Source: an uncultured Ignavibacteria bacterium (GTDB taxonomy: Bacteria; Zixibacteria; MSB-5A5; WJJR01; JAJRUJ01). Taken from it: 64,000 bases of DNA. The position numbers were made by a program, and so were the translations under genes. Numbering within the stretch: position 1 is the first letter of the stretch; each line of letters opens with the position of its first letter. Below the pieces are notes generated by a model, which saw only the letters and a program-made list of their open reading frames with translations, had not been told where the DNA came from and ran no database searches. Shown one piece after another: positions 1 to 64,000 of the stretch. The DNA is taken from the NCBI GenBank assembly GCA_964461835.1, contig CAYWVO010000014.1, positions 6,977 through 70,976 of the forward strand, given 5' to 3'.

Positions 1-1456
1 GGGAATCGATGGAGCCAAATTGGTAGACATCACGCTGTTCGGCGGTAAATGTTCCCACTTTTTTCTTGCGATGAGATTTTTGCGCCGTTGGGTCGAGAAT
101 TTCGTAGGTGATATTGTAAATGGCCGAATCCCCGGCATTGCGGGCCAGGTTGTATACCTCGTAGTAAAACGCGATCGGTTGCTCCTCTAGGTAAACATGA
201 CTGGGCAGCGGCATCACCAGTCGGTTGGATTTCACATAGGGGCTGCCGGGTTCATACACCGACCAGACAAAGGACGCCAACTGGATGTCGGAGATTTCCT
301 GCACTTCCCGGCTGGCGAACTCCGGCAACCGCAGGTACTTTATGTACGTGCCCCGTTTACCGGAATAAAGGTCTTCGATCGAAACCGAAAGCTCATACCC
401 GCCCGGTGGCAGCGTAAAGTTTTTCTGTTCGACCATCAATTGTTGTTCCCCATTGGATCGGCCGACCCGGCGCGAGAGCACGCTCAAATCTGAGGCCACC
501 TCTCGCAGGGAATCATCACGCACGACAATGACGCGCCGCAAGGAAACCTGCGCCGAGTCACGCCCACCGCGGCCGAGTTCAGCCAATGGATATCCCAGAT
601 TGACATCAACGGTGAACTCCCTGCCCTCGGTGCGAAAACGGGCCAGGTCCAAGGCATAATCCAGATGTTCCGAGCCATAATCATGGAGGTAGATCGCCGG
701 CTGTAAGTCAACCACGGTGACGCGGGTCTGCACGAAATCGCCGTAGGTCTGTTCCGGGGTGATCCCGTCACTCAACGGGACCATGGTGAATATTCCGAGG
801 CCATCCTCGTCCTGAAATTGAAAGGTAAGTCCGTACCGGTAATACTCCCACACTTCCCCGTCCGGGCCGCGGGAATTAACCATGAATTCGGAATCGCGAT
901 TCGGTATGCGCAACATTTCATCTGTTGAGGAAGCGTCCCCGGAGAAATCGCGTTGTTCTACTTCGCTGCGGGAAAGCCCTTTCAGTCGCGATCCCCGCGC
1001 ACCTAGCGCATCGCGCCGATCCCAAAAATTATCGAGTTGCATGATCCGCTGGTTCGGTTCCCCGTAGCGGATATACACCTCACCCCGATCATCCCAAGGC
1101 AGCGGCCCCAGTGGATTTGAGAAGTAATACAGGGAATAGCGTAAACGGCGGTGATGTTCGTCGCGGAACTCGTTCTCCGGCGTGGTGGGAGTGGGGTCAT
1201 GCGCCTGCCAGAACATCCGCAGCCAGCCGGACCGGGCGCTATCCGGTAAAGCGCTTAGCTCTTCATAATCCGCGGGAGTCAACAGTGCTTGCAGGCCGGC
1301 GTCCTTTTCCCGTTCGGATAACGGCGGGAGGCGATCAGCATCACGACCATCGTAGGTACCCGCACAACCGACAAGAACCGCGACACCGATTGCCACGGAG
1401 ATAAACCACAACCCGAACGAACTGGGCGGGCATTTTTCTTTGCAGCAATTGGACAT
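1..1456 (-). CDS. GWxTD-like domain lipoprotein. N-terminus and start are in the window; the C-terminus runs off the 5' edge, which is why it is missing from the ORF track.
   Basis: Manual translation of the reverse strand from ATG at 1454-1456 gives a continuous ORF to position 1: MSNCCKEKCPPSSF...LVGCAG (signal peptide plus lipobox), then WLRMFWQAHDPTPTTPENEFRDEHHRRLRYSLYYF...PWDDRGEVYIRYGEPNQ. This resembles the GWxTD-domain signature, with the motif degenerate as PWDDRG. Confidence 0.55.
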   Translation of the reverse strand, partial: MSNCCKEKCPPSSFGLWFISVAIGVAVLVGCAGTYDGRDADRLPPLSEREKDAGLQALLTPADYEELSALPDSARSGWLRMFWQAHDPTPTTPENEFRDEHHRRLRYSLYYFSNPLGPLPWDDRGEVYIRYGEPNQRIMQLDNFWDRRDALGARGSRLKGLSRSEVEQRDFSGDASSTDEMLRIPNRDSEFMVNSRGPDGEVWEYYRYGLTFQFQDEDGLGIFTMVPLSDGITPEQTYGDFVQTRVTVVDLQPAIYLHDYGSEHLDYALDLARFRTEGREFTVDVNLGYPLAELGRGGRDSAQVSLRRVIVVRDDSLREVASDLSVLSRRVGRSNGEQQLMVEQKNFTLPPGGYELSVSIEDLYSGKRGTYIKYLRLPEFASREVQEISDIQLASFVWSVYEPGSPYVKSNRLVMPLPSHVYLEEQPIAFYYEVYNLARNAGDSAIYNITYEILDPTAQKSHRKKKVGTFTAEQRDVYQFGSIDS

Positions 1457-1708
1457 ACTGGCTACCGCCCTCCCCACACTACCCTACTTTACAATACGGC
1501 ATTTCAGAGGCAATATGCCCGGCTGTTTTGCAAAAATGCGGTTGCCAAGAGGAGAATGATCTGCTTTTATCCCCGTAAGTCCATGTTGTCCATAACAAAA
1601 GATCCCGGGGCAATTCCGCTTCTATACAATACTGCGGTGTACCAGCAAAGTACCAGCGTCACGCGAAAAGCAATGGTATAACAATGGCGGATTCCGCGGG
1701 CGACCGTG

Positions 1709-2506
1709 TTACCGTAGCGGCTTGGAGGCGGTGATATTCGCCGAAACGACAAAGTCATCAATCTTTTTGTCCGGTGCCCAATCCTTGATGAATTCACGGC
1801 TTTCGTCTTTCGGTTCCACCTTCACGTCGGTGAAACCACATTCGGCCAGCAAGGCGGTCAATCGGTCAATATGTTCGGCACCCGCGACACAGCCGCACAG
1901 CAGTTGCTCATCGTTTTTGACCTCTTCGGGAATTTCCGCCGTAGCGACCACATCGGAGATCGCCAGACGCCCACCGGGCTTTAACACGCGCAACGCCTCA
2001 CGATATACCGCCGCTTTGTCGGGAGAAAGGTTAATCACACAATTGGAGAGAATGACATCTACCGTCCCGTCGGCTACCGGCAAATGTTCGATTTCCCCGA
2101 GGCGAAAATCGACGTTCCGGTAATTCCCTTTGGCGGCGTTTTCACGGGCGGTGCGCACCATTTCCGGAGTCATATCCACTCCAATCACCTGCCCCCGGTC
2201 ACCGACACGTTTCGCGGCCAGAAAACAATCGAATCCACCGCCACAACCTAAGTCGAGGACCACTTCGCCGGGTTGCAACGCGGCAATGGCCTGAGGATTG
2301 CCGCAGCCCAGTCCCATATTGGATCCTTCGGGGACGTTTTGCAGGTCTTCCTGGGTATACCCCAAGCGGTCTGTCATAATTTGAACCGGCATGCCATGTG
2401 TATCACAGGGCTCGCCGCCCCCACAACATGAAGTCCCTTTGGTTGCCACGTCAGCATAACTCTTCTGCACAATTTCGCGCACCTGGTCGGCGGTCTTCTT
2501 CGCCAT
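1709..2506 (-). CDS. arsM: Arsenite S-adenosylmethionine methyltransferase.
   Basis: N-terminal CCGGG/Cys pair. SAM-binding motif VLDLGCGGGFD. Conserved C-terminal-region Cys in SNCVINL. Start chosen at the internal MAKKT Met (2504-2506); the ORF extends to 2602. Confidence 0.85.
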   Translation of the reverse strand: MAKKTADQVREIVQKSYADVATKGTSCCGGGEPCDTHGMPVQIMTDRLGYTQEDLQNVPEGSNMGLGCGNPQAIAALQPGEVVLDLGCGGGFDCFLAAKRVGDRGQVIGVDMTPEMVRTARENAAKGNYRNVDFRLGEIEHLPVADGTVDVILSNCVINLSPDKAAVYREALRVLKPGGRLAISDVVATAEIPEEVKNDEQLLCGCVAGAEHIDRLTALLAECGFTDVKVEPKDESREFIKDWAPDKKIDDFVVSANITASKPLR

Positions 2507-2608
2507 CTCGATACAGTCCTCGCCTGTGTTCAATAAACTCAGTACCTTGAGTAGATACGTACTCATGGCACAGGCTGAAGATGGGGAATGGCAGGAAGTC
2601 ACAACAGG

Positions 2609-3007
2609 TTATGAGGGAATGAGTTTGGCCTTCTCCCATTCCTCCCCCAGCACTACTTCCGCCTCTTTCGCCGCCTGGTCCACGTACTCATGCGGCACCC
2701 AGAGGAATACGCCCACGCTGTCGGGACGGAGCGGAACCAGGCCCATATTCATGACCACGCCGAAATAGCCGGCATGCGATTGAATCACTGCCGGGATTTC
2801 TTTCGCCCGCAACGCCTGCACCGCGAGGTCCGCAAAATGCATCGAGTGGAACCGGGCAATTTTGGCCCACTCGCGCTCGATGTCAACATCGTTGGGAATA
2901 CCCTGGTGCTCCTGCTCCGGCAGCACGTCTACCAACTGTTCGCCGCAATCCGGACAGACCGCGACCTGTGGCTCGTATTCATACCGACAACTGGGGCAAA
3001 ACGGCAT
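2609..3007 (-). CDS. Hypothetical protein: N-terminal zinc ribbon (CPSC...CPDC) plus a DUF2007-like domain.
   Basis: 132-aa ORF with two CxxC pairs at the N-terminus. The remainder resembles the small putative-signal-transducing DUF2007 fold; the family call is tentative. Confidence 0.45.
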   Translation of the reverse strand: MPFCPSCRYEYEPQVAVCPDCGEQLVDVLPEQEHQGIPNDVDIEREWAKIARFHSMHFADLAVQALRAKEIPAVIQSHAGYFGVVMNMGLVPLRPDSVGVFLWVPHEYVDQAAKEAEVVLGEEWEKAKLIPS

Positions 3008-3082
3008 TTGATCCCCCTGACCTCGCCTTTCCCCAATAAACCGAAAAACAGGGACAATTCATACAGGTAATCAAAAAAACCG

Positions 3083-3113
3083 CCCCGAATAATCAGGACG
3101 GTGAAATTTACTG
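3083..3113 (-). terminator. Candidate intrinsic terminator on the minus strand.
   Basis: Minus strand reads ACCGTCC-loop-GGGCGGT followed by TTTTTTT (plus-strand A-run at 3083-3089). 7-bp stem with one G.U wobble. Confidence 0.3.
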
Positions 3114-3381
3114 GGGAGAGAGAATTTGAATAGTCAAAACACTGGTTTTTATACGGTAAAGGTTTTTTACAGCCGCCGTTACCATTTTGCCCTCGCTCTC
3201 CCTGGTTTGGGGTCACGGCAAGAAACGCAGGCGCCGGAGACGACCTTCATTGGATTGGTGTTAAGGATTCTTCAAATCCAGCTCTCCCCTAAACTTTTCC
3301 TTCCTCTTTATACGAGACGTGATAACACCCTTGTTCCAATTATCGACATTTTATCGGTTCGATCTTTAATTCCCGGACCAT

Positions 3382-3693
3382 TTAGTCTTTAAAAAGATCA
3401 TCCCATTTTTTCTTGATATTGCCCTTGCCTCTGCGGCCTCTGCGGGCCTCCGGCGGGATTGGCGTCAGCGCCAGTCGCCAGTAACTGCAAAAATTCACGG
3501 CCTCGTTTTCACCGGAGTAGTCCGCTTCATGCTCGTCGCAGTCGTTGTAGCTGCCGGGACTGAAATGGCGGCATTGCCGGCAACACCGCAACGGCGCCAG
3601 GCATTTGGGACAATCCGTCTGACGGGTGATCTTCTCATCCGCCAGGAAGCGATGCCCGCAAGACCAACAATACATGTTCTTCCCGTACGCCAT
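3382..3693 (-). CDS. Cys-rich zinc-ribbon hypothetical protein.
   Basis: 103 aa with 10 Cys, including CWSCG...CPKC and CCRQC. Basic C-terminal tail. No recognisable family. Confidence 0.5.
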   Translation of the reverse strand: MAYGKNMYCWSCGHRFLADEKITRQTDCPKCLAPLRCCRQCRHFSPGSYNDCDEHEADYSGENEAVNFCSYWRLALTPIPPEARRGRRGKGNIKKKWDDLFKD

Positions 3694-3943
3694 ATCATCA
3701 ACTCCGTTACATGTAACATGGGAAAGGCAGTATCCGTTGGCAACTGTATTCTCAGAAAATGACTGAACTCAACTACACCCCCAGATCTCGGCGAATTTGT
3801 AATCGTTGAATCTCGCGCACGTACTGCTTATATTTATGTTTTGGGTGGAACCAGTCGCCGATCGTTGTGTCGATCTGACGGATGTCAATTCTTGTCGCGA
3901 CGTCGGTAGCACGTGCTGTGTTCATCCAGGCGGGAGATTGCCT

Positions 3944-5134
3944 GTGCGAAGAATAATCCTGGATCGCGCTGACCGCTTACAACGAATACCGGAAGACTTC
4001 GGTAGTATGGATCGGCTGGCGGCGCGGGTGGATGCTAAAGCGACACCAATTATCGATCTTTCGATCATCGATTGTACGGTACCTTCGGCAGTTACCTTCC
4101 CGGACCTGCCGGCCCAGGAGGTACTCACCCCACCGGACCGCAGTGATTACCAGGGATTTGCGCAAGTAATTGCCGGCCTCTACCACGAGCGGTTGGGTAT
4201 CACCCTTGATCCGGATCGTGAAGTACTACCACTGGCCGGCTCCGCGGTCGGATTGTTTCTGTTAGGCCTCGCCTATGTCGATCCGGGAGACATGGTGTTG
4301 CTGCCGGATCCCTGCCCACCGATTTACCGCAGTGCCGCCGCCTTGTGCGGCGCCGGCATCCAGACACACCTCCTGCACGACCGCCATCACTATTTGCCCG
4401 ATACGCGAGCCATCGAAGACACACTCGTGGGTAAGACCAAATTGTGGATTCTCGGATATCCGCAGAATCCCTCGACCGCGCTCGCCGATCGGGACGCCGT
4501 TACTGAAATTGTCAATCTCGGACGTAAGCACAATATCCTGATCGCCTTTGATAACTCCTTTTCATTCTTGGTCGATCCGCACACCGGTGATCACGGACTG
4601 TTGGGACATCCACGGGCGCGGTCCACCGGCGTGGAAATCCTCTCACTCGACGACACCTTTGGCCTGGGCGCCCTTCATCTGGCGGCCGTAGTCGGCAACC
4701 GTGAGGCAATTGCCGGGATTACGAATCTGGCCGGGGGCGCCGGGTTGCTGCCCGGCCGGGCCGCGCTGAGACTGGGCACGGAAATGGTTCGACGTTCTCA
4801 GGAAATCCTGGCTGCGCGGCGGACGTCATTCACCGAAGCACGGGCCATTCTCCAGCGGGCATTTGACCGCGTGGGCTGGCAGGCACGAGGCGTTGATGGT
4901 GTACCATACTGCTGGGTGACGATCCCTCGCCGGTTTTCGTCACTGGGATTCGCGCGACGCCTTCTGCGGCGAACCGGTATCAAGATTGCCCCCGGCACCA
5001 TTTTCGGGGAGCGCGGTGAAGGATATGTGCGGATTTCAATCCTGCAAGATACGAAGGCCATGCACTCAGTCGCCGACAAACTGGAATCCTTCGGTCGGAT
5101 GCGGACGCGCCGCGGGTCATCAGCCGATCAGTAA
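3944..5134 (+). CDS. Class I/II (fold type I) aminotransferase-fold protein lacking the PLP-binding lysine (Asp in its place); probably non-catalytic or divergent.
   Basis: Aminotransferase hallmarks are present: the FDNSF region (Asp that contacts the pyridine N) and C-terminal GEGYVRIS with the conserved Arg. The SxSK motif reads SLDDTF. There is no Lys anywhere in the ~60 residues around the expected Schiff-base position. Start proposed at GTG 3944, preceded by GGGAGA at 3931-3936; the ORF is open from 3806. Confidence 0.7.
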   Translation: MRRIILDRADRLQRIPEDFGSMDRLAARVDAKATPIIDLSIIDCTVPSAVTFPDLPAQEVLTPPDRSDYQGFAQVIAGLYHERLGITLDPDREVLPLAGSAVGLFLLGLAYVDPGDMVLLPDPCPPIYRSAAALCGAGIQTHLLHDRHHYLPDTRAIEDTLVGKTKLWILGYPQNPSTALADRDAVTEIVNLGRKHNILIAFDNSFSFLVDPHTGDHGLLGHPRARSTGVEILSLDDTFGLGALHLAAVVGNREAIAGITNLAGGAGLLPGRAALRLGTEMVRRSQEILAARRTSFTEARAILQRAFDRVGWQARGVDGVPYCWVTIPRRFSSLGFARRLLRRTGIKIAPGTIFGERGEGYVRISILQDTKAMHSVADKLESFGRMRTRRGSSADQ

Positions 5135-5215
5135 TCCCTCGGAGCAGGAGCTTCCCTTGCCTTCGACCGGTATGTACCGTACCTTCTCACCAGCAACGTT
5201 CGCAGAGGTTGAGTA

Positions 5216-5584
5216 ATGGGTGTCATTCGACTGCACAACATGATGTTTTACAGCTACCATGGCGCTTCTAAGGCCGAACAGGAGACCGGGCGTCGCTACG
5301 AAGTGGATGCGGAGTTGTATCTCAATCTCACCCCCGCCGCGCATACGGACCGGCTGCAAGACACTGTTAATTACCGGCGGGTGTATGATGTTGTCGCGTC
5401 GATCATTCAGGAACAGAAATTTAATCTTTTGGAGACCATTGCCACCAAGATTATGACTGAGATTCTGGATAGCTTTCCGTTAAAACGGGTGGTCGTTCGG
5501 GTGCGGAAAAAAATCCCCCCAATTCCGGGCAATCTCGATCATATTGAGATCGAAATGGATTCCGCGCAGGACAATGAGCGATAA
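5216..5584 (+). CDS. folB: Dihydroneopterin aldolase.
   Basis: 122 aa. Motifs GxxxYHGASKAEQExGRRYEVD and DTVNYRRV are typical of FolB. RBS AGAGG upstream. Confidence 0.85.
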   Translation: MGVIRLHNMMFYSYHGASKAEQETGRRYEVDAELYLNLTPAAHTDRLQDTVNYRRVYDVVASIIQEQKFNLLETIATKIMTEILDSFPLKRVVVRVRKKIPPIPGNLDHIEIEMDSAQDNER

Positions 5585-6131
5585 CAAATCTGCCACAAAC
5601 CAGCTTAAAGAGCCGACGGTGGTCTACCTAGGACTGGGATCGAATATCGGTGACCGGCACCAAGCGTTTCGCCGGGCGCTGGAGGGCATTGCCGCACTGC
5701 CCGAGACCAAGATTCGGCGGCTATCCCCGCGGTATTACACTGATCCGGTAGCGGTTGGCGGCGGGGAATTCCTCAACGGGGTGGTGGAGATTGCCACCAC
5801 GTTGACCCCGGAGGATCTTTGGCGATCAGTTGAACAGATCGAACGCGAGATTGGACGCCAACACAAAGGGCGAAGCCAGCCGCGCGTGATCGATATCGAT
5901 ATCCTGTTGCATGGCACGGAGATTGTGGAAGAGAACCATCTGCGTATTCCGCATGCGCGAATGACCGAGCGGGCGTTTGTCTTACAGCCGTTGGCCGACC
6001 TCGCTCCCGATTTCATCGTTCCCGGAACCAATCAAACCATCAAGGCTCTGCGCGATTCCCTGGAGGGCCCTCATGGCGTCCGCCCGGCACCGGTTGCCCG
6101 TGGCGCCGCCGACCTTTCAAACATGGTATGA
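5574..6131 (+). CDS. folK: 2-amino-4-hydroxy-6-hydroxymethyldihydropteridine pyrophosphokinase (HPPK).
   Basis: VYLGLGSNIGDR...PRYYTDP...RVIDIDILL. Start at ATG 5574, overlapping the folB end; the ORF opens at 5544. Confidence 0.85.
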   Translation: MSDNKSATNQLKEPTVVYLGLGSNIGDRHQAFRRALEGIAALPETKIRRLSPRYYTDPVAVGGGEFLNGVVEIATTLTPEDLWRSVEQIEREIGRQHKGRSQPRVIDIDILLHGTEIVEENHLRIPHARMTERAFVLQPLADLAPDFIVPGTNQTIKALRDSLEGPHGVRPAPVARGAADLSNMV

Positions 6132-6775
6132 TACCTGCGATGGATACGGACATTGGACACATTGCTGTGGAAGGACTTCCCGGATCGGGGCACAACCGCC
6201 TGGTCTTGTTGATTGCCGAGCAGTTTGAATTTCATTCCGAACTTGAATCCAACTGGTTTGATATTTTTTCGCCGCAGACCTCGAGTGAGAGCGCGTTCTC
6301 TGAACACCTCCGGCGATTAGTCTGGCGCTTCGAACACCAGCGTTCTCTGATTAAAACCGATATGTTCCGGCAACGGATTGTTACGGACTATATATTCGAC
6401 ACGCATCGCTTGTGGGGGCAAGCAGTACTGGAAGATTCTGACCGGGTGCTCTACCAGCATATCGCCGAAATCATCTCCCCGCCTGCTGTGACACCCGATC
6501 TGGTGGTCTATTTGCAATGCGAAACCGCAGCCTTAGCGCGGGTTTTGCACCGGGAGAAGAAGAGCGTGGACAATCGGTCGTTAACGGAACTCGTGGACGG
6601 GTACAACCGCTTCTTTTTTGAATATGAGCAATCACCCGCCTTGATTGTCCGGGTCGATCCCAATTCACTGTGGGAATCTCCCGCCCAAGTCGATGAGCTG
6701 CTTCAGCGCATCGCCGATCACAAGGGCGGCAAACAGTACATAATGTCACGGGATACCCAACTCCTTGACGATTAA
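6128..6775 (+). CDS. Deoxynucleoside kinase (dNK/dCK/dGK) family-like protein with a degenerate Walker A.
   Basis: Fold-level match to the dNK family: IAVEGxxGSG, the ERS-like motif RQRIVTDYIFD, and a LVVYLQCETAALARVL lid. The P-loop reads GLPGSGHNR instead of GxxGxGK[ST]. ATGA overlap with the folK stop at 6128-6131. Confidence 0.6.
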   Translation: MIPAMDTDIGHIAVEGLPGSGHNRLVLLIAEQFEFHSELESNWFDIFSPQTSSESAFSEHLRRLVWRFEHQRSLIKTDMFRQRIVTDYIFDTHRLWGQAVLEDSDRVLYQHIAEIISPPAVTPDLVVYLQCETAALARVLHREKKSVDNRSLTELVDGYNRFFFEYEQSPALIVRVDPNSLWESPAQVDELLQRIADHKGGKQYIMSRDTQLLDD

Positions 6776-6825
6776 CCCCGTTGAACTATAGTGTCCACAG
6801 TTTATCGACACAGCGAGGATACTCG

Positions 6826-7650
6826 ATGAGTACGGTTCCCAAACCAGCGACGGTAAAAACAGTCACGGCGCCCGATCTGGTCCATTTCAAACGGCGGGGT
6901 CAAGTGATTACGATGCTGACTGCCTATGATTATTTCACTGCCCGCATGCTCGATGAGATCGGAATCGAGGGTATTTTAGTTGGTGATTCGGCAAACATGG
7001 TCTTTTACGGGGAACAATCGACGCTGTCCATCACCCTCGATCAAATGATATACCACACCCAGGCGGTCTCCCGCGCGGCAAAGCGGGCGCTGGTCATTGG
7101 GGATATGCCGTTCATGAGTTACCAGGCCTCCGTGGAGGACGCAGTCCGCAATGCGGGGCGCATGATCAAGGAAGGCGGTGCGGGGGCAGTGAAGCTCGAA
7201 GGCGGAGAGCATATTACTCCCACCGTTTCTCGTCTCATTGATATCGGTATTCCGGTGATGGGGCACATCGGTTTGGTCCCACAGGCAATCCGTCAGCTCG
7301 GCAAATTTCGCGTGCAGGGAACCGATGAACCGTCCGAGGCATATTTGAAACGGTCGGCTCGCGCGCTGGAAGATGCCGGCTGTTTTTCGATCGTCCTGGA
7401 GATGTTACCCACCGACCTGGCTGGCGAGATCAGTAAGATGTTGACCATTCCGACAATCGGCATCGGCGCCGGGGCCCGTTGCGACGGACAAATACTGGTC
7501 ATCAATGATTTACTGGGGTTGTTTGAGGATTTCAAGCCGAAGTTTGTGCGTCGATACGCCCATCTGGCCCGCGAGGCGCGGGCAGCCTGCAAGCGGTGGA
7601 TACAGGACGTGAAAGAGCGCCAATACCCCTCCCCGGACGAAAGCTACTAG
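6826..7650 (+). CDS. panB: 3-methyl-2-oxobutanoate hydroxymethyltransferase.
   Basis: TMLTAYDY...LVGDS...GDMPFMSY...VKLEGG motifs. ATG 6826 with GAGGA RBS; the ORF opens at TTG 6781. Confidence 0.9.
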   Translation: MSTVPKPATVKTVTAPDLVHFKRRGQVITMLTAYDYFTARMLDEIGIEGILVGDSANMVFYGEQSTLSITLDQMIYHTQAVSRAAKRALVIGDMPFMSYQASVEDAVRNAGRMIKEGGAGAVKLEGGEHITPTVSRLIDIGIPVMGHIGLVPQAIRQLGKFRVQGTDEPSEAYLKRSARALEDAGCFSIVLEMLPTDLAGEISKMLTIPTIGIGAGARCDGQILVINDLLGLFEDFKPKFVRRYAHLAREARAACKRWIQDVKERQYPSPDESY

Positions 7651-7746
7651 CCCGATCTCCTGCCCCACCACCAAACACTAGTCCCTGCCGAGGCGTATCT
7701 TGACGACAGAATTAACGTGATTGGATGAATCAGCTTCGGGGGACCG

Positions 7747-8253
7747 ATGACCACGCAAGACATCACCACCCTCCGCCAGTGTGTCGAACTGGCGGTCGAA
7801 ACAGAACAACTCGGTGCGCAGCGGTACGACCAAATGGCGGAAAAGCTCTCCGATAAGCCGGATACCGCGGCTATTCTGAAGCAACTGGCAGCAGATGAAC
7901 GCGATCACGAACGGCAGTTCCGTGGCCTGTTGACCTCGATGCCGGAGGTCGACAAACCACTCGGAACTGACCGGAATAGTGAGTATTTGCGTTCACTGGC
8001 CGGCAGGGAGTTTTTTGACCGCGAGGTTGCCCCGCTATCCCAACCCGCTGAGATCACCTCGCCGGGCGACGCGCTGAGCAAGGCCCTGGCCCTGGAAAAA
8101 GCAACGGTTTTGTTTTATGATGCGATGAAAGACGTCCTCGGGCAAAACCGTGAACTGGAGACGATTATTGCGGCGGAAAAGCAGCATGTGACAACACTCA
8201 TGAAAGTGATCATGTCCGACGCGGAATTTCGTGGACTCTCCGACACCTGGTAA
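7747..8253 (+). CDS. Ferritin-like/rubrerythrin-superfamily domain protein.
   Basis: 168 aa with a paired helical E/Q...E..H-type pattern (AADERDHERQF; AAEKQHV) typical of small ferritin-like proteins. Confidence 0.5.
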   Translation: MTTQDITTLRQCVELAVETEQLGAQRYDQMAEKLSDKPDTAAILKQLAADERDHERQFRGLLTSMPEVDKPLGTDRNSEYLRSLAGREFFDREVAPLSQPAEITSPGDALSKALALEKATVLFYDAMKDVLGQNRELETIIAAEKQHVTTLMKVIMSDAEFRGLSDTW

Positions 8254-8292
8254 CCCTCGGGAGTGCCGGGAGGCACAAGAAAAGGATAAGCG

Positions 8293-8622
8293 ATGAGCGA
8301 CCTGGCGAAAATGGAATGTGTTCCCTGCAAAGGTGGCGTGCCGCCACTTAAAGGAGATGACCTTAAGCAGATTCACGAACGCCTGGGACAAAACTGGGCG
8401 GTCGAGCAGGAACACCACCTGGAAAAAGAATTCACCTTCGATGATTTCCAGCAGGCGCTTGATTTCACCAATAAGGTCGGGCAGCTGGCCGAGCAGCAGG
8501 GACATCATCCCGATATCTATCTCACCTGGGGCAAAGTGGACATCAAAATTTGGACCCACAAAATCGATGGTTTGACTGAGAGCGATTTTGTCCTGGCGGC
8601 CAAAATCGACGAACTGGAGTAA
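8293..8622 (+). CDS. phhB: Pterin-4a-carbinolamine dehydratase (PCD/DCoH).
   Basis: 109 aa. Conserved E..HHPD motif (QQGHHPDIYLTWGKV) and overall PCD length. Confidence 0.8.
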   Translation: MSDLAKMECVPCKGGVPPLKGDDLKQIHERLGQNWAVEQEHHLEKEFTFDDFQQALDFTNKVGQLAEQQGHHPDIYLTWGKVDIKIWTHKIDGLTESDFVLAAKIDELE

Positions 8623-8717
8623 TGATTCCCGGATTTCATCCGACTTCTCCATGACGGTCAATCGGCGCTGGTGAACCGACCGATATAGTAAGAAAGGCAG
8701 TTTAACAGGAGTTACTC

Positions 8718-9152
8718 ATGGCCGTAGTCAAAGATATTCTGGAGAACAAAGGAAACAAGGTTCTCTCCGCGGAAAAGACCGAGACGGTGTTGAATGCTGC
8801 CAAGCGGATGAACGAAAATCGAATCGGCTCATTGGTGATAACCGACGGTGAGAATGTCGTTGGGATCTTCACCGAACGGGATATCCTTACCCGCGTCGTC
8901 GGCGCCCGGCTCGAACCGGAGACCACCCAGGTCGGGGATGTCATGACCACGCCGGTTGCGGTCTGCCGTCGCGACACCACACTCGATGAGGCCCGCAGCG
9001 TCATGACCAAAAAACGCTTGCGGCATCTGCCGGTGGTCGAGGAAGGGCGATTGCTCGGCATTATTACAAGCGGGGATGTCCTGGCGTGGCATCTGGATGA
9101 ACACATGGAAACGGTTCAATACCTTAACGAGTATATCTACAGCCGTTATTGA
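8718..9152 (+). CDS. CBS-domain pair protein.
   Basis: 144 aa; two CBS repeats (GSLVITDGENVVGIFTERDIL; LPVVEEGRLLGIITSGDVL). Confidence 0.8.
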   Translation: MAVVKDILENKGNKVLSAEKTETVLNAAKRMNENRIGSLVITDGENVVGIFTERDILTRVVGARLEPETTQVGDVMTTPVAVCRRDTTLDEARSVMTKKRLRHLPVVEEGRLLGIITSGDVLAWHLDEHMETVQYLNEYIYSRY

Positions 9153-9173
9153 ACAAGAAATCCCTTGTGGAAT

Positions 9174-9210
9174 AAAAAAGCAGGTCGCTGTGGTCGCGCC
9201 CTGCTTTTTT
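9174..9210. terminator. Bidirectional intrinsic terminator between the convergent CBS gene and dsbD.
   Basis: AAAAAAGCAGG-15 nt-CCTGCTTTTTT. Confidence 0.6.
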
Positions 9211-9231
9211 ATTCACAAATCTTCATTTCAT

Positions 9232-11187
9232 TCAATTACGCACCGCTCGCATCTCGGCGATCATCTTATCGGGGCCAACCACTCCAATCAAGATTTTCTC
9301 GACCTCACCTTCTGAATTGAGCAGGAGTGTTGTCGGCAAGGAGTATTGCTTCAATCCGAAGCGTTCCATGAACGCTCGGGTTTCTGGTGAATTGGATTTT
9401 TCCAGTTGGATCTTCAACGGCACAAAATACTCCGCTTCGGCAATAACCGCTGGTCTGCTAAAAGTTCTCTTCTCCAGCACCTTGCAATTCGTACACCAAG
9501 TCGCCCAGGTATCAATTAATACTGGCTTATCTTCTTCACTGGCAAGCGCGAGACCTTCCTCCAAATCCGTATTCCAGGGGATACCGACATCTTGCGCGGT
9601 CATTGTCCCACTACCACCCATTGGCAGCCACTGGGCCGCAGGCGGCAAGATAAGTCCGCGCATGATTATCGTACCCAGAAGCAAATAGAGACCAATCAAC
9701 AGCGCCAGCACACCTACGAATTTTTTTACGCGGCCAAAAAAGCTGGTCTCGGGAGTCAGCCGATCCAAGCCACCGCCAAAAACACCCAGCGCCGTGAGCA
9801 GCAGTCCGGCAAGAACTGCTATGATGGTGGGTGACACGATCGTCCGTATAAAATAGAGCGCCATCAAAAGCAGGACGAAACCGAAGAACTTGTTCACCGA
9901 TTCCATCCACAGGCCCGCATTGGGCAGTTTATTGATCGCTGTCGAAAAGGTACCGATGATCACGAACAACGTCCCCAGCCCCAAAGCGAAAATAAACAGC
10001 ACCAAAAATCCCAGCACCGGTGAACCACTGGTAGCGATATAAAGCAAAATACCGGCGACGAAGGGGCCCACGCAGGGGGAGATCACCAGCGCGGCGACAA
10101 TGCCCAGCACAATCGCGCCGCCGACACCGCCGCCGGACTGCGCTCCACCCAGTTTGTTGCGAATCGCAGCGGGGACCTGCAGCTCATACAGGCCGAACAT
10201 GGACAGGGCAAAGATGACGAAAACCACGGCGATGCCAATGACGACCGGCGGACTGGCCAGCCAAGCACCGAATACTCCGCCGACCAGCGAGACAACAAGC
10301 CCCATCAGTCCGTACACCAGGGCCATCGATCCAACATAAAACAAGGAAAGCGCAAAACCCTTGCCCACGGTGCGATCCTGCCCCGCAAATACGCTGACCG
10401 TGATAGGAATCATCGGATACGTGCAGGGCGAAAAAGAAAGCAGCAGGCCGGTGATAAAGGCCAATCCCAGGGCAATGAAATACCCCCAGAATCCATGCCG
10501 GTCAATCAAACGCTGGAGGTCAGAGGTCGGCGGCGATGTTTCTGTTGCTGATCCGTCGACATCACCGGTTGCCCTTGTCGGTTTCTCGGTTTCCGTTGAG
10601 AACATATGTTGCGCCGTCGCCTCGCCATTGGGGCCCACCGCGACCGCTAATTGCACTGTGTCGGTCTGCGGTGCCCGGCACTCTCGGTCATTGCACGGTT
10701 GGTAGGTGAAATGCAGCCGAACCGTGTACTCTCCATCCGCAGCAGTCTCGGCAATTCGGACGGAAAACGGGATCACGGTTTGCCCCTCGTAGACCGACAT
10801 GATCTCGCCCATCAGGGAAACATCGTGTCCCACAGGGTATTGACGGCCGAAGGGAATCAGGGTCTCGGTGGTGTCAAAGGTCAACTCTGCTGCGATGAGC
10901 CAGTCTTCCTTCGGCTGGGCGGAATTAATGTGCCATCCATCGGCCACGGTAACAACCAATGCGGCGGGATGTGTCTCACCGGGAGACGCTGCTGTCCGGG
11001 AGAAAATGGCGTTGGTTGTAACCAATTCCGCAGCCGGCTCATCGATGACGCCGGGGGGAGGCGCCCCAAGGATCACACCGGAACCTGCCAGGTAACAGAA
11101 CAAACCGATGATAACGGTAATGATTTGGTAACGAACGCTGTTTTCTACATCTCTGCTCTTTCCCACGATTTCCTCCGGCCCGGGCAT
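9232..11187 (-). CDS. dsbD: Thiol:disulfide interchange protein DsbD.
   Basis: 651 aa. N-terminal DsbD-alpha-like periplasmic domain; central CcdA-type TM core with two conserved Cys (SFSPCTYP; ISPCVGP); C-terminal thioredoxin domain WCTNCK. Confidence 0.85.
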   Translation of the reverse strand: MPGPEEIVGKSRDVENSVRYQIITVIIGLFCYLAGSGVILGAPPPGVIDEPAAELVTTNAIFSRTAASPGETHPAALVVTVADGWHINSAQPKEDWLIAAELTFDTTETLIPFGRQYPVGHDVSLMGEIMSVYEGQTVIPFSVRIAETAADGEYTVRLHFTYQPCNDRECRAPQTDTVQLAVAVGPNGEATAQHMFSTETEKPTRATGDVDGSATETSPPTSDLQRLIDRHGFWGYFIALGLAFITGLLLSFSPCTYPMIPITVSVFAGQDRTVGKGFALSLFYVGSMALVYGLMGLVVSLVGGVFGAWLASPPVVIGIAVVFVIFALSMFGLYELQVPAAIRNKLGGAQSGGGVGGAIVLGIVAALVISPCVGPFVAGILLYIATSGSPVLGFLVLFIFALGLGTLFVIIGTFSTAINKLPNAGLWMESVNKFFGFVLLLMALYFIRTIVSPTIIAVLAGLLLTALGVFGGGLDRLTPETSFFGRVKKFVGVLALLIGLYLLLGTIIMRGLILPPAAQWLPMGGSGTMTAQDVGIPWNTDLEEGLALASEEDKPVLIDTWATWCTNCKVLEKRTFSRPAVIAEAEYFVPLKIQLEKSNSPETRAFMERFGLKQYSLPTTLLLNSEGEVEKILIGVVGPDKMIAEMRAVRN

Positions 11188-11273
11188 TCGCCAACCACTT
11201 ATTGGTAGTTGTTTTATACGATTCAGTATTGCGACCGGTTGGTCGACTCCTCAAGATCGGGGCAACGGGCCGG

Positions 11274-12200
11274 TTAGGACTGGTGCGGTGTGAGAGTTTC
11301 CCTGAGACGTTTGTCGACAATTTCTTTGATCATCGCCCGATCGATCTTGCCGACGAGGGCTTCTACCAGGCGACCGGTTAAGGTGGCGACAACCTCATCA
11401 GTAATTTGTTCAATTACTGCTGCGAGCTGCCGGCGCTCACCGGAATCCGTGGTAACGGAGAGCAGTTTTTCGTTGACCACGCCCGAGGTTATTTCGTGCG
11501 GTTTATCGATGATAACGCCGTATTTCCCGGTGCCGAATTCCTCTGAATCGAGATCAAGAGAGGATTCTTCCCCAAGCGAGGCTTCCGGCTCGTCCTGCAT
11601 CCCTTGCGGCATAACATCGAGCCCCCGCAACTCGTCGTCCGGTGGATCGGTCGCACCCACGGAAACCTCATCGACTTTCCACTCTTCCTCATATTTTTTT
11701 CGCGGACGGGATGACTGACTGTCAGCTTCCTGCTCAAAGATACTCAGGGCGTCATTGATGATATCCTCTTCAGGCTCCCAGGACAGGCTTTCGGGCTCGT
11801 TGGTGCGGGCGGCGTACTCCCGCCGCAGCTGTGCGGCTACCTGCTGTTGCTGGTGAAGGATCCCAACCAGCATCTCGGCATTTGGCTGTGGCGGGACCAA
11901 CTCAGAATGCGCGGTTTGGCAGACGCGCTGATAAATTTCCTGGGGAATATCCCGGCCAACCCAGACGATCGGCACACATCGCAATTCGGCATCCTGGCTG
12001 ATCAAATTCAGCCACTCGCCGGCTGACATCGCGGGCTTTTGCAGATCAAACAAAACGACGTCCACCGGCCGGGTCCGGAGTAACCGGGCCAGGGTTGGGC
12101 AATCCAGCGCGGAGAGGGTCGTAAACTGCTCTCGGGGCAGCAGTGATCGATACCGCGCCTGCCGATCCATTGTCCGTGTTGCAACGGCAACGCTAATCAC
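11274..12200 (-). CDS. Hypothetical protein with a degenerate CheY-like receiver domain and an acidic C-terminal half.
   Basis: VDVVLFDLQKP...CVPIVWVG resembles a receiver fold but lacks the N-terminal acidic pair. Long Glu/Asp-rich segment. No output domain recognised. Confidence 0.5.
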   Translation of the reverse strand: MISVAVATRTMDRQARYRSLLPREQFTTLSALDCPTLARLLRTRPVDVVLFDLQKPAMSAGEWLNLISQDAELRCVPIVWVGRDIPQEIYQRVCQTAHSELVPPQPNAEMLVGILHQQQQVAAQLRREYAARTNEPESLSWEPEEDIINDALSIFEQEADSQSSRPRKKYEEEWKVDEVSVGATDPPDDELRGLDVMPQGMQDEPEASLGEESSLDLDSEEFGTGKYGVIIDKPHEITSGVVNEKLLSVTTDSGERRQLAAVIEQITDEVVATLTGRLVEALVGKIDRAMIKEIVDKRLRETLTPHQS

Positions 12201-12249
12201 ACTAGTAGTATCGGCAGGAGAATGAGATAAGTGGAGGAAGAGACGGTGG

Positions 12250-13080
12250 CTATTCGGTCTCGGAGAGTTTGGCGGAGGCTTTGTTCAAGGTCTCTTTTTC
12301 TTTTTCGGTAAGTCCTTCGTAACCAACCTCATTGATGCGATCCAGGACTCGGTCAACTTCGGCCATAAAATCAGCGTTGCGCTCCAATTTACGACGGGCC
12401 CGTTTTTTTTTCCGGCGGAGCCGGCGGTTTCGTAACCAGCCGAAAGGCGACGGGAATTTGAGTTTTCCCTCGTTGCGCAGCATATATAGAAAACCGATCA
12501 GCACCCCGCCCAAGTGTGTGATATGGGCGACATTACCCGCACCAGGCCGCCCGGCCACCGCCAGGAGATCAACGATGATCAAAAAGCCGACAAAGTATTT
12601 CGCCGGAACCGGAAACAGAAAATAGATATAGATCGGATTATTCGGCCAGGTTCGTGCGTAAGCGAACAACACGGCCAGAACGGCCCCCGAGGCGCCGATC
12701 ACCGGGATATTCATATTGAGCGGGATCAGCACCGTGATGACTCCGGCCCCGATACCGGTCACCAGGTAGTATTTCATAAATGCGCGCGTCCCCCAGGACA
12801 GCTCCAGGTTGCGGCCGAACATCCACAGGGCGAACAGGTTAAAAAGGATGTGGAAAAAGCCGCCGTGCAGCCACATATAAGTGCCAAGCTGCCAGATAAA
12901 ACCACGAGTCCAGACATCCGAGGCGCGCAAGCCGAAGGCATTGATCAAACCCGGGCCCGAGATCATCTGCAACAGGAAGACCAACGCATTGACAATGAGG
13001 ATGACCTTAATGCCCGGTGGCAGAAGCCCGCCGCCGAAACCCGGCTGCATGTAACTTGTGGATCGAAATCGATATCGCAT
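12250..13080 (-). CDS. Rhomboid-family intramembrane serine protease.
   Basis: GASGAV catalytic Ser motif and AHITHLGG catalytic His in the last TM; 6 TM. ~60-aa basic/coiled cytoplasmic C-terminal extension. Start may instead be the internal Met at 13050. Confidence 0.8.
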   Translation of the reverse strand: MRYRFRSTSYMQPGFGGGLLPPGIKVILIVNALVFLLQMISGPGLINAFGLRASDVWTRGFIWQLGTYMWLHGGFFHILFNLFALWMFGRNLELSWGTRAFMKYYLVTGIGAGVITVLIPLNMNIPVIGASGAVLAVLFAYARTWPNNPIYIYFLFPVPAKYFVGFLIIVDLLAVAGRPGAGNVAHITHLGGVLIGFLYMLRNEGKLKFPSPFGWLRNRRLRRKKKRARRKLERNADFMAEVDRVLDRINEVGYEGLTEKEKETLNKASAKLSETE

Positions 13081-13308
13081 TTACGGCCAGCCTGTCGCCA
13101 CAAACAGCTTTCTCAGCCATATAAGGTACGCACAAAACGGCGTATTCGTTCCCCTAAGATTAGTATCGACCGTTCAACCGTGGGAGAAAGGTCGAAAAAC
13201 AAATCATCGGTACCCTGCGATCAGTACGATGGTGAACACCAGATAGATACCCGGGGCATCGAGACACTGACGGAAGGATGTTCGTACGCAACCAGGAGGC
13301 CGGCGACG

Positions 13309-13635
13309 CTATACCAGGATCGTGTCTACTTTTTCGACGATCTGCTGTTTGGGTACGGCGCCGATAAGCTGGTCGACCTTCTCACCATCTTTGAAAAACA
13401 GCAGACTCGGAATGGACATAATCTTATAGTTGGAGGCTGTCTGATTATTCTTGTCGACATCCATGCGGGCAACTTTCAATTTCCCATCGTATTCCTTGGC
13501 CAGCTCTTCCACAATTGGGTGGATCATCCGGCAGGGGCCACACCACACGGCCCAAAAATCGACGAGAACCGGTATATCAGACTTCAGAACTTCCGCTTCA
13601 AAATTCCCATCAGTGACTTCGATTGCCTCGGCCAT
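13309..13635 (-). CDS. trxA: Thioredoxin.
   Basis: 108 aa; WCGPC active site; strong RBS AAGGGAGG upstream. Confidence 0.92.
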   Translation of the reverse strand: MAEAIEVTDGNFEAEVLKSDIPVLVDFWAVWCGPCRMIHPIVEELAKEYDGKLKVARMDVDKNNQTASNYKIMSIPSLLFFKDGEKVDQLIGAVPKQQIVEKVDTILV

Positions 13636-13786
13636 AGCCGCCTCCCTTATTCTCTACAGTCATTCTCTAATACGTCCGAGAGGTTCATCTGTCAACCAAT
13701 TCCAACGATACCCCTGGTCTCTTCACCGAGTCCCAAAATATACGCAAGGCTCCGCCGAGACGATAAAGACTTTTTGACAGGGATCT

Positions 13787-15088
13787 TTACGACGCAGGTA
13801 CCGGAGTGAATCCAAGCGGTGCGGGATCAATTGCTGTTGGCGGCAAGACTCGTCCCACCAAAAAATGTGATCCGAACACTAGAATTAAGTCCTCGGGATC
13901 AGCGGCCGCACGAGCCTCACGGTACATGCGCTGCGGGTCTCGACTGGCGGCAAAGCGCAAACTCTGCTGCCGAGCAAATGATCGTACCTCGCCCAGACCC
14001 CAGGCACGACGATTGGGAAACCGCGTAAAATACCAGGAATCCACCAGCGGCGACAAGGTGCGAATCATAGTCGGCCAGCGCTTGTCCTTGGCGATGGCGC
14101 ACACCGCCAACACCCGACGTCCATTCACAACCCGTGACAGCGAATCCGCCAAGCCACGGGCGGCGGCCGCGTTATGCGCGACATCGAAAATAGTCAGCGG
14201 TTTCTCAGGCAACACCTGGAATCGTCCCGGCCACACCGTTACCCGCAAACCGTCCCGAATCGCTTTTTTTGTAAGCGAAACGCCACACGCGGGCAAATAA
14301 GACAGCGCAGCCAGAATGCCCGTCAAATTATCACGGTAAATGTCTCCCGGATAGCGCCAGGATATTCGCGATGGTAAGGTGCCGTTGGCTGATATGTCAT
14401 ACGCACCCGGCGCGAGACGGTCGCGCAAATCAAGGCACTGGGTAGCATCCACGAAAGGAGCAGAGCGTTGACAGGCAATCTTGGCGATGGCCTGGCGGGC
14501 CGATTCGGTCATCGGGCCACATACCACCGGAACACCCGGCTTAATGATGCCGGCCTTTTCGCCGGCGATCCGGACGCGCGTTCGACCGAGAGTCTTGGTA
14601 TGGTCGAGATCAATTGAGGTAATGACCGAAAGGATCGGCGTGACAATATTAGTCGCGTCTAAACGTCCACCCAGACCAACTTCCAAGACCGCAAGATCAC
14701 ATCCGGAGCGGGCAAACCAGTCAAATGCCATGGCGGTGGTAGTTTCGAAAAAAGTAATCCGGCGTTCGCGGATGAACGAACGGTGCTTTTTGATAAATGA
14801 ACTCACAAACCGGCGGGGAATCCGTTGCCCGTCCACGCGAATCCGCTCGCGATAATCCATTAAATGCGGTGAGGTAAATAAACCTGTTTTGTAACCCGCG
14901 GTACTCAATACGGCGGCCAGGCTGGAACACACCGTGCCTTTCCCATTCGTACCCGCCACGTGAATGATTTCAAGCTGATTCTGTGGGTTGCCGAGGCGGT
15001 CGGCAAAGGCCGTAATATTGTGCAATCCCAGTTTAACACCAAAACTCTCCAAGCCGAAGAGTATGTCGATTGCCTCGGAGTATCGCAT
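13787..15088 (-). CDS. folC: Bifunctional folylpolyglutamate synthase/dihydrofolate synthase.
   Basis: HVAGTNGKGT P-loop; Mur-ligase family architecture; 433 aa. Confidence 0.88.
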   Translation of the reverse strand: MRYSEAIDILFGLESFGVKLGLHNITAFADRLGNPQNQLEIIHVAGTNGKGTVCSSLAAVLSTAGYKTGLFTSPHLMDYRERIRVDGQRIPRRFVSSFIKKHRSFIRERRITFFETTTAMAFDWFARSGCDLAVLEVGLGGRLDATNIVTPILSVITSIDLDHTKTLGRTRVRIAGEKAGIIKPGVPVVCGPMTESARQAIAKIACQRSAPFVDATQCLDLRDRLAPGAYDISANGTLPSRISWRYPGDIYRDNLTGILAALSYLPACGVSLTKKAIRDGLRVTVWPGRFQVLPEKPLTIFDVAHNAAAARGLADSLSRVVNGRRVLAVCAIAKDKRWPTMIRTLSPLVDSWYFTRFPNRRAWGLGEVRSFARQQSLRFAASRDPQRMYREARAAADPEDLILVFGSHFLVGRVLPPTAIDPAPLGFTPVPAS

Positions 15089-15121
15089 CGGAGCCTCTGC
15101 TACCAGGGATGGCGGGAAAAA

Positions 15122-16015
15122 CTATTCGCTGGAGTCCTCTCGTAGTTCTTTCAGCGAGTCTTGGACGCCCGAGGCCGGGCCGCACAGGTACTTCAGCAGT
15201 TGTGCGATTGTTTCGCGAAGGTTTGATCGGGGGATAATGCAGTCCAGAAAACCATGGTTCTGGAAGAACTCTGATGATTGAAAACCTTCCGGCAGCTTCT
15301 GGCCGATTGTCTGCTGAATAACCCGTGGTCCCGCGAAACCCAACTGGGCTTTCGGCTCGGCAATGATGACGTCGCCCAGGCTCGCATACGAGGCCATCAC
15401 GCCGGCCGTGGTTGGATTGGTCAACACGGAAATGAACGGGATTCGCTCCTCCCGCAGTTGGCCGAGTAACGTGCCGGTCTTGGCCATCTGCATCAGGGAG
15501 AAAATCCCCTCCTGCATGCGGGCGCCGCCGGAACAACTGACGATCACCAGTGGAATCCGTCGCTCCAGTGCGCGCTCAATCGACCGGGCGACCTTCTCGC
15601 CGACGACTGATCCCATACTCCCGCCAATGAAGGCAAAATCCATGACGCTGAAGCTGACCGGCCGCCCGTCGATACGGCCTATGCCACAGACGACGGCATC
15701 TCGCATCCCGGATTTCTTCTGTGATTGAGCGATGCGCTCAGGATACGCTATACGATCACTGAATGTCAGGGGATCGGTGCTGCTCAGATCAGCGTCGAAC
15801 TCTTCCAGCCGGGCGTCATCGAGGAGCATTTCGATGTACTGGTGATGGCGAATCCGGAAATGGTATCCGCACGACGGGCAGACCCATAATTCACGCTCCA
15901 GTTCCTTGCCGAAGAGAATCTCCCCACAGTCTTTGCACTTCGTCCAGATCCCATCGGGGATTTCTTTTCTCTCCTGGCGCGAGATGCCCGATTTTGGTTT
16001 ACGGAACCATTCCAT
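15122..16015 (-). CDS. accD: Acetyl-CoA carboxylase carboxyltransferase beta subunit.
   Basis: N-terminal Zn ribbon CKDCGE...CPSCGYH followed by the carboxyltransferase domain; 297 aa. Confidence 0.9.
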   Translation of the reverse strand: MEWFRKPKSGISRQERKEIPDGIWTKCKDCGEILFGKELERELWVCPSCGYHFRIRHHQYIEMLLDDARLEEFDADLSSTDPLTFSDRIAYPERIAQSQKKSGMRDAVVCGIGRIDGRPVSFSVMDFAFIGGSMGSVVGEKVARSIERALERRIPLVIVSCSGGARMQEGIFSLMQMAKTGTLLGQLREERIPFISVLTNPTTAGVMASYASLGDVIIAEPKAQLGFAGPRVIQQTIGQKLPEGFQSSEFFQNHGFLDCIIPRSNLRETIAQLLKYLCGPASGVQDSLKELREDSSE

Positions 16016-16107
16016 AGATATTCTCTCACCTTTCGCCGTCGTACAGCGTGTCCAACATAGTCAGTTTTATGCGTTACAGCCAGCCAAAAGATGACATACG
16101 GGATGGA

Positions 16108-16575
16108 TTAGCCAGAGGCGAATTCCTTGAACATAATGACCGCATCTTCCACGGGTGAATCGTAGTACTGCGGTTGCACACCGATTTTTCGGTATCCGTG
16201 TGAAAGATAGAAGTCGATGGCAGATTGATTGGATGGCCGCACCTCCAAAATCGCACACAATTTGTGCTGTTGTCGGGCAAGGGATTCGGCATGATCCAGC
16301 AGTTGATGCCCGATCCCTTTTTTTCGGTAATCACGCGCGACAGCAATATTGTGGATATGTAACTCGTCACTCAACGCACCGGCACACAAGTATCCAACCA
16401 CCGTATCCCCAACCAGCGCAGCGAGATTGATGGTCCAGTCTTCCCGCAGCCAGTCCGCGAACACCGAGCGCGGCCAGGCATCGGTGAACGTCGCCGACTC
16501 AATACGATCAACCGCAGCGAGATCAGCAGCCGTTAAATCGCGGATTGTGCAATGCGTCAATTCGGCTTGTTCCAT
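16108..16575 (-). CDS. rimI: Ribosomal-protein-alanine N-acetyltransferase (GNAT).
   Basis: GNAT motifs (RKKGIGHQLL). Start at the internal Met 16575, overlapping the tsaB 3' end as is typical; the ORF is open to 16623. Confidence 0.75.
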   Translation of the reverse strand: MEQAELTHCTIRDLTAADLAAVDRIESATFTDAWPRSVFADWLREDWTINLAALVGDTVVGYLCAGALSDELHIHNIAVARDYRKKGIGHQLLDHAESLARQQHKLCAILEVRPSNQSAIDFYLSHGYRKIGVQPQYYDSPVEDAVIMFKEFASG

Positions 16576-17225
16576 TTGCGAAAACCCGGGGTTGGTCCGT
16601 AGTCCAACTGCCATTGACGCCAATTGATACTACCACCGGCGGCGATTTTCTTTGCGGCCAGTTCAACCAATGCTTTCCCCGCCTGTTCTCCACTTCCCGG
16701 GACAATTACGGTATTCTGCCTGAACTTATGGAGGACCTCCTGCGTTTTCCGATCATCGGAGACCGCAATAGTTTTCGGCACGTTTTCCAGTCGGGCGATC
16801 TCTTCGACCGACAAGACTGTTACGGGATGGAATTTATCCTGTCTGGCCGCGACTTCGCTCCAGTAGAACAAATCACCGCGACAGTGAATCAGGCAGCCCA
16901 GCGATTCAGACGACGACCCGTGGATTGCCCGCCATAATTCCAGCGTGGAGACCGGTGCAGTCGGTGTATCTGCGGCCGCCGCGAGACCCATGATGGTCGA
17001 AGCGCCGACTCGCAATCCGGTAAATGATCCCGGCCCGGAGACAACGGCAAAGCCGGTGATCTCCTCAAGTGAACTTCCTTGCTCTGCGAGAAAATCGATT
17101 ATAGCCTGTGGCAGCAGTTCGGCGTGTCGGCGGTGTGCATCGATAGTCTTTGCCACGGATACGTCATTGCGCAGTAATCCAAGATGTAAATTATCGCCGG
17201 CAGTATCCAACCCAAGGATAGTCAT
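16557..17225 (-). CDS. tsaB: tRNA t6A37 biosynthesis protein TsaB (YeaZ).
   Basis: MTILGLDTAGDNLHLGLL N-terminus; 222 aa. Confidence 0.85.
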   Translation of the reverse strand: MTILGLDTAGDNLHLGLLRNDVSVAKTIDAHRRHAELLPQAIIDFLAEQGSSLEEITGFAVVSGPGSFTGLRVGASTIMGLAAAADTPTAPVSTLELWRAIHGSSSESLGCLIHCRGDLFYWSEVAARQDKFHPVTVLSVEEIARLENVPKTIAVSDDRKTQEVLHKFRQNTVIVPGSGEQAGKALVELAAKKIAAGGSINWRQWQLDYGPTPGFRKWNKPN

Positions 17226-17677
17226 GCTGAATTTCCCGTTTTCGTCGGTTCCGCCGGTCGCTTCACGACAATTCGCCGTTGGGTTTCATTGAGCCGTTCA
17301 AAAACAATCAACCAGGTCAACGGTAACTGAGCATCCGGGAGATTTTCCACCCATTCAATGACCACGATTGCCTGGTCACGGGCAATATCTTCAAGCCCTA
17401 AATCCGCGAGCTCCTGCTCATGCCGCACCCGGTAGAGATCGACATGACACAGGGTGGATTCGCCCCGATAGATGTTCACGAGTGTAAAGGATGGCGAAAC
17501 AACCGAATCGGGTATGGCGAGTCCTACGGCCAGTCCCTGCACCCACGTCGTTTTGCCTGCGCCTAACGGCCCGGAGAGACCAATCCAGTCGCCCGGACGT
17601 ACCCGGACGGCAAACGTGCGGGCATGGCGCTGCATCTCGTCGGGCGAGGAGAATGTTGCCTGTTCGACTGCGATCAT
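17222..17677 (-). CDS. tsaE: tRNA t6A37 biosynthesis ATPase TsaE (YjeE).
   Basis: GPLGAGKTT Walker A; 151 aa; ATGA overlap with tsaB. Confidence 0.85.
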   Translation of the reverse strand: MIAVEQATFSSPDEMQRHARTFAVRVRPGDWIGLSGPLGAGKTTWVQGLAVGLAIPDSVVSPSFTLVNIYRGESTLCHVDLYRVRHEQELADLGLEDIARDQAIVVIEWVENLPDAQLPLTWLIVFERLNETQRRIVVKRPAEPTKTGNSA

Positions 17678-19236
17678 TTCGGGGTCAGGGTGGCCACCGG
17701 CAGGATCACCTCCGGCAGGCTGATGCCACCATGCTGGAATGTTCCCGCGAATCGCCTCTGATATTCATTGAATTGCGTCGGGTACACAAAGAAGAAATCG
17801 TCCTTGGCGATTAGGTAGGTGGTATTCATTGTAAAGGACGGCAACTTGTAGGCGCCGGGGTCGCGAATTGCCATCGACTCTTTCGGTTCGCCGTTGAGAT
17901 TGTCGCCATATTTGTAGCGCAGGTTGGTCGACGTATCCTTCTTTGCGCGGGCGATGGTGCCACGCTGCCCGAGAATACTGCCATGATCGGACGTGACCAC
18001 CACGACACAATCCTGCCGTGAGAGGAATTGCAGCACTTTGAACCAGGAGGAATTGGTAAACCAGGTTTTCATCAAATCCCGAAAGGCGCCCTGATCCGGC
18101 GCCAGTTCCCGCAGCAATTCGGATTCCGAACGACCGTGCACCAGGTTGTCGATGAAATTGTAAACCACGGAAAGCAACTGGGTGCTGGCGTAGGTGCCGA
18201 TCTGTTTGGCGAGCCGGTCGCCCTCGTCCTGGTCGAGTACTTTCACATATTTTGCCTCTGGTTTTAACCGAATTCCCAGACGAGCTAGCTGATCATCCAA
18301 TAGTTGCCGTTCGAGGCGATTGCGAGAAAACTCGTCCTTCGAGCCAATCTGCCATAGTTCGGGATGCAGCCTTTGCACGTCGGCGGGGAACAGTCCGGAA
18401 AAAATGGCATTGCGCGAAAACGGGGTAGCCGACGGCAGAATTGAGTAATAGTGATCTCGTTTGATGTTAAAAAGTTGCGCGACTTCCGGTTCGATATGCA
18501 GCCATTGATCCAGACTCATGCAGTCAATCACAAACAGGTACAGCTGCTTCCCCGCTTTTAGATGCGGAGCCACCCAGCGCTGCACCACATCGGTGGACAG
18601 GGGCGGCCGATCATCGCCGTCGTTGACCCAATCATAGTAATTGTTTTCCACGAACTTCGCGAACTCCGCCGACCACTGCCGTTGATGCTCGCGACGGATT
18701 TCATCCAGCCCTAGTTCGCGAAATCTATCGATATCCAAATCCCACGAAGAAAGTTTCAGGTGTGCATCGATCCAGTCCGCCCAGCCCATCGGACCGTACA
18801 GGCGGGCTTGCAGCGAGGCCAAATCCTGCGCGTATTGCCGCGAGAGATGTTCCGTGCGAATTTTGCCGGATTCCAAGTGCCGTTTGACAACCGAGAGGAT
18901 TTGTGATGGATTCACCGGTTTGGTGAGATAATCATCAATCTTTTTGCCGATCGCCTGTTCCATCAAATCTTCTTCTTCGGACTTGGTCACCATCACCACC
19001 GGCAAATTCGGTGACAGATGTTTGATTTCCTCCAGCGTGGAAAGCCCGTCCCGACCGGTCATCATTTCGTCCAGCAGGATAAGATCGTAGCGGTTCACGC
19101 CGATAAGTTCGAGTGCCTCATCGCCACTGGTCGCTCCATCAACCTGGTATCCGCGCTCCCGGAGGAAGACCAGATGTGATTCAAGGTGGTCTATCTCGTC
19201 GTCAACCCATAAGATTGACTTTGCTTGAGGCACCAT
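17674..19236 (-). CDS. porX: PorX-like response regulator: CheY receiver plus PglZ (alkaline-phosphatase-like) domain.
   Basis: N-terminal receiver (ILWVDDE...DLILLDEMM...TKP). Remaining ~390 aa match the PglZ-domain architecture and the ~520-aa size of T9SS regulator PorX. 4-bp overlap with tsaE. Confidence 0.75.
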   Translation of the reverse strand: MVPQAKSILWVDDEIDHLESHLVFLRERGYQVDGATSGDEALELIGVNRYDLILLDEMMTGRDGLSTLEEIKHLSPNLPVVMVTKSEEEDLMEQAIGKKIDDYLTKPVNPSQILSVVKRHLESGKIRTEHLSRQYAQDLASLQARLYGPMGWADWIDAHLKLSSWDLDIDRFRELGLDEIRREHQRQWSAEFAKFVENNYYDWVNDGDDRPPLSTDVVQRWVAPHLKAGKQLYLFVIDCMSLDQWLHIEPEVAQLFNIKRDHYYSILPSATPFSRNAIFSGLFPADVQRLHPELWQIGSKDEFSRNRLERQLLDDQLARLGIRLKPEAKYVKVLDQDEGDRLAKQIGTYASTQLLSVVYNFIDNLVHGRSESELLRELAPDQGAFRDLMKTWFTNSSWFKVLQFLSRQDCVVVVTSDHGSILGQRGTIARAKKDTSTNLRYKYGDNLNGEPKESMAIRDPGAYKLPSFTMNTTYLIAKDDFFFVYPTQFNEYQRRFAGTFQHGGISLPEVILPVATLTPK

Positions 19237-19280
19237 GGTTTTCCACCCCCAATGTGTGATCAGTGTGCATCTGCACCGGG

Positions 19281-20570
19281 TTACTGCGACGTCGGCAGTT
19301 CAATAACGAATTCCGTTCGTTCCCCCGGAATACTCTCTGCAATGTAGATACGTCCGTTATGGTATTCTGCAACAATGCGACGTGACAACGTTAATCCGAG
19401 ACCCCAGCCGCGCTTCTTGGACGTCTGACCCGGACTGAACACTTTCTTAGAGATATTGGCGGGTATCCCGCGTCCGTTATCCACCACGCGGATAATTGCC
19501 AGGCCATTTTCTTCGTCATGTTCAAGGCTGACATCGATTTGTCCCGTGCGCGAGTCGACCGCTTCCAGAGAGTTTTTAATGAGGTTTTCCAAGACCCAAC
19601 TGATCAATTCGGCATTGGCCACCGCCGTCACCGGGGTATCCGCCCGAACAGTTAATTTTGCGCCCTTACCCCGGAACGGCAGTCGCGCCCTAAAATATTC
19701 AGCAGTAGAGAGAATGATCTCACGGAGGTCCACTGCTTCGCGATGCGGTTCCGACCCAATCAAGCCAAACCGGTTGGCCACTTGTTCTAACCGCTTGGTA
19801 TCAGTAAACATACGATTTAGAATCTGGTCGATTGAGGCACCGTTATTCGCCTCCATCGAAATTTTTCCACTGCGGTTGCGTTCACGCATAATTTCCAGCC
19901 ACCCCAGCAGCGACGACAAAGGCGTTCCTAATTGATGGGCGGTTTCCTTGGCCATTCCGACCCAGATATATCGCTGTTCGGCTTGCTTAAGATTGCGAAA
20001 ACCGAAATACGCGATCGCCAGGAAGAGGACAACCAGGCCAACCTCCACAAACGGTAACAGTTGCAGGTTGCGAATCAGGCGGTAATTCCCGTAATGGATA
20101 TAGTGCAGTACCTCACCCGCGTAGGTAATTGGAACCGGAGGGTAATGGTCATCCATCGATCTGACAATCCGCCGGACTTTCTCGACCGTTTCCGGATCCC
20201 GCTGGATGTCGGAATCCGGCACTCCTTCCAGTTCACGCCAGTGGAGCGGATTGTTCTGCGGATCGGTCACCACCAGGGGAAACGACCGCTTCTGGATGAT
20301 CTCCTCGAACAGAAAGCCCGTGATGGCTTCCGATTGCGATTCCACCGCCCGCCGCCACTGGTCGGCGTAGTTCATGGCCATCCGCTGTTCGGCGCGCTTA
20401 AGCTGGGTAACGACTGTCTGGGTATACCACGCCAGCACGGCCGCAATAACCGCGACACCAAAGATCAAGAATCCCTTGAAAATCAGCGGTAGGCCGGTGT
20501 ACCCCGTGGGATCGTGGAAAATCATCCAACCGCGATGGCGATGGCTCTTTTGTGACATATCTCTTTGCAC
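19281..20570 (-). CDS. porY: Sensor histidine kinase, PorY-like.
   Basis: Two N-terminal TM helices; H-box ETAHQLGTPLSSLLGWLEIM; G boxes DNGRGIP and GWGLGL. It sits immediately upstream of porX. Confidence 0.75.
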   Translation of the reverse strand: MQRDMSQKSHRHRGWMIFHDPTGYTGLPLIFKGFLIFGVAVIAAVLAWYTQTVVTQLKRAEQRMAMNYADQWRRAVESQSEAITGFLFEEIIQKRSFPLVVTDPQNNPLHWRELEGVPDSDIQRDPETVEKVRRIVRSMDDHYPPVPITYAGEVLHYIHYGNYRLIRNLQLLPFVEVGLVVLFLAIAYFGFRNLKQAEQRYIWVGMAKETAHQLGTPLSSLLGWLEIMRERNRSGKISMEANNGASIDQILNRMFTDTKRLEQVANRFGLIGSEPHREAVDLREIILSTAEYFRARLPFRGKGAKLTVRADTPVTAVANAELISWVLENLIKNSLEAVDSRTGQIDVSLEHDEENGLAIIRVVDNGRGIPANISKKVFSPGQTSKKRGWGLGLTLSRRIVAEYHNGRIYIAESIPGERTEFVIELPTSQ

Positions 20571-20593
20571 ATCGGCGTCACGGGGAGCGCCGT

Positions 20594-21862
20594 TTAGCCG
20601 ATTTCTTCTTCACCACCGACGTAGGGGCGGAGTTTCTCCGGGATGCGTACCGTACCCCGTTCGGTTTGATGGTTTTCGATTAAGGCGATCATGGTGCGCG
20701 GCAAGGCAAGACCGGAACCGTTGAGCGTGTGCGGAAACTGCGGTTTTCCCTTGGGGGCCGGTCGAAACCGCAAATTCATCCGGCGGGCCTGGAAATCAAG
20801 GAAATTCGAGCAGGAAGATACCTCGAGGTAATTTTCCATCCCAGCTGCCCAGACCTCCAGGTCGTAACATTTCGCGGCGGCAAAGGAGAGATCACCGGTG
20901 GCCAATACTCGCACCCGGTACGGCAACTCCAGGGACTGCAAAATATCTTCAGCGTCGGCGGTGAGTGATTCTAATTCGTCATACGACTGTTCCGGCGGCA
21001 CGATTTTGACCAGTTCTACTTTGTCGAATTGATGTACCCGAATCATGCCCCGGGTATCTTTGCCGTGTGCACCCGCCTCCCGGCGAAAACATGGGGTGTA
21101 GGCCACATAGTTGATCGGCAGGTGTTCGGCTTTCAATAATTCACGCGCATGCAGGTTGGTGACCGGAACTTCGGCGGTGGGGATCAGATACAAGTCATCA
21201 CCGGTGAGGTGATACATATCCTCCGCCAGTTTCGGGAGTTGTCCGGTGCCGGTCATGGTTTCCGAGGTCACCAGATACGGCACCCGCAGTTCGGTATACC
21301 CGTGGGCGACATGTCGATCGATCATAAAATTGATCAGCGCGCGTTGGAGCCGGGCGCCCCGCCCGGTTAGGGCAAAAAACCCGGTGCCGGAAACTTTCGC
21401 GCCGCGGGCGAGGTCCAAGATCCCCAGTTTTTCTCCCAACTCCCAGTGCGGCGCGGGCTTGAAGGAAGACTCGGGCATTTTGCCGTAGCTACGGATGTCT
21501 ACATTACAGGATTCATCTCCCACGGGCACCGAGCTATCCGGAATGTTGGGCACCCAGAGCAGTCTTTCGTGGAGCTCCTGTTCAATTCCCCGGCGCTGTT
21601 CATCAATGTCGCTGATTTTTTGAGAGACTGATTTCATCGCGGCAATCTGCTCAGACGCATTTTCCCCAGCTTTTTTCTTTTTGGCAATTTCGGCCGAGGC
21701 GGTATTCAGCTGTTGTTTCAGTTGGTCGCCCTCGGCGATATTCGCGCGGCGCTGCTGATCGAGCTGCAGAATGCCGTCAAGATCAATAGCTGTATTTTTC
21801 CGTTCGGCGGCGGTTTGCACCAAGTCAGGATTTTGACGAATGAATTTTATATCCAGCATCAA
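20594..21862 (-). CDS. serS: Seryl-tRNA synthetase.
   Basis: 422 aa; N-terminal coiled-coil plus class II core; MLDIKFIRQNPDLV start region. Confidence 0.92.
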   Translation of the reverse strand: MMLDIKFIRQNPDLVQTAAERKNTAIDLDGILQLDQQRRANIAEGDQLKQQLNTASAEIAKKKKAGENASEQIAAMKSVSQKISDIDEQRRGIEQELHERLLWVPNIPDSSVPVGDESCNVDIRSYGKMPESSFKPAPHWELGEKLGILDLARGAKVSGTGFFALTGRGARLQRALINFMIDRHVAHGYTELRVPYLVTSETMTGTGQLPKLAEDMYHLTGDDLYLIPTAEVPVTNLHARELLKAEHLPINYVAYTPCFRREAGAHGKDTRGMIRVHQFDKVELVKIVPPEQSYDELESLTADAEDILQSLELPYRVRVLATGDLSFAAAKCYDLEVWAAGMENYLEVSSCSNFLDFQARRMNLRFRPAPKGKPQFPHTLNGSGLALPRTMIALIENHQTERGTVRIPEKLRPYVGGEEEIG

Positions 21863-21918
21863 TGCCTCGATAATCTGCTCATCTTATACGGATTTTTCCG
21901 TGGATGATTATTCCCGGT

Positions 21919-24255
21919 TCACTTTTGCCGGGAGTCCTGCTCACTCGGTTCGTACATCGGCGGATCGGCCATACTGTAGGTCGGCACGAGTTCGGCCAGG
22001 GCGCGACGCGTAGTGGCGCGGTCCCCGGTCCGTGCGACATCCAGCAAATGTCCCACTTGCTCGCCAAAATCCGACTCCAGCGGTTGATTATCCGGAGCGA
22101 TCATGATCTTGGGGTGCTCGGATGGTTTTCCGCGGGCGCCATTTTCAAACAGGGATTCACTCAGTTTCTCTCCGGCGCGCAGCCCGGTGATTTTGATTTC
22201 GATATCGACACCGGGGGTTAGACCGGAGAGGGCAACCAGATCGGTAGCCAAATCGTAAATGCGCACCGGTTCACCCATATCGAGGACCATGATATCGCCA
22301 GTGTGCCCGATCGCGGCCGCCTGCACGACCAGCAGTGAGGCTTCAGTGCAAGTCATGAAATACCGGGTGACTTCGGGATGTGTAACCGTGACCGGTCCGC
22401 CGGCGGCGATCTGCCGTTTAAACAGCGGTACCACGGAACCCTCGCTCCCCAAAACGTTGCCAAATCGGACCGCTACTACTTTGGTCGAGGAGGCTACGGC
22501 ATAAAACTGCCCCAACATTTCCGCCACCCGCTTCGTGGCCCCCATCACACTGCGTGGGAAAACCGCCTTATCAGTGGAAATCAGCACGAACGCTTGTACA
22601 CCAACGCGCTTGGCCCAGTCCAATAGCAACAACGAACCGCCAATATTGTTCAACACGGCCGCATCGGGGTGTGTTTCCATCAGCGGGACTTGTTTGAAGG
22701 CCGCGGCATGGAATATGATATCCGGCGGGGTTCGCGCGAAGAGTCGTTCGAATCGCGCGCCATCGGTGACATCCGCCACCATAATGCGAAACGGTAAGGT
22801 CGGATATTCTCGCCGCAGTTCATCGGCCAGATCATGCAGGCCGTTTTCCGAGCGATCTACCAAGTCCACCCGGGACGGTGAGAAACGGATCATTTGGCGG
22901 GCCAGTTCCGAGCCAATTGATCCGGCCGCGCCGGTGATCATCACTGCCCGATGTTGCATAAATTCAGATATTTTCGGCGTATCCAGGACCACCGCATCGC
23001 GACGCAGCAAGTCCTCCACCCGCACATCACGCAATTGGTTGACGCTCACGCGGCCATCGATCAACTCTTTCAAGACCGGAACCGTCTTGAATTCCACGCC
23101 GGTCTCCCGGCATTTAGTCACAATCCGTCGCATCTGGGAACCGGTGGCCGAGGGGATTGCAAGCAGAACCTGGTCAACACGATACTGCCGAACGACCGCC
23201 GGCAATTCATCAGTATTGCCCAGCACCGGGACACCATGCAAACTTGTACCCCGCTTAGCGGGATCGTCATCAATGATCCCGACGGGCTGCTGACTGACCG
23301 CCGTGTCCTTCTTTAATTCGCGGACAATCATTTCCCCCGCATCCCCGGCGCCCACCACGAGTACACGCCTGCCCGGATGTAACAGGCGCGGGCTGAATTC
23401 CCGCAATAGTCGGATCACGAACCGGGAGCCACCCAAAAAGACGATCAGCAGGAACCACTCAATGATAAACACCGAGCGCGGATAGCCCGGTACATGGGCA
23501 AAAAAGACCGGCAACACCAGCACCGCCGAGCCGACCGAAACCGCTTTCACGATAGAAACCAGGTCGTTAATTGAGGCATAGCGCCACATACCGCTGTAGA
23601 GTCGGAAATACAGCAGTGCCGCCGTGCGGATGATAATCACCAGCGGTAATGTATTGATAAATAACGCCATCTGCTCCGCCGGGATGTTACCGTCGAATCG
23701 CAACCAGAAAGCCAGAAAATACGCCGTGATAATCAAGGCCAGGTCGGTGATCAAAATCAGGAGTCGCCGGCGATAGGTGCCCTCCCAAGCACCGGTTTCC
23801 GGACCCGGCACGGGATCGAGGCGACGATACACCCACCAGCGCGGAACGCCCAAGAGCAACACGAGCGCCGCCCAGTATCCCAACAGGACACCGCGGGTGG
23901 TGGTGACCGGCTCGACCGGATCGAACGTCAATACCGCAATCGCCAATGTCCCGAACGTCACGGCATTAAAGACCCGGGTGAACTGTCGGAAAGGTGTGGT
24001 CACGGTGCGATGACGATAGACGCCGAACAGCGCCAGCAGGATCACCCAGCCCACGGTCAGGTAAAGTGCCGGGACACCATAATCCGCCAATTGAATTTCC
24101 ACGCTGGGCGGACTGAACCACGGTGAGCGGTAGCGAATCCAATAGACCCCGGCGAGAGCAACCTGAAATACAGCCACATCCCAGAGAACCCACCACCACA
24201 TCTGATTCGCGGATAGTCTTCTCACGTTGCGCTTGTCCATCTCGTTCCCTGCCAC
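21919..24255 (-). CDS. Membrane-anchored NDP-sugar 4,6-dehydratase/epimerase of the PglF/WbpM/CapD family.
   Basis: Multi-TM N-terminal half; Rossmann VMITGAAGSIGSEL; extended SDR catalytic region. 778 aa, so longer than typical; the true start may be internal. Confidence 0.8.
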   Translation of the reverse strand: MAGNEMDKRNVRRLSANQMWWWVLWDVAVFQVALAGVYWIRYRSPWFSPPSVEIQLADYGVPALYLTVGWVILLALFGVYRHRTVTTPFRQFTRVFNAVTFGTLAIAVLTFDPVEPVTTTRGVLLGYWAALVLLLGVPRWWVYRRLDPVPGPETGAWEGTYRRRLLILITDLALIITAYFLAFWLRFDGNIPAEQMALFINTLPLVIIIRTAALLYFRLYSGMWRYASINDLVSIVKAVSVGSAVLVLPVFFAHVPGYPRSVFIIEWFLLIVFLGGSRFVIRLLREFSPRLLHPGRRVLVVGAGDAGEMIVRELKKDTAVSQQPVGIIDDDPAKRGTSLHGVPVLGNTDELPAVVRQYRVDQVLLAIPSATGSQMRRIVTKCRETGVEFKTVPVLKELIDGRVSVNQLRDVRVEDLLRRDAVVLDTPKISEFMQHRAVMITGAAGSIGSELARQMIRFSPSRVDLVDRSENGLHDLADELRREYPTLPFRIMVADVTDGARFERLFARTPPDIIFHAAAFKQVPLMETHPDAAVLNNIGGSLLLLDWAKRVGVQAFVLISTDKAVFPRSVMGATKRVAEMLGQFYAVASSTKVVAVRFGNVLGSEGSVVPLFKRQIAAGGPVTVTHPEVTRYFMTCTEASLLVVQAAAIGHTGDIMVLDMGEPVRIYDLATDLVALSGLTPGVDIEIKITGLRAGEKLSESLFENGARGKPSEHPKIMIAPDNQPLESDFGEQVGHLLDVARTGDRATTRRALAELVPTYSMADPPMYEPSEQDSRQK

Positions 24256-24383
24256 GACCTTTTGCGGTCAATCCTGCATTATACGTCTATTTGCCATGTT
24301 GACACAAGTGTAGTAACAGCCCAAGGAGAATACTACCTGTGATTTGCCTGGCAGCCGGCCGGGGTCTTACTCTGGCCATTGGG

Positions 24384-25802
24384 TCATGATCGGGCAGTCG
24401 TAGTCGTCGCCCCTTCGGGCAGTGTTTCCAGCACATCCGATCGTTCGGTCATTGCGCGGGCCACCTCTGCCGTGATCAGCCCGCGTTTGGCCAATTGTCG
24501 CAAAGACACATCAAACCCGTGCATACCTGCCGCGCTCCCTGTTTGAATCAAGGTCGGCAGTTGACTTAATCGCATATCCCGAATGACAGCGCGGACCGCC
24601 GGTGTGCCGATCAGAACTTCGGTCGCGACTGCCAACCCGGCGTTATCAGCCCGCGGCAGCAGCCGCTGGCAGACGATCCCGCGCAGGCCGCCGGCAAGCT
24701 GCACCGCTGCTTCCTGACGCTGGTCCGGGGGATATAAACCCAAGATGCGGTGGATGGTTTGCGTGGTATTTGAGGTATGCAGGCTGGTGAGAACGAGGTG
24801 TCCGGTCTCGGCGGCATTGAGCGCCACGGAAAGCGTTTGCCGATCACGGATTTCGCCGATGAATATCACATCCGGGTCCTGCCGCAGCAGGTTCTTTAAA
24901 CCTAAGCTGAAAGACCGGGTATCCCGGCCAACTTCCCGTTGCTTGACCACGGAGCGCTTGCCGGGATGAATAAATTCAATCGGATCTTCCAGGGTAATAA
25001 TGACTTTGCGAAACTCGGCATTAATCAAGTCAATCATGGCCGCCAGCGTCGTACTCTTGCCTACCCCGGTCGGTCCGGCAACGATCACTAATCCATCCGG
25101 CAACCGTGCCAAATCATTGACCACCGGCGGTAATCCCAAACGTTCCAGCGATTTCACCTCCAAATCAATCGCCCGATACGTTGCTTCCACTACTCCCTGC
25201 TGGAAATGCACATTCACCCGCCAGCGACCGATATCCGGAATCGTCAAGGCGAAATTGGCCTCCCGCATCAATTCGAACTGTCGTACCTGCTCGGCATCCA
25301 TAACCGAGTAAACGAGCCGTTTAATCTGATCGGCAGAGAGTACCTTGGTTCCCTGGGGAAACAACTCTTTCTGGATCCGAAACAGCGGCGGTCGCCCAAC
25401 GGAGAGGTGCAAATCGGACGCCTCCTTATCCAGCATGCTGGATAAGAGATTGATAATATCAATTGACGAGATATGCTGACGTAATTTCGCCCGGGTATTC
25501 TCATCCAGTACATCGAATTGGACACCGACAAAATACCCCTCCTCACCACGTTCGGTGATGTGTACCACCCGTGCTTCAAACTCCAGTACCATCTGCGGAT
25601 GTGGAATCGGCAAGGTGAAGTTTAATTCGCTGCCGATGGGCAATCGTTCTGCGGTGAAGAACCGCATGCCGCTGAATGAGATATCCTTGGTGTACCCACG
25701 AATATCCCTGGTCTGGCTTTTTAGACGGTAGGTCAGGGCATAGTCGGTTTGGATACGGCGTTCCGTACGTCGTTCCTCACCACAAAAATCTGGGGATACC
25801 AT
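24384..25802 (-). CDS. pilT: Twitching-motility ATPase PilT with an N-terminal PilZ (c-di-GMP-binding) domain.
   Basis: PilZ motifs RRTERR and DISFSGMRF in the first ~110 aa. PilT/PilU core follows, with Walker A GPTGVGKST. ATG 25802 preceded by GGAGGA; the ORF is open to TTG 25835. Confidence 0.85.
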   Translation of the reverse strand: MVSPDFCGEERRTERRIQTDYALTYRLKSQTRDIRGYTKDISFSGMRFFTAERLPIGSELNFTLPIPHPQMVLEFEARVVHITERGEEGYFVGVQFDVLDENTRAKLRQHISSIDIINLLSSMLDKEASDLHLSVGRPPLFRIQKELFPQGTKVLSADQIKRLVYSVMDAEQVRQFELMREANFALTIPDIGRWRVNVHFQQGVVEATYRAIDLEVKSLERLGLPPVVNDLARLPDGLVIVAGPTGVGKSTTLAAMIDLINAEFRKVIITLEDPIEFIHPGKRSVVKQREVGRDTRSFSLGLKNLLRQDPDVIFIGEIRDRQTLSVALNAAETGHLVLTSLHTSNTTQTIHRILGLYPPDQRQEAAVQLAGGLRGIVCQRLLPRADNAGLAVATEVLIGTPAVRAVIRDMRLSQLPTLIQTGSAAGMHGFDVSLRQLAKRGLITAEVARAMTERSDVLETLPEGATTTTARS

Positions 25803-25905
25803 GCAATCCTCCGGTTGCTTCGCGAAAACGGACAAACCTCAGGACCGGATCGGTCCTGCTCTCAGTATCGGCTGTCGACACGAAATGATTCAATCACCAA
25901 CGAAG

Positions 25906-26334
25906 CTAATTGGTGGATTGCAGCAGGTAAATACCCGCGAGCGCCAGCACAATGCCCAGCGAACGTTTGAGGGTGACCGGTTCCCGGAACACGATAAACC
26001 CAAGCAGTGCCATAAGCGCAAAACACCCGAGCCAGACGACCGGCCCGACAAGAGTCATATCCGGTTGCCGCCGAAAAGCGGTAAAATAGAGCACGGTGCC
26101 AATCGCGATACACACGCCACCGAGAAGGCTATAGATCAACCCGGGAACGGTGGTTTGCACCACAGCGCCGCCGCGATACAAAAGCAGAATCAACAACAAC
26201 CCGACAAACGCACTCCCCTCCAGCACCGCACCACCCAAGGCATCCCCGATGCGCCCGGCAGCCAGGCGGACAAAGACATTGTACAGGCCGAAAAAGACCG
26301 CGGTTAACAGTGCCGGTCCGAACCAGGTTTTCAT
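25906..26334 (-). CDS. Small EamA/DMT-family membrane protein (4 TM).
   Basis: Hydrophobic 4-helix protein. ATG 26334 with AAGGGGG RBS; the ORF is open to 26409. Confidence 0.6.
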   Translation of the reverse strand: MKTWFGPALLTAVFFGLYNVFVRLAAGRIGDALGGAVLEGSAFVGLLLILLLYRGGAVVQTTVPGLIYSLLGGVCIAIGTVLYFTAFRRQPDMTLVGPVVWLGCFALMALLGFIVFREPVTLKRSLGIVLALAGIYLLQSTN

Positions 26335-26356
26335 CGGGGCCCCCTTTCTGAGTATT

Positions 26357-27376
26357 TCACGACGACTGTTGTGTGAACAAGTCATACGTTGTTCCGGCGC
26401 CGGCGGCACACCCCGTTCGGATATCTACCGGCTTCTTACCGACCAGATGAAAGGCATTCAGGCCGCGCCTGCGGAGTTCCTGGGCGAACTCCGGGAATCC
26501 GTGGTGGGTGATCACCGTCTGTGCCCCGGTTGCCTCGACAAAGGCCAGCAATTGGGTATAGTCCGCATGATCTGATAATGGTACCATTGCCTCCGCGCGC
26601 GAGCGGTGATTGCGGTTGTGACCATCAAGTGCCCAGCCGCTGAGGAAGATGCGGTACGGGTTACTAATTTGCTGCCACTCACGATAGCCCCGTCCCGGGG
26701 GTATCACCACGACTTTGTCACGCAGATTATCGCCATTAAATCGTTCGATGCCGCTGAGTGAGATACCAAACTGCTCGTAAATCCGGCACATGGCATACAC
26801 GTTTCGCTGACAGGCGAAGGCGAATCCTTCCCCGTCGAGCAAGGCAATCGCCTCCTGCGCCTTCCCCAAAGCATAGGCCAACAATACGGGGGTAAAACCA
26901 CGGACCAATACGCGCTTGATCAACGTCACCAGATTAGCCACCACGATTTCGGTGGGTGGGAATTGATACGCCGGTTGCCCGTACGTTGTCTCCAGAATTA
27001 ACACATCGCACGCCGGTGTCGCTGCGGGCGGTGAACTTTTTCCACCTGCGGGCTTCAAGTCGCCGCTGAAAAGAATTCGTGACCCACCGACCCGCATCAG
27101 GATTTGCGCTCCCCCGAGCACATGGCCGGAAGGATGAAGTTCCAGATCGGTACCTGCGAACGTCGTACTGACTCCATAGGGCAGTTCCGTGAATTCTCCA
27201 CCACGAAATCGCCGGCGTGCCAGAGCCGCAGTTGGTGCGGTACACAGCGTTTTCTGGTGATGGGCACAATGGTCGGCATGCGCGTGGGAGGCAAAGGCAC
27301 AGGCCACCGGCCGGGAGGCGTCCAGAACAAATGGCACGCCTTCGAGATGAATCCCGTTGTGATTTTTAATTAACAT
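26357..27376 (-). CDS. MBL-fold metallo-hydrolase of the beta-CASP type (ligase-associated DNA-damage-response exonuclease-like).
   Basis: HAHADH metal motif; later SDHAD and THHG motifs typical of beta-CASP nucleases. Start uncertain, in the range 27376-27445. Confidence 0.65.
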   Translation of the reverse strand: MLIKNHNGIHLEGVPFVLDASRPVACAFASHAHADHCAHHQKTLCTAPTAALARRRFRGGEFTELPYGVSTTFAGTDLELHPSGHVLGGAQILMRVGGSRILFSGDLKPAGGKSSPPAATPACDVLILETTYGQPAYQFPPTEIVVANLVTLIKRVLVRGFTPVLLAYALGKAQEAIALLDGEGFAFACQRNVYAMCRIYEQFGISLSGIERFNGDNLRDKVVVIPPGRGYREWQQISNPYRIFLSGWALDGHNRNHRSRAEAMVPLSDHADYTQLLAFVEATGAQTVITHHGFPEFAQELRRRGLNAFHLVGKKPVDIRTGCAAGAGTTYDLFTQQSS

Positions 27377-27576
27377 CAGAATCGTCGCCGTAGAATGTAC
27401 CCAACAGCCCATACGCTGCCGATGAAAAATCCACAATATCGGCAACTCAGCTCCGGCAATCCCGGCCGCTCCGAACGGCCGCCGCGGCGCCGGGTTTTTC
27501 CGGCCAAAGACAACAAACGAATCAGCGTTGTCAGCTTCATGCCGACATCAAGGATGCAACCAATAAGTACAGCTGA

Positions 27577-28095
27577 TTAACTCTTATAACCAATGGTGCG
27601 CAGGAATTTTTTGCGATCCTCGATATCCTCCACTTTCTCCACGCCCACCGGGGTCAGGCCGTCCACGACCCCCAGCACCGCGCGGCCCAGTTCGGTTTCA
27701 GTGACAATGACCTCAACCGGATTCGCTGTCGCACAGAAAATCCGGCACACCTCCGGGCAATCTTTCACGGCATTGAGGATATTGATCGGAAACCCTTCTT
27801 TCAGCACGATGAGAAAGGCGTGTCCCGCAGCAATGCGTTCAATGTTCTTAATCGCCACCTCAGCTGCTTCGGAATCATTGCCCGCGTGCCGGACGAGCCG
27901 ATGTTGGGATGCTTCGGAAAAGGCCAAGCCGAATTTTATCGCGGTCGATCCGGACACCAGGATTTCGTACAAATCCTCGACGGTCTTGATGAAATGCGCG
28001 TGCCCAAAAATGATATTCCAACCGTCAGGAAACTCCAACCGAACGTTTTGTAAGTCCATGGGGTACTCCACGTATTGTGCCCCGATTCGAACCAT
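27577..28095 (-). CDS. Small conserved protein, possibly of the adenosine-specific-kinase family (PF04008-like).
   Basis: 172 aa. Recalled similarity to small archaeal/bacterial proteins of that family; low certainty. Confidence 0.35.
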   Translation of the reverse strand: MVRIGAQYVEYPMDLQNVRLEFPDGWNIIFGHAHFIKTVEDLYEILVSGSTAIKFGLAFSEASQHRLVRHAGNDSEAAEVAIKNIERIAAGHAFLIVLKEGFPINILNAVKDCPEVCRIFCATANPVEVIVTETELGRAVLGVVDGLTPVGVEKVEDIEDRKKFLRTIGYKS

Positions 28096-28113
28096 GCCGA
28101 ATGTGGGCAGGTC

Positions 28114-30120
28114 TTACTGCAGGGCCAATTCACCGGAAATTCGTTCGACTCGAACGATACGATCCAATGGTCGCAGCCGCTTAACGACATCCATTCCCTC
28201 AACGACTCTGCCGAATGACGACCACCGAAAATCGGAGAACGGTTGGCGAATGAGAGAAATACCAAATTCGCTGCGTGCGTCATGCCCGAGGTTGATGCGC
28301 CAGTAGAGAATTCCTCGTTCGAGTCGACGCATGGTCTGTTCATTGCGCACCGTTTCCAGGCCCGTGCCCCATCCGTCACCGCGCCGGTCACCGATAAAAA
28401 TCGTTCGCCCGTCATCATGCGGGTTAACCGGGGAATCATCGTAGAATCCCGCTTCGACATAGTCCAAAAAATGGCGCACCGAGCGCGGCGCTGCATCATC
28501 AAACAATTCCACGACAAACGTTCCTTTCGCAGTCACGACCCTGACACGCGGTCGCGGGGTGTCGGCATGATAGAGGTCGGCATAAGTCACGGCCGTGATG
28601 TCTGTTTCAAACGTCCCCACTTCATCCCAGCGATTTTCGCGGAATTTTTCCCAGACGGCTGCGGCGTAGTAGCGAACGTGACGGTCAGGATCGTTAATCC
28701 CGGCGTTGAAGATTTGTCGCTGGACCGGCCCCACCTGCACCGAGGGTGACAAATTGGCGGTCAGGGCCAAAATGGCCATGCGCATGTCCGACCGTTCATC
28801 CTGTTGGTGATGCTTGTACAACGTCAGCAATGAATCAAACGTCAATCGCCCGTTGGCAAACGGCAACACGTTGTAGGCCAGGTACCGCACGAAGGGATCG
28901 GGGTCGTTCAACGCGTCCTGAATCGGCCCCTGAATAGCACCACGAAACGCCAAGGCAGAGCGGACGGCTGCTCCCCGAACCGCCGGCACAGAATCTTGCA
29001 GGAGATCTTTGACTACCGCAGTTGCTTCTTCCGTCAGGCCCCATTTGGGTTGAGCGAAAAACTCTAACTGTTTGGGAACCGCGGCACGTACCGGCCAGGC
29101 CGGGTCCTTCGCCAATTGTTTTAGATACGGGAGCGACTCATTCTGCAGCGCCCGCATGAACCCGTCCGCTAAGCGCACACGCACGCCGATATCCGGGTGG
29201 TCCAGCAGTTTTTCAAACTCCGGCGCTGCCGATCGCTGCCAATGGTAGCCAACGGCAAAGACTAATTGGGTGAGGATACCGGGATCTTCCATCGAGCGGA
29301 GATAGGAATACACGTCCTCCAGCCGGGTCGTGTCTCGCAGGGCGCCGATCCCCATGACCGCCCCGTAGCGAACATACCGGTTCGGGTGATCCAGCAGTTG
29401 CACTAACAACGGTTGGTAGTCGAAATCGCCGGCGTTTCCCAGCGCCATGGCGGCTGCGGCGACGACATCCTGTTTGGGATCATCCAGCAATTCCGCAATA
29501 TCGTCGGCCAACAACGGTGATTTGAGTCGGGTCAGGGCCTGACATGCATATTCCCGAACCATCGGCTCAGGATCGTCCAGTAAGGCGGCAACTTTCTCTG
29601 TGGCATTTCGGTTCACCACTCCTGCCTGGTACAGCGTTGCCTGGGCGCGGACACGTGGATCGTCATGCTGCAAAAACGTCACGACGCTGTCACCATACTT
29701 CTTGGCGTAGAGCCGCCGCAGTGTCCATAGCAGATATTGGAGGGTGGTCGAATTGGTCTCTGTGAGCGTGTGACGGTAAACCGAGTCGGTTGCTGATTTC
29801 TTGCGCAGCGTTCCCAGCGCGAACGCCGCCCGTGCCCGTACGATGGTATCCGGATCAGCGAGTGTATTCACCAAGGCGCTGACTGCAAGCGTATCACCAA
29901 TTCGCGCCGCGGCGAGCGCAGCGCGCCGGCGGACCGTGGGGTTGTCGTCGGTTAAAAAGGTCAACAACTCGCCGTCGTGGAGCGTGGCCTGGTCCTCCCA
30001 GATTGCAATCTGGATCAATTTGCTCTCATCTACTCCTCCGCCGGAACAGCCACCTATCAGCAATATGCCGAAAATCCCTGACAGGAGAATCACTCGCCGA
30101 TATCGCTGGAATTTGGTCAC
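28114..30120 (-). CDS. HEAT/PBS-lyase-repeat lipoprotein with a C-terminal cyclophilin-type peptidyl-prolyl isomerase domain.
   Basis: Lipobox LLIGGCSGGG; multiple DPDxxVRxxA HEAT-like repeats. C-terminal ~170 aa match the cyclophilin fold (VVELFDDAAPRSVRHFLDYVEAGFYD...FGRVVEGMDVV). Confidence 0.7.
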   Translation of the reverse strand: MTKFQRYRRVILLSGIFGILLIGGCSGGGVDESKLIQIAIWEDQATLHDGELLTFLTDDNPTVRRRAALAAARIGDTLAVSALVNTLADPDTIVRARAAFALGTLRKKSATDSVYRHTLTETNSTTLQYLLWTLRRLYAKKYGDSVVTFLQHDDPRVRAQATLYQAGVVNRNATEKVAALLDDPEPMVREYACQALTRLKSPLLADDIAELLDDPKQDVVAAAAMALGNAGDFDYQPLLVQLLDHPNRYVRYGAVMGIGALRDTTRLEDVYSYLRSMEDPGILTQLVFAVGYHWQRSAAPEFEKLLDHPDIGVRVRLADGFMRALQNESLPYLKQLAKDPAWPVRAAVPKQLEFFAQPKWGLTEEATAVVKDLLQDSVPAVRGAAVRSALAFRGAIQGPIQDALNDPDPFVRYLAYNVLPFANGRLTFDSLLTLYKHHQQDERSDMRMAILALTANLSPSVQVGPVQRQIFNAGINDPDRHVRYYAAAVWEKFRENRWDEVGTFETDITAVTYADLYHADTPRPRVRVVTAKGTFVVELFDDAAPRSVRHFLDYVEAGFYDDSPVNPHDDGRTIFIGDRRGDGWGTGLETVRNEQTMRRLERGILYWRINLGHDARSEFGISLIRQPFSDFRWSSFGRVVEGMDVVKRLRPLDRIVRVERISGELALQ

Positions 30121-30222
30121 GTATCTACCTCCCTGTATCTCTGGTCATTGGCACCAATTATACACATTCATAACCCCGATGGGAATATGCCGTTGAAGAA
30201 AAGTCACGCCGCAAACACCGAG

Positions 30223-30873
30223 TCACTGGCGCCGCGATGGGCAGAGCTCGGCGATGGGGCAGGCGCCGCATTTCGGAGTCCGGGCCCGGCAGATTTGCTG
30301 CCCGTGAAAAATGAAACGATGCGAAAAATCAATCCACTCATCTTTAGGTAGCACCTTTATCAGATCTGCCTCAATTTTCACCGGATCGTCCTTGTTGGTC
30401 AGTTTTAGCCGTTTGGCCAGACGACGCACATGGGTGTCGACCACCACCCCCGAGGCAATACCGAAGGCGGCACCCAATACTACATTGGCCGTTTTCCGCC
30501 CGATACCCGGCAAGGCGACCAATTCGTCCATTGTCTGTGGCACCCGGCCACCATGCGTTTCCAGCAATGCCCGGCAGCAACCCTGAATACTCTTCGCCTT
30601 GTTGCGGAAAAAACCGGTCGGACGGATGTCTGCCTCCAATTCCGCCTGATCTACTGCGACATAATCAGCTGCGGATTCGTACTTTTTGAACAGCGTCTCG
30701 GTCACGGCGTTGACTCGTTCATCCGTACACTGTGCCGAGAGGATCGTGGCAACCAGCAACTGGAGCGGCGACCGATGAGCTAACGCGGTTTTGGCTTCCG
30801 GGCAGGTTCGTGCCAGGATTGCATTAATTCGAGCAAGGCGTTTCTTGCGCGCAGCGAGTGATTCTTGGGGCAT
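30223..30873 (-). CDS. nth: Endonuclease III.
   Basis: HhH-GPD motif LPGIGRKTANVVL and C-terminal 4Fe-4S cluster CxxxxxxCxxCxxxxxC. Confidence 0.9.
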   Translation of the reverse strand: MPQESLAARKKRLARINAILARTCPEAKTALAHRSPLQLLVATILSAQCTDERVNAVTETLFKKYESAADYVAVDQAELEADIRPTGFFRNKAKSIQGCCRALLETHGGRVPQTMDELVALPGIGRKTANVVLGAAFGIASGVVVDTHVRRLAKRLKLTNKDDPVKIEADLIKVLPKDEWIDFSHRFIFHGQQICRARTPKCGACPIAELCPSRRQ

Positions 30874-30930
30874 GGATTTACTCCGGCGTCAACCAGATGG
30901 CAGGATTGTCAGACATCGCGCAGAAAGCAA

Positions 30931-32253
30931 TCAATCAAAACTCGTGTGGGTGACTTTGCCGCCGCACAGTGTCAACTTGACTCGCCCCAACAACTTCCAG
31001 CCAATAAACGGCGAATTGCACGAGCGAGAATGGAATTCATCACGTTTGACTTCCCATGATTCCTGCGGGTCAAAAACCGTGATATCCGCCGGCCCGCCTT
31101 CGCGTAACTCGCCGCCGGGAATGTTGACGACACGTGCCGGTGCGCAAGTCATCAATTTGATGATTTGCGGCCAGTCGAAGTTATTCTCTCTGACCAAAAC
31201 TTTACCCGCGAGGCCCAGAGCGGTCTCCAGGCCAATCATGCCCGGGGGAGCGATATTGAACTCGGTATCCTTTTCCTGTACCGCATGCGGTGCGTGATCA
31301 GTGGCAATACAATCAATAATGCCGTCCGCTAACCCGGCAATAATCGCTCGCCGGTCCCGCTCGGTGCGTAACGGTGGGTTGACACGGAGGTTTGTATCAA
31401 ATGATTCGGCGATGGCGGCATCGATCAGCGAGAAATGATGTGGTGTCGCCTCCGCGGTCACCGTTACCCCATCGCGTTTTGCGCGCTTGATCAGTTTCAC
31501 CGATCCGGCACTTGAGATGTGGGCCAGATGCAATCGCGCACCCGTGAACGCCGCCAGTTGGATATCGCGGGAGACTACAATCTCTTCCGCCGCAGCCGGC
31601 CGACCACTCATGCCCAATCGTGTCGAAACTGCTCCCTCATGCATTAACCCGTCCCCACACAACGTCTCGTCCTCGCAGTGCGAAATGACCGGGATATCAA
31701 ACATGCGCACATATTCCATTGCCCGGCGTTGTACTTCTGCCGAGGCCACGGAGCGGCCGTCCTCGGAAATGGCAATCGCACCGACGGAGACCATATCCCC
31801 GATTTCGGTGAGATGCTGCCCTCTTTGCCCCTGAGTAACTGCACCGATCGGACAGACCCGACAGGCCGCGCCCCGCGCCTGATCGATAACAAATTGGACC
31901 GTTTCCTGATCGTCAATTGGGGGATCGGTGTTGGGCATACAGCAGACGGAAGTAAATCCTCCGGCAGCGGCGGCACGGGCGCCGGACTGAATCGTCTCCT
32001 CGTCTTCGCGACCGGGTTCACGCAGATGGACATGCAAATCAACAAATCCGGGTGAGACAATCAAACCACGAACATCCACGACTCCCGGCGCTTCCAAGGC
32101 GTCCCCTTTGAGCAGTTCTTTTTTGTGGATTTCAATGCGCTCGATGTTCCCACCTTTAAGATAGACATCCCCCGGGCAATCCAGGTCACTGGCGGGGTCA
32201 ATAATGCGGCCGCCTGCCAGCACTTTCACTGATCGGGGAATTCGTCGTTTCAT
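30931..32253 (-). CDS. pyrC: Dihydroorotase.
   Basis: VDLHVHLREPG metal motif; amidohydrolase fold. ATG 32253; the ORF is open to 32289. Confidence 0.88.
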   Translation of the reverse strand: MKRRIPRSVKVLAGGRIIDPASDLDCPGDVYLKGGNIERIEIHKKELLKGDALEAPGVVDVRGLIVSPGFVDLHVHLREPGREDEETIQSGARAAAAGGFTSVCCMPNTDPPIDDQETVQFVIDQARGAACRVCPIGAVTQGQRGQHLTEIGDMVSVGAIAISEDGRSVASAEVQRRAMEYVRMFDIPVISHCEDETLCGDGLMHEGAVSTRLGMSGRPAAAEEIVVSRDIQLAAFTGARLHLAHISSAGSVKLIKRAKRDGVTVTAEATPHHFSLIDAAIAESFDTNLRVNPPLRTERDRRAIIAGLADGIIDCIATDHAPHAVQEKDTEFNIAPPGMIGLETALGLAGKVLVRENNFDWPQIIKLMTCAPARVVNIPGGELREGGPADITVFDPQESWEVKRDEFHSRSCNSPFIGWKLLGRVKLTLCGGKVTHTSFD

Positions 32254-32258
32254 AGTTG

Positions 32259-33287
32259 TTATCCTCGCGTTGCCGTCTCGCCACCACACAGCAGGTACAA
32301 CACCGCCATGCGCACCGCCAGACCGTTGGTCACCTGGGAGAGAATAACCGAATTTGCCCCGTCCGCCACATCGGGTGTTATTTCGACACCCCGGTTCATC
32401 GGGCCGGGATGCATAACAATCACGTTTCGCCGTGCTCGCTTCAAGCGTTCGGCATTTAAACCGAACAGTAGCGTGTATTCCCGGAGCGAGGGCAGTAACG
32501 CCCCGGACTGCCGTTCCCGTTGAATGCGCAGCACATTGACTGCATCAACACCCTCTAAGGCCTGGTCCAAGTTGAAATACACCTCAACCCCCAAGAGCTG
32601 CAAATCGACGGGAATCAAGGTGGGCGGTCCGCACACCCGCACATTGGCGCCCAGCGTGACCAAGCCGAAAATATTGGATCGCGCCACCCGGCTGTGGGCG
32701 ATATCGCCGACGATCAAGACGGTACGACCGCGTAAATCGCCCAGTCGCTCCCACAGCGTGAAAATGTCCAGCAACCCTTGCGTGGGGTGTTCATGCGCAC
32801 CGTCTCCCGCATTAATCACGATCGAATTGCAGCTCCGGACAAGGTAGTGTGCAGCGCCCGGCGAGCGGTGACGAATCACGACCACATCAGTTTTCATTGC
32901 TTCGATATTATTGATCGTATCTTTCAGCGACTCACCTTTTTGCACCGACGAGGCAGACGTCGTAAAACTGACCACGTCCGCCGAAAGACGTTTTTCCGCC
33001 AGTTCGAACGAAATCCGGGTCCGCGTCGAGGGTTCGTAGAAGAGATTGACCACGGTCATACCGCGTAACGGCGGTACTTTCTTGACCGGCCGTTCAAGGA
33101 TTTCTTTAAAGGTTACCGCGGTCTCCAGGATCAATTGAATGTCATCGGCGGGGATGCCCTCCAACCCCAAGAGGTGTGGGTTGGTCAACCGAGCGCTTCG
33201 TCGCGTCCGGGAGGGTTCCTGGCGCGCAGAAGACCGCTTCACTCTCCGTCGAGAACGTTTATCTGTTTTCGATGACGCCCTTTCCAT
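32259..33287 (-). CDS. pyrB: Aspartate carbamoyltransferase catalytic subunit.
   Basis: STRTR, HPTQ and HPGP motifs. Unusual ~35-aa highly basic N-terminal extension; the start may instead be TTG 33178. Confidence 0.85.
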   Translation of the reverse strand: MERASSKTDKRSRRRVKRSSARQEPSRTRRSARLTNPHLLGLEGIPADDIQLILETAVTFKEILERPVKKVPPLRGMTVVNLFYEPSTRTRISFELAEKRLSADVVSFTTSASSVQKGESLKDTINNIEAMKTDVVVIRHRSPGAAHYLVRSCNSIVINAGDGAHEHPTQGLLDIFTLWERLGDLRGRTVLIVGDIAHSRVARSNIFGLVTLGANVRVCGPPTLIPVDLQLLGVEVYFNLDQALEGVDAVNVLRIQRERQSGALLPSLREYTLLFGLNAERLKRARRNVIVMHPGPMNRGVEITPDVADGANSVILSQVTNGLAVRMAVLYLLCGGETATRG

Positions 33288-33317
33288 GGCCAGGCCGATT
33301 TCTGCAATCCGGTGGGT

Positions 33318-33917
33318 TTAAAAATCCATATCGATTATGGTGCCGTCTTTTTTCTTTTTGGTTTTCTTCCGCCCGGTGGGCCGGACAATGACTACCAGAT
33401 CGGTGGTATCGATTTCCTGCAATCGGACATCGACCTGTTCGTTGGTTGCCGTGGGGATGTTCTTGCCGACAAAATCCGCACGGATCGGCAATTCCCGGTG
33501 GCCGCGATCAATTAGGACGGCCAGCTGAATCGCCCTGGGGCGGCCCAGGTCCGTCAACGCATCTAACGCCGACCGAATCGTTCGCCCGGTGTACAACACA
33601 TCATCAACCAGCACAACCACTTTACCGGTAATATCAAAAAGGATATCCGTCCGTTGAACAACGGGCTGATCGAACGCTGTCTTAAAATCATCGCGATAAA
33701 AGGAGATATCGAGGTATCCCACTGGCGGCCGCACTTTTTCGACCTGCTCAATTGCGTCCGCGATGCGGTCGGCAATCGGCCCCCCTCGCGTCTTAATGCC
33801 GATGATCACCAGGTTTTTGGCGCCGCGGTTGCGCTCGACGATTTCATGGCCGATGCGAATGATCGTGCGACGAATTGTCGCGGAGTCCATTATTTTTTGA
33901 CGCGCTGCCCCCATCAC
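33318..33917 (-). CDS. pyrR: Bifunctional pyr operon regulator/uracil phosphoribosyltransferase.
   Basis: PRTase motif [13 protein letters not shown]. 199 aa, PyrR-sized. RBS AGGTGG upstream. Confidence 0.85.
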
Positions 33918-34238
33918 CTAACCACCTAATATCTTACCTTTGTTGGCAGTATACGTGTGCGTTCTCTGTAGGTCATGGTCTTGCGGTACCTCAGTTACCT
34001 TTCCCGACCTCACCGGATCGGCTTAAAAGGCCGTGGCCAGTGTAGTAACCAAGTGCCGGTCAGGTCAACACTTTTCCCCTGCCGCGCCGAACCCGCCGCA
34101 TTGTGCTTGACTTTACCCGATGATTTTGCTTCGTGTTCAACCAGTTGTGAGCGGGGGCCGAGGATGATTTCTGCCAAAAATATTTTGCCGCCCCGCGTGT
34201 AAAGAACACAGACAATGACACATAGCTGAGGAGGAGGT

Positions 34239-35042
34239 ATGTCGCGCAAAGCAAAACTCTGGATTTTGGTCCCGCTGCTGCTCTTGATCATCGGTTGTGG
34301 AACCAATATCCCGTCCGGCCACCACGGGGTGAAGTACAAACGCTTTAGTGACGGCACGGAGATGGGTAAAATTTACCCGGAAGGATTTAACTGGCATTTC
34401 CCGTGGAACTCCATGTTCGTGTACAAGACCCAAATTTCCGAGCAAAAAGAGGATATCACGGTGCTGTCGGCGGACGGGGCCACGATTCAATTGGAGTTGT
34501 CGGTCTGGTACCGCCCCATTCCCATGCATCTCGATAGTCTACAAGTGAATATCGGACCGGACTACTATGACCGCATTATCGCACCGGCACTCCGTGGTGA
34601 GGGACGGCGCATCGCCGGCCAGTACAAGCCGGAAGAAATTTACTCGAGCAAACGCGAGCAAATTGCCAAGGGACTGCTGGAGGCGATGCAGTCATTGATG
34701 AGTGACAAGTTCATTAATATCGAAAACGTGATCTTCCGCAATGTCATTCTCCCGCTGAAGATCACCAACGCGATTGATGAAAAACTTTCGGCGCAGCAGG
34801 AAGCGCAGCGGATGGAGTTTATCCTGCAGCGAGAGGAGCAGGAAGCCGAGCGGAAACGCATTGAAGCACAGGGGATTGCCGATTTCCAAGAAATCGTCTC
34901 CTCCGGGCTGAGTCCCATGCTGCTGCAATGGAAAGGAATTGAATCTACCGAGAAGCTCGCCGAATCGCAAAACGCCAAAATCGTCATTATCGGCAACTCC
35001 AAGGATGGCTTGCCGCTTATTCTCGGCGGATACGACAAGTAG
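34239..35042 (+). CDS. SPFH/band-7 (prohibitin-like) lipoprotein.
   Basis: Lipobox IIGCG; SPFH core followed by a coiled-coil EQEAQRMEF...EAERKRIEAQ. Confidence 0.75.
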   Translation: MSRKAKLWILVPLLLLIIGCGTNIPSGHHGVKYKRFSDGTEMGKIYPEGFNWHFPWNSMFVYKTQISEQKEDITVLSADGATIQLELSVWYRPIPMHLDSLQVNIGPDYYDRIIAPALRGEGRRIAGQYKPEEIYSSKREQIAKGLLEAMQSLMSDKFINIENVIFRNVILPLKITNAIDEKLSAQQEAQRMEFILQREEQEAERKRIEAQGIADFQEIVSSGLSPMLLQWKGIESTEKLAESQNAKIVIIGNSKDGLPLILGGYDK

Positions 35043-35055
35043 TGTTCTCTAAAAT

Positions 35056-35088
35056 GGGGCCGTCCGGATTTTGACATCCGGCGGCCCC
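35056..35088 (+). terminator. Stable hairpin downstream of the SPFH gene (13-bp stem, no clear U-tract).
   Basis: GGGGCCGTCCGGAT-TTTGAC-ATCCGGCGGCCCC. Confidence 0.35.
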
Positions 35089-35176
35089 AAAGGTCCAGCG
35101 CATCGGCTTACCAATCGATTTCCCCTAACATCCTGACAACAACAATCCCGCGTCTTTGAGTATCACTGGAGGAAGC

Positions 35177-35205
35177 TTGACAAGTTTGGGGCGCCTAACT
35201 TTATT
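35177..35205 (+). promoter_or_regulatory. Candidate sigma70-like promoter for feoAB.
   Basis: TTGACA, then a 17-nt spacer, then TTTATT, ~70 bp upstream of feoA. Confidence 0.3.
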
Positions 35206-35272
35206 GTGCGTTTCCAAAACCGACGGCCGTTGGTACCTGCCGTCCCTGACCGGGTAGTAAGCGGGGTAATCC

Positions 35273-35587
35273 ATGAGACTTTTCTCATTACGATCGGGCG
35301 CAGACGGTTGGGGTGGACGCGGCAGACGACGCCGACATCGGCAGTGCCGCAGGGGCGGCCCGACCCTTGCAGAAATCGGCAACGGGGGATGTTTCAAAGT
35401 CACTCGCCTGGCCGCGACCGGGGAAATCCGGCAGCGACTCATTGATATGGGGTTCATTCGGGGCGCTACCGGCCGTGTCTTGCGGGCAGCATTGCTCGGT
35501 GATCCGATCGAGCTGCAAATGCCGGGCTACAAGGTGTCACTACGCCGGTCAGAGGCGCGCAATATTTTTGTTGAGGAAATTGCATGA
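35273..35587 (+). CDS. feoA: Ferrous iron transport protein A.
   Basis: FeoA SH3-like core FKVTRLAATGEIRQRLIDMGFIRG...IELQMPG. Arg-rich N-terminal ~35 aa suggest the true start lies downstream, on a non-ATG codon not identified here. Confidence 0.7.
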   Translation: MRLFSLRSGADGWGGRGRRRRHRQCRRGGPTLAEIGNGGCFKVTRLAATGEIRQRLIDMGFIRGATGRVLRAALLGDPIELQMPGYKVSLRRSEARNIFVEEIA

Positions 35588-37872
35588 CCCGGTTCGCCGA
35601 TCCTCAGGCCGACCCGCGGAAATCATCCACTGCGGCGAGCGAAAAAACCGTCATTCGCGTGGCCCTTGCTGGAAACCCTAACTCGGGCAAAACGAGTCTC
35701 TTCAACGCGCTCACCGGCGCACGCCAACACATCGGAAACTATCCGGGGGTCACGGTCGAAAAGAAGCAGGGCGTGGTTGAATACGGGAACTATCGCATTG
35801 AATTTGTCGATCTGCCCGGCACCTATTCATTAACAGCGTATTCCCTGGAAGAAGTCGTCGCACGCGATTATCTGCTCAAACAAACGCCGGACCTGGTAGT
35901 CGATGTCATCGACACCACCAATCTGGAACGAAACCTCTATCTCCTTCTGCAATTTCAGGAACTTCAGGTGCCCGTCATCGGCGCGCTGAATATGATCGAT
36001 GAGGCAGAACGGCGCGGGATTGAGATTGACGATCAGCAGTTGGACAAGATTCTGGGCATTCCCTTTGTCCGCACGGTGGGACGTACCGGCCGGGGCAAGT
36101 TCGATTTGCTGCGCAAGATCGTCCAGGTCGCGGAGGGCGAAATTGATACCAGCGCCCGCCACTTAAATTACGGCGCCGAACTGGAAAAGCAGCATCACGT
36201 AATCAGCGAAGTACTTGAAACTGATCCCGGCTTCACCAGCAAGTATCCAGCGCATTGGGTGGCAATCAAACTGCTGGAAGAGGATGATGACGCGTATCTG
36301 AAGGTCAGGACGGAACATCGGTATTCCGATGACGTCCTGGCGGTTGCCGAGAAATCACGGGAGTGGGTGGCCAACCATTTTGGCGAGGACAGTCCCACGG
36401 TAGTCGGCGAACAACGCTATGCCTATATCCGGGGTGCCGTTCGAGAAACGGTGGTGGTTGATCGGACCCGTAAACGCATCGATTTTACCGAAAAAATCGA
36501 CGCCGTCATCCTAAACCGCTACCTCGGTGTGTTAATTTTCTTTGGCATCATGTATGCAATGTATGTCGGGGTGTTCACCATTGGCAATCCCGCGGGCGAG
36601 GCGCTGGAGTCGGTTTTTGCCTGGCTGGGTGCTCAGGCCCGCTTGATTCTGCCCGAAGGGATGGTTGCCGATCTCATCGTCGACGGCATCATCGGCGGGG
36701 TCGGCGGTGTTTTGACCTTTTTCCCTATCGTCATCCTGCTGTTCTTGGGACTCTCCTTTCTCGAAGACATCGGCTACATGGCCCGAGCGGCCTTTGTGAT
36801 GGATAAGTTCTTCCACCTCTTCGGGATGCATGGCCGGAGTTTTATCCCATTCATGCTATCTACCGGGTGTGCAGTCCCCGGCGTGATGAGTGCGCGCACG
36901 TTAGTAAACCCCCGGGATCGCATCATCACGGTGCTGGTAGCTCCAATGCTTGTATGTGGCGCCAAGACACCGGTGCTGGCCATGTTTGCCGCGGCGTTTT
37001 TCCCGGAACACGCCGGCGAAGTTTTCTGGGGCATCTGGTTCCTCGGCTGGTTGTTGGCCTTTGTTGCTGGATGGGTTTTTCGAAAGACGCTTTTTCGCGG
37101 AGAATCTTCGCCGTTCGTGATGGAGCTACCGCCCTACCGATTTCCGACCGTGCGCGGTATCCTGACCCATATGTGGGACCGGGGCTGGATGTATGTCCGC
37201 AAAGCGGGAACAATTATTCTCTCCATCTCGATCATCATGTGGTTTCTGCTCTATTTCCCCAAGCCCGCAGAGTACTCCAAGGATTATAATGCTCTCCGGC
37301 AAACGGTCGAAACCACATACCAGCAAAACATCAAAACCTCTGAGCCCGTTCAAGACGCGATAGACGACAACGCAGCAATGGAACTACAGATACAAGCCCA
37401 GCTCGAATATGAATCAGCGCGAGACCGGCAACTGGCTACACTCGATACCCAGCAGGCAGCGGAAGAAATTGACGCCAGTGTCGCGGGACGGGTCGGCCAC
37501 GCACTGGAGCCGATTTTCCGACCCGCGGGATTCGATTGGAAACTCAATATCGGCCTGTTCGCGGGATTCGTCGCCAAAGAGGTGCTGGTATCTACCATGG
37601 CCATCGTGTACGGCATCAGTGACGGCTCCAATACCGAGACTGAGAGCCTAAAATCTCAACTCATTGCCGATCCTCACTATTCTCCTGCCACCGCACTGGC
37701 GCTGATGGTTTTTGCACTCATCTATGCTCCGTGCCTGGCAGTTCAAGCAGTAATCCGTAAAGAACTGGGCAGTTGGAAGTGGTCCGCTCTTTCGCTGGGC
37801 TACACCGTGGTCTTAGCCTGGATCCTGGCCGTTATTGTCCACCAGGGAGCCACACTGGCCGGTCTTGGTTGA
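35584..37872 (+). CDS. feoB: Ferrous iron transporter B.
   Basis: G-protein domain GNPNSGKTSLFNALTG plus a polytopic membrane domain; 762 aa; ATGA overlap with feoA. Confidence 0.92.
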   Translation: MTRFADPQADPRKSSTAASEKTVIRVALAGNPNSGKTSLFNALTGARQHIGNYPGVTVEKKQGVVEYGNYRIEFVDLPGTYSLTAYSLEEVVARDYLLKQTPDLVVDVIDTTNLERNLYLLLQFQELQVPVIGALNMIDEAERRGIEIDDQQLDKILGIPFVRTVGRTGRGKFDLLRKIVQVAEGEIDTSARHLNYGAELEKQHHVISEVLETDPGFTSKYPAHWVAIKLLEEDDDAYLKVRTEHRYSDDVLAVAEKSREWVANHFGEDSPTVVGEQRYAYIRGAVRETVVVDRTRKRIDFTEKIDAVILNRYLGVLIFFGIMYAMYVGVFTIGNPAGEALESVFAWLGAQARLILPEGMVADLIVDGIIGGVGGVLTFFPIVILLFLGLSFLEDIGYMARAAFVMDKFFHLFGMHGRSFIPFMLSTGCAVPGVMSARTLVNPRDRIITVLVAPMLVCGAKTPVLAMFAAAFFPEHAGEVFWGIWFLGWLLAFVAGWVFRKTLFRGESSPFVMELPPYRFPTVRGILTHMWDRGWMYVRKAGTIILSISIIMWFLLYFPKPAEYSKDYNALRQTVETTYQQNIKTSEPVQDAIDDNAAMELQIQAQLEYESARDRQLATLDTQQAAEEIDASVAGRVGHALEPIFRPAGFDWKLNIGLFAGFVAKEVLVSTMAIVYGISDGSNTETESLKSQLIADPHYSPATALALMVFALIYAPCLAVQAVIRKELGSWKWSALSLGYTVVLAWILAVIVHQGATLAGLG

Positions 37873-37946
37873 TTCTGTCCTTATCTGACTTTCAGTCTAC
37901 AAAAGGAACTCTCCACCTTGCCGATATTCAAAAGCGAGGGAATGGT

Positions 37947-39689
37947 ATGTCACCATTTGCTCAAAACGTATCATTGGTGAGGCGAACAATGACCACAACC
38001 AGTGTTGTTCGACTTGGTGATTTATTGGTCAGCCATGGCCGAATTACCGAACACGAACTCTCCCAGGCGCTCAAGCAGCAAAAGGCAACCGGCCGGCGCT
38101 TGGGGGAAATTCTGATTGAGAATGGCACGATTACCGAACATGATCTGGTCGATGTTCTCTCCGAGCGTCTCGGAATTCCCAAGATCGGCATCGAAGGACT
38201 GGTCGCTGATCCGGCAGTTGTTAATATAGTTCCGTTGCGAATTGCCAAGAAATACCGGGTAGTCGCGCTCTTTAAAATCAATGAGAGACTCACTGTCGCG
38301 ATGGCCGACCCGCTGGATATGGTCGCCATCGACGAAATTCGCTATCAGACCGGCCTAACTGTCAATCGCGTGATCGCGGCGCCCTCGGATATCGACGAAG
38401 CCATTGCCACGTTTTACACTGTTGCCGACAATGTCGAGCGGGTCATTCAGGATGTCGCCGCGTCGACGGCCCCAACAATTGAGCGTGGGGACGGCGACGA
38501 TTCGCCCGCCGTTCGGTTGGTGGACGTATTGCTGACCGAGGCAATTCGGCAGCAGGCATCAGATATTCACATCGAACCGGTCGAGGATGCACTCCGGATT
38601 AGATTCCGCATTGACGGGGTACTCCACGAGGAAGCAGAGCCCCCGGCCAATTTGCATGCCGCCATCGCCTCACGCATCAAGGTGTTGGCATCCATGGACG
38701 TCTCGGAAAAACGGATCCCTCAGGACGGCCGTTTCTCCATGGCGCCGGACCAGGACTCGGTAGATCTTCGCGTATCGACCATTCCGACCATCCACGGTGA
38801 GAAAGTTGTCATTCGGGTACTGGGACGCCGCGGACAGAGTCTCGATCTGGATGATCTGGGCTTGGCTGAAAAGCAGCTCGCGATCTTCCGTGAGGAAATC
38901 CAATCCTCTGAGGGCATGATTCTGATCTGTGGGCCGACCTCCAGCGGAAAAACCACTACCTTGTATTCCATCCTCAAACATATAACAACGCCGGAAAAAA
39001 ACATCGTGACCGTGGAAGATCCGGTTGAATACGCGTTAAAAAACATTAACCAGGTGCAGGTCAACGAGAAAGCCGGGCTCACGTTCCCGGTGTGTCTGCG
39101 GGCGTTTTTGCGGCAGAATCCAGATGTGATCATGGTGGGGGAGGTACGTGACAGTCCTACCGCACAGATCGCGATTCGGGCGGCAATGACCGGCCACCTG
39201 GTGCTCTCAACGTTGCATACAATCGACGCCGCCGCCGCGCCTCATCGGCTGATTGACATGGGCGCGGAACGCTATCTGGTCGCCACGGCACTGCGGACAG
39301 TTATTGCTCAGCGTTTAGTGCGTCGGCTGTGCTCCAAATGCGCCGAATCGGTTGTTCCTTCGCAGACGTTACGCGAACAACTGGGTTTCTCGCTCGAGGA
39401 GGAGAGCGGTGAGTGGCGACAGGCTGTGGGGTGTCAGTCTTGTCGCGGTACCGGCTATGACGGACAGGTCGGGATATACGAACTGTACACCGTTGATGAT
39501 GCCGTGCGGACAATGATTGCCGAGGGAATTGGAGCCACACAACTGCGCGACCATCTGCGGGGTCTCCCCCAGTTTTCCGATCTACGAGAGCAATCCCGGG
39601 CATTAGTCACTCAGGGCATCACCACCGCCGAAGAAATCATTCGCGTGGTCCCCCGCCGGGCAGACGTGTGGGAGCATATCGCTGATTAA
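37947..39689 (+). CDS. pilB: Type IV pilus/T2SS assembly ATPase (PilB/GspE family) with an N-terminal MshEN-type domain.
   Basis: Tandem MshEN-like motifs RLGDLLVSHGRITEHEL and LGEILIENGTITEHDL. Walker A GPTSSGKTT. C-terminal tetracysteine CSKC...CQSC. ATG 37947 with GAGGG RBS. Confidence 0.85.
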   Translation: MSPFAQNVSLVRRTMTTTSVVRLGDLLVSHGRITEHELSQALKQQKATGRRLGEILIENGTITEHDLVDVLSERLGIPKIGIEGLVADPAVVNIVPLRIAKKYRVVALFKINERLTVAMADPLDMVAIDEIRYQTGLTVNRVIAAPSDIDEAIATFYTVADNVERVIQDVAASTAPTIERGDGDDSPAVRLVDVLLTEAIRQQASDIHIEPVEDALRIRFRIDGVLHEEAEPPANLHAAIASRIKVLASMDVSEKRIPQDGRFSMAPDQDSVDLRVSTIPTIHGEKVVIRVLGRRGQSLDLDDLGLAEKQLAIFREEIQSSEGMILICGPTSSGKTTTLYSILKHITTPEKNIVTVEDPVEYALKNINQVQVNEKAGLTFPVCLRAFLRQNPDVIMVGEVRDSPTAQIAIRAAMTGHLVLSTLHTIDAAAAPHRLIDMGAERYLVATALRTVIAQRLVRRLCSKCAESVVPSQTLREQLGFSLEEESGEWRQAVGCQSCRGTGYDGQVGIYELYTVDDAVRTMIAEGIGATQLRDHLRGLPQFSDLREQSRALVTQGITTAEEIIRVVPRRADVWEHIAD

Positions 39690-39720
39690 TAGTAACTCTT
39701 TCACTCCCTGAGGATTCCTG

Positions 39721-40932
39721 ATGCCAACCTTCAAATTTGAAGCCGCGGACAGCCAGGGAGTTCGCTCACGAGGGCACCTTTCCGCGGCGACTCATGATGC
39801 GGCCGGGGCAATCCTCCAGCGACAGGGAATGATTCCACTTACTCTCAAGCCGGTGAGTGAGGGGATCAAATGGTGGCCATTGAATGCCAGAGGCCCCCGG
39901 TGGTCACTGGAAAACAAAATTCTGTTTACGCGGAAGTTTGGCTCTCTCTTGCGCGCCGGAATCCCCTTGCTGACGCTGCTGGATATGATTGCGCGCCAGA
40001 TGCGTGCACCACAGATCTCAGTGGCCCTCCACACAGTCCGCGATCGCATTGCGGGTGGCGAACCGCTGGCCGAAGCCCTGGCTGCCTACCCTACCCTGTT
40101 CGACCCGGTCTATCTCGGTGCGGTGAAAGCGGGAGAAGCTACCGGCAGGCTCGATACCGTCCTGGAGCATACTGCTGCTTATCTGGAACGGGAACTGGAA
40201 ACGCGTCGCCGCATCAAAGAAGCGATTCGGTATCCGATCATGGTCATTATCGCGCTGATTGCGGCTGCAATTATCGTGCTGCGCTTCGTCGTCCCCAAAT
40301 TTGCCGGTTTTTACAATAATTATGGGGGCGAATTGCCAGTACCGACTCAGATGCTCATGTTTGCGGCGGATTTAGTCGGTCGCCTGTGGTGGTTGTCCAT
40401 ACCGGTCGCTGCACTCGTAGGCCTTGTAGTCTGGTGGTTACATGGGACGGAACCTGGTCGGGTCTGGCGGGATCGTCAACTATTGCGACTACCCTTAATT
40501 GGTGTCTTGTTCATCAAAGTGGCGGTCAGCCGTTTTGCCCGGCTTTTTGGGGTCCTCTTTTCAGCGGGTCTCCCGACAACGGAGGCGCTTAACACAACCA
40601 CCGCCGGTGTTGGCAATCGCACGATTGCCGCCGAGGTCGCCGCTCTGGGCCGACACATTACCGGTGGGGGATTAATTACCGGCTCCCCCCCGGGGTCGGT
40701 GATGCCTGACCTCGTCTACCAAATGATTTCAATCGGGTTTGAGTCCGGTGACGTCGATGGCATGTTGAGCGAGGTCGCCCGGCACTATGAGCAGGAAATT
40801 GATTACGATGTACGGAACTTGACCGACCGTCTGCAACCAATACTCTTAGTCTTTCTCGCTACCGGTGTCCTAGGGCTGGCGCTCTCGGTCCTGTTGCCGC
40901 TCTGGAATCTGATGAGCATCTTCCGTGGTTAG
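39721..40932 (+). CDS. pilC: Type IV pilus/T2SS platform protein (PilC/GspF).
   Basis: 403 aa; duplicated GspF domains; 3 TM. Confidence 0.85.
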   Translation: MPTFKFEAADSQGVRSRGHLSAATHDAAGAILQRQGMIPLTLKPVSEGIKWWPLNARGPRWSLENKILFTRKFGSLLRAGIPLLTLLDMIARQMRAPQISVALHTVRDRIAGGEPLAEALAAYPTLFDPVYLGAVKAGEATGRLDTVLEHTAAYLERELETRRRIKEAIRYPIMVIIALIAAAIIVLRFVVPKFAGFYNNYGGELPVPTQMLMFAADLVGRLWWLSIPVAALVGLVVWWLHGTEPGRVWRDRQLLRLPLIGVLFIKVAVSRFARLFGVLFSAGLPTTEALNTTTAGVGNRTIAAEVAALGRHITGGGLITGSPPGSVMPDLVYQMISIGFESGDVDGMLSEVARHYEQEIDYDVRNLTDRLQPILLVFLATGVLGLALSVLLPLWNLMSIFRG

Positions 40933-41057
40933 CTCCGTTAGCGCTTACCGTTCAGCGGTGCCACCCGATAAGATTTTTTTCGACCTGACCGATAATAGAA
41001 ATGACCTTAGCCGGTCGAGTGGTGGAGGATAGTAAACTTTTAACAGGAGTGATCCGC

Positions 41058-41495
41058 ATGCGTCAAGTTCGTGGGTTAATGCGCAACCCTGCCGGTTTTA
41101 CGCTGATCGAGCTGGTGATCATCATCGTGGTTCTGGGAATTTTGGCCGCGGTGGCGATCCCGAAATACTTCGACATGGTGAGCGATGCCAAAGAATCGGC
41201 CTGTCGTGGCGCATTGGGGGGCCTGCGCTCAGCGGTATCAATCTGGTATGCCAAAGAAGCCTTGGAGACGGGAACGGCAAGTTGGCCGCCGATTGACTCG
41301 CTGCAGACTGTCGGGATTGTCATGGAACAAAGCATTCCGCCCAATCCGTACCAGTCCGATGACAGCGCGCCGGATTCGATTGTCACCGGCGTGACCAAAG
41401 GTACGACAGTCGGTAGCCGGGGCGGCTGGGCCTACAACCCGTCGACCGGTGAGATCTGGCCGAACACCTCGGTTGCCGGTGAGAACAACTGGTAA
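41058..41495 (+). CDS. Type IV pilin (major pilin candidate).
   Basis: Prepilin N-methylation motif GFTLIELVIIIVVLGILAA. 146 aa. ATG 41058 with AGGAG RBS. Confidence 0.8.
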   Translation: MRQVRGLMRNPAGFTLIELVIIIVVLGILAAVAIPKYFDMVSDAKESACRGALGGLRSAVSIWYAKEALETGTASWPPIDSLQTVGIVMEQSIPPNPYQSDDSAPDSIVTGVTKGTTVGSRGGWAYNPSTGEIWPNTSVAGENNW

Positions 41496-41613
41496 TTGCA
41501 GGTCGACCGAGACGGACGGATTTTCTTTGGAACGTACCGGGTTCAGTAGCGACAATGAGCCCGTCTTTCGTCCCACCATCTTCCCCAGGTGGATCGGCTG
41601 GAGAGGTGTCGGC

Positions 41614-42057
41614 ATGTTCGGGATGAGCCATCGCCATCTTTGCTCGCGCCATGGCTTCACGCTGATTGAGCTGGTCATGGTCATCCTGGTACTGGGAATT
41701 CTTTCCGCGGTTGCCATTCCCGTGATTGGATCATTGTTCGGATCATCAGAAGTAACGGTCACGCGGGAGGAGATGCGGCGGTTGGCAGTCGCAATCAGCG
41801 GCTCGGATCCAACTCGAGACCGCGGGTACGAGGGTGATGTTGGCTACCTGCCGGGATCGCTGGCGGATCTGGTAAGTAAACCGGATTCGGTCGCGGCCTG
41901 GAACGCCTATCAACATGTCGGTTGGAATGGACCCTATATCGATGGGGCCGATAGTGAATACCTAACTGACGCCTGGGGCACGGCTTATATCTATAATCCC
42001 TCGGCGCGGACTATCGCCAGCGTCGGTTCGGGAGATACGATTACCATTACGTTTTAG
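41614..42057 (+). CDS. Pilin/pseudopilin-like protein.
   Basis: HGFTLIELVMVILVLGILSAVAIP class III signal. GGAGAGG RBS. Confidence 0.75.
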   Translation: MFGMSHRHLCSRHGFTLIELVMVILVLGILSAVAIPVIGSLFGSSEVTVTREEMRRLAVAISGSDPTRDRGYEGDVGYLPGSLADLVSKPDSVAAWNAYQHVGWNGPYIDGADSEYLTDAWGTAYIYNPSARTIASVGSGDTITITF

Positions 42058-42065
42058 GCGGGAGC

Positions 42066-43235
42066 GTGAAGGCATTGCGGTACAGACCCACGGACGTCGG
42101 CGACGGATTCACCCTGATCGAAATCCTGATGGTGGTTGTAATCCTGGGAATCCTCGCAACGGTGGCCCTACGCTCTGTGCAGTCCACAATTGAGAGTTCA
42201 CGCGTGTCGGAAACGCAAAAGGAAATGGAACACCTTTCGCACGCTATCGCCGGGAATCCAAATCTCTACAACAACGGCATGCGTTCCGATTTCGGATATG
42301 TCGGCGACGTCGGTGCGGTACCTGCCATTCTCGACGATTTGTTGAGCAATCCCGGCGGCTATGCCACGTGGGACGGTCCGTACGTTTCCGGCCGGTTCAC
42401 CGAGGATGCCGCCGGCTTCAAGACAGACGCCTGGGGTAACGCATATTCTTTCACCAACGGTATCACCATCTCGTCAACTGGTGGTGGCTCAACCCCCCTC
42501 ACCACCTCTGTCGCCTCGGCCGCCAGCGATCTCACAGCAAATCCGGTCGCTGGTTCGCTTACCGATGCCGCAGGCAATCCACCGGGCGATTCGGCGGTCG
42601 CTATTGATGTGATCATCGATTACCCCGACGGGGTCGGGAGTATGACTTCCTCAACCGTCAATCCTAATTCCGGTGGGGGATTCACATTCTCCGGTATCCC
42701 AATCGGCAATCATCTGGTGCGGGCGATCTATCGGGCAACCGATGATACGGTAACTGCTTACACCTCCGTGCTGCCGCGGACCGGCAGTACGTTGACGTTG
42801 CGTCTACCGGGAGACCCGTTTGCTGGAGGGGGCGGAGGCGGGGGCGGCGGCACACCAGGTTCTATTGAATACGTGGAGGGATCAGCCGCTACCACTGGGA
42901 TATTCAATGACGACGTGGAGTTTGATATCATCAACCCCGGCGATGAGGAAGTGACGATCACCTGGCTGATCGCAGAATTCAGCCCCACTGCCTACTTCCA
43001 GCGTATCCGGTGGGGCGGCGCAAATGTTTTCAATGAATCTAATCCCAAGGCGGCCAGCGGCGATACCTGTGTATTCACCTCACCGCAAGCGCTTGGCGCC
43101 GGGTCCTCAGTGGAGATTGATTTGGAGGATTTTCGCGACAGTCCGGTCGGCGGTTGGGGGGTCGATATGTCGAACACCGATTTCACGATCACCTTTTCCG
43201 ATGGATCGGCCATCACTTTCAATAGCGGAACATAA
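42066..43235 (+). CDS. Large pilin-like protein (minor pilin or tip-associated).
   Basis: DGFTLIEILMVVVILGILATVAL N-terminus; Gly-rich linker GGGGGGGG; ~250-aa C-terminal domain. GTG start. Confidence 0.7.
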   Translation: MKALRYRPTDVGDGFTLIEILMVVVILGILATVALRSVQSTIESSRVSETQKEMEHLSHAIAGNPNLYNNGMRSDFGYVGDVGAVPAILDDLLSNPGGYATWDGPYVSGRFTEDAAGFKTDAWGNAYSFTNGITISSTGGGSTPLTTSVASAASDLTANPVAGSLTDAAGNPPGDSAVAIDVIIDYPDGVGSMTSSTVNPNSGGGFTFSGIPIGNHLVRAIYRATDDTVTAYTSVLPRTGSTLTLRLPGDPFAGGGGGGGGGTPGSIEYVEGSAATTGIFNDDVEFDIINPGDEEVTITWLIAEFSPTAYFQRIRWGGANVFNESNPKAASGDTCVFTSPQALGAGSSVEIDLEDFRDSPVGGWGVDMSNTDFTITFSDGSAITFNSGT

Positions 43236-43271
43236 GAAAGCATAATGGAATTTCATTCAGAGTAACGTACC

Positions 43272-44966
43272 ATGGCGGCCGAATCGAATGAACTTTTGCG
43301 GGTTGAACGGACCGAGTCCGCGAAGCCACCGGTAATCGACTCGACGGCTGATGTGGGTCCGGACAATTTCGTCCTCGACCAGGAACCGGAGCAGACTGAG
43401 CCGACACAGCGGATTCGCTGGCAGGATAATCACCGCAAGCGCTTGGCAAGTATCGGCATTGAGTTCGATGGACAGCGCTTGACCGTGGTCGGGTTGTACG
43501 GACGAGGCAGGAAAAAGCGATTCGGCCGGCTGGCCAGGTGTGAATGGCCAAAGACTCCCTCACGAGATGCCCTGATTTCCCAACTGCGCGGATTCATGCT
43601 CAATCAGCATACGCCCATTCATCTGGTTTTAAGTACCCCGCGGGGTATCGTCCGACGGTATCTCATCCCCCAACTGCCACGAGCGAAGCGGCGACAGGCG
43701 GCAATCTGGGAGGGCAAACAACTGGTGCCGTTCCCGCTCGATTATGAGCACGCACTCTTTGGCTTTCATTTTCAGAATGTCGCGAGAAAACAGTGCCAAG
43801 TAACTTTGGTGGCACTGCCTCGGAGTGACGCGGGGGGCATCATTGAGGCTCTCCTCCGGATTGGTATTCCCATTAACAGCATTGTTCTCTCCGGCACGCA
43901 AAATCCTCCCCGATACGAACGGGGAGGCTTAAGCCACCCAGAGGGTATCGATGCCGTCGTCCTTTGTTCACCCAGCCGGGCAGCCTTTGTCGCTTTTGCC
44001 GGGGACAATATCACGTTTCACTATGACCTCGGCGCCCTGCCGGTGCAGACCGGGAGCATTGCCGGGACGCAACCACAACCGAGTGATAATGCCTTTTCCT
44101 GGATCTTTGAATTACGGCCAATGATTTCCGATGCGCTTGATTTTTTCACCAGCAGCCATCCCAACGTGACGTTGACCCATTTGCATGTCGTGGGGATGGA
44201 CGAATCACTGGCTCCACATCTTACCGAGTTAGCGGAACGATTTACCGAAGGAATCGAAGTCGTAAATCCACTCCTGGATTTTTCCGCATCGCTCCCCGAT
44301 GATTTTCAAGAATGGATTCGAAAGAACATCGGCGCATTTACGCCGGCGTCACTCGCCGCCGCCGGGCGTCCGGCGATTGATCTGTCGCCATCACACCTCC
44401 GGTGCGATCGGTGGAATCTACGGTTGATTAAGTATGCTCGCACGGCGTTTATCGTCTCACTGGCCGTGATCGCAGCGGTTACCGGTCTGCTGGTGCAACA
44501 TCTTCTGGCCAGGCAGCAGGCGGTTGACTTGGCTCGACGTGAACTCCACCAATTGCAAAACTCACCACCGGTTCAAAACGTGACCGGCGCGATGACCAGC
44601 CTGATTGAGTATCAGGCATTTGCGTCATCTCTTGATGAACGGCCAGAACGATGGATGCCCTGGCTAAAAACCATGTTTGCCACTATGCCACTTAATTGCC
44701 GTCTGGATCTTCTGACTGTCGAGCCGACTCCCGTGCCAGATGCCGAGGCAGCCCTGAGAATTCGCCTGGCCGGATCATTAAGTCCCGAGAGCACACCGCA
44801 CGCGGTCAACTATCATTCCTGGTTGACCGATCTTGAGCGATTGGCCGGCCCAGGGAATGTTGAGTTGGCGGACGAACGTCGCATCAACTGGAAAGGGCGA
44901 ACCCGTTCAGCGTTTACCATTATTCTGACTCCACCACGCAGTCGGGTACTGGGGGAGAACCGATGA
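43272..44966 (+). CDS. pilM: PilM-like actin-fold ATPase fused to a PilN-like TM/coiled-coil segment.
   Basis: Position in the cluster plus a single TM (FIVSLAVIAAVTGLL) followed by a periplasmic segment at the C-terminus. 564 aa, longer than PilM alone. Confidence 0.6.
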   Translation: MAAESNELLRVERTESAKPPVIDSTADVGPDNFVLDQEPEQTEPTQRIRWQDNHRKRLASIGIEFDGQRLTVVGLYGRGRKKRFGRLARCEWPKTPSRDALISQLRGFMLNQHTPIHLVLSTPRGIVRRYLIPQLPRAKRRQAAIWEGKQLVPFPLDYEHALFGFHFQNVARKQCQVTLVALPRSDAGGIIEALLRIGIPINSIVLSGTQNPPRYERGGLSHPEGIDAVVLCSPSRAAFVAFAGDNITFHYDLGALPVQTGSIAGTQPQPSDNAFSWIFELRPMISDALDFFTSSHPNVTLTHLHVVGMDESLAPHLTELAERFTEGIEVVNPLLDFSASLPDDFQEWIRKNIGAFTPASLAAAGRPAIDLSPSHLRCDRWNLRLIKYARTAFIVSLAVIAAVTGLLVQHLLARQQAVDLARRELHQLQNSPPVQNVTGAMTSLIEYQAFASSLDERPERWMPWLKTMFATMPLNCRLDLLTVEPTPVPDAEAALRIRLAGSLSPESTPHAVNYHSWLTDLERLAGPGNVELADERRINWKGRTRSAFTIILTPPRSRVLGENR

Positions 44967-45541
44967 GACGACCATCCGCCTGGCTCATCTGGACCGGTGC
45001 CGCGCTGGCCGTGTGGATCATCTGGGGATTGCTAATAGCAATGACTGTGCAACGCTCGCTTTCGGACCTTGCGCAGGAACGTGATACACTCAAGAGCGAA
45101 ACCGCCAAAGCCACGGCATTGCTCGCCAACGCGCCCCTGGTTGCCCGACGTCTGGATTCTCTCGGCACATCCCTGCAGAAGACGACGCAACGATTCTACT
45201 CTCTCGAAGAACTGCGGCAATTGGAAGCAGCGGTACAACGGCCAGCGAATGATCATGACATAGCCGAGACTTCGGTTGAGTTGGAATTAAACTCAGTTCT
45301 TGATTTGCAGCAATCCCCTCCGGGCGACATTCCCCGGATCGACACGGTGGGTATCAACGTTTCCGCCCATGGCGACTTTCAGGCAATCGGCCGGTGGCTG
45401 GATGATATCGAGCAACGTGTCGATTTCACACAATGGAGGGGCGCCCGCTGGGAAAATGGAAACAAGGTGAACATGGTGACTTTTGCCGGCATTGCGGCCT
45501 TCCGGATTGCAGTCAATCGCTGGGATGCGGCGGAAAGATGA
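44963..45541 (+). CDS. pilO: PilO-like/GspM-like inner-membrane pilus assembly protein.
   Basis: Single N-terminal TM, coiled-coil, periplasmic domain. ATGA overlap with the upstream gene. Confidence 0.6.
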   Translation: MRRPSAWLIWTGAALAVWIIWGLLIAMTVQRSLSDLAQERDTLKSETAKATALLANAPLVARRLDSLGTSLQKTTQRFYSLEELRQLEAAVQRPANDHDIAETSVELELNSVLDLQQSPPGDIPRIDTVGINVSAHGDFQAIGRWLDDIEQRVDFTQWRGARWENGNKVNMVTFAGIAAFRIAVNRWDAAER

Positions 45542-45554
45542 CCGGATAAGAACG

Positions 45555-46049
45555 ATGAACGAACCCACCCGAAAAAAAGTGCTTTTTGTCGTGTTGATCG
45601 CCGCCGTGATGTTTGCGCTGGTCATGCAGCCCTGGAAGAGCGATCCTCCCCAACGCAGCGAACCTGAAGCCGATGGGTCTTTAACCCCATCAGCACCCGC
45701 GGCCGTGGCAACTATGGTCCAACCGCCGCAACGGGTATCCACCGGAGATCATCCGCACATCGAATTTTCGCACACCTGGCCGGAAAATCCATTCAATGAC
45801 CCATTTGCCGACGAGAGCCTTGCGGCGGTATCAACTGTCCCTTCGCTCGGCGAAGACCTGCAATTACAAGGAATTTTGTCCACCAACGGGCAGCGGGTAT
45901 GTGTGATCAACGGTCAAACCTATGAAACCGCCATGACGGTTCAGGGATGGCGCATTGTGGAGATACAAAACTCCGCTGTCCTGCTGCAACGCAAAGGCAA
46001 CACCCGGAAGATGGTGCTCCCTGAACCAGAGACGGGGCAGGAAAGTTGA
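45555..46049 (+). CDS. pilP: PilP-like lipoprotein/pilot.
   Basis: N-terminal TM/signal. C-terminal beta domain LQGILSTNGQRVCVINGQTYETAMTVQGWRIVEI, typical of PilP/GspC homology regions. Confidence 0.6.
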   Translation: MNEPTRKKVLFVVLIAAVMFALVMQPWKSDPPQRSEPEADGSLTPSAPAAVATMVQPPQRVSTGDHPHIEFSHTWPENPFNDPFADESLAAVSTVPSLGEDLQLQGILSTNGQRVCVINGQTYETAMTVQGWRIVEIQNSAVLLQRKGNTRKMVLPEPETGQES

Positions 46050-46050
46050 G

Positions 46051-47355
46051 ATGAAACTACGACACCGGATATCGACACTCTTTCTCGGCTTGGCGATTTT
46101 GCTCGGGATTTTATTGGCGTCATTCGCCAAAGCAAAACCGCCGCCCCAGGAGGTAACCATCCACTTCGCTCAGACTGAGATAGCAACGATCATCGTCTCC
46201 CTCGCTGCCACGGTCGGTTTTGACGTGGTCATCGGCACGGGTGTTGATGGCATCATTGATATCAATTTGACGGACGTTGACTGGCAAACTGCGCTCGACG
46301 CGCTGGCCTCAGCCAATGGTCTTGCCTACCGCTGGGAAGCAAACGTGCTTGTCGTGGTCTCGGCAGACAATCGGAACCGGGGAGATATTGAGCACCATGT
46401 TGTCGAGTTGGAACACGCCGATCCGCTCGCAATCCAACAAGCACTAACTAAGGTCCTCTCCTCGCGCGGAAGCGTGGAACTGCTCGGTGGACAGCCAAGC
46501 GCCGCGATCGAGGGTCAAAAACCAGCGGCACGACTGATTATCAGCGAAGTGCGACATCATCTGCCGGCAGTCCTGGCGGTGATCGACGATCTCGATGTCA
46601 GGCGTCCGCAGTTTGAGATTACCGTTAAGTTCATCGAAACAGACTTAGACGAGCAGGAGGGCTTGGGAATAAACTGGCCCACTCGCTTGACTGCCAACCT
46701 TGCCGATTACGAAAATCTCGATGGGACCACGAGCGATCAGAATCAACCAACACCTGCAGCAGAATACAATATTCCCGATGGGAAAATCTGGAAATTGGGG
46801 ACACTGTCGATTAATCAACTGACCGGGTTCATTGAATTTCTTGAACAGGACGGCAATTCGCGTTTGTTGTCCGATCCTCGGGTCACCGTGCTGGAGAACG
46901 AGACCGCCAATATGCGGGTCACCACTACTTTCCCGATTCAAACCGTGACACGGTTTACGGAAGGCGCCATCATCCAGGACATTGTGGATTTTCAGGACCT
47001 GGAAGTCGGGATTACTCTGTCAGTAACTCCCCGGCTCAATGATTCGACCACGATCACCCTGGATGTAGAGCCGGTAATCGAGGAAATCACCGGGTTCACC
47101 GGCCCAACCGACAACCAGCGTCCAATTCGTGCCCGGCGAACCGTAAAAACCACGGTGCGGGTCGAGAACGAGGAGACCATCGTTCTGGGTGGATTGGTGC
47201 GTGAGACACAGTTTCAAACACATTCTGGGATCTGGTTGCTCAAGGATATCCCACTCCTGGGTTCCGTATTTTCCCACACCAAGACCGAGAAAAAGAAGAC
47301 CGATCTGCTTATTTTCATCACCCCACGCATTGTCGCAGAATTCGCAGGCAGTTGA
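46051..47355 (+). CDS. pilQ: Secretin (PilQ/GspD family).
   Basis: Signal peptide, N-domains, and C-terminal secretin core ending LLIFITPRIV. AGGAAAG RBS. Confidence 0.85.
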   Translation: MKLRHRISTLFLGLAILLGILLASFAKAKPPPQEVTIHFAQTEIATIIVSLAATVGFDVVIGTGVDGIIDINLTDVDWQTALDALASANGLAYRWEANVLVVVSADNRNRGDIEHHVVELEHADPLAIQQALTKVLSSRGSVELLGGQPSAAIEGQKPAARLIISEVRHHLPAVLAVIDDLDVRRPQFEITVKFIETDLDEQEGLGINWPTRLTANLADYENLDGTTSDQNQPTPAAEYNIPDGKIWKLGTLSINQLTGFIEFLEQDGNSRLLSDPRVTVLENETANMRVTTTFPIQTVTRFTEGAIIQDIVDFQDLEVGITLSVTPRLNDSTTITLDVEPVIEEITGFTGPTDNQRPIRARRTVKTTVRVENEETIVLGGLVRETQFQTHSGIWLLKDIPLLGSVFSHTKTEKKKTDLLIFITPRIVAEFAGS

Positions 47356-47438
47356 CATTCACATGGCTGCAGAATGACAAACCAACCACCCCACCTGCCG
47401 TATCATCTCAAGCAATTGAACGACTTAGAGGAGGCAGC

Positions 47439-47765
47439 ATGCTGGTAATTTCGGAGAAGGCCGGCGAGGAAATCGCCAAAGTGCTTGATCAGGAACAGTA
47501 TAAGGATAAACACCTTGTGCTGTACTTCCAGGGTGCCGGTTGAAGCGGCCCCCAGTTGGGGATGACTCTGTATGAGTCAACGGAGGGCCTGGAAAAATAT
47601 GAATCCGCCGGAATTGAGGCCTACATGGACCCGCGAGTTTATGCGGAACTGGGAAAACTCGGAGACATCAACGTGGATTTCGTCACGAATCAATTCGGCC
47701 AAAGCGGCTTTAAAATTGCTGTAGGTAACGGCGATTGCGCGGACAGCGGCTGTCGCGGCTGCTAA
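47439..47765 (+). CDS. HesB/IscA-like Fe-S assembly protein with in-frame TGA (47542-47544): probable selenoprotein.
   Basis: Two adjacent same-frame ORFs (47352-47543 and 47556-47765) are joined by a single TGA. The read-through product ...KHLVLYFQGAG-U-SGPQLGMTLYE...GDCADSGCRGC places the UGA at the invariant first Cys of the IscA GCSG motif. The C-terminal CxxxC-x-C is retained. GGAGG RBS before ATG 47439. Hairpins lie immediately 3' of the UGA. Confidence 0.75.
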
Positions 47766-47789
47766 CCGTCCAATTTGAAGCGAATTCTA

Positions 47790-47812
47790 AGCCCCTCCGG
47801 TGAGGGGCTTTT
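47790..47812 (+). terminator. Intrinsic terminator.
   Basis: GCCCCTC-CGGT-GAGGGGC followed by TTTTT. Confidence 0.7.
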
Positions 47813-47827
47813 TCATAGGAGATCTTC

Positions 47828-48376
47828 ATGAGCCCATCATTATCCGCCGACCAGGCCGTGTTGGTGATTGTCGATATCCAGGGAAAACTGGCCACGCTGA
47901 TGCATGAAAAGGAGCTGTTTTACGATAACGTCGGAAAGATGATCAAGGCCTCCCAGGTCCTGAACATCCCTATCCTCTGGAACGAGCAACTACCAGACAA
48001 ACTGGGTGAGACCATTCCAGAAATTAAATCTCTACTGACCGACAACCAACCGCTGGCCAAGAACACCTTCAGTTGCTGCGGCAATCAAGACTTTCTCGGA
48101 AAACTGCGGGAACTCAAGCGCACCCAGGTATTGTTAACCGGCATGGAAACCCATGTTTGTGTCTATCAAACCGCCCGCGATCTTCTGAACATGGGCTTTG
48201 AGGTACACCTGATCGCGGACGCTGTGTCTTCGCGTACCCAGCGAAACAGCCAGTTGGGTATTGCCAAAATGAAAGCGTGCGGGGCGGAGGTCACTTCCGT
48301 CGAAATGGCCCTCTTCGAGATGCTGCAGGTGGCTGAGGGAGAGGCTTTTAAACGCATTATCAAGATTGTAAAATAA
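47828..48376 (+). CDS. Isochorismatase-family cysteine hydrolase.
   Basis: VLVIVDIQ...VLLTGMETHVCVYQTARDLL, with the catalytic Cys in context. Confidence 0.85.
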   Translation: MSPSLSADQAVLVIVDIQGKLATLMHEKELFYDNVGKMIKASQVLNIPILWNEQLPDKLGETIPEIKSLLTDNQPLAKNTFSCCGNQDFLGKLRELKRTQVLLTGMETHVCVYQTARDLLNMGFEVHLIADAVSSRTQRNSQLGIAKMKACGAEVTSVEMALFEMLQVAEGEAFKRIIKIVK

Positions 48377-48380
48377 AAAA

Positions 48381-48403
48381 ACGCCCAGCGCGATGCCGGG
48401 CGT
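48381..48403 (-). terminator. Intrinsic terminator for the minus-strand VOC gene.
   Basis: ACGCCC-11 nt-GGGCGT, with a T-run on the minus strand (plus-strand A-run 48371-48380). Confidence 0.5.
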
Positions 48404-48427
48404 GACTATTGCAGTCTGATCCTTCCG

Positions 48428-48796
48428 CTATTTGGCGGATTTATCCTCCTGGAAAATTCCTATAATGATCCCCTCGGTGTCCTTAACATAGGCAACGTAG
48501 CCGACTCCGGGAATGGTCATCTTTGGCAGGATAATGGTTCCGCCAGCGTCAGTGGCTTTTTTCGTGTACTCGTCAACGGACGGCACGTTGATACTATTAG
48601 TCATCAGGGGAGCCTCGCCCCGCATTTTCATGATACCACCATTGATCCCTTTTTCGGAGTTATCCCCGGTCTTGACGATCCAATAATCACCGGGACCGTC
48701 CCACTTGGAGATTTCCCAGCCAAATACGTCCTGGTAGAATTTACCTGCGCGATCAACATCCTCGACCTGAATTTCAAAATAAGCGACCCGTGGCAT
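48428..48796 (-). CDS. VOC (glyoxalase/bleomycin-resistance/dioxygenase) family protein.
   Basis: VAYFEIQVEDVDRAGKFYQDVFGWE. ATG 48796 with GGAGGGAGG RBS. Confidence 0.8.
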   Translation of the reverse strand: MPRVAYFEIQVEDVDRAGKFYQDVFGWEISKWDGPGDYWIVKTGDNSEKGINGGIMKMRGEAPLMTNSINVPSVDEYTKKATDAGGTIILPKMTIPGVGYVAYVKDTEGIIIGIFQEDKSAK

Positions 48797-48942
48797 GGTC
48801 TCCCCTCCCTCCAAAAATTATGGTCACTCCACTTATCCTGCTAATACGCCAAAGTGGGTGATCCATAAGTCTCTTTTTCCGGCTATAATACAAAACGGCC
48901 CGCGTGAGGCGGGCCGAGGAATGCGGTCAATCGGTCAGGCGA

Positions 48943-50301
<1,359 letters not shown>

Positions 50302-50332
50302 TGGTGACCTCCTCCTCTATGTTGGTGCAGTC

Positions 50333-51178
50333 TTATTCGTTAAACACAAATGTCGGCTCACGGTAAAACCGGATTGATTTTTCCCGAATGCGTCCCCGGA
50401 TCATACTCCGCAAACGTTTGTTCTTCTGTTCGAGGTTCTCGTTCATGCGCAGGAAGTCCAGCGATATATTAAGCCCTAATGCACGTTTTGGTAAAAATAC
50501 CCGAGTAACACCGGTGGGCAACGATAATCCCTGTTCCACCATCTGCACCAATTCATCCTTGGTAAAACGCCGGAATTCAATTAACGCCTGAAAGTCGGGA
50601 TAATTGCTCTTCAAATGTCCGATGTTGGTATAACTGACGCGGTCAAAATACGGCGATTTTAAATAGAGGCCGGTAATGTCGCGCAATACTCCAATCCGAC
50701 CGTCAAGCCCGTCGGCCTGGGTGACCTGCAACGCGTGATTATCAGCGAAGGTCACACGGCACACTGAATCATTCGACAATTCTGCCCCTGGCTCGGTTTC
50801 GGCGATTGTGACATTGTTCATCTTTTCCAGGGTCGATTCAATTTTGCTGCGGTCCATCTGTTCAATCGCATGATGCCAGGTGTGTAATTGCAGCAAGGGG
50901 TCGTCCAGGCCAATCACTTGCACCACCACGTGTTTGAAACCCCACTCATTGAGAGCGGCAATGCGGTTGGCGCCGTCCAGCAGGATGTACTGTTCGAACC
51001 GACGACTTCGTGCCACGATCGGTGGATTTTTCAGTCGGCCACCGACCCGCAGGTCCTCTACGATACCGGCGTAGCGGCTGCGATCAGTTTCCTCATGATA
51101 CACTAAGTCATCTAAGGCAATGACCTGTAATTCCGGTAATGCCCCGATTTCCAGATGGTTATTTAACCCGTTATCCAT
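50333..51178 (-). CDS. ParB/sulfiredoxin-fold (DGxxR-motif) domain protein of unknown function.
   Basis: The N-terminal ~110 aa (ALDDLVYHEETD...NPPIVAR...YILLDGANRIAAL) resemble ParB N-terminal/DUF262-like NTP-binding domains. C-terminal 170 aa are unassigned. Confidence 0.5.
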   Translation of the reverse strand: MDNGLNNHLEIGALPELQVIALDDLVYHEETDRSRYAGIVEDLRVGGRLKNPPIVARSRRFEQYILLDGANRIAALNEWGFKHVVVQVIGLDDPLLQLHTWHHAIEQMDRSKIESTLEKMNNVTIAETEPGAELSNDSVCRVTFADNHALQVTQADGLDGRIGVLRDITGLYLKSPYFDRVSYTNIGHLKSNYPDFQALIEFRRFTKDELVQMVEQGLSLPTGVTRVFLPKRALGLNISLDFLRMNENLEQKNKRLRSMIRGRIREKSIRFYREPTFVFNE

Positions 51179-51245
51179 TGCCTCACTCGTGTCGGGAAAA
51201 GGTGAACAATTACTGCCTTATCTTCTTCATCGGCGTATTCCGTAC

Positions 51246-51290
51246 AAAAAAAAGCGGGAATGCGTCTGGCATCCCCGCTGGGTTTTCTCC
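51246..51290. terminator. Bidirectional terminator.
   Basis: AAAAAAAA-GCGGGAATGC-GTCTG-GCATCCCCGC-TGGGTTTTCTCC. 10-bp stem with one mismatch, flanked by an A-run and a T-rich run. Confidence 0.55.
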
Positions 51291-51468
51291 AAAAATCCAA
51301 TCAGGTCCGCCTAGCCGGGATGAAGGATACACCACCACGACTGGCTTACACACAGATGATTTTCCCGGATCGTCGTCATGGTGTTGGGAATATAGGCTAA
51401 TCTTGGATAAAGCCAAGTACTTTTGCCCTGTTTAGCGCGGAAACGAGTTATCGGCTGACAGCCTGTAC

Positions 51469-52566
51469 TTACCCGCGCAGGCGACGCCGCCGGTTTTTGA
51501 GGAAGTCCCAGAAAATGTAGCCACCCAGTTGATCCGGCGGAGTGAAATAGGCGCGACCCCGGTTTAATTCGGTCAATTTGCGGACGAACGCCTGCAAGTA
51601 TGGATCGGAGGTTACCATAAACGTGGTAATGGTGATCTTCTTTTTGCGGCAGATGACCGCCTCATCCAGCGTCCGATTCACAATCATCGGATCCAGCCCT
51701 ACCGGATTTTTGTATAGGCGGCCGTTCCGGCGGCGAATCACCGAGGGCTTGCCGTCCGTGATCATAAAAATCTGTTTGTTCAAGTGCTTGCGGTGCAACA
51801 GGATTTCCCGCGCGGTGCGCAGCCCGGCCTGGGTGTTGGTGTGATAAGGACCCACTCCGACATAGGCCAATTCTTCGACTGGTATCTCGGTTGCATCATC
51901 GCCGAAGACCACCACGTTGAGCGAGTCGCCGCGGAATCGCGTGAGAATCATCTCGGCAAACGCCATCGCCACCTGCTTGGCCGGGGTGATCCGGTCTTCC
52001 CCGTAAAGCACCATGGAGTGGGAAATATCCAACAGCAACACTGTGGCACTGGAGGTGGCGGCCTCGGTCTGTCGAACCGACAAGTCGGGCTCGGTTAAGG
52101 ACCAGCGATCGATACCGGCCCGCCGGAACGCGTTGACGAACGATTCGTTGAAATCAATATCCGACGCCGAATCTCCGAACATGAACGGACGGTTTTCCGG
52201 CAATTGCTCGGCGCTCCCGGCTCCCTCCTGCCCGATGGGATGCTGTCCCCGGGCATCGGATTTCAGCGTGGAGAAGATCAAATCCAGCGAATCTTGCCGT
52301 ATTTTCTTTTCGCCTTTGGGAGTTAGGTTAAATTTCCGGCCAGATTTCTGGATGAGACGATCCTCCTGCAATTTCTTGATAAAATCATCCAGATCGATAT
52401 CGGGCGGAATCAACCCGCGGTTTTGCATGTAGCGCAGCCAGTGTAACGCCTCGTTAACGTCCCCATTGACCTGTAACAGCAAATGGTTAAATAGCTTGAG
52501 GAGATCCTGCGCCGCCAGTAGCCGACGGATTAGATCCTCATCCCATTCGGAATATTCAAACCGCAT
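51469..52566 (-). CDS. VWA-domain protein (BchD/ChlD C-terminal-like partner of a ChlI-like ATPase).
   Basis: MIDAS motif DISHSM, plus downstream T and D residues. 365 aa. Confidence 0.75.
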   Translation of the reverse strand: MRFEYSEWDEDLIRRLLAAQDLLKLFNHLLLQVNGDVNEALHWLRYMQNRGLIPPDIDLDDFIKKLQEDRLIQKSGRKFNLTPKGEKKIRQDSLDLIFSTLKSDARGQHPIGQEGAGSAEQLPENRPFMFGDSASDIDFNESFVNAFRRAGIDRWSLTEPDLSVRQTEAATSSATVLLLDISHSMVLYGEDRITPAKQVAMAFAEMILTRFRGDSLNVVVFGDDATEIPVEELAYVGVGPYHTNTQAGLRTAREILLHRKHLNKQIFMITDGKPSVIRRRNGRLYKNPVGLDPMIVNRTLDEAVICRKKKITITTFMVTSDPYLQAFVRKLTELNRGRAYFTPPDQLGGYIFWDFLKNRRRRLRG

Positions 52567-52587
52567 GCTCGTTTCTTCCCATCACCA

Positions 52588-54072
52588 CTAATCGTCCCGA
52601 TCGTGCTGGACATTATGCAGCATCGTGGCCAACATATCGGAATAGCGGTACATCGAATCGACGGATGATTTGGCCAGTAGATTTTGCTGATGTAAGCCCT
52701 CCAGGACAAATTCCATTGCCAGAGCGGTTTCCGCCGAACCGTTGGTCTTCAGGAATTGCTCTGCCACTGCTTTGAGTGTTGGCACCGTGTTCAGTGCGTT
52801 CTCGTATTCGGCGAGGGGCATTTCGTCGGAGATTTCCAGTTTCATATCGCTCGAAAAATGGGCCAGAATCTTCCCGAAAACCGGATCGGCCTTGGTCGGA
52901 AGGTCACCGTCTTTTTCGACCCGCGGCATAAGCCGGGAGAACACGGTCTCAACCGCCCGACCAATGACATTCAACGAAATCATCCGCGGACCCTCGCGTT
53001 CACCTTCATAGACCAGCTCGACTTTGCCGGAGACCGCCGGAATTGCCGCCGCCAAATCCGCCATCCGGGGCATCAGGGAGGTATCCCCGGTGCGTAAGTT
53101 GCGGCGCTCCACGTTGGAAATTACATTTTCCAGCACGGAAATCGGTACTCGGGCGGATACACCCGACGATTGGTCAACGAATTCTGAATCACGTGCAGCA
53201 AACGCGATTTCTTCGATAACTTCGCGGAAGAAGTCCGGAAATTCAGGGGTGTTTTCTTCTCGGTGTACCCACGCCTCCTGGTCGGTGATGCGCTGCGAAT
53301 CGTCCACCGTGGTCGGGTAGTGGGTGATAATTTGCGAATCGATCCGATCCTTCAGCGGAGTGATGATGTTCCCCCGATTGGTGTAGTCCTCCGGGTTGGC
53401 GGTAAAGACCAACAGCATATCCAGCGGAATTCGCACCGGGAAACCGCGGATTTGCAGATCGTTTTCTTCCAGAATATTGAGCAGACCAACCTGGATACGG
53501 GGTTGGAGGTCCGGCAACTCATTGATGGCAAAAATACCCCGATTAGTTCGGGGAATAATGCCGTAATGGATTGTCTCTTCGTCGGAGAAATCCCGCTTTT
53601 CCCGGGCGGCTTTAATCGGGTCCAGATCACCGATTAAATCAGCAATCGTCACATCAGGCGTGGCCAGCTTTTCCTGGTAGCGCAACTCCCGCGGGATCCA
53701 GTCAATCGGCGTCTCATCACCCATCTCGGCGACGATCCGGCGTGAATAGGCACAAATTGGCTGTAGTGGATGGCAATTGAGCGGTGATCCCTTGATCACC
53801 GGGACCTCCGGATCCAAAAACCGGATTAATGAACGGACCAGGCGTGTCTTGGCCTGGCCCCGCAATCCCAACAGGATAAAATTATGTCGCGAGAGAATCG
53901 CGTTTTCCAATGCCGGCTCGACGGTCTTTTTGTAGCCGACGATACCCGGAAACAGTTCTTCATCATTGCGAATGGCCGCGATGAGGTTGCGACGCAATTC
54001 GTCTTTCACGGTTTCGTATGCGAATCCGCGTCGTTTGAATTCGCCCAGAGTCTGCGGTCGCTTCTTCCCCAT
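52588..54072 (-). CDS. ChlI/BchI-like (Mg-chelatase subunit I-type) AAA+ ATPase with a variant Walker A.
   Basis: FPGIVGY...ILLGLRGQAKTRLVRSLIRFLDP aligns to ChlI FPxxVGQ...GDRGTGKST...LLP. Walker B/sensor region AINELPDL...PLDMLLVFTANPEDY. Walker A is GxxGxAKT rather than GxxGxGKS/T. Confidence 0.7.
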   Translation of the reverse strand: MGKKRPQTLGEFKRRGFAYETVKDELRRNLIAAIRNDEELFPGIVGYKKTVEPALENAILSRHNFILLGLRGQAKTRLVRSLIRFLDPEVPVIKGSPLNCHPLQPICAYSRRIVAEMGDETPIDWIPRELRYQEKLATPDVTIADLIGDLDPIKAAREKRDFSDEETIHYGIIPRTNRGIFAINELPDLQPRIQVGLLNILEENDLQIRGFPVRIPLDMLLVFTANPEDYTNRGNIITPLKDRIDSQIITHYPTTVDDSQRITDQEAWVHREENTPEFPDFFREVIEEIAFAARDSEFVDQSSGVSARVPISVLENVISNVERRNLRTGDTSLMPRMADLAAAIPAVSGKVELVYEGEREGPRMISLNVIGRAVETVFSRLMPRVEKDGDLPTKADPVFGKILAHFSSDMKLEISDEMPLAEYENALNTVPTLKAVAEQFLKTNGSAETALAMEFVLEGLHQQNLLAKSSVDSMYRYSDMLATMLHNVQHDRDD

Positions 54073-54386
54073 AGCCCTGTCCCTTCTGCTAAATCTTTCG
54101 CCCCTATTAAACGCAAGGGCCGATGGGCCGTTTGTAACGCGACTGACAACACCAAAAAAACCGGGAATTCCCCAATTTCCTGAACGTCAATGACCGAAAT
54201 CTTTCGTACCAGTTATATCGCCGGGGATGCCAAGAGGGGATTTCAGTGCTTCACTCTTCGTCAAGCCCTACACAACCACTTCGTCACCCCTTTACCTGCC
54301 GGTCACGCGGACAGTACCCGCCAAAAATGTCCTGGAGAGCAAATATGTGGTCACGCGTTGCGATTGGAGTTGCCATGGTTGATTCA

Positions 54387-55022
54387 ATGAGCAGATATAA
54401 CAACTTGCGGTGGGTTATTCTCATAATTTCATGTCTTGCATTCACTTGGATATCATTACCGGCGGCAAAAGCTCAGGAACTTCGTGAGTTTCAAGTCGAT
54501 ACGGAGCGGTCACGACAGGTACTTTTTGTCTCGGACGCCCCGCTGGAAGATTTCGAGGGTGTTACCAAGTATATTGACGGCTACGTTATGTGGAATCCTG
54601 ATCAATCACTGCAAACCGGCGACTCTCTCCAGGGTTCATTCTATTTCGAAGTCGACCTAGCCAGTCTGGACACTGGCATTGGTTTGCGCAACCGGGATAT
54701 GCGGGAGGACTACCTGGAGACGGACGAATACCCCTTCGCGAAATATTCCGGTAAGCTGAGTAAGGTCACCGGAGTAACGGACTCCACAACTACACTAGAT
54801 ACATCCGGGGAACTCACCATTCATGGGGTTGTGCAAGAACGCACGATACCGGTAGTAATTACACCGGTGGAGAACGCGTACCGGGTTTCGGCCGAGTTTT
54901 CGGTAACCCTCCCCGACCATAAGATCAAAATCCCGAAATTCATGTTTTTGCAAATCGACGAAACGGTCGAATTGGAACTTAATTTTGCGGTGAAGCCGGT
55001 TAAGAATTCGGCGGGAGAATGA
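54387..55022 (+). CDS. YceI-like periplasmic polyisoprenoid-binding protein.
   Basis: Signal peptide plus YceI-type motifs (GSFYFEVDLASLDTGIGLRNRDMRE...ETDEYPFAKYSG). The ORF is open from 54246, but the upstream part is non-protein-like. Confidence 0.7.
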   Translation: MSRYNNLRWVILIISCLAFTWISLPAAKAQELREFQVDTERSRQVLFVSDAPLEDFEGVTKYIDGYVMWNPDQSLQTGDSLQGSFYFEVDLASLDTGIGLRNRDMREDYLETDEYPFAKYSGKLSKVTGVTDSTTTLDTSGELTIHGVVQERTIPVVITPVENAYRVSAEFSVTLPDHKIKIPKFMFLQIDETVELELNFAVKPVKNSAGE

Positions 55023-55876
55023 ATATGCGAACGGCTACGATATTTTTGGCGATAGCTTTACTATTCACATCGATTACCTTTGCACAGGATCCATCCCCCA
55101 CCTGGCAACGAAGCAGGACGCCGGTCCAGCCGGAGATTCGCGTTCTTCATTCGCGCTGCGCGATCAATTTGCCGACCACCGAAACACTCGATCAGGGCTT
55201 ATTCCATTTCGAGGTCGGTCATCGATTCTTTCCGACAATTGAGAACGGCGAAGACCACCTTTTTGGATTGGATGGTCCGGCGAATATCCGTCTGGGCTTT
55301 GGCTATGCCCCTACCGATCGCCTGCTCATTATACTCGGCCGCTCCAACGAACGCGATAATCTGGATCTTCAGGGCAAATATAAACTTTATACTGATAAGG
55401 TCAGAAATTGCCCTTGGTCGGTAGCGGTCCAGGCCGGCGCGGCCTGGAATACCGCACATCGGCTGGACCGTTCAGTAGATGCAAACCAGAATTTTCAATA
55501 CTATGCTCAGGCTGTCGGGAATATACTATTCGAGGATCTGGTTGGCGTCGGTGTGGTGCCCTCGTTTCTCTACAACAGCAATATCGATCTAGCGGATCGG
55601 GAGGAGCTGTTCGCTGCCGGCCTTTATCTTCAGGTGTATGTCACGAAGACTGCGAGCATCATTGGTGAGTGGACACCTGATATTAGTGGGACCGCTCTCT
55701 CAAAAGACCCCATCGCCTTCGGAGTCGAACTCGAAACCGGGGGACATTTTTTCAAAGTCTTTGCGACTAATTCACTGAGTATCAACCCCTCGCTCTATCT
55801 GGCAGGAACCCATTTTGAAACGAAACCGGACGAATGGCGTCTCGGCTTCTTAATCACTAGAATTCTGCAATTCTGA
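55019..55876 (+). CDS. Predicted outer-membrane beta-barrel protein of unknown function.
   Basis: Signal peptide (ends AQD); amphipathic beta-strand pattern; C-terminal aromatic residue (LQF). Overlaps the yceI-like stop. Confidence 0.55.
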   Translation: MNMRTATIFLAIALLFTSITFAQDPSPTWQRSRTPVQPEIRVLHSRCAINLPTTETLDQGLFHFEVGHRFFPTIENGEDHLFGLDGPANIRLGFGYAPTDRLLIILGRSNERDNLDLQGKYKLYTDKVRNCPWSVAVQAGAAWNTAHRLDRSVDANQNFQYYAQAVGNILFEDLVGVGVVPSFLYNSNIDLADREELFAAGLYLQVYVTKTASIIGEWTPDISGTALSKDPIAFGVELETGGHFFKVFATNSLSINPSLYLAGTHFETKPDEWRLGFLITRILQF

Positions 55877-56487
55877 TCTCATCCGTCTGTCATGTGCACA
55901 TCGTAATCGTGGGATTTATGCAAGCCCTTGCATGCCCGGTGGGAGTATGTACATTTTTTTGCACCAGCGCATGCCTCGGTTGATCGTATTCTGTAACGGG
56001 AGATATCCTTCTATCTTGTTTATTCAAAAGGGCTTAGTCAATAATTAGGTTGCCGGCAGCTTTGCGGGGGCTATTTCGTACAATTGGCATATATAATGCG
56101 TCAATTTCCCAACGATGGAAAAACCGTGTTCAGAAGTGTCTGTATCATGGAGCAACAAGGACATAATCATTTGACTTTGGGAGATTTTGAGCTAACTTAA
56201 TGCGCGTAGGAGGCTTGGAGTCATAAGGACGACTGTTTCATTATCAATGTCCGGCACTCACCTTATGACCTGTCAATGAAGCCCAACTGTTACTCGTTGA
56301 AACCGCATTTCGGTTGAACTAGAAGGGTGATTTAAAGCCGATCTGAGAACTCTGGCCGCATGTCCTGATGAGCACATTTACCTATCTGATATGAAAAACT
56401 ACTTTAAGAGAACATGGCAAACTGATTGTGAGCGAAGAATTCTTACTTCCTCGCCGCTCCGATTGTGAAACGTATGGAGGTGTAGGT

Positions 56488-59400
56488 ATGCGCCAAAGAC
56501 TGTTTGCTTACCTGCTGATTTTACCGCTATTAGTATGTGCTACAACAGCCCACGCGGTGTGGGACATCAGTATCGAATCCAAGAGTGTCGATCCGAGCGC
56601 TACGGATGTGAATGTGGTGCTCACCGCCAGTTGGGACGTGCACTTGGCGGGCCTCACGGTGCCGCTGGTCGCTCGCTCGACGCAGGGCGGCGCGTTCTGG
56701 ACCGGCGCCCTGCCGTACGACACCGGTGGTGTCCCTGGATCCCATCCCTACGCAGTCGGCGTCACCTGGGATTGGGTGCAACCCTGGGCGTTCCTTGTCG
56801 AAGAATTTCGTTCGGGGGTGCCGACGGGTGACTGTCCGACTGACGGGGATACGGGATATGATGGCGTCGCGCCGGATCACTTCGTCATCAACGCCGCCGG
56901 GGTTAGTGCTCATCCGGCGGAACCAACCGGACGGGATTTTCTGACCTTTACCTTTGATGTTGGTGCGGCGGAGGGGACGTTTGAGTTCGATACCGCCTGC
57001 TTCACCGACCAACTGCCTACGATTTTCATGATCGATGGTGACTTTCCGCCTACTGATCATGGACCGGACGGAACGGACGAAACTACCTTCACCAAGGGCA
57101 TAATCACGGTTGGCACCGTTAGCGAGAATGAAGCGCCGACCATCGTCACCTGTCCGGCCGGCCAGACGGTCGATATTGCCCAGGCGGTCAATCTGACGAT
57201 TGAGGCAACCGACGATGGCAATCCTGATCCGCCGGGTGCGCTCACGATTATCCCGACGGGTGTACCGGCCTTTTTGACGTTTACCGACAACGGTGACGGG
57301 ACGGCGACGCTGGTGGGAACGCCGGGTTGTGCGGATGCGGATCAGGCATATCCGATGTCGTTTGTGGCCAACGATGGCGAGTTGGATTCCGAGCCGTGTG
57401 CGTTTACGCTGACGGTTGAAGATACTGAACCACCGCTGATTACTTGTCCGGCGGATATTACCGTTGAATGTGATGCGTCGACTGATCCAGCCAACACCGG
57501 GTCGGCAACGGCGGACGACAACTGCGATGAGACGGTTGACATCACGTATTCCGATGAGACGGCCGCTGGTGACTGCCCGCAGGCTACGGTGATTACGCGT
57601 ACGTGGACGGCGACGGATGATGCGGGGAACACAGCGACGTGCGATCAGACCATTACGGTCGATGACACGACCCCACCGGTGATTACCTGCCCACCGGATA
57701 TTGCGGTTGAGTGTGGTGATCCCACCGATCCGGCAGCATTGGGTGAAGCCACGGCAACCGATAATTGTGGTGCGGTGACGATTGATTTCAACGATGTCAT
57801 AACCCCCGGCTCATGCGACGGGGAATACACTATCACCCGCACGTGGACCGCCACTGATGAATGCGGCAATTCCTCCAGCCACGGTCAACTCATTGACGTC
57901 TTCGACGTTACCGCGCCGGTATTGACTGGTTGTCCGCCGGATGCAACGGTGGAATGCGACGAAATTCCTGCTCCGGCGGATGTCACCGCTGAGGATGCCT
58001 GTGAAGGACCGGGAATTGACGTCGTGTTTAATGAGGTTATTGACGGCTCCACGATAACCCGGACCTGGACGGCGATTGACGATTGCGGCAACACCGCGGA
58101 GTGTACTCAAATTCTGACCATTGCCGATACCGAAGCGCCGGTGATCACGGCACCGGACGACATAACGGTTGAGTGCCCGAGCGATGTTCCGCCCCCAGCG
58201 GAGTTGACTGCAACGGATAATTGCGATCAAGACGTCACAATTGTCTTTGCGGAATCGTCCGATGGCCAAACGTGCCCGGAAACAATCACCCGGACCTGGA
58301 CCGCTACTGACGACAGTGGCAATGAAACCGTGGTGACGCAGACAATCACGGTTGACGATACGACCCCACCGACACTGGCGGGGGTCCCGGAAGACGCGCA
58401 ATATGAATGCCTCGGGGATGTTCCCGTGCCAGCAGACGTTACCGCCGAGGATAATTGCCCCAATGTTACGCTGAACTTTGAAGAACAATCAATGAGAGAA
58501 TGCCCGGTCACAATCACGCGGAGTTGGACGGCAACCGACGCTTGTGGTAATCAGGTTTCACAGACTCAGACTATCACCGTTGAGGATGTCACCGAACCAA
58601 CCATTACGTGTCCCGCCGATATTACAACCGGTCCCAACGATATCCACCCGGATATTACCGGCTACGCCACCGCAACGGACAACTGTGATGACGAGATAGA
58701 GATAACCTGGGCCGACAGCCGGCCCAACCAAGAAACCATCGAACGGACCTGGACCGCCACCGACGATTGCGGTAATAGCAGCTCCTGTTTTCAGATTATC
58801 ACTATTGAAGAGGGTGGGATCTGCGAAGATGATTCGGTCTGGGTGGATCATGCCTCCGGCCTGGTTGGCGAAACCGTGCCGGTGTGTGTCCATTTCAAAA
58901 ACTGCACGGAACTTGGCGCACTCACCGTCCCCTTAATCTGGGATCCCGATGTGGTAACCCTGGATTCGATCGGGTACGATGGCTCCCGCATTGCGAGCTA
59001 TGCCTTGAAGGCCGATGAGACCGGAATCGATAACGCCAACAATACCGTGGTGCTCTTTGCGCTGCGGGTTTCCGAACCCCCGATCCCGATCGGCCAAGGA
59101 TTAATGGCTACCCTGTTCTTTACGCTCGATGAATGTTCGGCCGTACCGGTTACGATTGATTCAACACATGTCGAACCGTCGGGTTCATTACTGTTCGTCG
59201 ATCCGAACGGCAACCCAATCGATCCGGGGTTCGCCGCTGGTTCGATCACAGTTGAATCAGGTGATCCGAGTGTTATTCCTGATCCGACATCATTGACTTT
59301 TGACGCAACCGTGCCGGGCGTTCCGCCGCCGTGCCAGATCCTGTCGGTGGGCACCCAGTACTGTGGCGAGGCCTGCTTCACCGTTTCCTGGGATGCAAGC

Positions 59401-62100
59401 TGGTTGTCGGTCACTCCTACGGATGGCAGTCTGCCGGGCCAAGTTGAAGTCTGTGTCGATCCGGCGGGACTGACGACGGGCACGTATACGGATTCGATCT
59501 GCCTCACTTTCGACGAGGCGTGTGGCAATCCTAGCAAAGCTACCGTACCACCGCCATGCACCTGGGTACCGGTAACATTGAATGTTACGGAAAACCTGGG
59601 TATCTTCCGATTGAGTGACGGTGTGATTATTCTGGACGTAACCACCAATGATTGTGAACCGGGCGTTGTAGCCAGCGAGATACTCAGCATCACCAATGCC
59701 GGCGAGGGCCTGATCAACTGGACCGCCGAATGGAAGGTAGAATGGCTGACCGTTTCCCCGCCTGCCGGCACGACACCGTCCGATGTGGAAATTATCGTCG
59801 ACGGCACCGGTTACGAACCGGGCACCTACGCCGACACCATCAAGCTGTACGGTAATGCCGTCAACTCGCCCCAGTACGTCATCGCTCACATGAGTGTCTT
59901 CCCCTGTGCGGAAGGCGACACGGTGTGGGTCGGACAGGTGGCCGGTAATGCCGGTAGCGAAGTCGTGGTGCCGGTCGAATTCAAGAACTCAGTCGAATTA
60001 ACCGGGATCTCCGTCCCGTTGAAATATTCCTCCGATGATGTAGTTGCCATTTCCGGTGACTTTACCGGCTCGCGGGTTGAGTATCTTGACGAAGATCATC
60101 GCCTTGTGAATATCGATACCGATAATCGGACAATTTGTATAGCTGCGTTTCCATTTACAGAAGAGCTGATTCCGGTCGGTGAAGGATTGTTGGTCAACTT
60201 GCATTTCACCATTATGCAGGATGCCTGTCCCGATCCGTCACCGGTCACGATCAATTCGATGGCGATTGAACCGGGATGTGACTTTCTTTTCACCGATGTT
60301 CTCGCGAACGGTATCGTGCCGGAATTCTTTGCCGGAGAAATCGATATCACCTGCCTGACCGGTATAACCGGTTGTATCGAAGACGAAGGCGGTTTAGCGG
60401 TTGATGGTTGTGTGCAGGTGTGGGATACCTATCCGACTGGTACAATTCTCAATGAAATCTGCGCGGGTGAAAGTGGATGCTTCTTTGTTGAAGTACCCGT
60501 AGGTATCTATGACGTCCGTATCCTCCGTGAAGGATATTGTACCGAGGTCTTTGAGGGAATCGAAAGCCCGTCGGATATGGGTACCGTGGTACTCGAAGCC
60601 GTTGAGGAACCGTACATTACGCCGTACGTTGCCGATTACTGGAGCAACGACGCCCTGTATATTGACCAGCCGCTGGTCGAAGGCGATGTGATCATTGCCA
60701 AGGACCCGGACGATGTCACCTGCGGCGTGGCGTATGTCGACAGCGACGGCAACTTCCTGATCCACGTGACCGGTGATGACGAAGATGCCACACCGACGAT
60801 TGACGAAGGAGCACGGGAAGGCGATGAAATTACGCTGTATCTCAACTGCGAGTGCCCGGTTGTCACCGAAAATCTCTGGGCCAATCATGGATCATTCCAG
60901 GAGAGCCCAGTCTTCTGCGAAGAAATTACGCAAATCGTTGAACTCTGCGACGATTGGACCTTTATTTCATACAATGTGGAAGTGGAGGATCAGGCAGTAG
61001 GCAATGTTCTGGCGGATATCGACGGTTTCTATGAGCGTGTGATCAGCTCGACCTGTGAGGCCGGCGCGGTAACCTGGGATGCCGCCCGTCCGGAACACCT
61101 CAACGACTTAAATTCGATGGACAACGAACACGGTTACTGGGTATACGCACCGGGTGTCATTGAAGTCTCCATTACGGGTACGCCGTTAGCCGCAGACCTG
61201 CCGCTGGAGCTTTGCGCCGGCTGGAATGCGTTATCCTACCTGCCGCCCGAGGAGGACGATATTGATCATGCCTGGGCGACCGCAATGAACGAATTGGTCT
61301 ATGCGATCGGATTTGATTGCGTGGTCGGTGCACTGACCTACGACCCGGTTCGTCCACCGGAACTCAATGACTTGACTTGCCTGAAGCCGGGACATGGATA
61401 TTGGGCTAAATTGGATAACCCAGTCACGCTCACCTATCCGACCTCAGGCTATGAGTGTGCCGAAGATCCGATTTTGCCGAAGGCAGTTAATATCACCTCC
61501 GCCGTGACGCCGACCCCGTGGGTGTGTGACTTCTGGTCTCATGGTGGCCCGGACGGACCGAGCGAGGGCAGTGTCCTGACGGTCCGTGACGAGGATGGCG
61601 TACTCTGCGGTCAGGCCGTGGTCATGAGCGGCGGGATGTTCTTAGTCCACGTATATGGCGACAATCCATACACCGACCGCGACGAGGGTGCCACTGCTGG
61701 ATCAGAGCTTTCGTTCACGACCGAGAACATGCGGTTCACGGTTAACGGCCCCACCGAGTGGACCGAACGTGAATCGTTTGAGGTGACGTTGAACCGTTCC
61801 GGTGAGATTGCGGCAGTTCCGACATCATACGAATTGCTGCAAAACTACCCGAATCCGTTCAATCCGAACACCACGATCCAGTTCCGGTTGCCGGAAGCGT
61901 CAGAGATCTCCCTGGAGGTTTTCGACATCCTTGGTCGCAAGGTTCGGGTACTGGCCACCGGGCAGTACGCTGCCGGTGAGCATGAAATCGAATGGGATGG
62001 CCGAATGGAAAGTGGTCGGATGGCAGAAAGCGGTGTTTACTTCTATCGCCTGACCGCTAATACATTCACCGACGTACGCAAAATGACCTTGATTAAATAA
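56488..62100 (+). CDS. Giant (~1,870 aa) T9SS-secreted surface protein: ~10 HYR repeats, two cohesin-like modules, a CarboxypepD_reg-like domain, two copies of a novel DPDGVxCG module, and a C-terminal T9SS sorting domain.
   Basis: Signal peptide. Repeats of the form ITCPxDxxVECD...TATDNCD...ITRTWTATDDxGN (HYR-like). Two cohesin-like segments (VPVCVHFKNCTELGALTVPLIWDPDVV; VVVPVEFKNSVELTGISVPLKYSSDDV). C-terminus NYPNPFNPNTTIQF...GVYFYRL...KMTLIK is a classic type A Por_Secre_tail. ATG 56488 with GGAGG RBS; the ORF is open from 56428. Confidence 0.85.
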   Translation: MRQRLFAYLLILPLLVCATTAHAVWDISIESKSVDPSATDVNVVLTASWDVHLAGLTVPLVARSTQGGAFWTGALPYDTGGVPGSHPYAVGVTWDWVQPWAFLVEEFRSGVPTGDCPTDGDTGYDGVAPDHFVINAAGVSAHPAEPTGRDFLTFTFDVGAAEGTFEFDTACFTDQLPTIFMIDGDFPPTDHGPDGTDETTFTKGIITVGTVSENEAPTIVTCPAGQTVDIAQAVNLTIEATDDGNPDPPGALTIIPTGVPAFLTFTDNGDGTATLVGTPGCADADQAYPMSFVANDGELDSEPCAFTLTVEDTEPPLITCPADITVECDASTDPANTGSATADDNCDETVDITYSDETAAGDCPQATVITRTWTATDDAGNTATCDQTITVDDTTPPVITCPPDIAVECGDPTDPAALGEATATDNCGAVTIDFNDVITPGSCDGEYTITRTWTATDECGNSSSHGQLIDVFDVTAPVLTGCPPDATVECDEIPAPADVTAEDACEGPGIDVVFNEVIDGSTITRTWTAIDDCGNTAECTQILTIADTEAPVITAPDDITVECPSDVPPPAELTATDNCDQDVTIVFAESSDGQTCPETITRTWTATDDSGNETVVTQTITVDDTTPPTLAGVPEDAQYECLGDVPVPADVTAEDNCPNVTLNFEEQSMRECPVTITRSWTATDACGNQVSQTQTITVEDVTEPTITCPADITTGPNDIHPDITGYATATDNCDDEIEITWADSRPNQETIERTWTATDDCGNSSSCFQIITIEEGGICEDDSVWVDHASGLVGETVPVCVHFKNCTELGALTVPLIWDPDVVTLDSIGYDGSRIASYALKADETGIDNANNTVVLFALRVSEPPIPIGQGLMATLFFTLDECSAVPVTIDSTHVEPSGSLLFVDPNGNPIDPGFAAGSITVESGDPSVIPDPTSLTFDATVPGVPPPCQILSVGTQYCGEACFTVSWDASWLSVTPTDGSLPGQVEVCVDPAGLTTGTYTDSICLTFDEACGNPSKATVPPPCTWVPVTLNVTENLGIFRLSDGVIILDVTTNDCEPGVVASEILSITNAGEGLINWTAEWKVEWLTVSPPAGTTPSDVEIIVDGTGYEPGTYADTIKLYGNAVNSPQYVIAHMSVFPCAEGDTVWVGQVAGNAGSEVVVPVEFKNSVELTGISVPLKYSSDDVVAISGDFTGSRVEYLDEDHRLVNIDTDNRTICIAAFPFTEELIPVGEGLLVNLHFTIMQDACPDPSPVTINSMAIEPGCDFLFTDVLANGIVPEFFAGEIDITCLTGITGCIEDEGGLAVDGCVQVWDTYPTGTILNEICAGESGCFFVEVPVGIYDVRILREGYCTEVFEGIESPSDMGTVVLEAVEEPYITPYVADYWSNDALYIDQPLVEGDVIIAKDPDDVTCGVAYVDSDGNFLIHVTGDDEDATPTIDEGAREGDEITLYLNCECPVVTENLWANHGSFQESPVFCEEITQIVELCDDWTFISYNVEVEDQAVGNVLADIDGFYERVISSTCEAGAVTWDAARPEHLNDLNSMDNEHGYWVYAPGVIEVSITGTPLAADLPLELCAGWNALSYLPPEEDDIDHAWATAMNELVYAIGFDCVVGALTYDPVRPPELNDLTCLKPGHGYWAKLDNPVTLTYPTSGYECAEDPILPKAVNITSAVTPTPWVCDFWSHGGPDGPSEGSVLTVRDEDGVLCGQAVVMSGGMFLVHVYGDNPYTDRDEGATAGSELSFTTENMRFTVNGPTEWTERESFEVTLNRSGEIAAVPTSYELLQNYPNPFNPNTTIQFRLPEASEISLEVFDILGRKVRVLATGQYAAGEHEIEWDGRMESGRMAESGVYFYRLTANTFTDVRKMTLIK

Positions 62101-62166
62101 CGTGTATCGAATACAACCCGGCAGGCAGTGTCCAAGCACTGTCTGCCTTGATTGGGGGTACCATTC

Positions 62167-63495
62167 ATGACCGACTTACGAATGCTCATCGCGAGATTCG
62201 CTGTGGTCGGGGTGTGCATTATCGCATTGGTAGGGGTGGCCAATGCACAGCAAATCACGGGCACGGTGATCAAAACCGATCTTTCGCCCATCAAGGACGC
62301 GCACGTCGAAATCTGGACTTCCTACCCGGATGGGATCAAGCTGGATGCGGTCTTTTCCAGCGTCAACGGTGAATTCACTTTCAGTGGATTAGCTTCCGGA
62401 ACCTATGATATCCGCGTCTGGAAAGGCCAGCCGACCGACATGTATTTCCCGGGATATGCCTTTGATGTTGCCTATCCCAGTTCAGATGTTCTGATCATTC
62501 TCACACCGGCGCCGGAAGTGGATCCGACCATCTTTATCTGTGATTATTCGGATGCAGAGGGATTATCCGAATTTGCGGGATACCCACTTCGTCGTGGTGA
62601 TATCATCACGGTGAAGGATCCCGACGGAGTCACCTGTGGCGCAGAAACCAGGATTCAAAGCGATGAGACCGATGGATACTACCAAATCGATATCTACGGC
62701 GATGATCCAGGAACCGAAGACGATGAGGGGCCAATAAATGGCCAGGAATTGACGTTCTTTATCAACAACAAGCCGGCCGATATTGTCGGCACCACGCCGA
62801 TTTTTAAAGACAAGGATTTCTTCAAATTCCCCATCGAAAGTGCGACCAATAACCTGGAGGGGGTCCAGGTTACCGGACCGGCCGACAGACTCGTTTCACC
62901 CGGTGAAATCGTAGATATAACCTTCACGGTGACCAACAAGGGCAACCACGATGATGCATTTGATCTCATGGTGTTGTCTCTTGATGGTAGCTGGTTCGCG
63001 TCGATTCCGGGGGGCGCAGCGACGAGTGTGTTGGGTGCGGGTGCTTCTGAAGATGTGACCGTGCAAGTAGAAGTTCCGATTACGGCGTTTGACGGCGAAG
63101 AAAACAATATCTTCCTGTTCGGGACGTCGCAGGCCAATAACACTATCATTGGTGTCGGGCAGGGAGAACTCATGGCTCAGAGTACGGGAATCTTCGAAGA
63201 AGGAGGTACCGTTCCTGATCAGTACTTTTTGGCCCAGAACCACCCAAATCCGTTTAACCCATCGACCCAGATTTCTTTTGGTTTGCAAACCGGCGGTCAC
63301 ACCACGGTGGTCGTGTACAATCTGCTCGGTCAGCAGGTCCGTAGTCTTGTCGATGAGTATCTGGTTGCGGGTGCACACGTCGTGACCTGGGATGGTACCA
63401 ATATGGATGGCGATATTGTTCCGAGCGGTATTTATTTCTATCGTATCATCTCCGGCAATTTCAGCAAGACCCGCAAGATGGTGCTGATGAAGTAA
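62167..63495 (+). CDS. T9SS-secreted protein: CarboxypepD_reg-like plus a DPDGVTCG module plus a CARDB-like domain plus a C-terminal T9SS sorting domain.
   Basis: Signal peptide. ITGTV...GEFTFSGLASGTYDIRVW (carboxypeptidase regulatory-like). VQVTGPADRLVSPGEIVDITFTVTNKG (CARDB-like). C-terminus HPNPFNPSTQISF...GIYFYRI...KMVLMK. Confidence 0.85.
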   Translation: MTDLRMLIARFAVVGVCIIALVGVANAQQITGTVIKTDLSPIKDAHVEIWTSYPDGIKLDAVFSSVNGEFTFSGLASGTYDIRVWKGQPTDMYFPGYAFDVAYPSSDVLIILTPAPEVDPTIFICDYSDAEGLSEFAGYPLRRGDIITVKDPDGVTCGAETRIQSDETDGYYQIDIYGDDPGTEDDEGPINGQELTFFINNKPADIVGTTPIFKDKDFFKFPIESATNNLEGVQVTGPADRLVSPGEIVDITFTVTNKGNHDDAFDLMVLSLDGSWFASIPGGAATSVLGAGASEDVTVQVEVPITAFDGEENNIFLFGTSQANNTIIGVGQGELMAQSTGIFEEGGTVPDQYFLAQNHPNPFNPSTQISFGLQTGGHTTVVVYNLLGQQVRSLVDEYLVAGAHVVTWDGTNMDGDIVPSGIYFYRIISGNFSKTRKMVLMK

Positions 63496-63577
63496 TTGTT
63501 CTGTCACCCCAGCGCAGGCTGGGGTCCACGGTGGGTGCACAGCACCCACCCTACCACTTGACCAACGAACATTACAA

Positions 63578-63601
63578 CCCCGGCTCCGGCCGGGGTTTTT
63601 T
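63578..63601 (+). terminator. Intrinsic terminator.
   Basis: CCCCGGC-TCCG-GCCGGGG followed by TTTTTT. Confidence 0.75.
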
Positions 63602-63778
63602 CTGTGGGCGGCAGACGTCCCCGTCTGCCCCAGGGCTGTCGGGTGGCCCACATTTATGGTGGGATTTTGTAGGTCGAAACCCCTTAGTCCCCGCCGACGG
63701 CGGGGACGTGGTTTCGACACCAACATTAATCGTGGAATAAAACACCCTGACAAGGTATATTAATAGTGCAAGCATCAC

Positions 63779-63961
63779 TTGTTCAATCGAACTGGCGAGG
63801 GCAACATGAGCAGCGTTCCCCGCATTTTCAGCAAATGGGCAGTGCTTACTGTCACACTGATAATGGTTGCGATCTGGTCGACCGGCTGTAGTGATACCAA
63901 ACCCAGCGAGCCGGGTGCCCCATCCGCTTGCGGTGGGATTAGATTCTGGGTGTGGGGATAG
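63779..63961 (+). CDS. Possible small lipoprotein.
   Basis: Hydrophobic signal plus lipobox WSTGC. Only 60 aa, close to the window edge; weak. Confidence 0.3.
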   Translation: MFNRTGEGNMSSVPRIFSKWAVLTVTLIMVAIWSTGCSDTKPSEPGAPSACGGIRFWVWG

Positions 63962-64000
63962 GCAATTGACTGATTACAAGATAAATTCGGGTGTTTTACC

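What the first reader, a model, noticed from the sequence alone, without database searches (positions are those of the whole stretch)
3944..5134. Aminotransferase-fold protein with the Schiff-base lysine replaced by aspartate, directly upstream of folB-folK.
The protein keeps fold type I aminotransferase landmarks: the FDNSF Asp that contacts the pyridine nitrogen, and the C-terminal substrate-binding Arg in GEGYVRIS. The SxSK position reads SLDDTF, and there is no lysine anywhere in the surrounding ~60 residues. Without the lysine it cannot form the internal aldimine. It may be a pseudo-enzyme or regulatory subunit, or it may use a different chemistry. Its position immediately 5' of the pterin genes folB/folK, on the same strand with an 81-bp gap, suggests a pterin/folate-related role rather than amino-acid metabolism.
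Basis: seen in the sequence. Interest (0 to 1): 0.6.

Follow-up and report, generated by a model that had tools for sequence, protein, structure and literature searches.

The report
Dead DapL aminotransferase heading folate operon
This gene encodes a full-length, well-conserved copy of the lysine-pathway enzyme LL-diaminopimelate aminotransferase that has lost its catalytic lysine and most of its cofactor site and become strongly basic; it belongs to a large undescribed family, named mainly from Zixibacteria, that pipelines still label as an active enzyme.

Summary
ORF 3944-5134 (+) encodes a 396-aa fold-type-I aminotransferase homologue. The Schiff-base lysine position reads Asp237 (SLDD), and there is no Lys between residues 196 and 346.

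It is not an error or a pseudogene. Hundreds of related protein clusters lack the lysine, all 15 usable loci have folB next downstream (after dNK in one), and dN/dS is about 0.1-0.2.

The protein is the positional orthologue of genuine DapL. Lys-bearing relatives that pass the NCBIfam DapL cutoff sit in the same place upstream of folB-folK in other phyla.

The window's clade has lost 19 positions that are conserved in canonical DapL, including the ring stacker, the phosphate binders and the DapL substrate loop. It keeps Asp203 and Arg363.

It gained a conserved basic N-terminal motif, an RRLLRR helix and a basic C-tail. Median pI is 9.4, against 5.9 for canonical DapL. A transitional clade (Lys to Met/Ile/Leu, PLP pocket otherwise intact) already has these gains.

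Best reading: a PLP-free pseudoenzyme kept for a non-catalytic binding role. That role was not identified.

The folate inference from adjacency is weak, because the linkage predates the lysine loss.

The parts
3944..5134 (+). Lys-less DapL-derived pseudo-aminotransferase, 396 aa, GTG start
   Evidence: ORF. It is identical to P0001. Pfam Aminotran_1_2 8e-23. TIGR03540 DapL scores 225 bits against a 593-bit cutoff. The AF2 model has pLDDT 86 and pTM 0.86, and Foldseek gives TM about 0.8 to BacF, 2dou and 2x5d.
3944..3994 (+). N-terminal family motif MRRIILDRADRLQRIP (residues 1-17), basic, gained relative to canonical DapL
   Evidence: R2, I4, D7, R8, D10, Q13 and R14 are at least 88% conserved in 42 Lys-less sequences and not conserved in 90 canonical ones. 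The same motif, with Lys replacing Arg, occurs in all divergent subfamilies. Residues 1-15 have pLDDT below 50 in the model.
4550..4552 (+). Asp203 (FDNSF), the residue that pairs with the pyridine N in active enzymes; retained
   Evidence: D in 98% of Lys-less and 100% of canonical sequences.
4643..4654 (+). SLDD in place of the S-x-S-K motif; codon 4652-4654 (GAC, Asp237) is the Schiff-base lysine position
   Evidence: HMMER alignment to 2dou. Column statistics: K in 100% of 90 canonical sequences, and T/H/A/I/D/R... in the Lys-less clade. DNA read.
4955..4972 (+). RRLLRR helix (residues 338-343), a gained basic stripe in the C-terminal small domain
   Evidence: R338, R339 and R343 are 100% and R342 is 93% conserved in the Lys-less clade. 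Canonical sequences have mixed or acidic residues there. The low-GC subfamily reads RMLLRK. Residues 333-344 are helical in the model.
5030..5032 (+). Arg363 (GEGYVRIS), the alpha-carboxylate-binding Arg of aminotransferases; retained
   Evidence: R in 100% of both groups and in 73 of 73 sequences of the P0208 subfamily.
5096..5131 (+). Basic C-terminal tail (FGRMRTRRGSSADQ); it is longer and more basic in relatives (LYQRRLPRxR, HIWQRRYRPK)
   Evidence: Alignments. R390 and R393 are 88% conserved in the Lys-less clade, and these columns are gaps in most canonical sequences.
3806..3834 (+). Promoter-like site (TTGAAT-17-TATATT) upstream of the gene; weak evidence
   Evidence: Consensus scan: 6 sites found against 3.6 expected, so this is only suggestive.
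5216..5584 (+). folB (dihydroneopterin aldolase), 81 bp downstream
   Evidence: Pfam FolB 3e-32. TIGR00525 scores 103 bits against a 72-bit cutoff.
5574..6131 (+). folK (HPPK). The start is uncertain: ATG 5574 overlaps the end of folB, and the ORF opens at TTG 5544
   Evidence: Pfam HPPK 3e-35. TIGR01498 scores 129 bits against a 54-bit cutoff. ORF.
6128..6775 (+). dNK-like P-loop kinase; its start overlaps the folK stop
   Evidence: Pfam dNK 4e-9. It holds the same position in L002, L005-L007, L013, L085, L086, L088 and L089.
6826..7650 (+). panB (ketopantoate hydroxymethyltransferase); the ORF opens at TTG 6781 and ATG 6826 is the likely start
   Evidence: Pfam 9e-111. NF001452 scores 374 bits against a 272-bit cutoff.
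3382..3693 (-). Divergently transcribed Cys-rich zinc-ribbon protein (103 aa). It is a conserved neighbour of the operon; whether it belongs to the system is unproven
   Evidence: tblastn finds it in the same place in L085, L002-L006, L087 and L088 (36-84% identity), but not in L007, L086, L089, L013 or L054. Pfam gives only a weak Zn_ribbon_8 match.

Best explanation
The gene is the positional orthologue of dapL (LL-diaminopimelate aminotransferase, DapL2/TIGR03540 type). In the lineage that includes the Zixibacteria it has become a catalytically dead, PLP-free pseudoenzyme.

Shown here:
1. The aminotransferase fold is intact.
2. The Schiff-base Lys and 18 other positions conserved in canonical DapL are lost in the window's clade. 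These include the ring-stacking Tyr125, the Gly99-Ser100 and Arg245 phosphate binders, Ser236, Tyr206 and the K263/N265/D267/F271/Q275 substrate loop. Transamination and stable PLP binding are therefore not possible.
3. The protein is nevertheless under purifying selection across hundreds of lineages.
4. The family gained a conserved basic N-terminal arm, an RRLLRR helix and a basic C-tail. This shifts pI from about 5.9 to about 9.4. Arg and Lys interchange between subfamilies, so positive charge is what is conserved.
5. A transitional clade already carries these gains while keeping the PLP pocket and lacking only the Lys. The new feature therefore arose no later than the loss of the lysine, and the cofactor site decayed afterwards.
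6. No terminator-like site separates the gene from folB, and the order K-less gene, folB, folK, dNK-like gene, panB is conserved, so it probably heads that transcription unit. Transcripts were not examined.

Inferred:
- The protein acts as a dimeric, non-enzymatic binding protein.
- Most of the gained Arg lie in the N-terminal arm and the C-terminal region, which by general aminotransferase architecture form the small domain. This was not measured on the model.
- That basic surface would bind an anionic partner: a nucleic acid, a phosphorylated ligand or an acidic protein.
- The vestigial carboxylate site (Arg363, Asp203, Asn175) may still hold a small acid.

My probabilities: about 0.9 for 'dead DapL orthologue retained by selection', and about 0.35 for the basic-surface binding or regulatory mechanism.
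For: - Lysine column and PLP-site losses.
- Intact fold.
- Below the DapL cutoff (225 against 593 bits), while the four full-length Lys-bearing relatives tested at the same locus pass it (597-619 bits).
- Monophyly of the Lys-less clade in an NJ tree.
- Same-locus synteny in 15 of 15 Lys-less loci with usable flank.
- Canonical DapL upstream of folB-folK or folK in other phyla.
- Purifying selection: dN/dS is 0.11-0.19 against 0.26-0.38 for FolK, though dS is saturated near 2. Between-genome identity is similar to FolK and dNK. There are 33 invariant columns in 36 sequences.
- Gain of basic residues and the pI shift.
- Neighbouring proteins are not basic, so the shift is not a compositional effect.
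- Transitional clade.
- No terminator-like site in the 81-bp gap.
- Family size and Zixibacteria names.
Against: - No direct evidence for any binding partner.
- No conserved operator or RNA element was found upstream: there are no Rfam hits, and only promoter-like boxes are shared.
- There is no recognisable nucleic-acid-binding domain.
- Retention of Asp203, Asn175 (83%) and Arg363 could be purely structural.
- Extended synteny in these genomes also includes unrelated genes (rsfS, rho). Gene order may therefore reflect shared ancestry rather than functional coupling.
- The window protein is the least basic member (pI 8.7, net charge +3).
Confidence: 0.55

Rival explanations
1. It is a non-catalytic partner subunit. 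It heterodimerises with an active class-I aminotransferase (a real DapL or another paralogue encoded elsewhere) and tunes or completes that enzyme's shared active site, as the Lys-less Ser4 does for Ser5.
For: Fold-type-I active sites are built from both subunits of a dimer (established knowledge). There is a published precedent: Ser4 lacks the lysine yet is required for Ser4/Ser5 activity (PMC11726168). The intact fold is preserved.
Against: No second aminotransferase gene lies next to it in any of the loci, unlike ser4-ser5. There is no second DapL-like gene in the 64-kb window. The residue that reaches into the partner's site (Tyr63) is itself lost. The gained basic termini are not explained.
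Confidence: 0.15
2. It is still an enzyme but with new, PLP-independent chemistry on a phosphorylated pterin or folate/pantothenate intermediate. One candidate is a missing step between dihydroneopterin triphosphate and dihydroneopterin. The gained Arg/Lys would bind phosphates.
For: folB lies next downstream in all 15 Lys-less loci examined, after dNK in one. Many conserved basic residues were gained. The dephosphorylation steps before FolB lack assigned genes in most bacteria (my own knowledge, not tested here).
Against: The linkage to folB-folK predates the change, because genuine DapL sits there in other phyla. The former active-site residues are variable or deleted rather than replaced by a new conserved constellation. 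The gained basic residues lie largely in the termini and a helix assigned to the small domain, not in the pocket. No precedent for such chemistry on this fold turned up.
Confidence: 0.12
3. It binds PLP, PMP or an amino or keto acid non-covalently and serves as a vitamin-B6 or amino-acid sensor or buffer, like the aminotransferase-like sensor domain of MocR/GabR regulators.
For: Asp203, Asn175 and Arg363 are kept. In the transitional clade the whole PLP pocket is conserved with only Lys changed to Met/Ile/Leu, which suggests ligand binding without catalysis there. Aminotransferase-like sensor domains are an established kind (PMC5320631).
Against: In the window's clade the ring stacker, both phosphate-binding elements, Ser236 and Tyr206 are gone. 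In the largest subfamily the motif is deleted and Tyr125 is Asp or Glu. PLP binding is therefore very unlikely for this protein. There is no DNA-binding domain.
Confidence: 0.08
4. It is a sequencing or assembly error, a frameshift, or a decaying pseudogene.
For: None beyond the missing lysine.
Against: The ORF is full length and identical on two independent contigs. The Lys-less state occurs in hundreds of independent assemblies. dN/dS is 0.11-0.19. There are 33 invariant columns.
Confidence: 0.01

Closest known systems
LL-diaminopimelate aminotransferase DapL, DapL2 type (NCBIfam TIGR03540 DapC_direct / NF006756)
   Same: It is the best-scoring family and has the same fold and length. It occupies the same genomic position: Lys-bearing DapL lies directly upstream of folB-folK or folK in Methylomirabilota, Omnitrophota, Auribacterota, Baltobacteraceae and others. 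Asp203, Asn175, Glu231 and Arg363 are shared.
   Different: It scores 225 bits against the 593-bit cutoff. The Schiff-base Lys, the Tyr ring stacker, the phosphate binders and the DapL substrate loop are lost. It is strongly basic, with added N- and C-terminal motifs. It cannot be a DapL enzyme.
Ser4 of the Ser4/Ser5 heteromeric aminotransferase (Serratia sp. ATCC 39006; PMC11726168)
   Same: A fold-type-I aminotransferase homologue without the catalytic lysine that is nonetheless functional.
   Different: Ser4 is truncated at both ends, belongs to the sugar-aminotransferase group, and is encoded in tandem with its active partner. The protein here is full length with extended termini, derives from DapL, and has no adjacent paralogue.
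Aminotransferase-like effector domains of MocR/GabR transcription factors (PMC5320631)
   Same: A class-I aminotransferase fold reused for a non-catalytic, regulatory purpose.
   Different: MocR proteins carry an N-terminal GntR winged-helix domain and bind PLP through the lysine. This protein has neither.
PMP-dependent sugar dehydratases ColD/E1, where His replaces the Schiff-base Lys (from my own knowledge)
   Same: Fold-type-I proteins that work without the lysine.
   Different: They keep the full cofactor site and a conserved catalytic His at that position. Here the position is variable (D, R, H, T, A, I...) or deleted, and the cofactor site is degraded.
Solved structures 2dou (T. thermophilus TTHA0342), 6l1l-6l1o (BacF), 2x5d
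   Same: Closest by sequence (E down to 4e-37) and by fold (TM about 0.8).
   Different: 2dou, the one checked, has the S-x-S-K lysine (SLSK); the others were not inspected at that position.

Membership tests
Fold-type I (class I/II) PLP-dependent aminotransferase superfamily (Pfam PF00155) | Sequence and fold homology over the whole domain | tested here: met
   PF00155 scores E = 8e-23 over residues 71-379. The AF2 model has pLDDT 86, and Foldseek gives TM about 0.8 to many aminotransferases.
Fold-type I (class I/II) PLP-dependent aminotransferase superfamily (Pfam PF00155) | Schiff-base lysine in the S-x-S-K motif | tested here: not met
   The position is Asp237. No lysine lies within residues 196-346. 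No lysine is invariant in the family.
Fold-type I (class I/II) PLP-dependent aminotransferase superfamily (Pfam PF00155) | PLP-binding set: aromatic ring stacker, Gly-Ser/Thr phosphate loop, Ser before Lys, phosphate Arg, Tyr on O3' | tested here: not met
   The window protein has Y125 to P, S236 to D, R245 to H and Y206 to F. The Gly99-Ser100 loop is present in the window protein but not conserved in its clade (N57/G31; A/T/S/V).
Fold-type I (class I/II) PLP-dependent aminotransferase superfamily (Pfam PF00155) | Asp pairing with the pyridine N, and Arg binding the substrate alpha-carboxylate | tested here: met
   D203 is 98% and R363 is 100% conserved.
LL-diaminopimelate aminotransferase DapL (TIGR03540) | Score at or above the curated equivalog cutoff (593.25 bits) | tested here: not met
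   225.6 bits. Four Lys-bearing relatives tested at the same locus score 597-619 bits.
LL-diaminopimelate aminotransferase DapL (TIGR03540) | Conserved substrate loop K263-x-N265-x-D267...F271...Q275, plus Tyr63 and Asn171 | tested here: not met
   All are at least 89% conserved in 90 canonical sequences and replaced by variable residues in the Lys-less clade.
LL-diaminopimelate aminotransferase DapL (TIGR03540) | Orthology by descent and position | tested here: met
   DapL is the best family hit. The protein sits in the same slot upstream of folB-folK(-dNK-panB) as genuine DapL in other phyla. A transitional clade links the two.
LL-diaminopimelate aminotransferase DapL (TIGR03540) | Tetrahydrodipicolinate/glutamate transaminase activity | not testable with these tools
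   This needs an enzyme assay or complementation of an E. coli dapD/dapE mutant.
MocR/GabR aminotransferase-like regulators | N-terminal GntR-type winged-helix DNA-binding domain | tested here: not met
   The Pfam scan returns only PF00155 and a weak PF01053 match. The N-terminal 40 residues are the modified aminotransferase arm.
Heteromeric pseudo-subunit of the Ser4 type | Encoded next to an active paralogue with which it assembles | tested here: not met
   No adjacent aminotransferase in any locus, and none elsewhere in the window. A partner encoded elsewhere in the genome was not testable.
ColD/E1-type PMP enzymes | Conserved His at the lysine position with an intact cofactor site | tested here: not met
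   The position is variable or deleted and the cofactor site is degraded.

The most novel reading that the evidence does not exclude
A core lysine-biosynthesis enzyme (DapL) has been converted in situ, across what appears to be much of a candidate phylum, into a basic protein with no cofactor. It would have a new molecular function: either a nucleic-acid/polyanion-binding regulator of the folate-pantothenate operon, or a PLP-independent catalyst for an unassigned pterin dephosphorylation step. The transitional clade preserves the order of events: new surface first, then lysine loss, then cofactor-site decay.
Probability: 0.2. Interest if true: 0.8.

Novelty: new variant of a known kind. Interest (0 to 1): 0.55.

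Why it matters
1. Annotation. These proteins are auto-named 'LL-diaminopimelate aminotransferase' (JGI) or 'PLP-dependent enzyme' (NCBI). Metabolic reconstructions of Zixibacteria that count them would wrongly infer a DapL lysine and peptidoglycan-precursor route. How these bacteria make diaminopimelate becomes an open, testable question.

2. Evolution. The family offers a rare graded series from an active enzyme, through a form that lacks the lysine but keeps the pocket, to a form whose cofactor site is fully degraded or deleted. All of these occupy one genomic position. This suits study of how bacterial pseudoenzymes arise and whether a second function precedes catalytic death.

3. Function. 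A conserved, strongly selected, basic protein of unknown role appears to head the folB-folK-panB unit of an uncultured phylum. It is a defined target for biochemistry.

Tried and rejected
- Frameshift, sequencing error or pseudogene: rejected. The ORF is identical on two contigs, the Lys-less state is conserved in hundreds of clusters, and dN/dS is 0.11-0.19.
- Relocated lysine: rejected. No lysine is invariant in the core clade, and there is a 151-residue Lys-free stretch.
- Conserved replacement base (His, as in ColD): rejected. The position is variable or deleted.
- Riboswitch or other RNA element: no Rfam hit in the window at gathering thresholds, and none in 3600-5300 at E up to 1. There are no tRNAs.
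- Conserved operator upstream: a k-mer comparison of eight upstream regions found only promoter-like TTGATT-N17-TTAATT boxes. A palindrome GTTACATGTAAC (3705-3716) is shared only with the closest relative.
- Charge complementarity with co-encoded FolB, FolK and dNK: these are mildly acidic (pI 5.5-6.3), but this is unremarkable and ORF-start errors add noise, so it is inconclusive. It does show that the basic shift is specific to this protein.
- Aldolase_II neighbour as a functional clue: it is a generic class II aldolase/adducin member below every NCBIfam cutoff. It is absent upstream in the window and in L085, and absent from the whole window.
- Second DapL or other lysine-pathway genes in the window: none found.
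- AlphaFold-database fold search for taxonomy: the library was unavailable.
- Literature: no paper describing a Lys-less DapL or a DapL-folBK link.
Full report
**1. The observation**

Window 3944-5134 (+) is an intact ORF of 396 aa with a GTG start. An identical protein was called independently on two public contigs (P0001). Homologues begin at the same MRKI... motif, so the longer TTG-3806 reading is unnecessary.

Pfam assigns it to Aminotran_1_2 (E = 8e-23). In a HMMER alignment to the solved aminotransferase 2dou, query 'SLDD' lies on 'SLSK'. The Schiff-base lysine position is therefore Asp237, codon 4652-4654.

Asp203 (FDNSF) and Arg363 (GEGYVRIS) align with residues invariant in canonical relatives. 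No lysine occurs between residues 196 and 346.

folB starts 81 bp downstream, with no terminator-like site in the gap. folB, folK and panB all pass their curated NCBIfam cutoffs. Every factual element of the finding is confirmed.

**2. Not an error, and not alone**

A word-indexed search of 5.8 billion proteins returned 38 clusters at 33-69% identity. The 34 full-length ones examined, plus 8 copies from fetched loci (42 sequences in all), lack the lysine. Hits at 31% identity or below carry the canonical SLSK. At the lysine column those 42 sequences show T, H, A, I, D, R and others, so there is no conserved replacement.

A profile search of 1.84 billion representatives, followed by inspection, revealed many more divergent Lys-less subfamilies at 25-31% identity to the window protein. 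One of them has 478 clusters at E up to 1e-30. In a sample of 73 from that subfamily:
- none has the lysine;
- 58 have the S-x-S-K stretch partly deleted;
- the ring-stacking Tyr is Asp or Glu.

Named members are almost all 'candidate division Zixibacteria' or 'Candidatus Zixiibacteriota'. A few MAGs are labelled Acidobacteriota, Terriglobales or Ignavibacteria. The window also encodes T9SS-sorted proteins, which in my own knowledge is typical of the FCB group.

**3. Selection**

Window versus L085 (69% aa identity) and L002 (54%) gives dN/dS of 0.11-0.19. This is lower than for the adjacent folK (0.26-0.38) and higher than for panB (0.04-0.09). dS is saturated near 2, so these values are rough. 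Across more distant genomes the protein's identity (35-40%) matches that of FolK and the dNK-like kinase. Thirty-three columns are invariant in 36 sequences. It is a functional protein-coding gene.

**4. What it descends from**

The best NCBIfam model is TIGR03540, LL-diaminopimelate aminotransferase (DapL), at 225 bits against a 593-bit cutoff.

A scan of one genome per GTDB species returned Lys-less loci and many Lys-bearing relatives. Eighteen of those Lys-bearing genes lie directly upstream of folB-folK or folK, in Methylomirabilota/Rokubacteria, Omnitrophota, Auribacterota, Baltobacteraceae, Deferrimicrobiaceae and others. Four full-length ones tested (L021, L060, L011, L036) score 597-619 bits and are genuine DapL by NCBI's criterion. 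A fifth, L008, whose match was cut short, scored 576 bits. L011 and L060 even share the downstream dNK-like gene, and L011 also panB.

In an NJ tree the Lys-less sequences form one clade. The window gene is thus the positional orthologue of dapL. The linkage to folB-folK was inherited and predates the loss of the lysine.

**5. Anatomy of the change**

I compared 42 Lys-less sequences with 90 canonical ones column by column.

Positions at 87-100% identity in canonical DapL that are lost:
- Tyr63, Gly68, Gly99-Ser100 and Tyr125;
- Asn171, Tyr206, Ser218, Ser236 and Lys237;
- Gly243, Arg245, and the loop Lys263/Asn265/Asp267/Phe271/Gln275;
- Tyr296 and Arg299.

Retained positions: Asn175 (83%), Asp203 (98%), Glu231, the G-x-x-G-E-G-x-x-R motif and Arg363 (100%).

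Positions gained at 88-100%:
- R2, R8, R14, R24 and R28 in the N-terminal arm;
- R83, R129, R253 and R292;
- R338, R339, R342 and R343 (the RRLLRR helix);
- R390 and R393 in a C-terminal extension;
- also G138, G163, D182 and P321.

Scoring each sequence on 20 gained and 19 lost positions gives a bimodal picture. The core clade has 18-20 gained and 0-3 kept, apart from one N-terminally truncated sequence (P0034) with 14 gained. Canonical sequences have 0-6 gained and 14-19 kept, and 85 of the 90 keep at least 17.

Median pI is 9.44 against 5.88, and median net charge is +7.5 against -6. In the low-GC subfamily many of these Arg are Lys (RMLLRK, KKLIIEKAERLQKLPP). Charge is therefore what is conserved. 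Neighbouring gene products are acidic to neutral, so the shift is specific to this protein.

The AF2 model (pLDDT 86, pTM 0.86) keeps the full aminotransferase fold, with TM about 0.8 to BacF, 2dou and 2x5d. The first 15 and last 6 residues are disordered.

By general aminotransferase architecture, the N-terminal arm and the C-terminal region form the small domain. Twelve of the 17 gained Arg fall there. I could not access model coordinates to measure clustering.

**6. A transitional clade**

L013 and about 22 related clusters (60-100% identical to each other, from Zixibacteria, at the same locus) have Met, Ile or Leu at the lysine position in 17 of 18 sequences. They keep Gly99, Tyr125, Asn171, Asn175, Asp203, Tyr206, Ser218, Ser236, Gly243 and Arg245 almost universally. 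They have lost the DapL substrate loop.

They already have the N-terminal motif (RKKIVIERAERLHQIP), FSRRLFRRTG and a basic tail. L013 has pI 9.8 and scores 430 bits on the DapL model. Other subfamilies keep between 2 and 9 of the 19 canonical positions.

This indicates an order of events: new basic features and loss of catalysis first, then progressive decay of the cofactor pocket. The window's clade lies at the decayed end.

**7. Context**

All 15 Lys-less loci with usable flank have folB next downstream. In L054 a dNK-like gene intervenes.

The common order is: class II aldolase/adducin gene, Lys-less gene, folB, folK, (dNK-like), panB, (glyoxalase-fold), panC, panD, GlmU-N-like. In several loci this continues to rsfS and rho. 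Because unrelated housekeeping genes are included, part of this synteny may simply be inherited.

The window and its closest relative L085 lack the aldolase gene.

A divergently transcribed 90-103-aa Cys-rich zinc-ribbon gene (window 3382-3693, minus strand) is conserved in nine of the loci.

No Rfam element and no deeply conserved operator was found upstream.

**8. Mechanism**

Shown:
- The protein cannot form an internal aldimine and lacks most PLP contacts, so it is not an aminotransferase.
- It is maintained by selection.
- It probably heads the folB-folK-dNK-panB transcription unit, because no terminator-like site separates the genes. Transcripts were not examined.

Inferred:
- It works as a dimeric binding protein through its gained basic arm, helix and tail.
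- The partner would be anionic: a nucleic acid, a phosphorylated metabolite or an acidic protein.
- The retained Arg363/Asp203/Asn175 may still hold a small carboxylate ligand.

I put about 0.9 on the pseudoenzyme statement and about 0.35 on this mechanism.

Rivals:
- A silent partner of an active aminotransferase, as in the Ser4/Ser5 precedent (PMC11726168). No adjacent paralogue exists, and the cross-subunit Tyr63 is lost.
- A new PLP-independent activity on pterin phosphates. This is attractive because of the folB adjacency, but the adjacency is ancestral and the old pocket shows no new conserved constellation.
- A PLP or amino-acid sensor. This is plausible for the transitional clade, not for this protein.

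**9. Comparison with known families, and novelty**

It is homologous to, and descended from, DapL, but it fails the defining tests for both 'PLP-dependent aminotransferase' and 'DapL'. It resembles known non-catalytic uses of the fold (Ser4; MocR/GabR effector domains, PMC5320631). It lacks their defining features, namely an adjacent active partner or a winged-helix domain plus a PLP lysine.

Six full-text searches found no description of a Lys-less DapL or of a dapL-folBK link.

I rate it a new variant of a known kind: a bacterial pseudoenzyme derived from a PLP enzyme.

Practical consequences:
- The family is routinely mislabelled as DapL or as a 'PLP-dependent enzyme'.
- This affects lysine and peptidoglycan pathway inference for Zixibacteria.
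- The graded series at one locus is a good system for studying how pseudoenzymes arise.

Interest: 0.55.

Noticed in passing
window 3382-3693 (-): A 103-aa Cys-rich zinc-ribbon protein is transcribed divergently from the Lys-less gene. It is conserved at the same place in L085, L002-L006, L087 and L088 (36-84% identity). It ends in a conserved acidic-aromatic tail (KKKWDDLFKD, or RDIRDLFNDA in L003). That tail could in principle dock on a basic surface. It has no family assignment beyond a weak Zn_ribbon_8 match.
   Followed up: partly
window 2609-3007 (-): A second small zinc-ribbon protein (132 aa, weak DZR/Zn_Ribbon_1 matches) lies next to the first. It is conserved with L085 (88% identity).
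   Followed up: partly
window 3705-3716: A perfect 12-nt palindrome GTTACATGTAAC lies just upstream of the zinc-ribbon gene's start, in the shared intergenic region. It is shared (with one mismatch) only with the closest relative L085, so its significance is unclear.
   Followed up: partly
L002-L007, L086-L089 (e.g. L002 7291-7974): A class II aldolase/adducin-family gene sits immediately upstream of the Lys-less gene in most relatives. It is absent from the window and from L085. It falls below every NCBIfam equivalog cutoff (FucA, OtnC and MtnB-like scores of 80-140 bits). It is not found next to the folBK-linked canonical dapL loci; its only matches in canonical-dapL loci are non-adjacent ones in four Bacillota loci (L018, L058, L074, L081).
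   Followed up: partly
window 6128-6775 (+): A dNK-like P-loop kinase (Pfam dNK 4e-9) is wedged between folK and panB, and its start overlaps the folK stop. It holds this position in most Lys-less loci and in some canonical-dapL loci (L011, L060). Its substrate is unknown.
   Followed up: partly
window 8293-8622 (+): A pterin-4a-carbinolamine dehydratase gene (Pfam 9.6e-31) lies about 640 bp downstream of panB. It follows a rubrerythrin-like gene (7747-8253) and precedes a CBS-pair protein (8718-9152). L085 has the same trio. It is a second pterin-related gene in the neighbourhood.
   Followed up: partly
window 13787-15088 (-): folC (TIGR01499, 363 bits) lies next to accD (15122-16015), about 9 kb from folB-folK. 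At least three folate genes therefore lie within 12 kb.
   Followed up: partly
window 48943-50301 (-): A TrpB-like PLP enzyme of the TrpB2 type (NF009057, 717 bits).
   Followed up: no
window 56428-62100 and 62152-63495 (+): A giant 1890-aa protein carries HYR-like, cohesin and BACON-like domains. Both it and its neighbour carry a T9SS C-terminal sorting domain. In my own knowledge this is consistent with an FCB-group organism.
   Followed up: no
window 17674-19236 (-): A response regulator receiver domain fused to a PglZ domain, next to a histidine kinase (19281-20570).
   Followed up: no
L008-L011, L021, L023, L035-L037, L042, L044, L055, L060, L062, L063, L066, L069, L084: Lys-bearing dapL lies directly upstream of folB-folK or folK in at least six phylum-level groups. 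This dapL-folBK linkage has no obvious pathway logic, and I found no description of it in the literature searched.
   Followed up: partly
P0096 (Ca. Zixiibacteriota; transitional clade): This one member of the Lys-to-Met clade keeps Lys at the site. It has lost Tyr125 (Asp), Tyr206 (Phe) and Arg245 (His). This suggests either that the pocket decays independently of the lysine, or a reversion.
   Followed up: no

Follow-up and report, generated by a model that had tools for sequence, protein, structure and literature searches.

In Porphyromonas gingivalis, the response regulator PorX and the sensor histidine kinase PorY are encoded by orphan genes at separate loci (PMC4800418, PMC10951265). PorY phosphorylates PorX in vitro (PMC4800418), and its role as the physiological partner of PorX has been doubted for this species, in which porX and porY are not linked and their mutants are dissimilar (PMC9757075). 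A locus in which a histidine kinase gene stands side by side with a gene for a receiver-PglZ protein, the latter overlapping genes for t6A modification, raises the question of whether it encodes a true PorY/PorX pair, and what, if anything, ties this pair to its housekeeping neighbors. Such a locus lies in the window analyzed here, a 64-kb stretch of DNA (Table 1). It is best explained as encoding PorY and PorX orthologues, linked in what is probably the ancestral arrangement, inside a conserved serS-porY-porX-tsaE-tsaB-rimI-accD-folC string of a genome that is probably zixibacterial, and this explanation, together with the mechanism that may be proposed for it, is in our view probable.

Table 1. 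Genes of the porY-porX locus and predicted T9SS cargo in the 64-kb window, with curated model scores.
Feature	Position	Strand	Product or length	Model, score (cutoff), bits
serS	20594..21862	-	seryl-tRNA synthetase	TIGR00414, 511.7 (301.65)
porY orthologue	19281..20570	-	sensor histidine kinase, 429 aa from GTG start	
porX orthologue	17674..19236	-	520 aa	
tsaE	17222..17677	-	t6A ATPase, YjeE/YdiB/UbK family	
tsaB	16557..17225	-	t6A dimerisation subunit	TIGR03725, 118.3 (69.3)
rimI	16108..16575	-	ribosomal protein S18-alanine N-acetyltransferase, ATG start	TIGR01575, 111.2 (86.4)
accD	15122..16015	-		TIGR00515, 383.6 (317.45)
folC	13787..15088	-		TIGR01499, 363.2 (162.65)
predicted T9SS cargo	56428..62100	+	1890 aa, C-terminal type A sorting domain aa 1807-1886	TIGR04183, 37.9 (23)
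predicted T9SS cargo	62152..63495	+	447 aa, C-terminal type A sorting domain aa 365-444	TIGR04183, 42.6 (23)

The receiver-PglZ protein

The first-pass annotation had matched the protein with a receiver and a PglZ domain to PorX, and this identification is borne out by family score, structural match, and retained catalytic residues. The protein reaches 615.8 bits with the NCBIfam model NF052313 (T9SS_RR_PorX, cutoff 300), the match covering aa 7-520 of 520. Its receiver scores 89.8 bits with Response_reg (PF00072), and the C-terminal domain does score as PglZ (PF08665, 41.7 bits against a cutoff of 25), giving an architecture of REC, helical linker, and PglZ/alkaline-phosphatase-type phosphodiesterase domain. 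Alignments to PDB entries 7PV7 (P. gingivalis PorX; E 5e-123) and 8TED (E 2e-117) run over the full length. The phospho-acceptor D56 aligns with D58 of P. gingivalis PorX, the nucleophile is T271, and the Zn ligands are D238, D363, H367, D417, and H418, the catalytic and metal-binding roles of these residues having been described previously (PMC9757075). Across 82 aligned PorX sequences, D58, D239, T272, D361, H365, D415, and H416 (P. gingivalis numbering) are invariant in all 82. The 520-aa protein is thus a PorX orthologue with a conserved active site; it may have oligonucleotide phosphodiesterase activity and may bind PorL/GldL.

PglZ domains are also core parts of BREX, so that a PglZ protein could instead belong to a BREX/Pgl-type phage defence system rather than regulate the T9SS. 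BREX/Pgl PglZ proteins have the alkaline-phosphatase-superfamily domain (PF08665) in common with PorX, and the NCBIfam model BREX_PglZ_3 (NF033449) gives a partial match to the window protein. Yet this match, at 94.1 bits, falls far short of the 250 bits that its model requires; with the PorX equivalog model the protein reaches the 615.8 bits given above. Unlike PorX, the BREX/Pgl proteins are without a receiver domain, exceed 600 aa, and stand among defence genes; a length of 500-530 aa has been used to separate PorX from them (PMC9757075), and the window protein carries an N-terminal receiver and falls inside that range. No BREX genes lie nearby, the neighbors being serS, the kinase gene, tsaE, tsaB, and rimI. 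On score, architecture, and context, the BREX reading was rejected as effectively refuted, and we regard its probability as negligible.

The kinase encoded upstream of porX

The gene 5' of porX had been described at first as encoding a PorY-like kinase with two transmembrane segments, and a stronger statement can be made. Hydrophobic segments at approximately aa 27-50 (TM1) and aa 169-190 (TM2) enclose a periplasmic domain of approximately aa 51-168, and the DHp and CA domains follow TM2 with no cytoplasmic sensor domain between. HATPase_c scores 71.4 bits, and HisKA 23.6 bits, slightly below the Pfam cutoff of 26.9. In an AlphaFold model (mean pLDDT 79.7), TM2 runs on into the DHp helix over residues 163-233. 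The DHp His box reads KETAH(212)QLGTPLSSL, the same motif as in P. gingivalis PorY (KETAHQLGTPISSL, H193), and H212 is invariant in 36 homologues. The alignment of the kinase with P. gingivalis PorY (BAG34519; 32% identity over 395 aa, E 6e-74, 227 bits) spans the full length, and its sensor domain by itself matches PorY with E values from 4e-13 (P. gingivalis PorY) to 8e-19. An HMM built from Bacteroidota PorY only gives the window kinase 321.6 bits, and its sensor-only counterpart gives 68 bits. The former splits kinases into two groups, those linked to porX at 256-335 bits and all others at 85 bits or less. The end-to-end alignment and this separation identify the kinase as a genuine orthologue of PorY, homologous in its sensor domain as well. 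Structure searches were less specific: a PDB sequence search with the kinase returned generic kinase cores only and no PorY structure, and Foldseek hits to the full PorY model were dominated by kinase cores and PAS-kinase chimeras, permitting no rigorous call of the sensor fold.

It could be argued that the kinase is an unrelated sensor placed there by chance, with the true partner of PorX encoded elsewhere or PorX being activated by acetyl phosphate. Generic kinase models (AtoS, ZraS, KinD) match at 70-87 bits, a curated PorY model is absent among the NCBIfam matches listed, and the partnership has been questioned in P. gingivalis, as mentioned above (PMC9757075). Against this stand the full-length PorY alignment, in which even the fast-evolving sensor matches, and the sensor-only HMM, which matches porX-linked kinases alone. 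Moreover, in the neighborhood survey described below (best 80 of more than 593 matches), 16 loci from several phyla have porY adjacent to porX with a gap of at most 104 bp or an overlap. An unrelated kinase is therefore very improbable. The adjacency in this window and in those loci suggests that the PorY orthologue may transfer phosphate specifically to PorX.

Gene order and junctions

The ORFs from the kinase gene to rimI lie at the positions originally annotated. All genes of the string are encoded by the minus strand and succeed one another as serS, porY, porX, tsaE, tsaB, rimI, accD, folC. The side-by-side placement of porY and porX holds, with 44 bp between them, and serS lies 23 bp from porY. 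An alternative porY start, M16, is found at 20525, and the NCBI call of 414 aa begins there. Searched for exact sequence identity, the kinase matched a single 5.4-kb contig, from run SRR7048220, and the window PorX matched no record. The stop of porX and the start of tsaE share the sequence ATGA, which confirms by direct reading the reported 4-bp overlap; ATGA is likewise common to the tsaE stop and the tsaB start. The rimI and tsaB frames overlap by 19 bp with the ATG start of rimI, or by 4 bp with an in-frame TTGA, and the longest rimI ORF extends to 16623. Beyond rimI, the gaps are 92 bp to accD and 33 bp from accD to folC, on the same strand throughout. From the overlaps and short gaps, porX is probably co-transcribed with tsaE-tsaB-rimI, as had been proposed. 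A scan of 14800-22300 returned 8 promoter-like sites (4.9 expected) and 10 terminator-like sites (7.7 expected). All of these sites fell outside the intergenic gaps of that interval, and the counts, not being above chance, are uninformative.

TsaE scores 112.3 bits with PF02367 and 86.9 bits with TIGR00150 (cutoff 60.1), and carries the Walker A motif GPLGAGKT, SPS, HVDLYR, and EW at aa 36, 61, 78, and 108. TsaB and RimI are both above the cutoffs of their curated equivalog models. The succession tsaE-tsaB-rimI(-tsaD) is the canonical t6A operon, common in bacteria without PorX, an example being ydiB-ydiC-ydiD-gcp of Bacillus subtilis. Since tsaE in the window is followed by tsaB and rimI, it is marked as the housekeeping t6A gene.

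Conservation of the locus

Gene neighborhoods were surveyed for the best 80 of more than 593 matches to the window PorX in the FCB superphylum, 75 of which were assessable; loci were chosen as best matches to the window protein, and the sample is therefore skewed to non-Bacteroidota lineages. The longest-ORF rule over-extends ORFs from high-GC Gemmatimonadota and Eisenbacteria, and their large overlaps are artefacts that were not interpreted. Among these best 80 matches, 16 of the 75 loci have porY directly 5' of porX, and four others have it no farther than 6 kb away. The adjacent cases include Zixibacteria, Eisenbacteria, Latescibacterota, Fibrobacterota, and others, but none of the 15 Bacteroidota. 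Further out in the same best 80, serS is found 5' of porY in 14 related loci, and AccD is encoded 3' of porX in 37, with one of the 38 AccD matches lying upstream (locus L060).

The link between porX and tsaE is far more frequent, tsaE standing directly 3' of porX in 61 of the 75 assessable loci (best 80 of more than 593). TIGR00150 matches the window TsaE and 60 of these downstream ORFs. Spacing is mostly from -4 to +21 bp, and the 4-bp ATGA overlap seen here recurs in 14 loci of that sample. Within the best 80, the pair is kept in no fewer than 14 labelled lineages, with PorX identities of 40-55%, and in 36 of 58 loci tsaB comes after tsaE. Bacteroidota retain porX-tsaE in 14 of 15 loci and have tsaB after tsaE in 4 of 14, and tsaE is missing after porX in seven of eight Gemmatimonadota loci (both from the best 80).

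Neither the porY-porX nor the porX-tsaE linkage is thus peculiar to the window; the linked layout is a trait of several phyla, and linked porY-porX is probably the ancestral arrangement. A PorY orthologue directly 5' of porX in several other phyla, sometimes overlapping it, is independent evidence from gene order that PorY and PorX are cognate partners. The locus makes two points of T9SS biology easier to test, namely PorY as the kinase of PorX and the age of the porX-tsaE link. In addition, the serS-porY-porX-tsaE-tsaB-rimI-accD string is a useful marker locus for annotation in poorly studied phyla. A search of the literature on PorX/T9SS in Zixibacteria and other non-Bacteroidota phyla, or on PorX with TsaE, YjeE, or t6A, found only a 2026 JBC paper; it left subscription journals mostly uncovered, so earlier reports are possible.

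Possible ties between porX and tsaE

The tie between porX and tsaE is already published for P. gingivalis, in which ubK1, a gene of the TsaE family, lies 3' of porX in 81 strains, the published neighborhood analysis covering strains of that species only (PMC13241743, 2026). UbK1 phosphorylates P. gingivalis PorX in vitro at Y79 (PMC13241743). N77 occupies this position in the window PorX, and just 2 of the 82 aligned PorX sequences have Tyr there, non-conservation of Y79 also being stated in the original work (PMC13241743). Tyr79 was consequently rejected as the basis of a conserved PorX-TsaE link, and any connection between the two proteins cannot depend on it. As adjacency is conserved in at least 14 lineages and the phosphorylated Tyr is not, any real link would be older and would work differently.

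A sober reading is that adjacency is inherited gene order without function, with porX fronting an old housekeeping operon and gaining at most constitutive expression. This would fit a tsaE-tsaB-rimI operon that occurs commonly in bacteria without PorX, the loss of adjacency in Gemmatimonadota, and a phosphosite that is not conserved. In P. gingivalis, moreover, PorX Y79A secretes gingipains normally and the loss of ubK1 has, if any, a modest effect (PMC13241743). Neutral order is harder to reconcile with the retention of the pair at such PorX divergence when the other links decay in the same set of best 80 matches (tsaB 36/58, porY 16/75, serS 14), with the recurrence of the ATGA overlap, and with Bacteroidota, where tsaE stays with porX and not with its biochemical partner tsaB. 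The direct biochemical interaction reported from P. gingivalis also speaks against it (PMC13241743). We place neutral inheritance somewhat below an even chance. Because porX-tsaE persists across FCB as other links are lost, an old functional connection between TsaE and PorX appears likely.

Taken further, it could be speculated that PorX and TsaE form an ancient FCB-wide module, in which a contact or modification site distinct from Tyr79 would connect the t6A ATPase, for which a protein kinase role has also been described, with the T9SS regulator or with its oligonucleotide phosphodiesterase signalling, and that linked porY-porX outside Bacteroidota is ancestral and would settle PorY as the true cognate kinase. 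This joint reading is possible, although we consider it rather doubtful as a whole.

T9SS context and proposed mechanism

The first-pass annotation had also pointed to T9SS cargo with C-terminal sorting domains in the same window, and two proteins indeed have C-terminal TIGR04183 matches above cutoff (Table 1). They are the only T9SS-related proteins beside the regulators: no T9SS core gene was found among the scanned ORFs of the window. PorX has been reported as always present alongside the T9SS (PMC9757075), and comparative genomics finds porX and porY in the company of T9SS genes, as mentioned in PMC10951265 with reference to Sato 2010. The role of T9SS master regulator is carried over from P. 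gingivalis, and a T9SS output of the pair is presumed by analogy.

PorY/PorX might instead control a function outside the T9SS, such as turnover of nucleotide second messengers or translation-linked physiology, the T9SS label being a legacy of P. gingivalis. The window scan without core genes and the translation and housekeeping neighbors would agree with this, as would the cleavage of cyclic and linear oligoadenylates by PorX (PMC9757075). As cited in PMC13241743, PorX has a modest effect on secretion in Flavobacterium johnsoniae; the same paper mentions proposals that PorX also acts outside the T9SS. The two proteins with type A sorting domains and the reported association of porX and porY with the T9SS argue otherwise, and a non-T9SS function seems unlikely.

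A mechanism for the preferred reading, linked PorY/PorX orthologues acting on the T9SS, can be modelled on the proteins already characterised from P. gingivalis and F. johnsoniae. PorY would sense a periplasmic cue with its ~118-aa domain, in which the order of secondary-structure elements is PAS/PDC-like, would autophosphorylate at H212, and would pass the phosphate to D56 of PorX. Phospho-PorX may then dimerise, switching on both the Zn-dependent PglZ phosphodiesterase, with T271 as nucleophile, and contacts with T9SS proteins, for which the P. gingivalis counterparts are PorL and SigP. porX would be read together with the housekeeping t6A genes tsaE-tsaB and with rimI, and translational coupling is probable.

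Comparison with known systems

Compared with P. gingivalis PorX, the window protein has the same three-part architecture, 38% identity over the full length, and all catalytic and metal-binding residues. F. johnsoniae PorX (PDB 8TED, 8P6F; PMC10951265) is likewise a full-length homologue (E ~2e-117) of the same architecture. The kinase has the two TM segments, periplasmic sensor, DHp, and CA of P. gingivalis PorY and the KETAHQLGTP His box in common with it, whereas the two genes are unlinked in P. gingivalis and here share a strand, with 44 bp between them. The phylum also differs from that of P. gingivalis, being probably Zixibacteria. The downstream genes follow the tsaE-tsaB-rimI order and overlapping frames of the canonical t6A operon, as in B. 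subtilis, but porX is joined to the 5' end by the 4-bp overlap and tsaD is not adjacent. Finally, a TsaE-family gene stands directly 3' of porX both here and in P. gingivalis, and the window TsaE has all the UbK/TsaE motifs (Walker A, SPT/S, HxDxYR, EW) of UbK1, yet the phosphosite Tyr79 of P. gingivalis PorX is replaced by Asn77.

Gene order and junctions

The segment 16108-20570 holds five closely packed minus-strand genes, nested in a longer same-strand string from serS to folC, and reading the junctions from the sequence confirmed the coordinates and overlaps proposed in the first-pass annotation. ATGA is common to the stop of porX and the start of tsaE, and also to the stop of tsaE and the start of tsaB, and the overlap of rimI with tsaB is 19 bp if rimI starts at its ATG and 4 bp if it starts at an in-frame TTGA. 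Gaps of 23, 44, 92 and 33 bp separate serS from the kinase gene, the kinase gene from porX, rimI from accD, and accD from folC, respectively. The order tsaE-tsaB-rimI is that of a common bacterial t6A operon, and the window TsaE contains the Walker A, SPS, HVDLYR and EW motifs. The overlaps suggest co-transcription and translational coupling of porX with tsaE-tsaB-rimI, in a unit that could possibly extend from serS to folC; promoter and terminator scans gave no excess over chance and no decision on co-transcription.

Genes of the string and other features of the window
Feature	Position	Strand	Evidence or remarks
serS	20594-21862	-	
Histidine kinase (porY orthologue)	19281-20570	-	
520-aa response regulator (porX orthologue)	17674-19236	-	
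tsaE	17222-17677	-	TIGR00150, 86.9 bits (cutoff 60.1)
tsaB	16557-17225	-	TIGR03725, 118.3 bits (cutoff 69.3)
rimI	16108-16575	-	TIGR01575, 111.2 bits (cutoff 86.4)
accD	15122-16015	-	
folC	13787-15088	-	
778-aa fusion	21919-24255	-	WbaP/EPS sugar-transferase-like membrane region and PseB/CapD-type UDP-sugar 4,6-dehydratase domain; adjoins serS, directly upstream
Thioredoxin, separate gene	13309-13635		
Rhomboid-family protease	12250-13080	-	Downstream of string; weak rhombosortase match (32 bits, below cutoff)
DsbD-like thiol-disulfide transporter	9232-11187	-	Downstream of string; thioredoxin domain
Arsenite methyltransferase homologue	1709-2602	-	NF008823, 354 bits (cutoff 263)
PilT/PilU-family ATPase	24384-25835	-	TIGR01420, 410 bits; N-terminal PilZ-like TIGR02266 domain, aa 34-123
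668-aa protein	28114-30120	-	HEAT-type repeats (NblB/CpcE-similar); C-terminal cyclophilin-type peptidyl-prolyl isomerase domain
Type IV pilus/T2SS-like cluster	37773-47355	+	
Several ORFs of the cluster	42066-45541		No family match
Secretin of the cluster	45955-47355		

Identity of the regulator and the kinase

The regulator, first described as a receiver plus PglZ protein of PorX architecture, reaches 615.8 bits with the curated NCBIfam equivalog T9SS_RR_PorX (NF052313, cutoff 300) over aa 7-520, and can be aligned over its full length with the PorX structures of P. gingivalis (7PV7, 38% identity, E 5e-123) and F. johnsoniae (8TED, E 2e-117). In Pfam, Response_reg scores 89.8 bits, and the C-terminal domain, for which a PglZ score was the check set in advance, reaches 41.7 bits with PglZ (cutoff 25). 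A BREX-type PglZ was rejected, as that model reached no more than 94 bits (cutoff 250) and no defence-like neighbours were seen. In P. gingivalis PorX, D58 is the phospho-acceptor, T272 the nucleophile, and D239, D361, H365, D415 and H416 the Zn ligands (PMC9757075); these correspond to D56, T271, D238, D363, H367, D417 and H418 in the window, and none of the seven varies among 82 aligned orthologues. The closest named relatives are Candidatus Zixibacteria MAGs, with 58-64% identity for PorX and about 45-53% for the kinase. Zixibacteria, or else a closely related FCB lineage, is the most likely source of the window.

For the kinase, curated libraries returned generic kinase matches only (at most 87 bits), and a PDB sequence search found no PorY structure. 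PorY reference sequences from the supplement of PMC7323717 were compared with it directly, giving 32% identity over 395 aa to P. gingivalis PorY (BAG34519, E 6e-74). The first 200 residues alone, comprising TM1, the periplasmic domain and TM2, match P. gingivalis PorY with E 4e-13 and Rufibacter PorY with E 8e-19. Since sensor domains of paralogous kinases diverge fast, a match of the sensor part points to orthology with PorY. With a control HMM built exclusively from nine Bacteroidota PorY sequences, the window kinase reached 321.6 bits and the porX-linked kinases of other phyla 256-335 bits, whereas all other kinases of the window and 80 related loci stayed at or below 85 bits; matches of a sensor-only PorY HMM were confined to porX-linked kinases. 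The His box reads KETAH212QLGTPLSSL in the window and KETAH193QLGTPISSL in P. gingivalis. The designation "PorY-like" is thus borne out as PorY by the full-length, sensor-part and HMM comparisons. In the AlphaFold model (mean pLDDT 79.7), a periplasmic module at ~aa 51-168 is predicted as helix-helix-strand-strand-helix-strand-strand, with TM2 continuous with the DHp helix. Foldseek matches were mostly to kinase cores, so the module may be called PAS/PDC-like by order of secondary-structure elements only.

Among the surveyed porX loci, the close relatives L001, L003, L005 and L009 have extra kinase-like ORFs after accD, ~3.7 kb downstream of porX and in tandem in L001, L005 and L009. Scoring only 54-85 bits with the PorY HMM, they were rejected as PorY; at the L001-type position the window has folC, thioredoxin and the rhomboid gene instead.

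Distribution of the linked genes

A pattern scan derived from the PorX alignment, with one genome per GTDB species, yielded 80 loci with PorX identities of 40-55%; ORFs were called in them and searched with HMMs for which the window proteins served as seeds. As these loci are the best 80 of over 593 matches to the window PorX, the sample is biased and its percentages should not be taken as a census. Represented are Zixibacteria, Eisenbacteria, Latescibacterota, Fibrobacterota, Ignavibacteria, Chlorobi-labelled MAGs, Calditrichota, Marinimicrobia, Cloacimonadota, KSB1, Rhodothermota/Balneolaceae, Gemmatimonadota and Bacteroidota, the last including cultured Pedobacter, Belliella and Marinoscillum.

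Among these best 80, tsaE lies directly downstream of porX on the same strand in 61 of 75 assessable loci, mostly at -4 to +21 bp, and the window's 4-bp overlap recurs in 14; TIGR00150 is matched by the window TsaE and by 60 of the survey's ORFs downstream of porX. tsaB follows tsaE in 36/58. In Bacteroidota tsaE follows porX in 14/15 but is followed by tsaB in only 4/14, so tsaE keeps company with porX rather than with its enzymatic partner. The main exception to tsaE following porX is Gemmatimonadota (1/8). There, L061, L062, L064-L066, L075 and L078 have porX without tsaE after it; in L062 a 617-aa ORF begins 3 bp after porX, although ORF calls are unreliable in these high-GC loci.

A PorY orthologue is encoded directly upstream of porX in 16/75 loci and within 6 kb in four more. 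The adjacent loci belong to Zixibacteria, Eisenbacteria, Latescibacterota, Fibrobacterota, one Poribacteria-labelled chromosome and some unclassified MAGs; no porY stands beside porX in surveyed loci labelled Bacteroidota, Chlorobi, Rhodothermota, Marinimicrobia or Calditrichota, or in Ignavibacteria proper, the exception being three uncultured 'Ignavibacteriales'-labelled MAGs with a Zixibacteria-type layout. The full order serS-porY-porX-tsaE-tsaB-rimI-accD is found again in several phyla, and the linked arrangement is common to other genomes, not special to the window. On the chromosome labelled Candidatus Poribacteria (L032:8410-11554), porY and porX overlap by 23 bp and no tsaE follows. 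Poribacteria are usually not counted in the FCB group, and this PorXY may have been acquired horizontally or may point to a broader distribution of the system. The locus L019, labelled Candidatus Limnocylindria (a Chloroflexota class), has an FCB-type order serS...porY...porX-tsaE-rimI-accD closely resembling Eisenbacteria loci, and its contig is probably mis-binned.

Secretion context of the window

Pfam and NCBIfam scans of nearly all window ORFs of at least 150 aa found no T9SS core gene in the 64 kb; besides housekeeping genes, they revealed a type IV pilus/T2SS-like cluster. Its members include an ATPase of the PilB/MshE type whose N-terminal part has a c-di-GMP-binding motif (NF053729, 73.5 bits), a PilC-like T2SSF protein and two pseudopilins with N_methyl motifs. 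T9SS evidence within the window is confined to two proteins whose type A sorting domains score above the curated cutoff, in keeping with the T9SS cargo first noted there; 'master regulator of T9SS' is an extrapolation for this organism.

Comparison with the P. gingivalis system

The system of the window is supported as PorXY in a linked configuration, which is probably ancestral. Its most useful aspect is comparative, namely the synteny of porX and tsaE across the superphylum and the linkage of porY to porX outside Bacteroidota. The searchable literature, mostly without subscription journals, yielded no linked porY-porX, no PorX or T9SS in Zixibacteria and no account of cross-phylum porX-tsaE adjacency. 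By analogy with P. gingivalis and F. johnsoniae, PorY would sense a periplasmic cue, autophosphorylate at H212 and phosphorylate PorX D56; PorX dimerisation would then switch on the Zn-dependent phosphodiesterase and contacts with the secretion motor and a sigma factor. In P. gingivalis, the cue is the CTD of PorA (PMC12152298), and PorY has been questioned as the physiological kinase of PorX (PMC9757075). Repeated adjacency outside Bacteroidota provides independent genomic support for a cognate pair. As the first-pass annotation rightly contrasted, porX and porY of P. gingivalis are orphan genes at separate loci (PMC4800418, PMC10951265), whereas in the window they lie 44 bp apart on the same strand.

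The porX-tsaE tie is not new as such, being already published for P. gingivalis. In the genomes examined there, all P. gingivalis, ubK1 (TsaE/YjeE/YdiB family) is downstream of porX in 81 strains, and UbK1 phosphorylates PorX Tyr79 in vitro; gingipain secretion is normal in the Y79A mutant, and Y79 is described as lacking broad conservation (PMC13241743). The alignment with the window PorX agrees, as only 2/82 sequences have Tyr at this position. The conserved adjacency suggests that a PorX-TsaE functional link of some kind predates Bacteroidota, independent of Tyr79. A frozen gene order without function is a serious though somewhat less than even prospect, favoured by the mild phenotypes seen in P. 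gingivalis and by the lost adjacency in Gemmatimonadota, and set against the conservation from which the functional link is proposed. A TsaE-family gene lies downstream of porX in both P. gingivalis and the window, whereas the Tyr79 of the former is Asn77 in the latter.

Follow-up and report, generated by a model that had tools for sequence, protein, structure and literature searches.

Control of pili by cyclic di-GMP (c-di-GMP) is established, and PilZ domains are found fused to many output domains. In type IV pili (T4P), the known c-di-GMP control acts on the extension side, through the MshEN domains of MshE and PilB or through FimX-PilZ-PilB, or else on transcription. The regulation of retraction is much less clear than that of extension. 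MshE provides a precedent, in that c-di-GMP control of both extension and retraction dynamics of the pilus is described for it (PMC7096442, PMC5013675).

Within the 64,000-nucleotide stretch of DNA that was analysed (the window) lies a gene whose product, judged by its sequence, is a PilT pilus-retraction ATPase with an N-terminal PilZ c-di-GMP receptor domain. This architecture suggests that c-di-GMP may act directly on pilus retraction, and the protein addresses the question of direct second-messenger gating of retraction.

Domain architecture of the fusion protein

The gene occupies positions 24384..25802 of the minus strand (stop codon 24384-24386) and encodes 472 aa, as identified from the ORF list and from Pfam and NCBIfam profiles. 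The longest form in the ORF list, 24384..25835 (-), starts with TTG and runs to 483 aa. The 472-aa form begins at an internal ATG, which is preceded by a Shine-Dalgarno-like sequence (GGAGGA) 5 nt upstream and coincides with the start position in an alignment of 22 orthologues. When its surroundings were scanned, no promoter or terminator signal rose above shuffle expectation.

The PilZ domain comprises residues 10-111 (25470..25775, minus strand) and is modelled as a six-stranded beta-barrel with a C-terminal helix, based on Pfam, AF2 and Foldseek. The match to PF07238 covers positions 1-100 of a 102-position profile (E=5.1e-18) and scores 65.7 bits against a gathering score of 22.5. Both signature motifs from which the domain had originally been predicted, RRTERR (residues 11-16) and DISFSGMRF (residues 40-48), are present and intact. 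The former contains the RxxxR motif R12-T-E-R-R16 (translation RTERR; 25755..25769, minus strand), which lies in a disordered N-terminal loop, and the latter the (D/N)hSxxG motif D40-I-S-F-S-G45 (translation DISFSG; 25668..25685, minus strand); both are predicted c-di-GMP-binding motifs. In 22 orthologues of 52-70% identity R12, R15 and R16 of RxxxR and D40, S42 and G45 of DxSxxG are invariant, and all catalytic motifs of the ATPase are conserved alongside them.

The AF2 model of the N-terminus has strands from residue 17/21 to 96 and a helix from residue 101, with pLDDT values mostly of 80-93 for residues 17-100 and below 50 for residues 1-14. When the PilZ domain alone was compared with the PDB by phmmer, only chance matches to Mre11 were obtained, and a fold search was therefore used for structural comparison. 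In Foldseek searches of the PDB, all matches with E<=0.001 were PilZ domains (probability 1.00 for the best), and PilZ domains account for nearly all of the best 45 matches, most of them solved with c-di-GMP bound. The best matches were MotI (5vx6, E=2.5e-5), YcgR (5y6g), BcsA (4p00), Alg44 (4rt0) and MapZ (5xly). The predicted fold thus resembles that of solved, c-di-GMP-bound PilZ domains, in keeping with the original prediction.

The remainder of the protein is a PilT-family ATPase, with a PAS-like N-terminal and a RecA-like C-terminal domain (residues 116-454; 24441..25457, minus strand). It matches the PilT/PilU model TIGR01420 over profile positions 2-340 of 343, with 410.1 bits against a cut-off of 319.1, and T2SSE (PF00437) over residues 117-387 (E=1.6e-42). 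By phmmer, residues 113-460 align end to end with solved PilTs at E-values of 1e-82 to 6e-88, including Thermus PilT (5fl3, E=6e-88), Geobacter PilT (6ojx) and Pseudomonas aeruginosa PilT (3jvu). Both halves of the fusion therefore score above curated cut-offs, with E-values that chance does not come near, and the claim that the ATPase is complete and of PilT type is borne out by its closest relatives in the PDB.

All of the following motifs are on the minus strand. The Walker A motif GPTGVGKS (25053..25076) is conserved in the orthologue alignment, the Asp box LEDPIE (24975..24992) has invariant L271, E272, D273, P274 and E276, and the Walker B motif with its catalytic Glu, DPDVIFIGEIRD (24843..24878), has invariant D309, P310, G316, E317, R319 and D320. 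A His box, TGHLVLTSLHT (24774..24806), was located in the translation. The sequence AVRAVIRD (24576..24599; family consensus TPAVRAVIRD) occupies the place of AIRNLIRE in P. aeruginosa PilT, which we take to be the canonical motif that sets PilT apart from PilU. The two share 4 of 8 residues and differ otherwise by conservative I/V, L/V and E/D changes, so that the motif is PilT-like but not exact. In the AF2 model the C-terminal helix of the PilZ domain, from residue 101, runs into the PilT helix 116-125; the full-length model is a monomer of moderate confidence (pLDDT 76, pTM 0.55).

Distribution and origin of PilZ-PilT proteins

A 70%-identical and fully syntenic relative of the locus is found in a Zixibacteria metagenome-assembled genome (MAG), and Zixibacteria is on this basis probably the phylum of the window as well. 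Fusions with both PilZ and T2SSE above the Pfam cut-off occur in Zixibacteria, Ignavibacteria, Planctomycetes (three genomes) and Omnitrophota (three genomes); these are minimum figures, as they come from a contig scan with the generic PilT junction pattern ASDLHL. Both c-di-GMP motifs are present in all fusions from the Ignavibacteria, the three Planctomycetes and the three Omnitrophota genomes. Two further N-terminal matches were discarded; one proved to be a PilB, and the other a PilT of the usual kind preceded by a spurious ORF. An exhaustive search of representatives returned full-length PilZ-PilT proteins in at least 33 clusters at 50% identity. The survey of relatives proposed with the original prediction thus reveals a recurrent fusion, in at least four phyla.

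In a neighbour-joining tree (unbootstrapped) of the ATPase cores alone, the PilZ-bearing PilTs form one clade, from which we infer a PilZ-PilT subfamily of single origin. Distant members of the family have degenerate ATPase motifs and keep the PilZ domain, so that some of them may be regulators instead of motors; in some distant members parts of DxSxxG are lost.

The original prediction had spoken of an unusually complete second-messenger control of a pilus. The MshEN and PilZ features on which this was based are both present, but since the fusion recurs in four or more phyla the description fits a family and not this one genome. No description of a PilZ-PilT fusion was found in full-text literature searches or in the main PilZ review (10.1101/814665), nor any mention of it in a review of PilB regulation (PMC11656802). 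It is apparently an unstudied and undescribed variant of the known c-di-GMP control of pilus motors. The family belongs mainly to uncultivated or poorly studied phyla and is named simply "PilT" by automated annotation, and has probably been overlooked so far for these reasons.

The pilus-like cluster and its distance from the fusion gene

A pilus-like gene cluster lies at 37947-47355. Its first gene (37947..39689, plus strand) encodes a PilB-like assembly ATPase with an N-terminal MshEN domain, identified with Pfam, NCBIfam and PDB searches, which we propose as the partner motor of the fusion protein. Pfam scores are 444 bits for T2SSE and 70.3 bits for MshEN. Among NCBIfam models it scores 571 bits with PilB vs 540 bits with GspE, both below cut-off, and in the PDB it matches a full-length T4aP PilB (5zfr) with 481 bits and GspE with 357 bits.

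The tandem MshEN-type motifs that had been noted in this ATPase are well supported, not only by the MshEN score but also by NF053729 ("cyclic di-GMP-binding domain, MshE-related"), which matches residues 22-73 with 73.8 bits against a cut-off of 38. The predicted 53-residue c-di-GMP-binding motif, as defined in PMC5013675, spans residues 22-74 (38010..38168, plus strand) and reads RLGDLLVSHGRITEHELSQALKQQ-KATGR-RLGEILIENGTITEHDLVDVLSER, i.e. two 24-residue MshE-type motifs (residues 22-45 and 51-74) with a 5-residue spacer. The published strict and relaxed patterns both fail at position 11, where R33 and T61 are found instead of hydrophobic residues, and the last residue of motif II is R where the pattern has Q. 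Otherwise 22-23 of the 24 positions fit, as does the spacing, and the pattern matches once position 11 is freed.

Downstream on the same strand are a platform protein of the PilC/GspF family (39721..40932; two Pfam T2SSF domains; GspF 303 bits, PilC 249 bits, both below the NCBIfam cut-offs) and three prepilin-type proteins (41001..43235), each with a Pfam N_methyl domain and none with a T2SSG domain in Pfam or NCBIfam searches. These are followed by two putative alignment-complex genes (43272..45541), one for a 564-aa protein with a weak match to PilM (2ych, E=8.5e-4 in the PDB) and the other for a 192-aa, weakly GspM/PilO-like protein (NF040576 GspM, 35 bits against a cut-off of 60), and by a secretin of the PilQ/GspD family (45955..47355; Pfam Secretin E=7.5e-43; NCBIfam GspD 177 bits, PilQ 173 bits). 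No prepilin peptidase gene was found within the 64-kb window. The cluster scores below the equivalog cut-offs of the NCBIfam models for both T4P and type II secretion (T2SS). A T2SS seems the less likely of the two: the GspG domain is missing from the pilins, full-length PilB is the closest match of the ATPase, and one protein weakly resembles PilM. On these grounds we lean towards a T4P-like machine.

The original prediction had called this cluster nearby. It is indeed in the window, but it lies 12 kb from the fusion gene, with about a dozen unrelated housekeeping genes between. That both motors serve the same filament, and the cluster is thus the machine on which the fusion protein acts, is therefore something that we infer. 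At nine related loci no PilB, PilC or secretin gene was found within 6-10 kb of the fusion gene, and a profile search of the 64-kb window found no GGDEF, EAL or HD-GYP genes. The gene next to the fusion gene (21919-24255) is a WbpM/CapD-like polysaccharide gene; this synteny is limited to Zixibacteria and does not extend to the next clade, and thus no functional link is proposed.

Proposed control of retraction and comparison with known systems

We consider it probable that the protein is a hexameric PilT retraction motor, predicted to be catalytically competent, that carries a canonical PilZ domain, predicted to be ligand-competent, is gated by c-di-GMP, and belongs to a single-origin subfamily spread over several phyla. 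The observed basis for this is the identity of the domains, the integrity and conservation of their motifs, the fold, and a fusion that recurs and is monophyletic. The model that follows further supposes that the ligand binds, that its binding is coupled to the motor and acts in a particular direction, and that the cluster at 12 kb distance is the target. c-di-GMP would be gripped by two elements, the flexible loop with RxxxR (R12-R16) and the barrel strand with DxSxxG (D40-G45), and the PilZ barrel would thereby be repositioned. The movement could be passed to the motor via the C-terminal helix of the PilZ domain, since there is hardly any gap between this helix and the first one of the PilT N-terminal domain, and the hexamer would change either in its activity or in the way it docks to the pilus base. 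Most likely, high c-di-GMP would inhibit retraction and so keep pili extended for attachment. The same signal would stimulate the MshEN-bearing PilB-like ATPase (37947-39689), resulting in reciprocal control of extension and retraction.

Alternatively, c-di-GMP on the PilZ domain might activate or recruit the retraction motor, for instance by bringing PilT to the base of the pilus when c-di-GMP is high, so that pili are pulled in and hold the cell close against a surface. The same structural and motif evidence would apply, as the sign of regulation is not fixed by sequence. The MSHA pilus of Vibrio cholerae also depends on retraction by PilT if it is to assemble efficiently (PMC11656802), and co-activation of both motors is thus conceivable. 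However, by analogy with the usual logic of c-di-GMP and with V. cholerae MSHA, where pili tend to be extended at high c-di-GMP and retracted when it is low (PMC7096442, PMC11656802), activation appears somewhat unlikely. It is unlikely, to a greater degree, that the fusion protein is not the motor of the neighbouring pilus but a paralogue acting on another type IV filament or in DNA uptake, secretion or signalling, or a PilU-like accessory. Many bacteria have several PilT paralogues (PMC11656802), and the gene is an orphan in all loci examined; furthermore, the cluster ATPase falls below the equivalog cut-offs for PilB and GspE, and the wider family has pseudo-ATPase members. Yet the AIRNLIRE-like motif resembles that of PilT more than a PilU-type sequence, the closest solved relatives are bona fide PilTs, and the ATPase of the cluster is closest to a full-length T4aP PilB. 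As to the orphan location, it is common for pilT to lie apart from the pilus operons.

A ligand-independent PilZ domain, serving as a docking adaptor only, would have parallels in the stand-alone PilZ proteins (PA2960 / XAC1133) that bind PilB; such non-binding partners of T4P ATPases are well documented (PMC8389850, PMC11461919), and the loss of parts of DxSxxG in some distant family members points the same way. We nevertheless regard this reading as very unlikely, as both motifs are intact and invariant here and in all 22 orthologues. To our knowledge, non-binding PilZ proteins characteristically have no RxxxR/DxSxxG motifs. Moreover, PilZ domains in fusion proteins invariably keep c-di-GMP binding, according to the main PilZ review (10.1101/814665), and the modelled fold resembles canonical PilZ domains with a C-terminal helix. 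An assembly or gene-calling artefact joining a small pilZ to pilT might be suspected, given that the closest relative is a MAG and the source is itself probably a metagenome-assembled genome. This is effectively refuted: no stop or frameshift interrupts the reading frame, I114 and D115 at the junction do not vary among the 22 orthologues, and over 30 independent clusters, which come from several data sources and represent at least four phyla, have the same junction.

A gated PilT motor, with retraction inhibited at high c-di-GMP, is thus the reading that we prefer. It can tentatively be taken further, to an ancient PilZ-PilT subfamily of single origin (Zixibacteria, Ignavibacteria, Planctomycetes, Omnitrophota and other lineages) in which the motor itself would bind c-di-GMP, making it the first direct second-messenger receptor on a T4P retraction motor. 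Here it would be paired with an MshEN-bearing PilB, one signal setting extension and retraction reciprocally, and the degenerate members, no longer motors, might compete for the pilus base in a c-di-GMP-dependent way. The protein offers a simple test system, a single polypeptide with its own conserved putative c-di-GMP receptor, whose ATPase can be assayed with and without ligand.

The finding extends well-known principles and introduces no new one. Over residues 113-460 the protein aligns end to end with the PilTs of P. aeruginosa (3jvu), Geobacter metallireducens (PilT4, 6ojx), Thermus thermophilus (5fl3) and Aquifex (2ewv). These solved PilTs begin at the PAS-like N-terminal domain, without an N-terminal extension, whereas here 112 residues with the PilZ domain come first, and no solved chain in the phmmer searches of the PDB covers residues 1-112. 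As in MshE of V. cholerae and in PilB with MshEN (PMC5013675, PMC4624772), a c-di-GMP receptor domain is placed N-terminal to a filament ATPase. In MshE, however, this receptor is the helical MshEN with its 53-residue motif and sits on the extension motor, whereas in the fusion it is a PilZ beta-barrel with RxxxR/DxSxxG on the retraction motor. YcgR and MotI (DgrA), which brake or declutch the flagellar motor in response to c-di-GMP, are among the best structural matches and likewise use PilZ to modulate a motility motor, but they act in trans on the flagellar stator or rotor, while the PilZ domain of the fusion is covalently joined to a pilus ATPase. In PA2960 / XAC1133, within the PilB-PilZ-FimX complex (PMC8389850), a PilZ fold is also physically tied to a T4P ATPase; in the fusion, by contrast, the motifs are intact and the PilZ domain is in cis with PilT.

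Domain architecture and predicted fold

The open reading frame of the fusion was listed with a TTG start (24384..25835, minus strand, 483 aa), and the original prediction had placed it at an internal ATG (24384-25802, minus strand, 472 aa). The ATG is the better start, because GGAGGA lies 5 nt upstream of it and the orthologues in the alignment begin no more than one residue away. The Pfam PilZ and T2SSE models both match the protein. Residues 10-111 score 65.7 bits for PilZ (E=5.1e-18) against a gathering score of 22.5, so that the predicted N-terminal domain, which had been staked on this profile, stands. Residues 117-387 match T2SSE (E=1.6e-42) and residues 116-454 match NCBIfam TIGR01420 (PilT/PilU family; 410 bits, cut-off 319). 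Both expected PilZ signatures are present, RxxxR as R12-T-E-R-R16 and (D/N)hSxxG as D40-I-S-F-S-G45. The PilT-type ATPase behind them is complete, as had been proposed, with Walker A (GPTGVGKS), the Asp box (LEDPIE), Walker B including the catalytic Glu (DPDVIFIGEIRD) and the His box (TGHLVLTSLHT); in addition, AVRAVIRD resembles AIRNLIRE. At the level of sequence, these motifs show the PilT part to be catalytically intact.

AlphaFold2 models were generated for the full protein (pLDDT 76) and for residues 1-152 (pLDDT 77; residues 17-100 mostly 80-93). In both, RxxxR sits in a disordered N-terminal loop, the strands of a six-stranded beta-barrel fall within residues 17-96, and the PilZ C-terminal helix starts at residue 101. 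This helix runs on, with a break of at most one residue, into residues 116-125, which form helix one of the PilT N-terminal domain; the modelled connection is short and helical, and is probably stiff. The predicted N-terminal fold matches PilZ domains, which made up all Foldseek matches in the PDB with E<=0.001 and nearly all of the best 45, mostly in c-di-GMP-bound form (MotI/DgrA 5vx6, YcgR 5y6g, BcsA 4p00, Alg44 4rt0, MapZ 5xly, PA4608). Over its whole length the ATPase part can be aligned with PilTs of known structure, from Thermus (5fl3, E=6e-88), Geobacter (6ojx), P. aeruginosa (3jvu) and Aquifex (2ewv); in a sequence search of the PDB, no solved chain covered residues 1-112.

Distribution and origin of the fusion family

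A search of 5.8 billion proteins returned an identical NCBI protein and, among the best 120 matches, some 25 proteins 474-490 aa long that carry a precomputed PilZ + T2SSE architecture. When 22 of these (52-70% identity) were aligned as orthologues, R12, R15, R16, D40, S42 and G45 were invariant, and so were I114 and D115 at the junction and the catalytic residues. When a single genome of each GTDB species was scanned, with counts that are lower bounds, the same N-terminal domain stood before PilT in at least one Zixibacteria MAG, one Ignavibacteria MAG, three Planctomycetes MAGs and three Omnitrophota MAGs. All seven fusions from outside the Zixibacteria passed both Pfam models, with PilZ scores of 28-47 bits, and kept both RxxxR and D/NxSxxG. 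When 1.84 billion cluster representatives were searched exhaustively with an N-terminal HMM profile, 437 proteins reached E<=1e-10; the best 150 matches listed included 33 full-length PilZ-PilT proteins (450-514 aa) and about 20 further fragments spanning the junction. The survey proposed with the original prediction thus reveals a recurrent architecture, in at least four phyla.

In a neighbour-joining tree of the ATPase cores only, without bootstrap, all PilZ-bearing PilTs form one clade, set apart from ordinary PilT, tandem PilT-PilT and PilB/GspE. Recurrence, the invariance among the 22 orthologues and the single clade therefore indicate, from sequence comparison, a single origin and lasting selection on those residues of the PilZ domain that would bind the ligand. 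Together, recurrence, conservation and tree exclude an assembly artefact as the source of the fusion.

In many distant members of the family the catalytic Glu of Walker B is missing, and in many cases the His box as well (homologue listing entries P0139, P0150, P0152, P0169, P0172, P0179, P0191, P0195, P0213 and P0237). All of these have RxxxR and about half also D/NxSxxG, and they look like c-di-GMP-binding pseudo-ATPases; the subfamily of the fusion protein itself retains every catalytic residue. The strongest homologues that are not fusions (entries P0011-P0053 and others) are PilTs of ~720-750 aa, about twice the usual length and perhaps tandem PilT-PilT proteins. Most are unnamed, and those with names are mostly from Myxococcota (Chondromyces, Polyangiales).

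Genomic setting and the pilus-like cluster

The fusion gene is an orphan among housekeeping genes. Around its closest orthologue (70% identity), in 'Candidatus Zixiibacteriota bacterium DeMMO3_3', the genes to either side follow in almost the same order: MBL-fold hydrolase, PilZ-PilT, WbpM-like Polysacc_synt_2, SerRS, histidine kinase, REC-PglZ and TsaE. The window's small EamA gene has no called counterpart at that locus, and six ORFs at 15.1-21.9 kb were assigned solely by synteny with the Zixibacteria locus. This synteny makes a Zixibacteria genome (FCB group) the most probable source of the window. In the next clade (53% identity) the housekeeping context is different, and no PilB, PilC or secretin homologue was found within 6-10 kb of the fusion gene at nine related loci. 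Directly downstream lies a WbpM/CapD-like polysaccharide biosynthesis gene (21919-24255, minus strand, 778 aa; Polysacc_synt_2 + CoA_binding_3), an adjacency kept in the Zixibacteria relative and not in the next clade. Also kept in the Zixibacteria relative are a receiver domain-PglZ fusion adjoining a histidine kinase (17674-19236 and 19281-20570, minus strand) and a 668-aa protein with a HEAT-repeat array and a cyclophilin-type peptidyl-prolyl isomerase (28114-30120, minus strand).

A pilus-like cluster (37947-47355) encodes an assembly ATPase, a PilC/GspF platform, three prepilins without a GspG domain, a 564-aa protein, a GspM/PilO-like protein of weak similarity and a secretin. Among solved structures, the assembly ATPase (37947-39689; Pfam T2SSE 444 bits, MshEN 70 bits) has its best match in full-length T4aP PilB (481 bits over residues 20-568), ahead of GspE (357 bits). 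Its residues 22-73 match the NCBIfam 'cyclic di-GMP-binding domain, MshE-related' (73.8 bits, cut-off 38). V. cholerae MshE is defined by two 24-residue motifs with a 5-residue spacer (PMC5013675). The tandem MshEN-type motifs predicted here (RLGDLLVSHGRITEHELSQALKQQ-KATGR-RLGEILIENGTITEHDLVDVLSER) reproduce this 24-5-24 layout, and match except at position 11 of each motif (R/T, not hydrophobic) and at the terminal R of motif II. The 564-aa ORF (43272-44966, plus strand) is matched by neither Pfam nor NCBIfam and only weakly by PilM (PDB 2ych, E=8.5e-4), and a 188-aa ORF (45483-46049, plus strand) has sub-threshold Pfam matches only; both may be divergent components of the alignment complex. 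We tentatively read the cluster, in which every equivalog score lies below its cut-off, as a type IV pilus-like machine.

Elsewhere in the window are several Por_Secre_tail proteins, in keeping with a Zixibacteria source. Two of these, a 1890-aa protein with four HYR_4C domains plus BACON_2, Cohesin and FlgD_ig domains (56428-62100, plus strand) and the one following it (62152-63495, plus strand), are probably cargo of type IX secretion (T9SS), which fits an FCB-group organism. A VWA-domain protein and an AAA_5/Mg-chelatase-like ATPase (51469-52566 and 52588-54072, minus strand) form a MoxR-VWA type pair.

Proposed function and relation to known systems

In PilZ proteins generally, the RxxxR loop and the DxSxxG strand clamp c-di-GMP, reorienting the PilZ domain against adjacent domains or partners. 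In the fusion, binding would change how the PilZ barrels are placed on the N-terminal face of the hexameric PilT, and this might alter the ATPase cycle or the docking to the PilC/PilM socket. A less likely alternative is that the PilZ domain is a ligand-independent adaptor. In the alignment, the predicted ligand-binding residues of this canonical PilZ domain show strong purifying selection. We consider c-di-GMP binding quite likely. That such binding regulates pilus retraction seems somewhat more probable than the contrary.

High c-di-GMP might then inhibit retraction, with reciprocal activation of the MshEN-PilB. In V. cholerae, according to PMC7096442 and PMC11656802, high c-di-GMP favours surface piliation via MshE, and cells carry fewer surface pili when its level is lowered. 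Because of this analogy inhibition is favoured over the opposite sign, as a tentative choice that may well prove wrong. Less probably, the fusion protein might serve a filament other than that of cluster 37947-47355. This cluster lies 12 kb away, beyond FeoB, an SPFH protein, pyrR/pyrB/pyrC, EndoIII and others; among the ORFs scanned in the window there is no second PilT, and no GGDEF, EAL or HD-GYP domain. Sequence and structure prediction support the original interpretation to the extent that such evidence can.

The PilZ-PilT fusion is real and conserved, and apparently uncharacterised. Databases already carry the PilZ + T2SSE architecture as precomputed Pfam matches, with named members called only 'twitching motility protein PilT'. 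Searches of open full-text literature (subscription-only papers and InterPro architecture tables lay outside this scope) gave no description of the fusion, and the phrase 'PilZ-PilT' is absent from the texts searched. The words 'PilT' and 'ATPase' do not occur in the main PilZ domain review (10.1101/814665), nor is a PilZ-PilT protein described in a recent review of PilB regulation (PMC11656802). The fusion extends familiar principles. Like MshE/PilB, it places a c-di-GMP receptor N-terminal to a type IV filament ATPase, but the receptor has a different fold and sits on the opposing motor. It resembles in concept the flagellar-motor brakes YcgR and MotI, but with the PilZ domain in cis, and differs from the PilB-PilZ-FimX system, whose PilZ protein works in trans and has no binding motifs.
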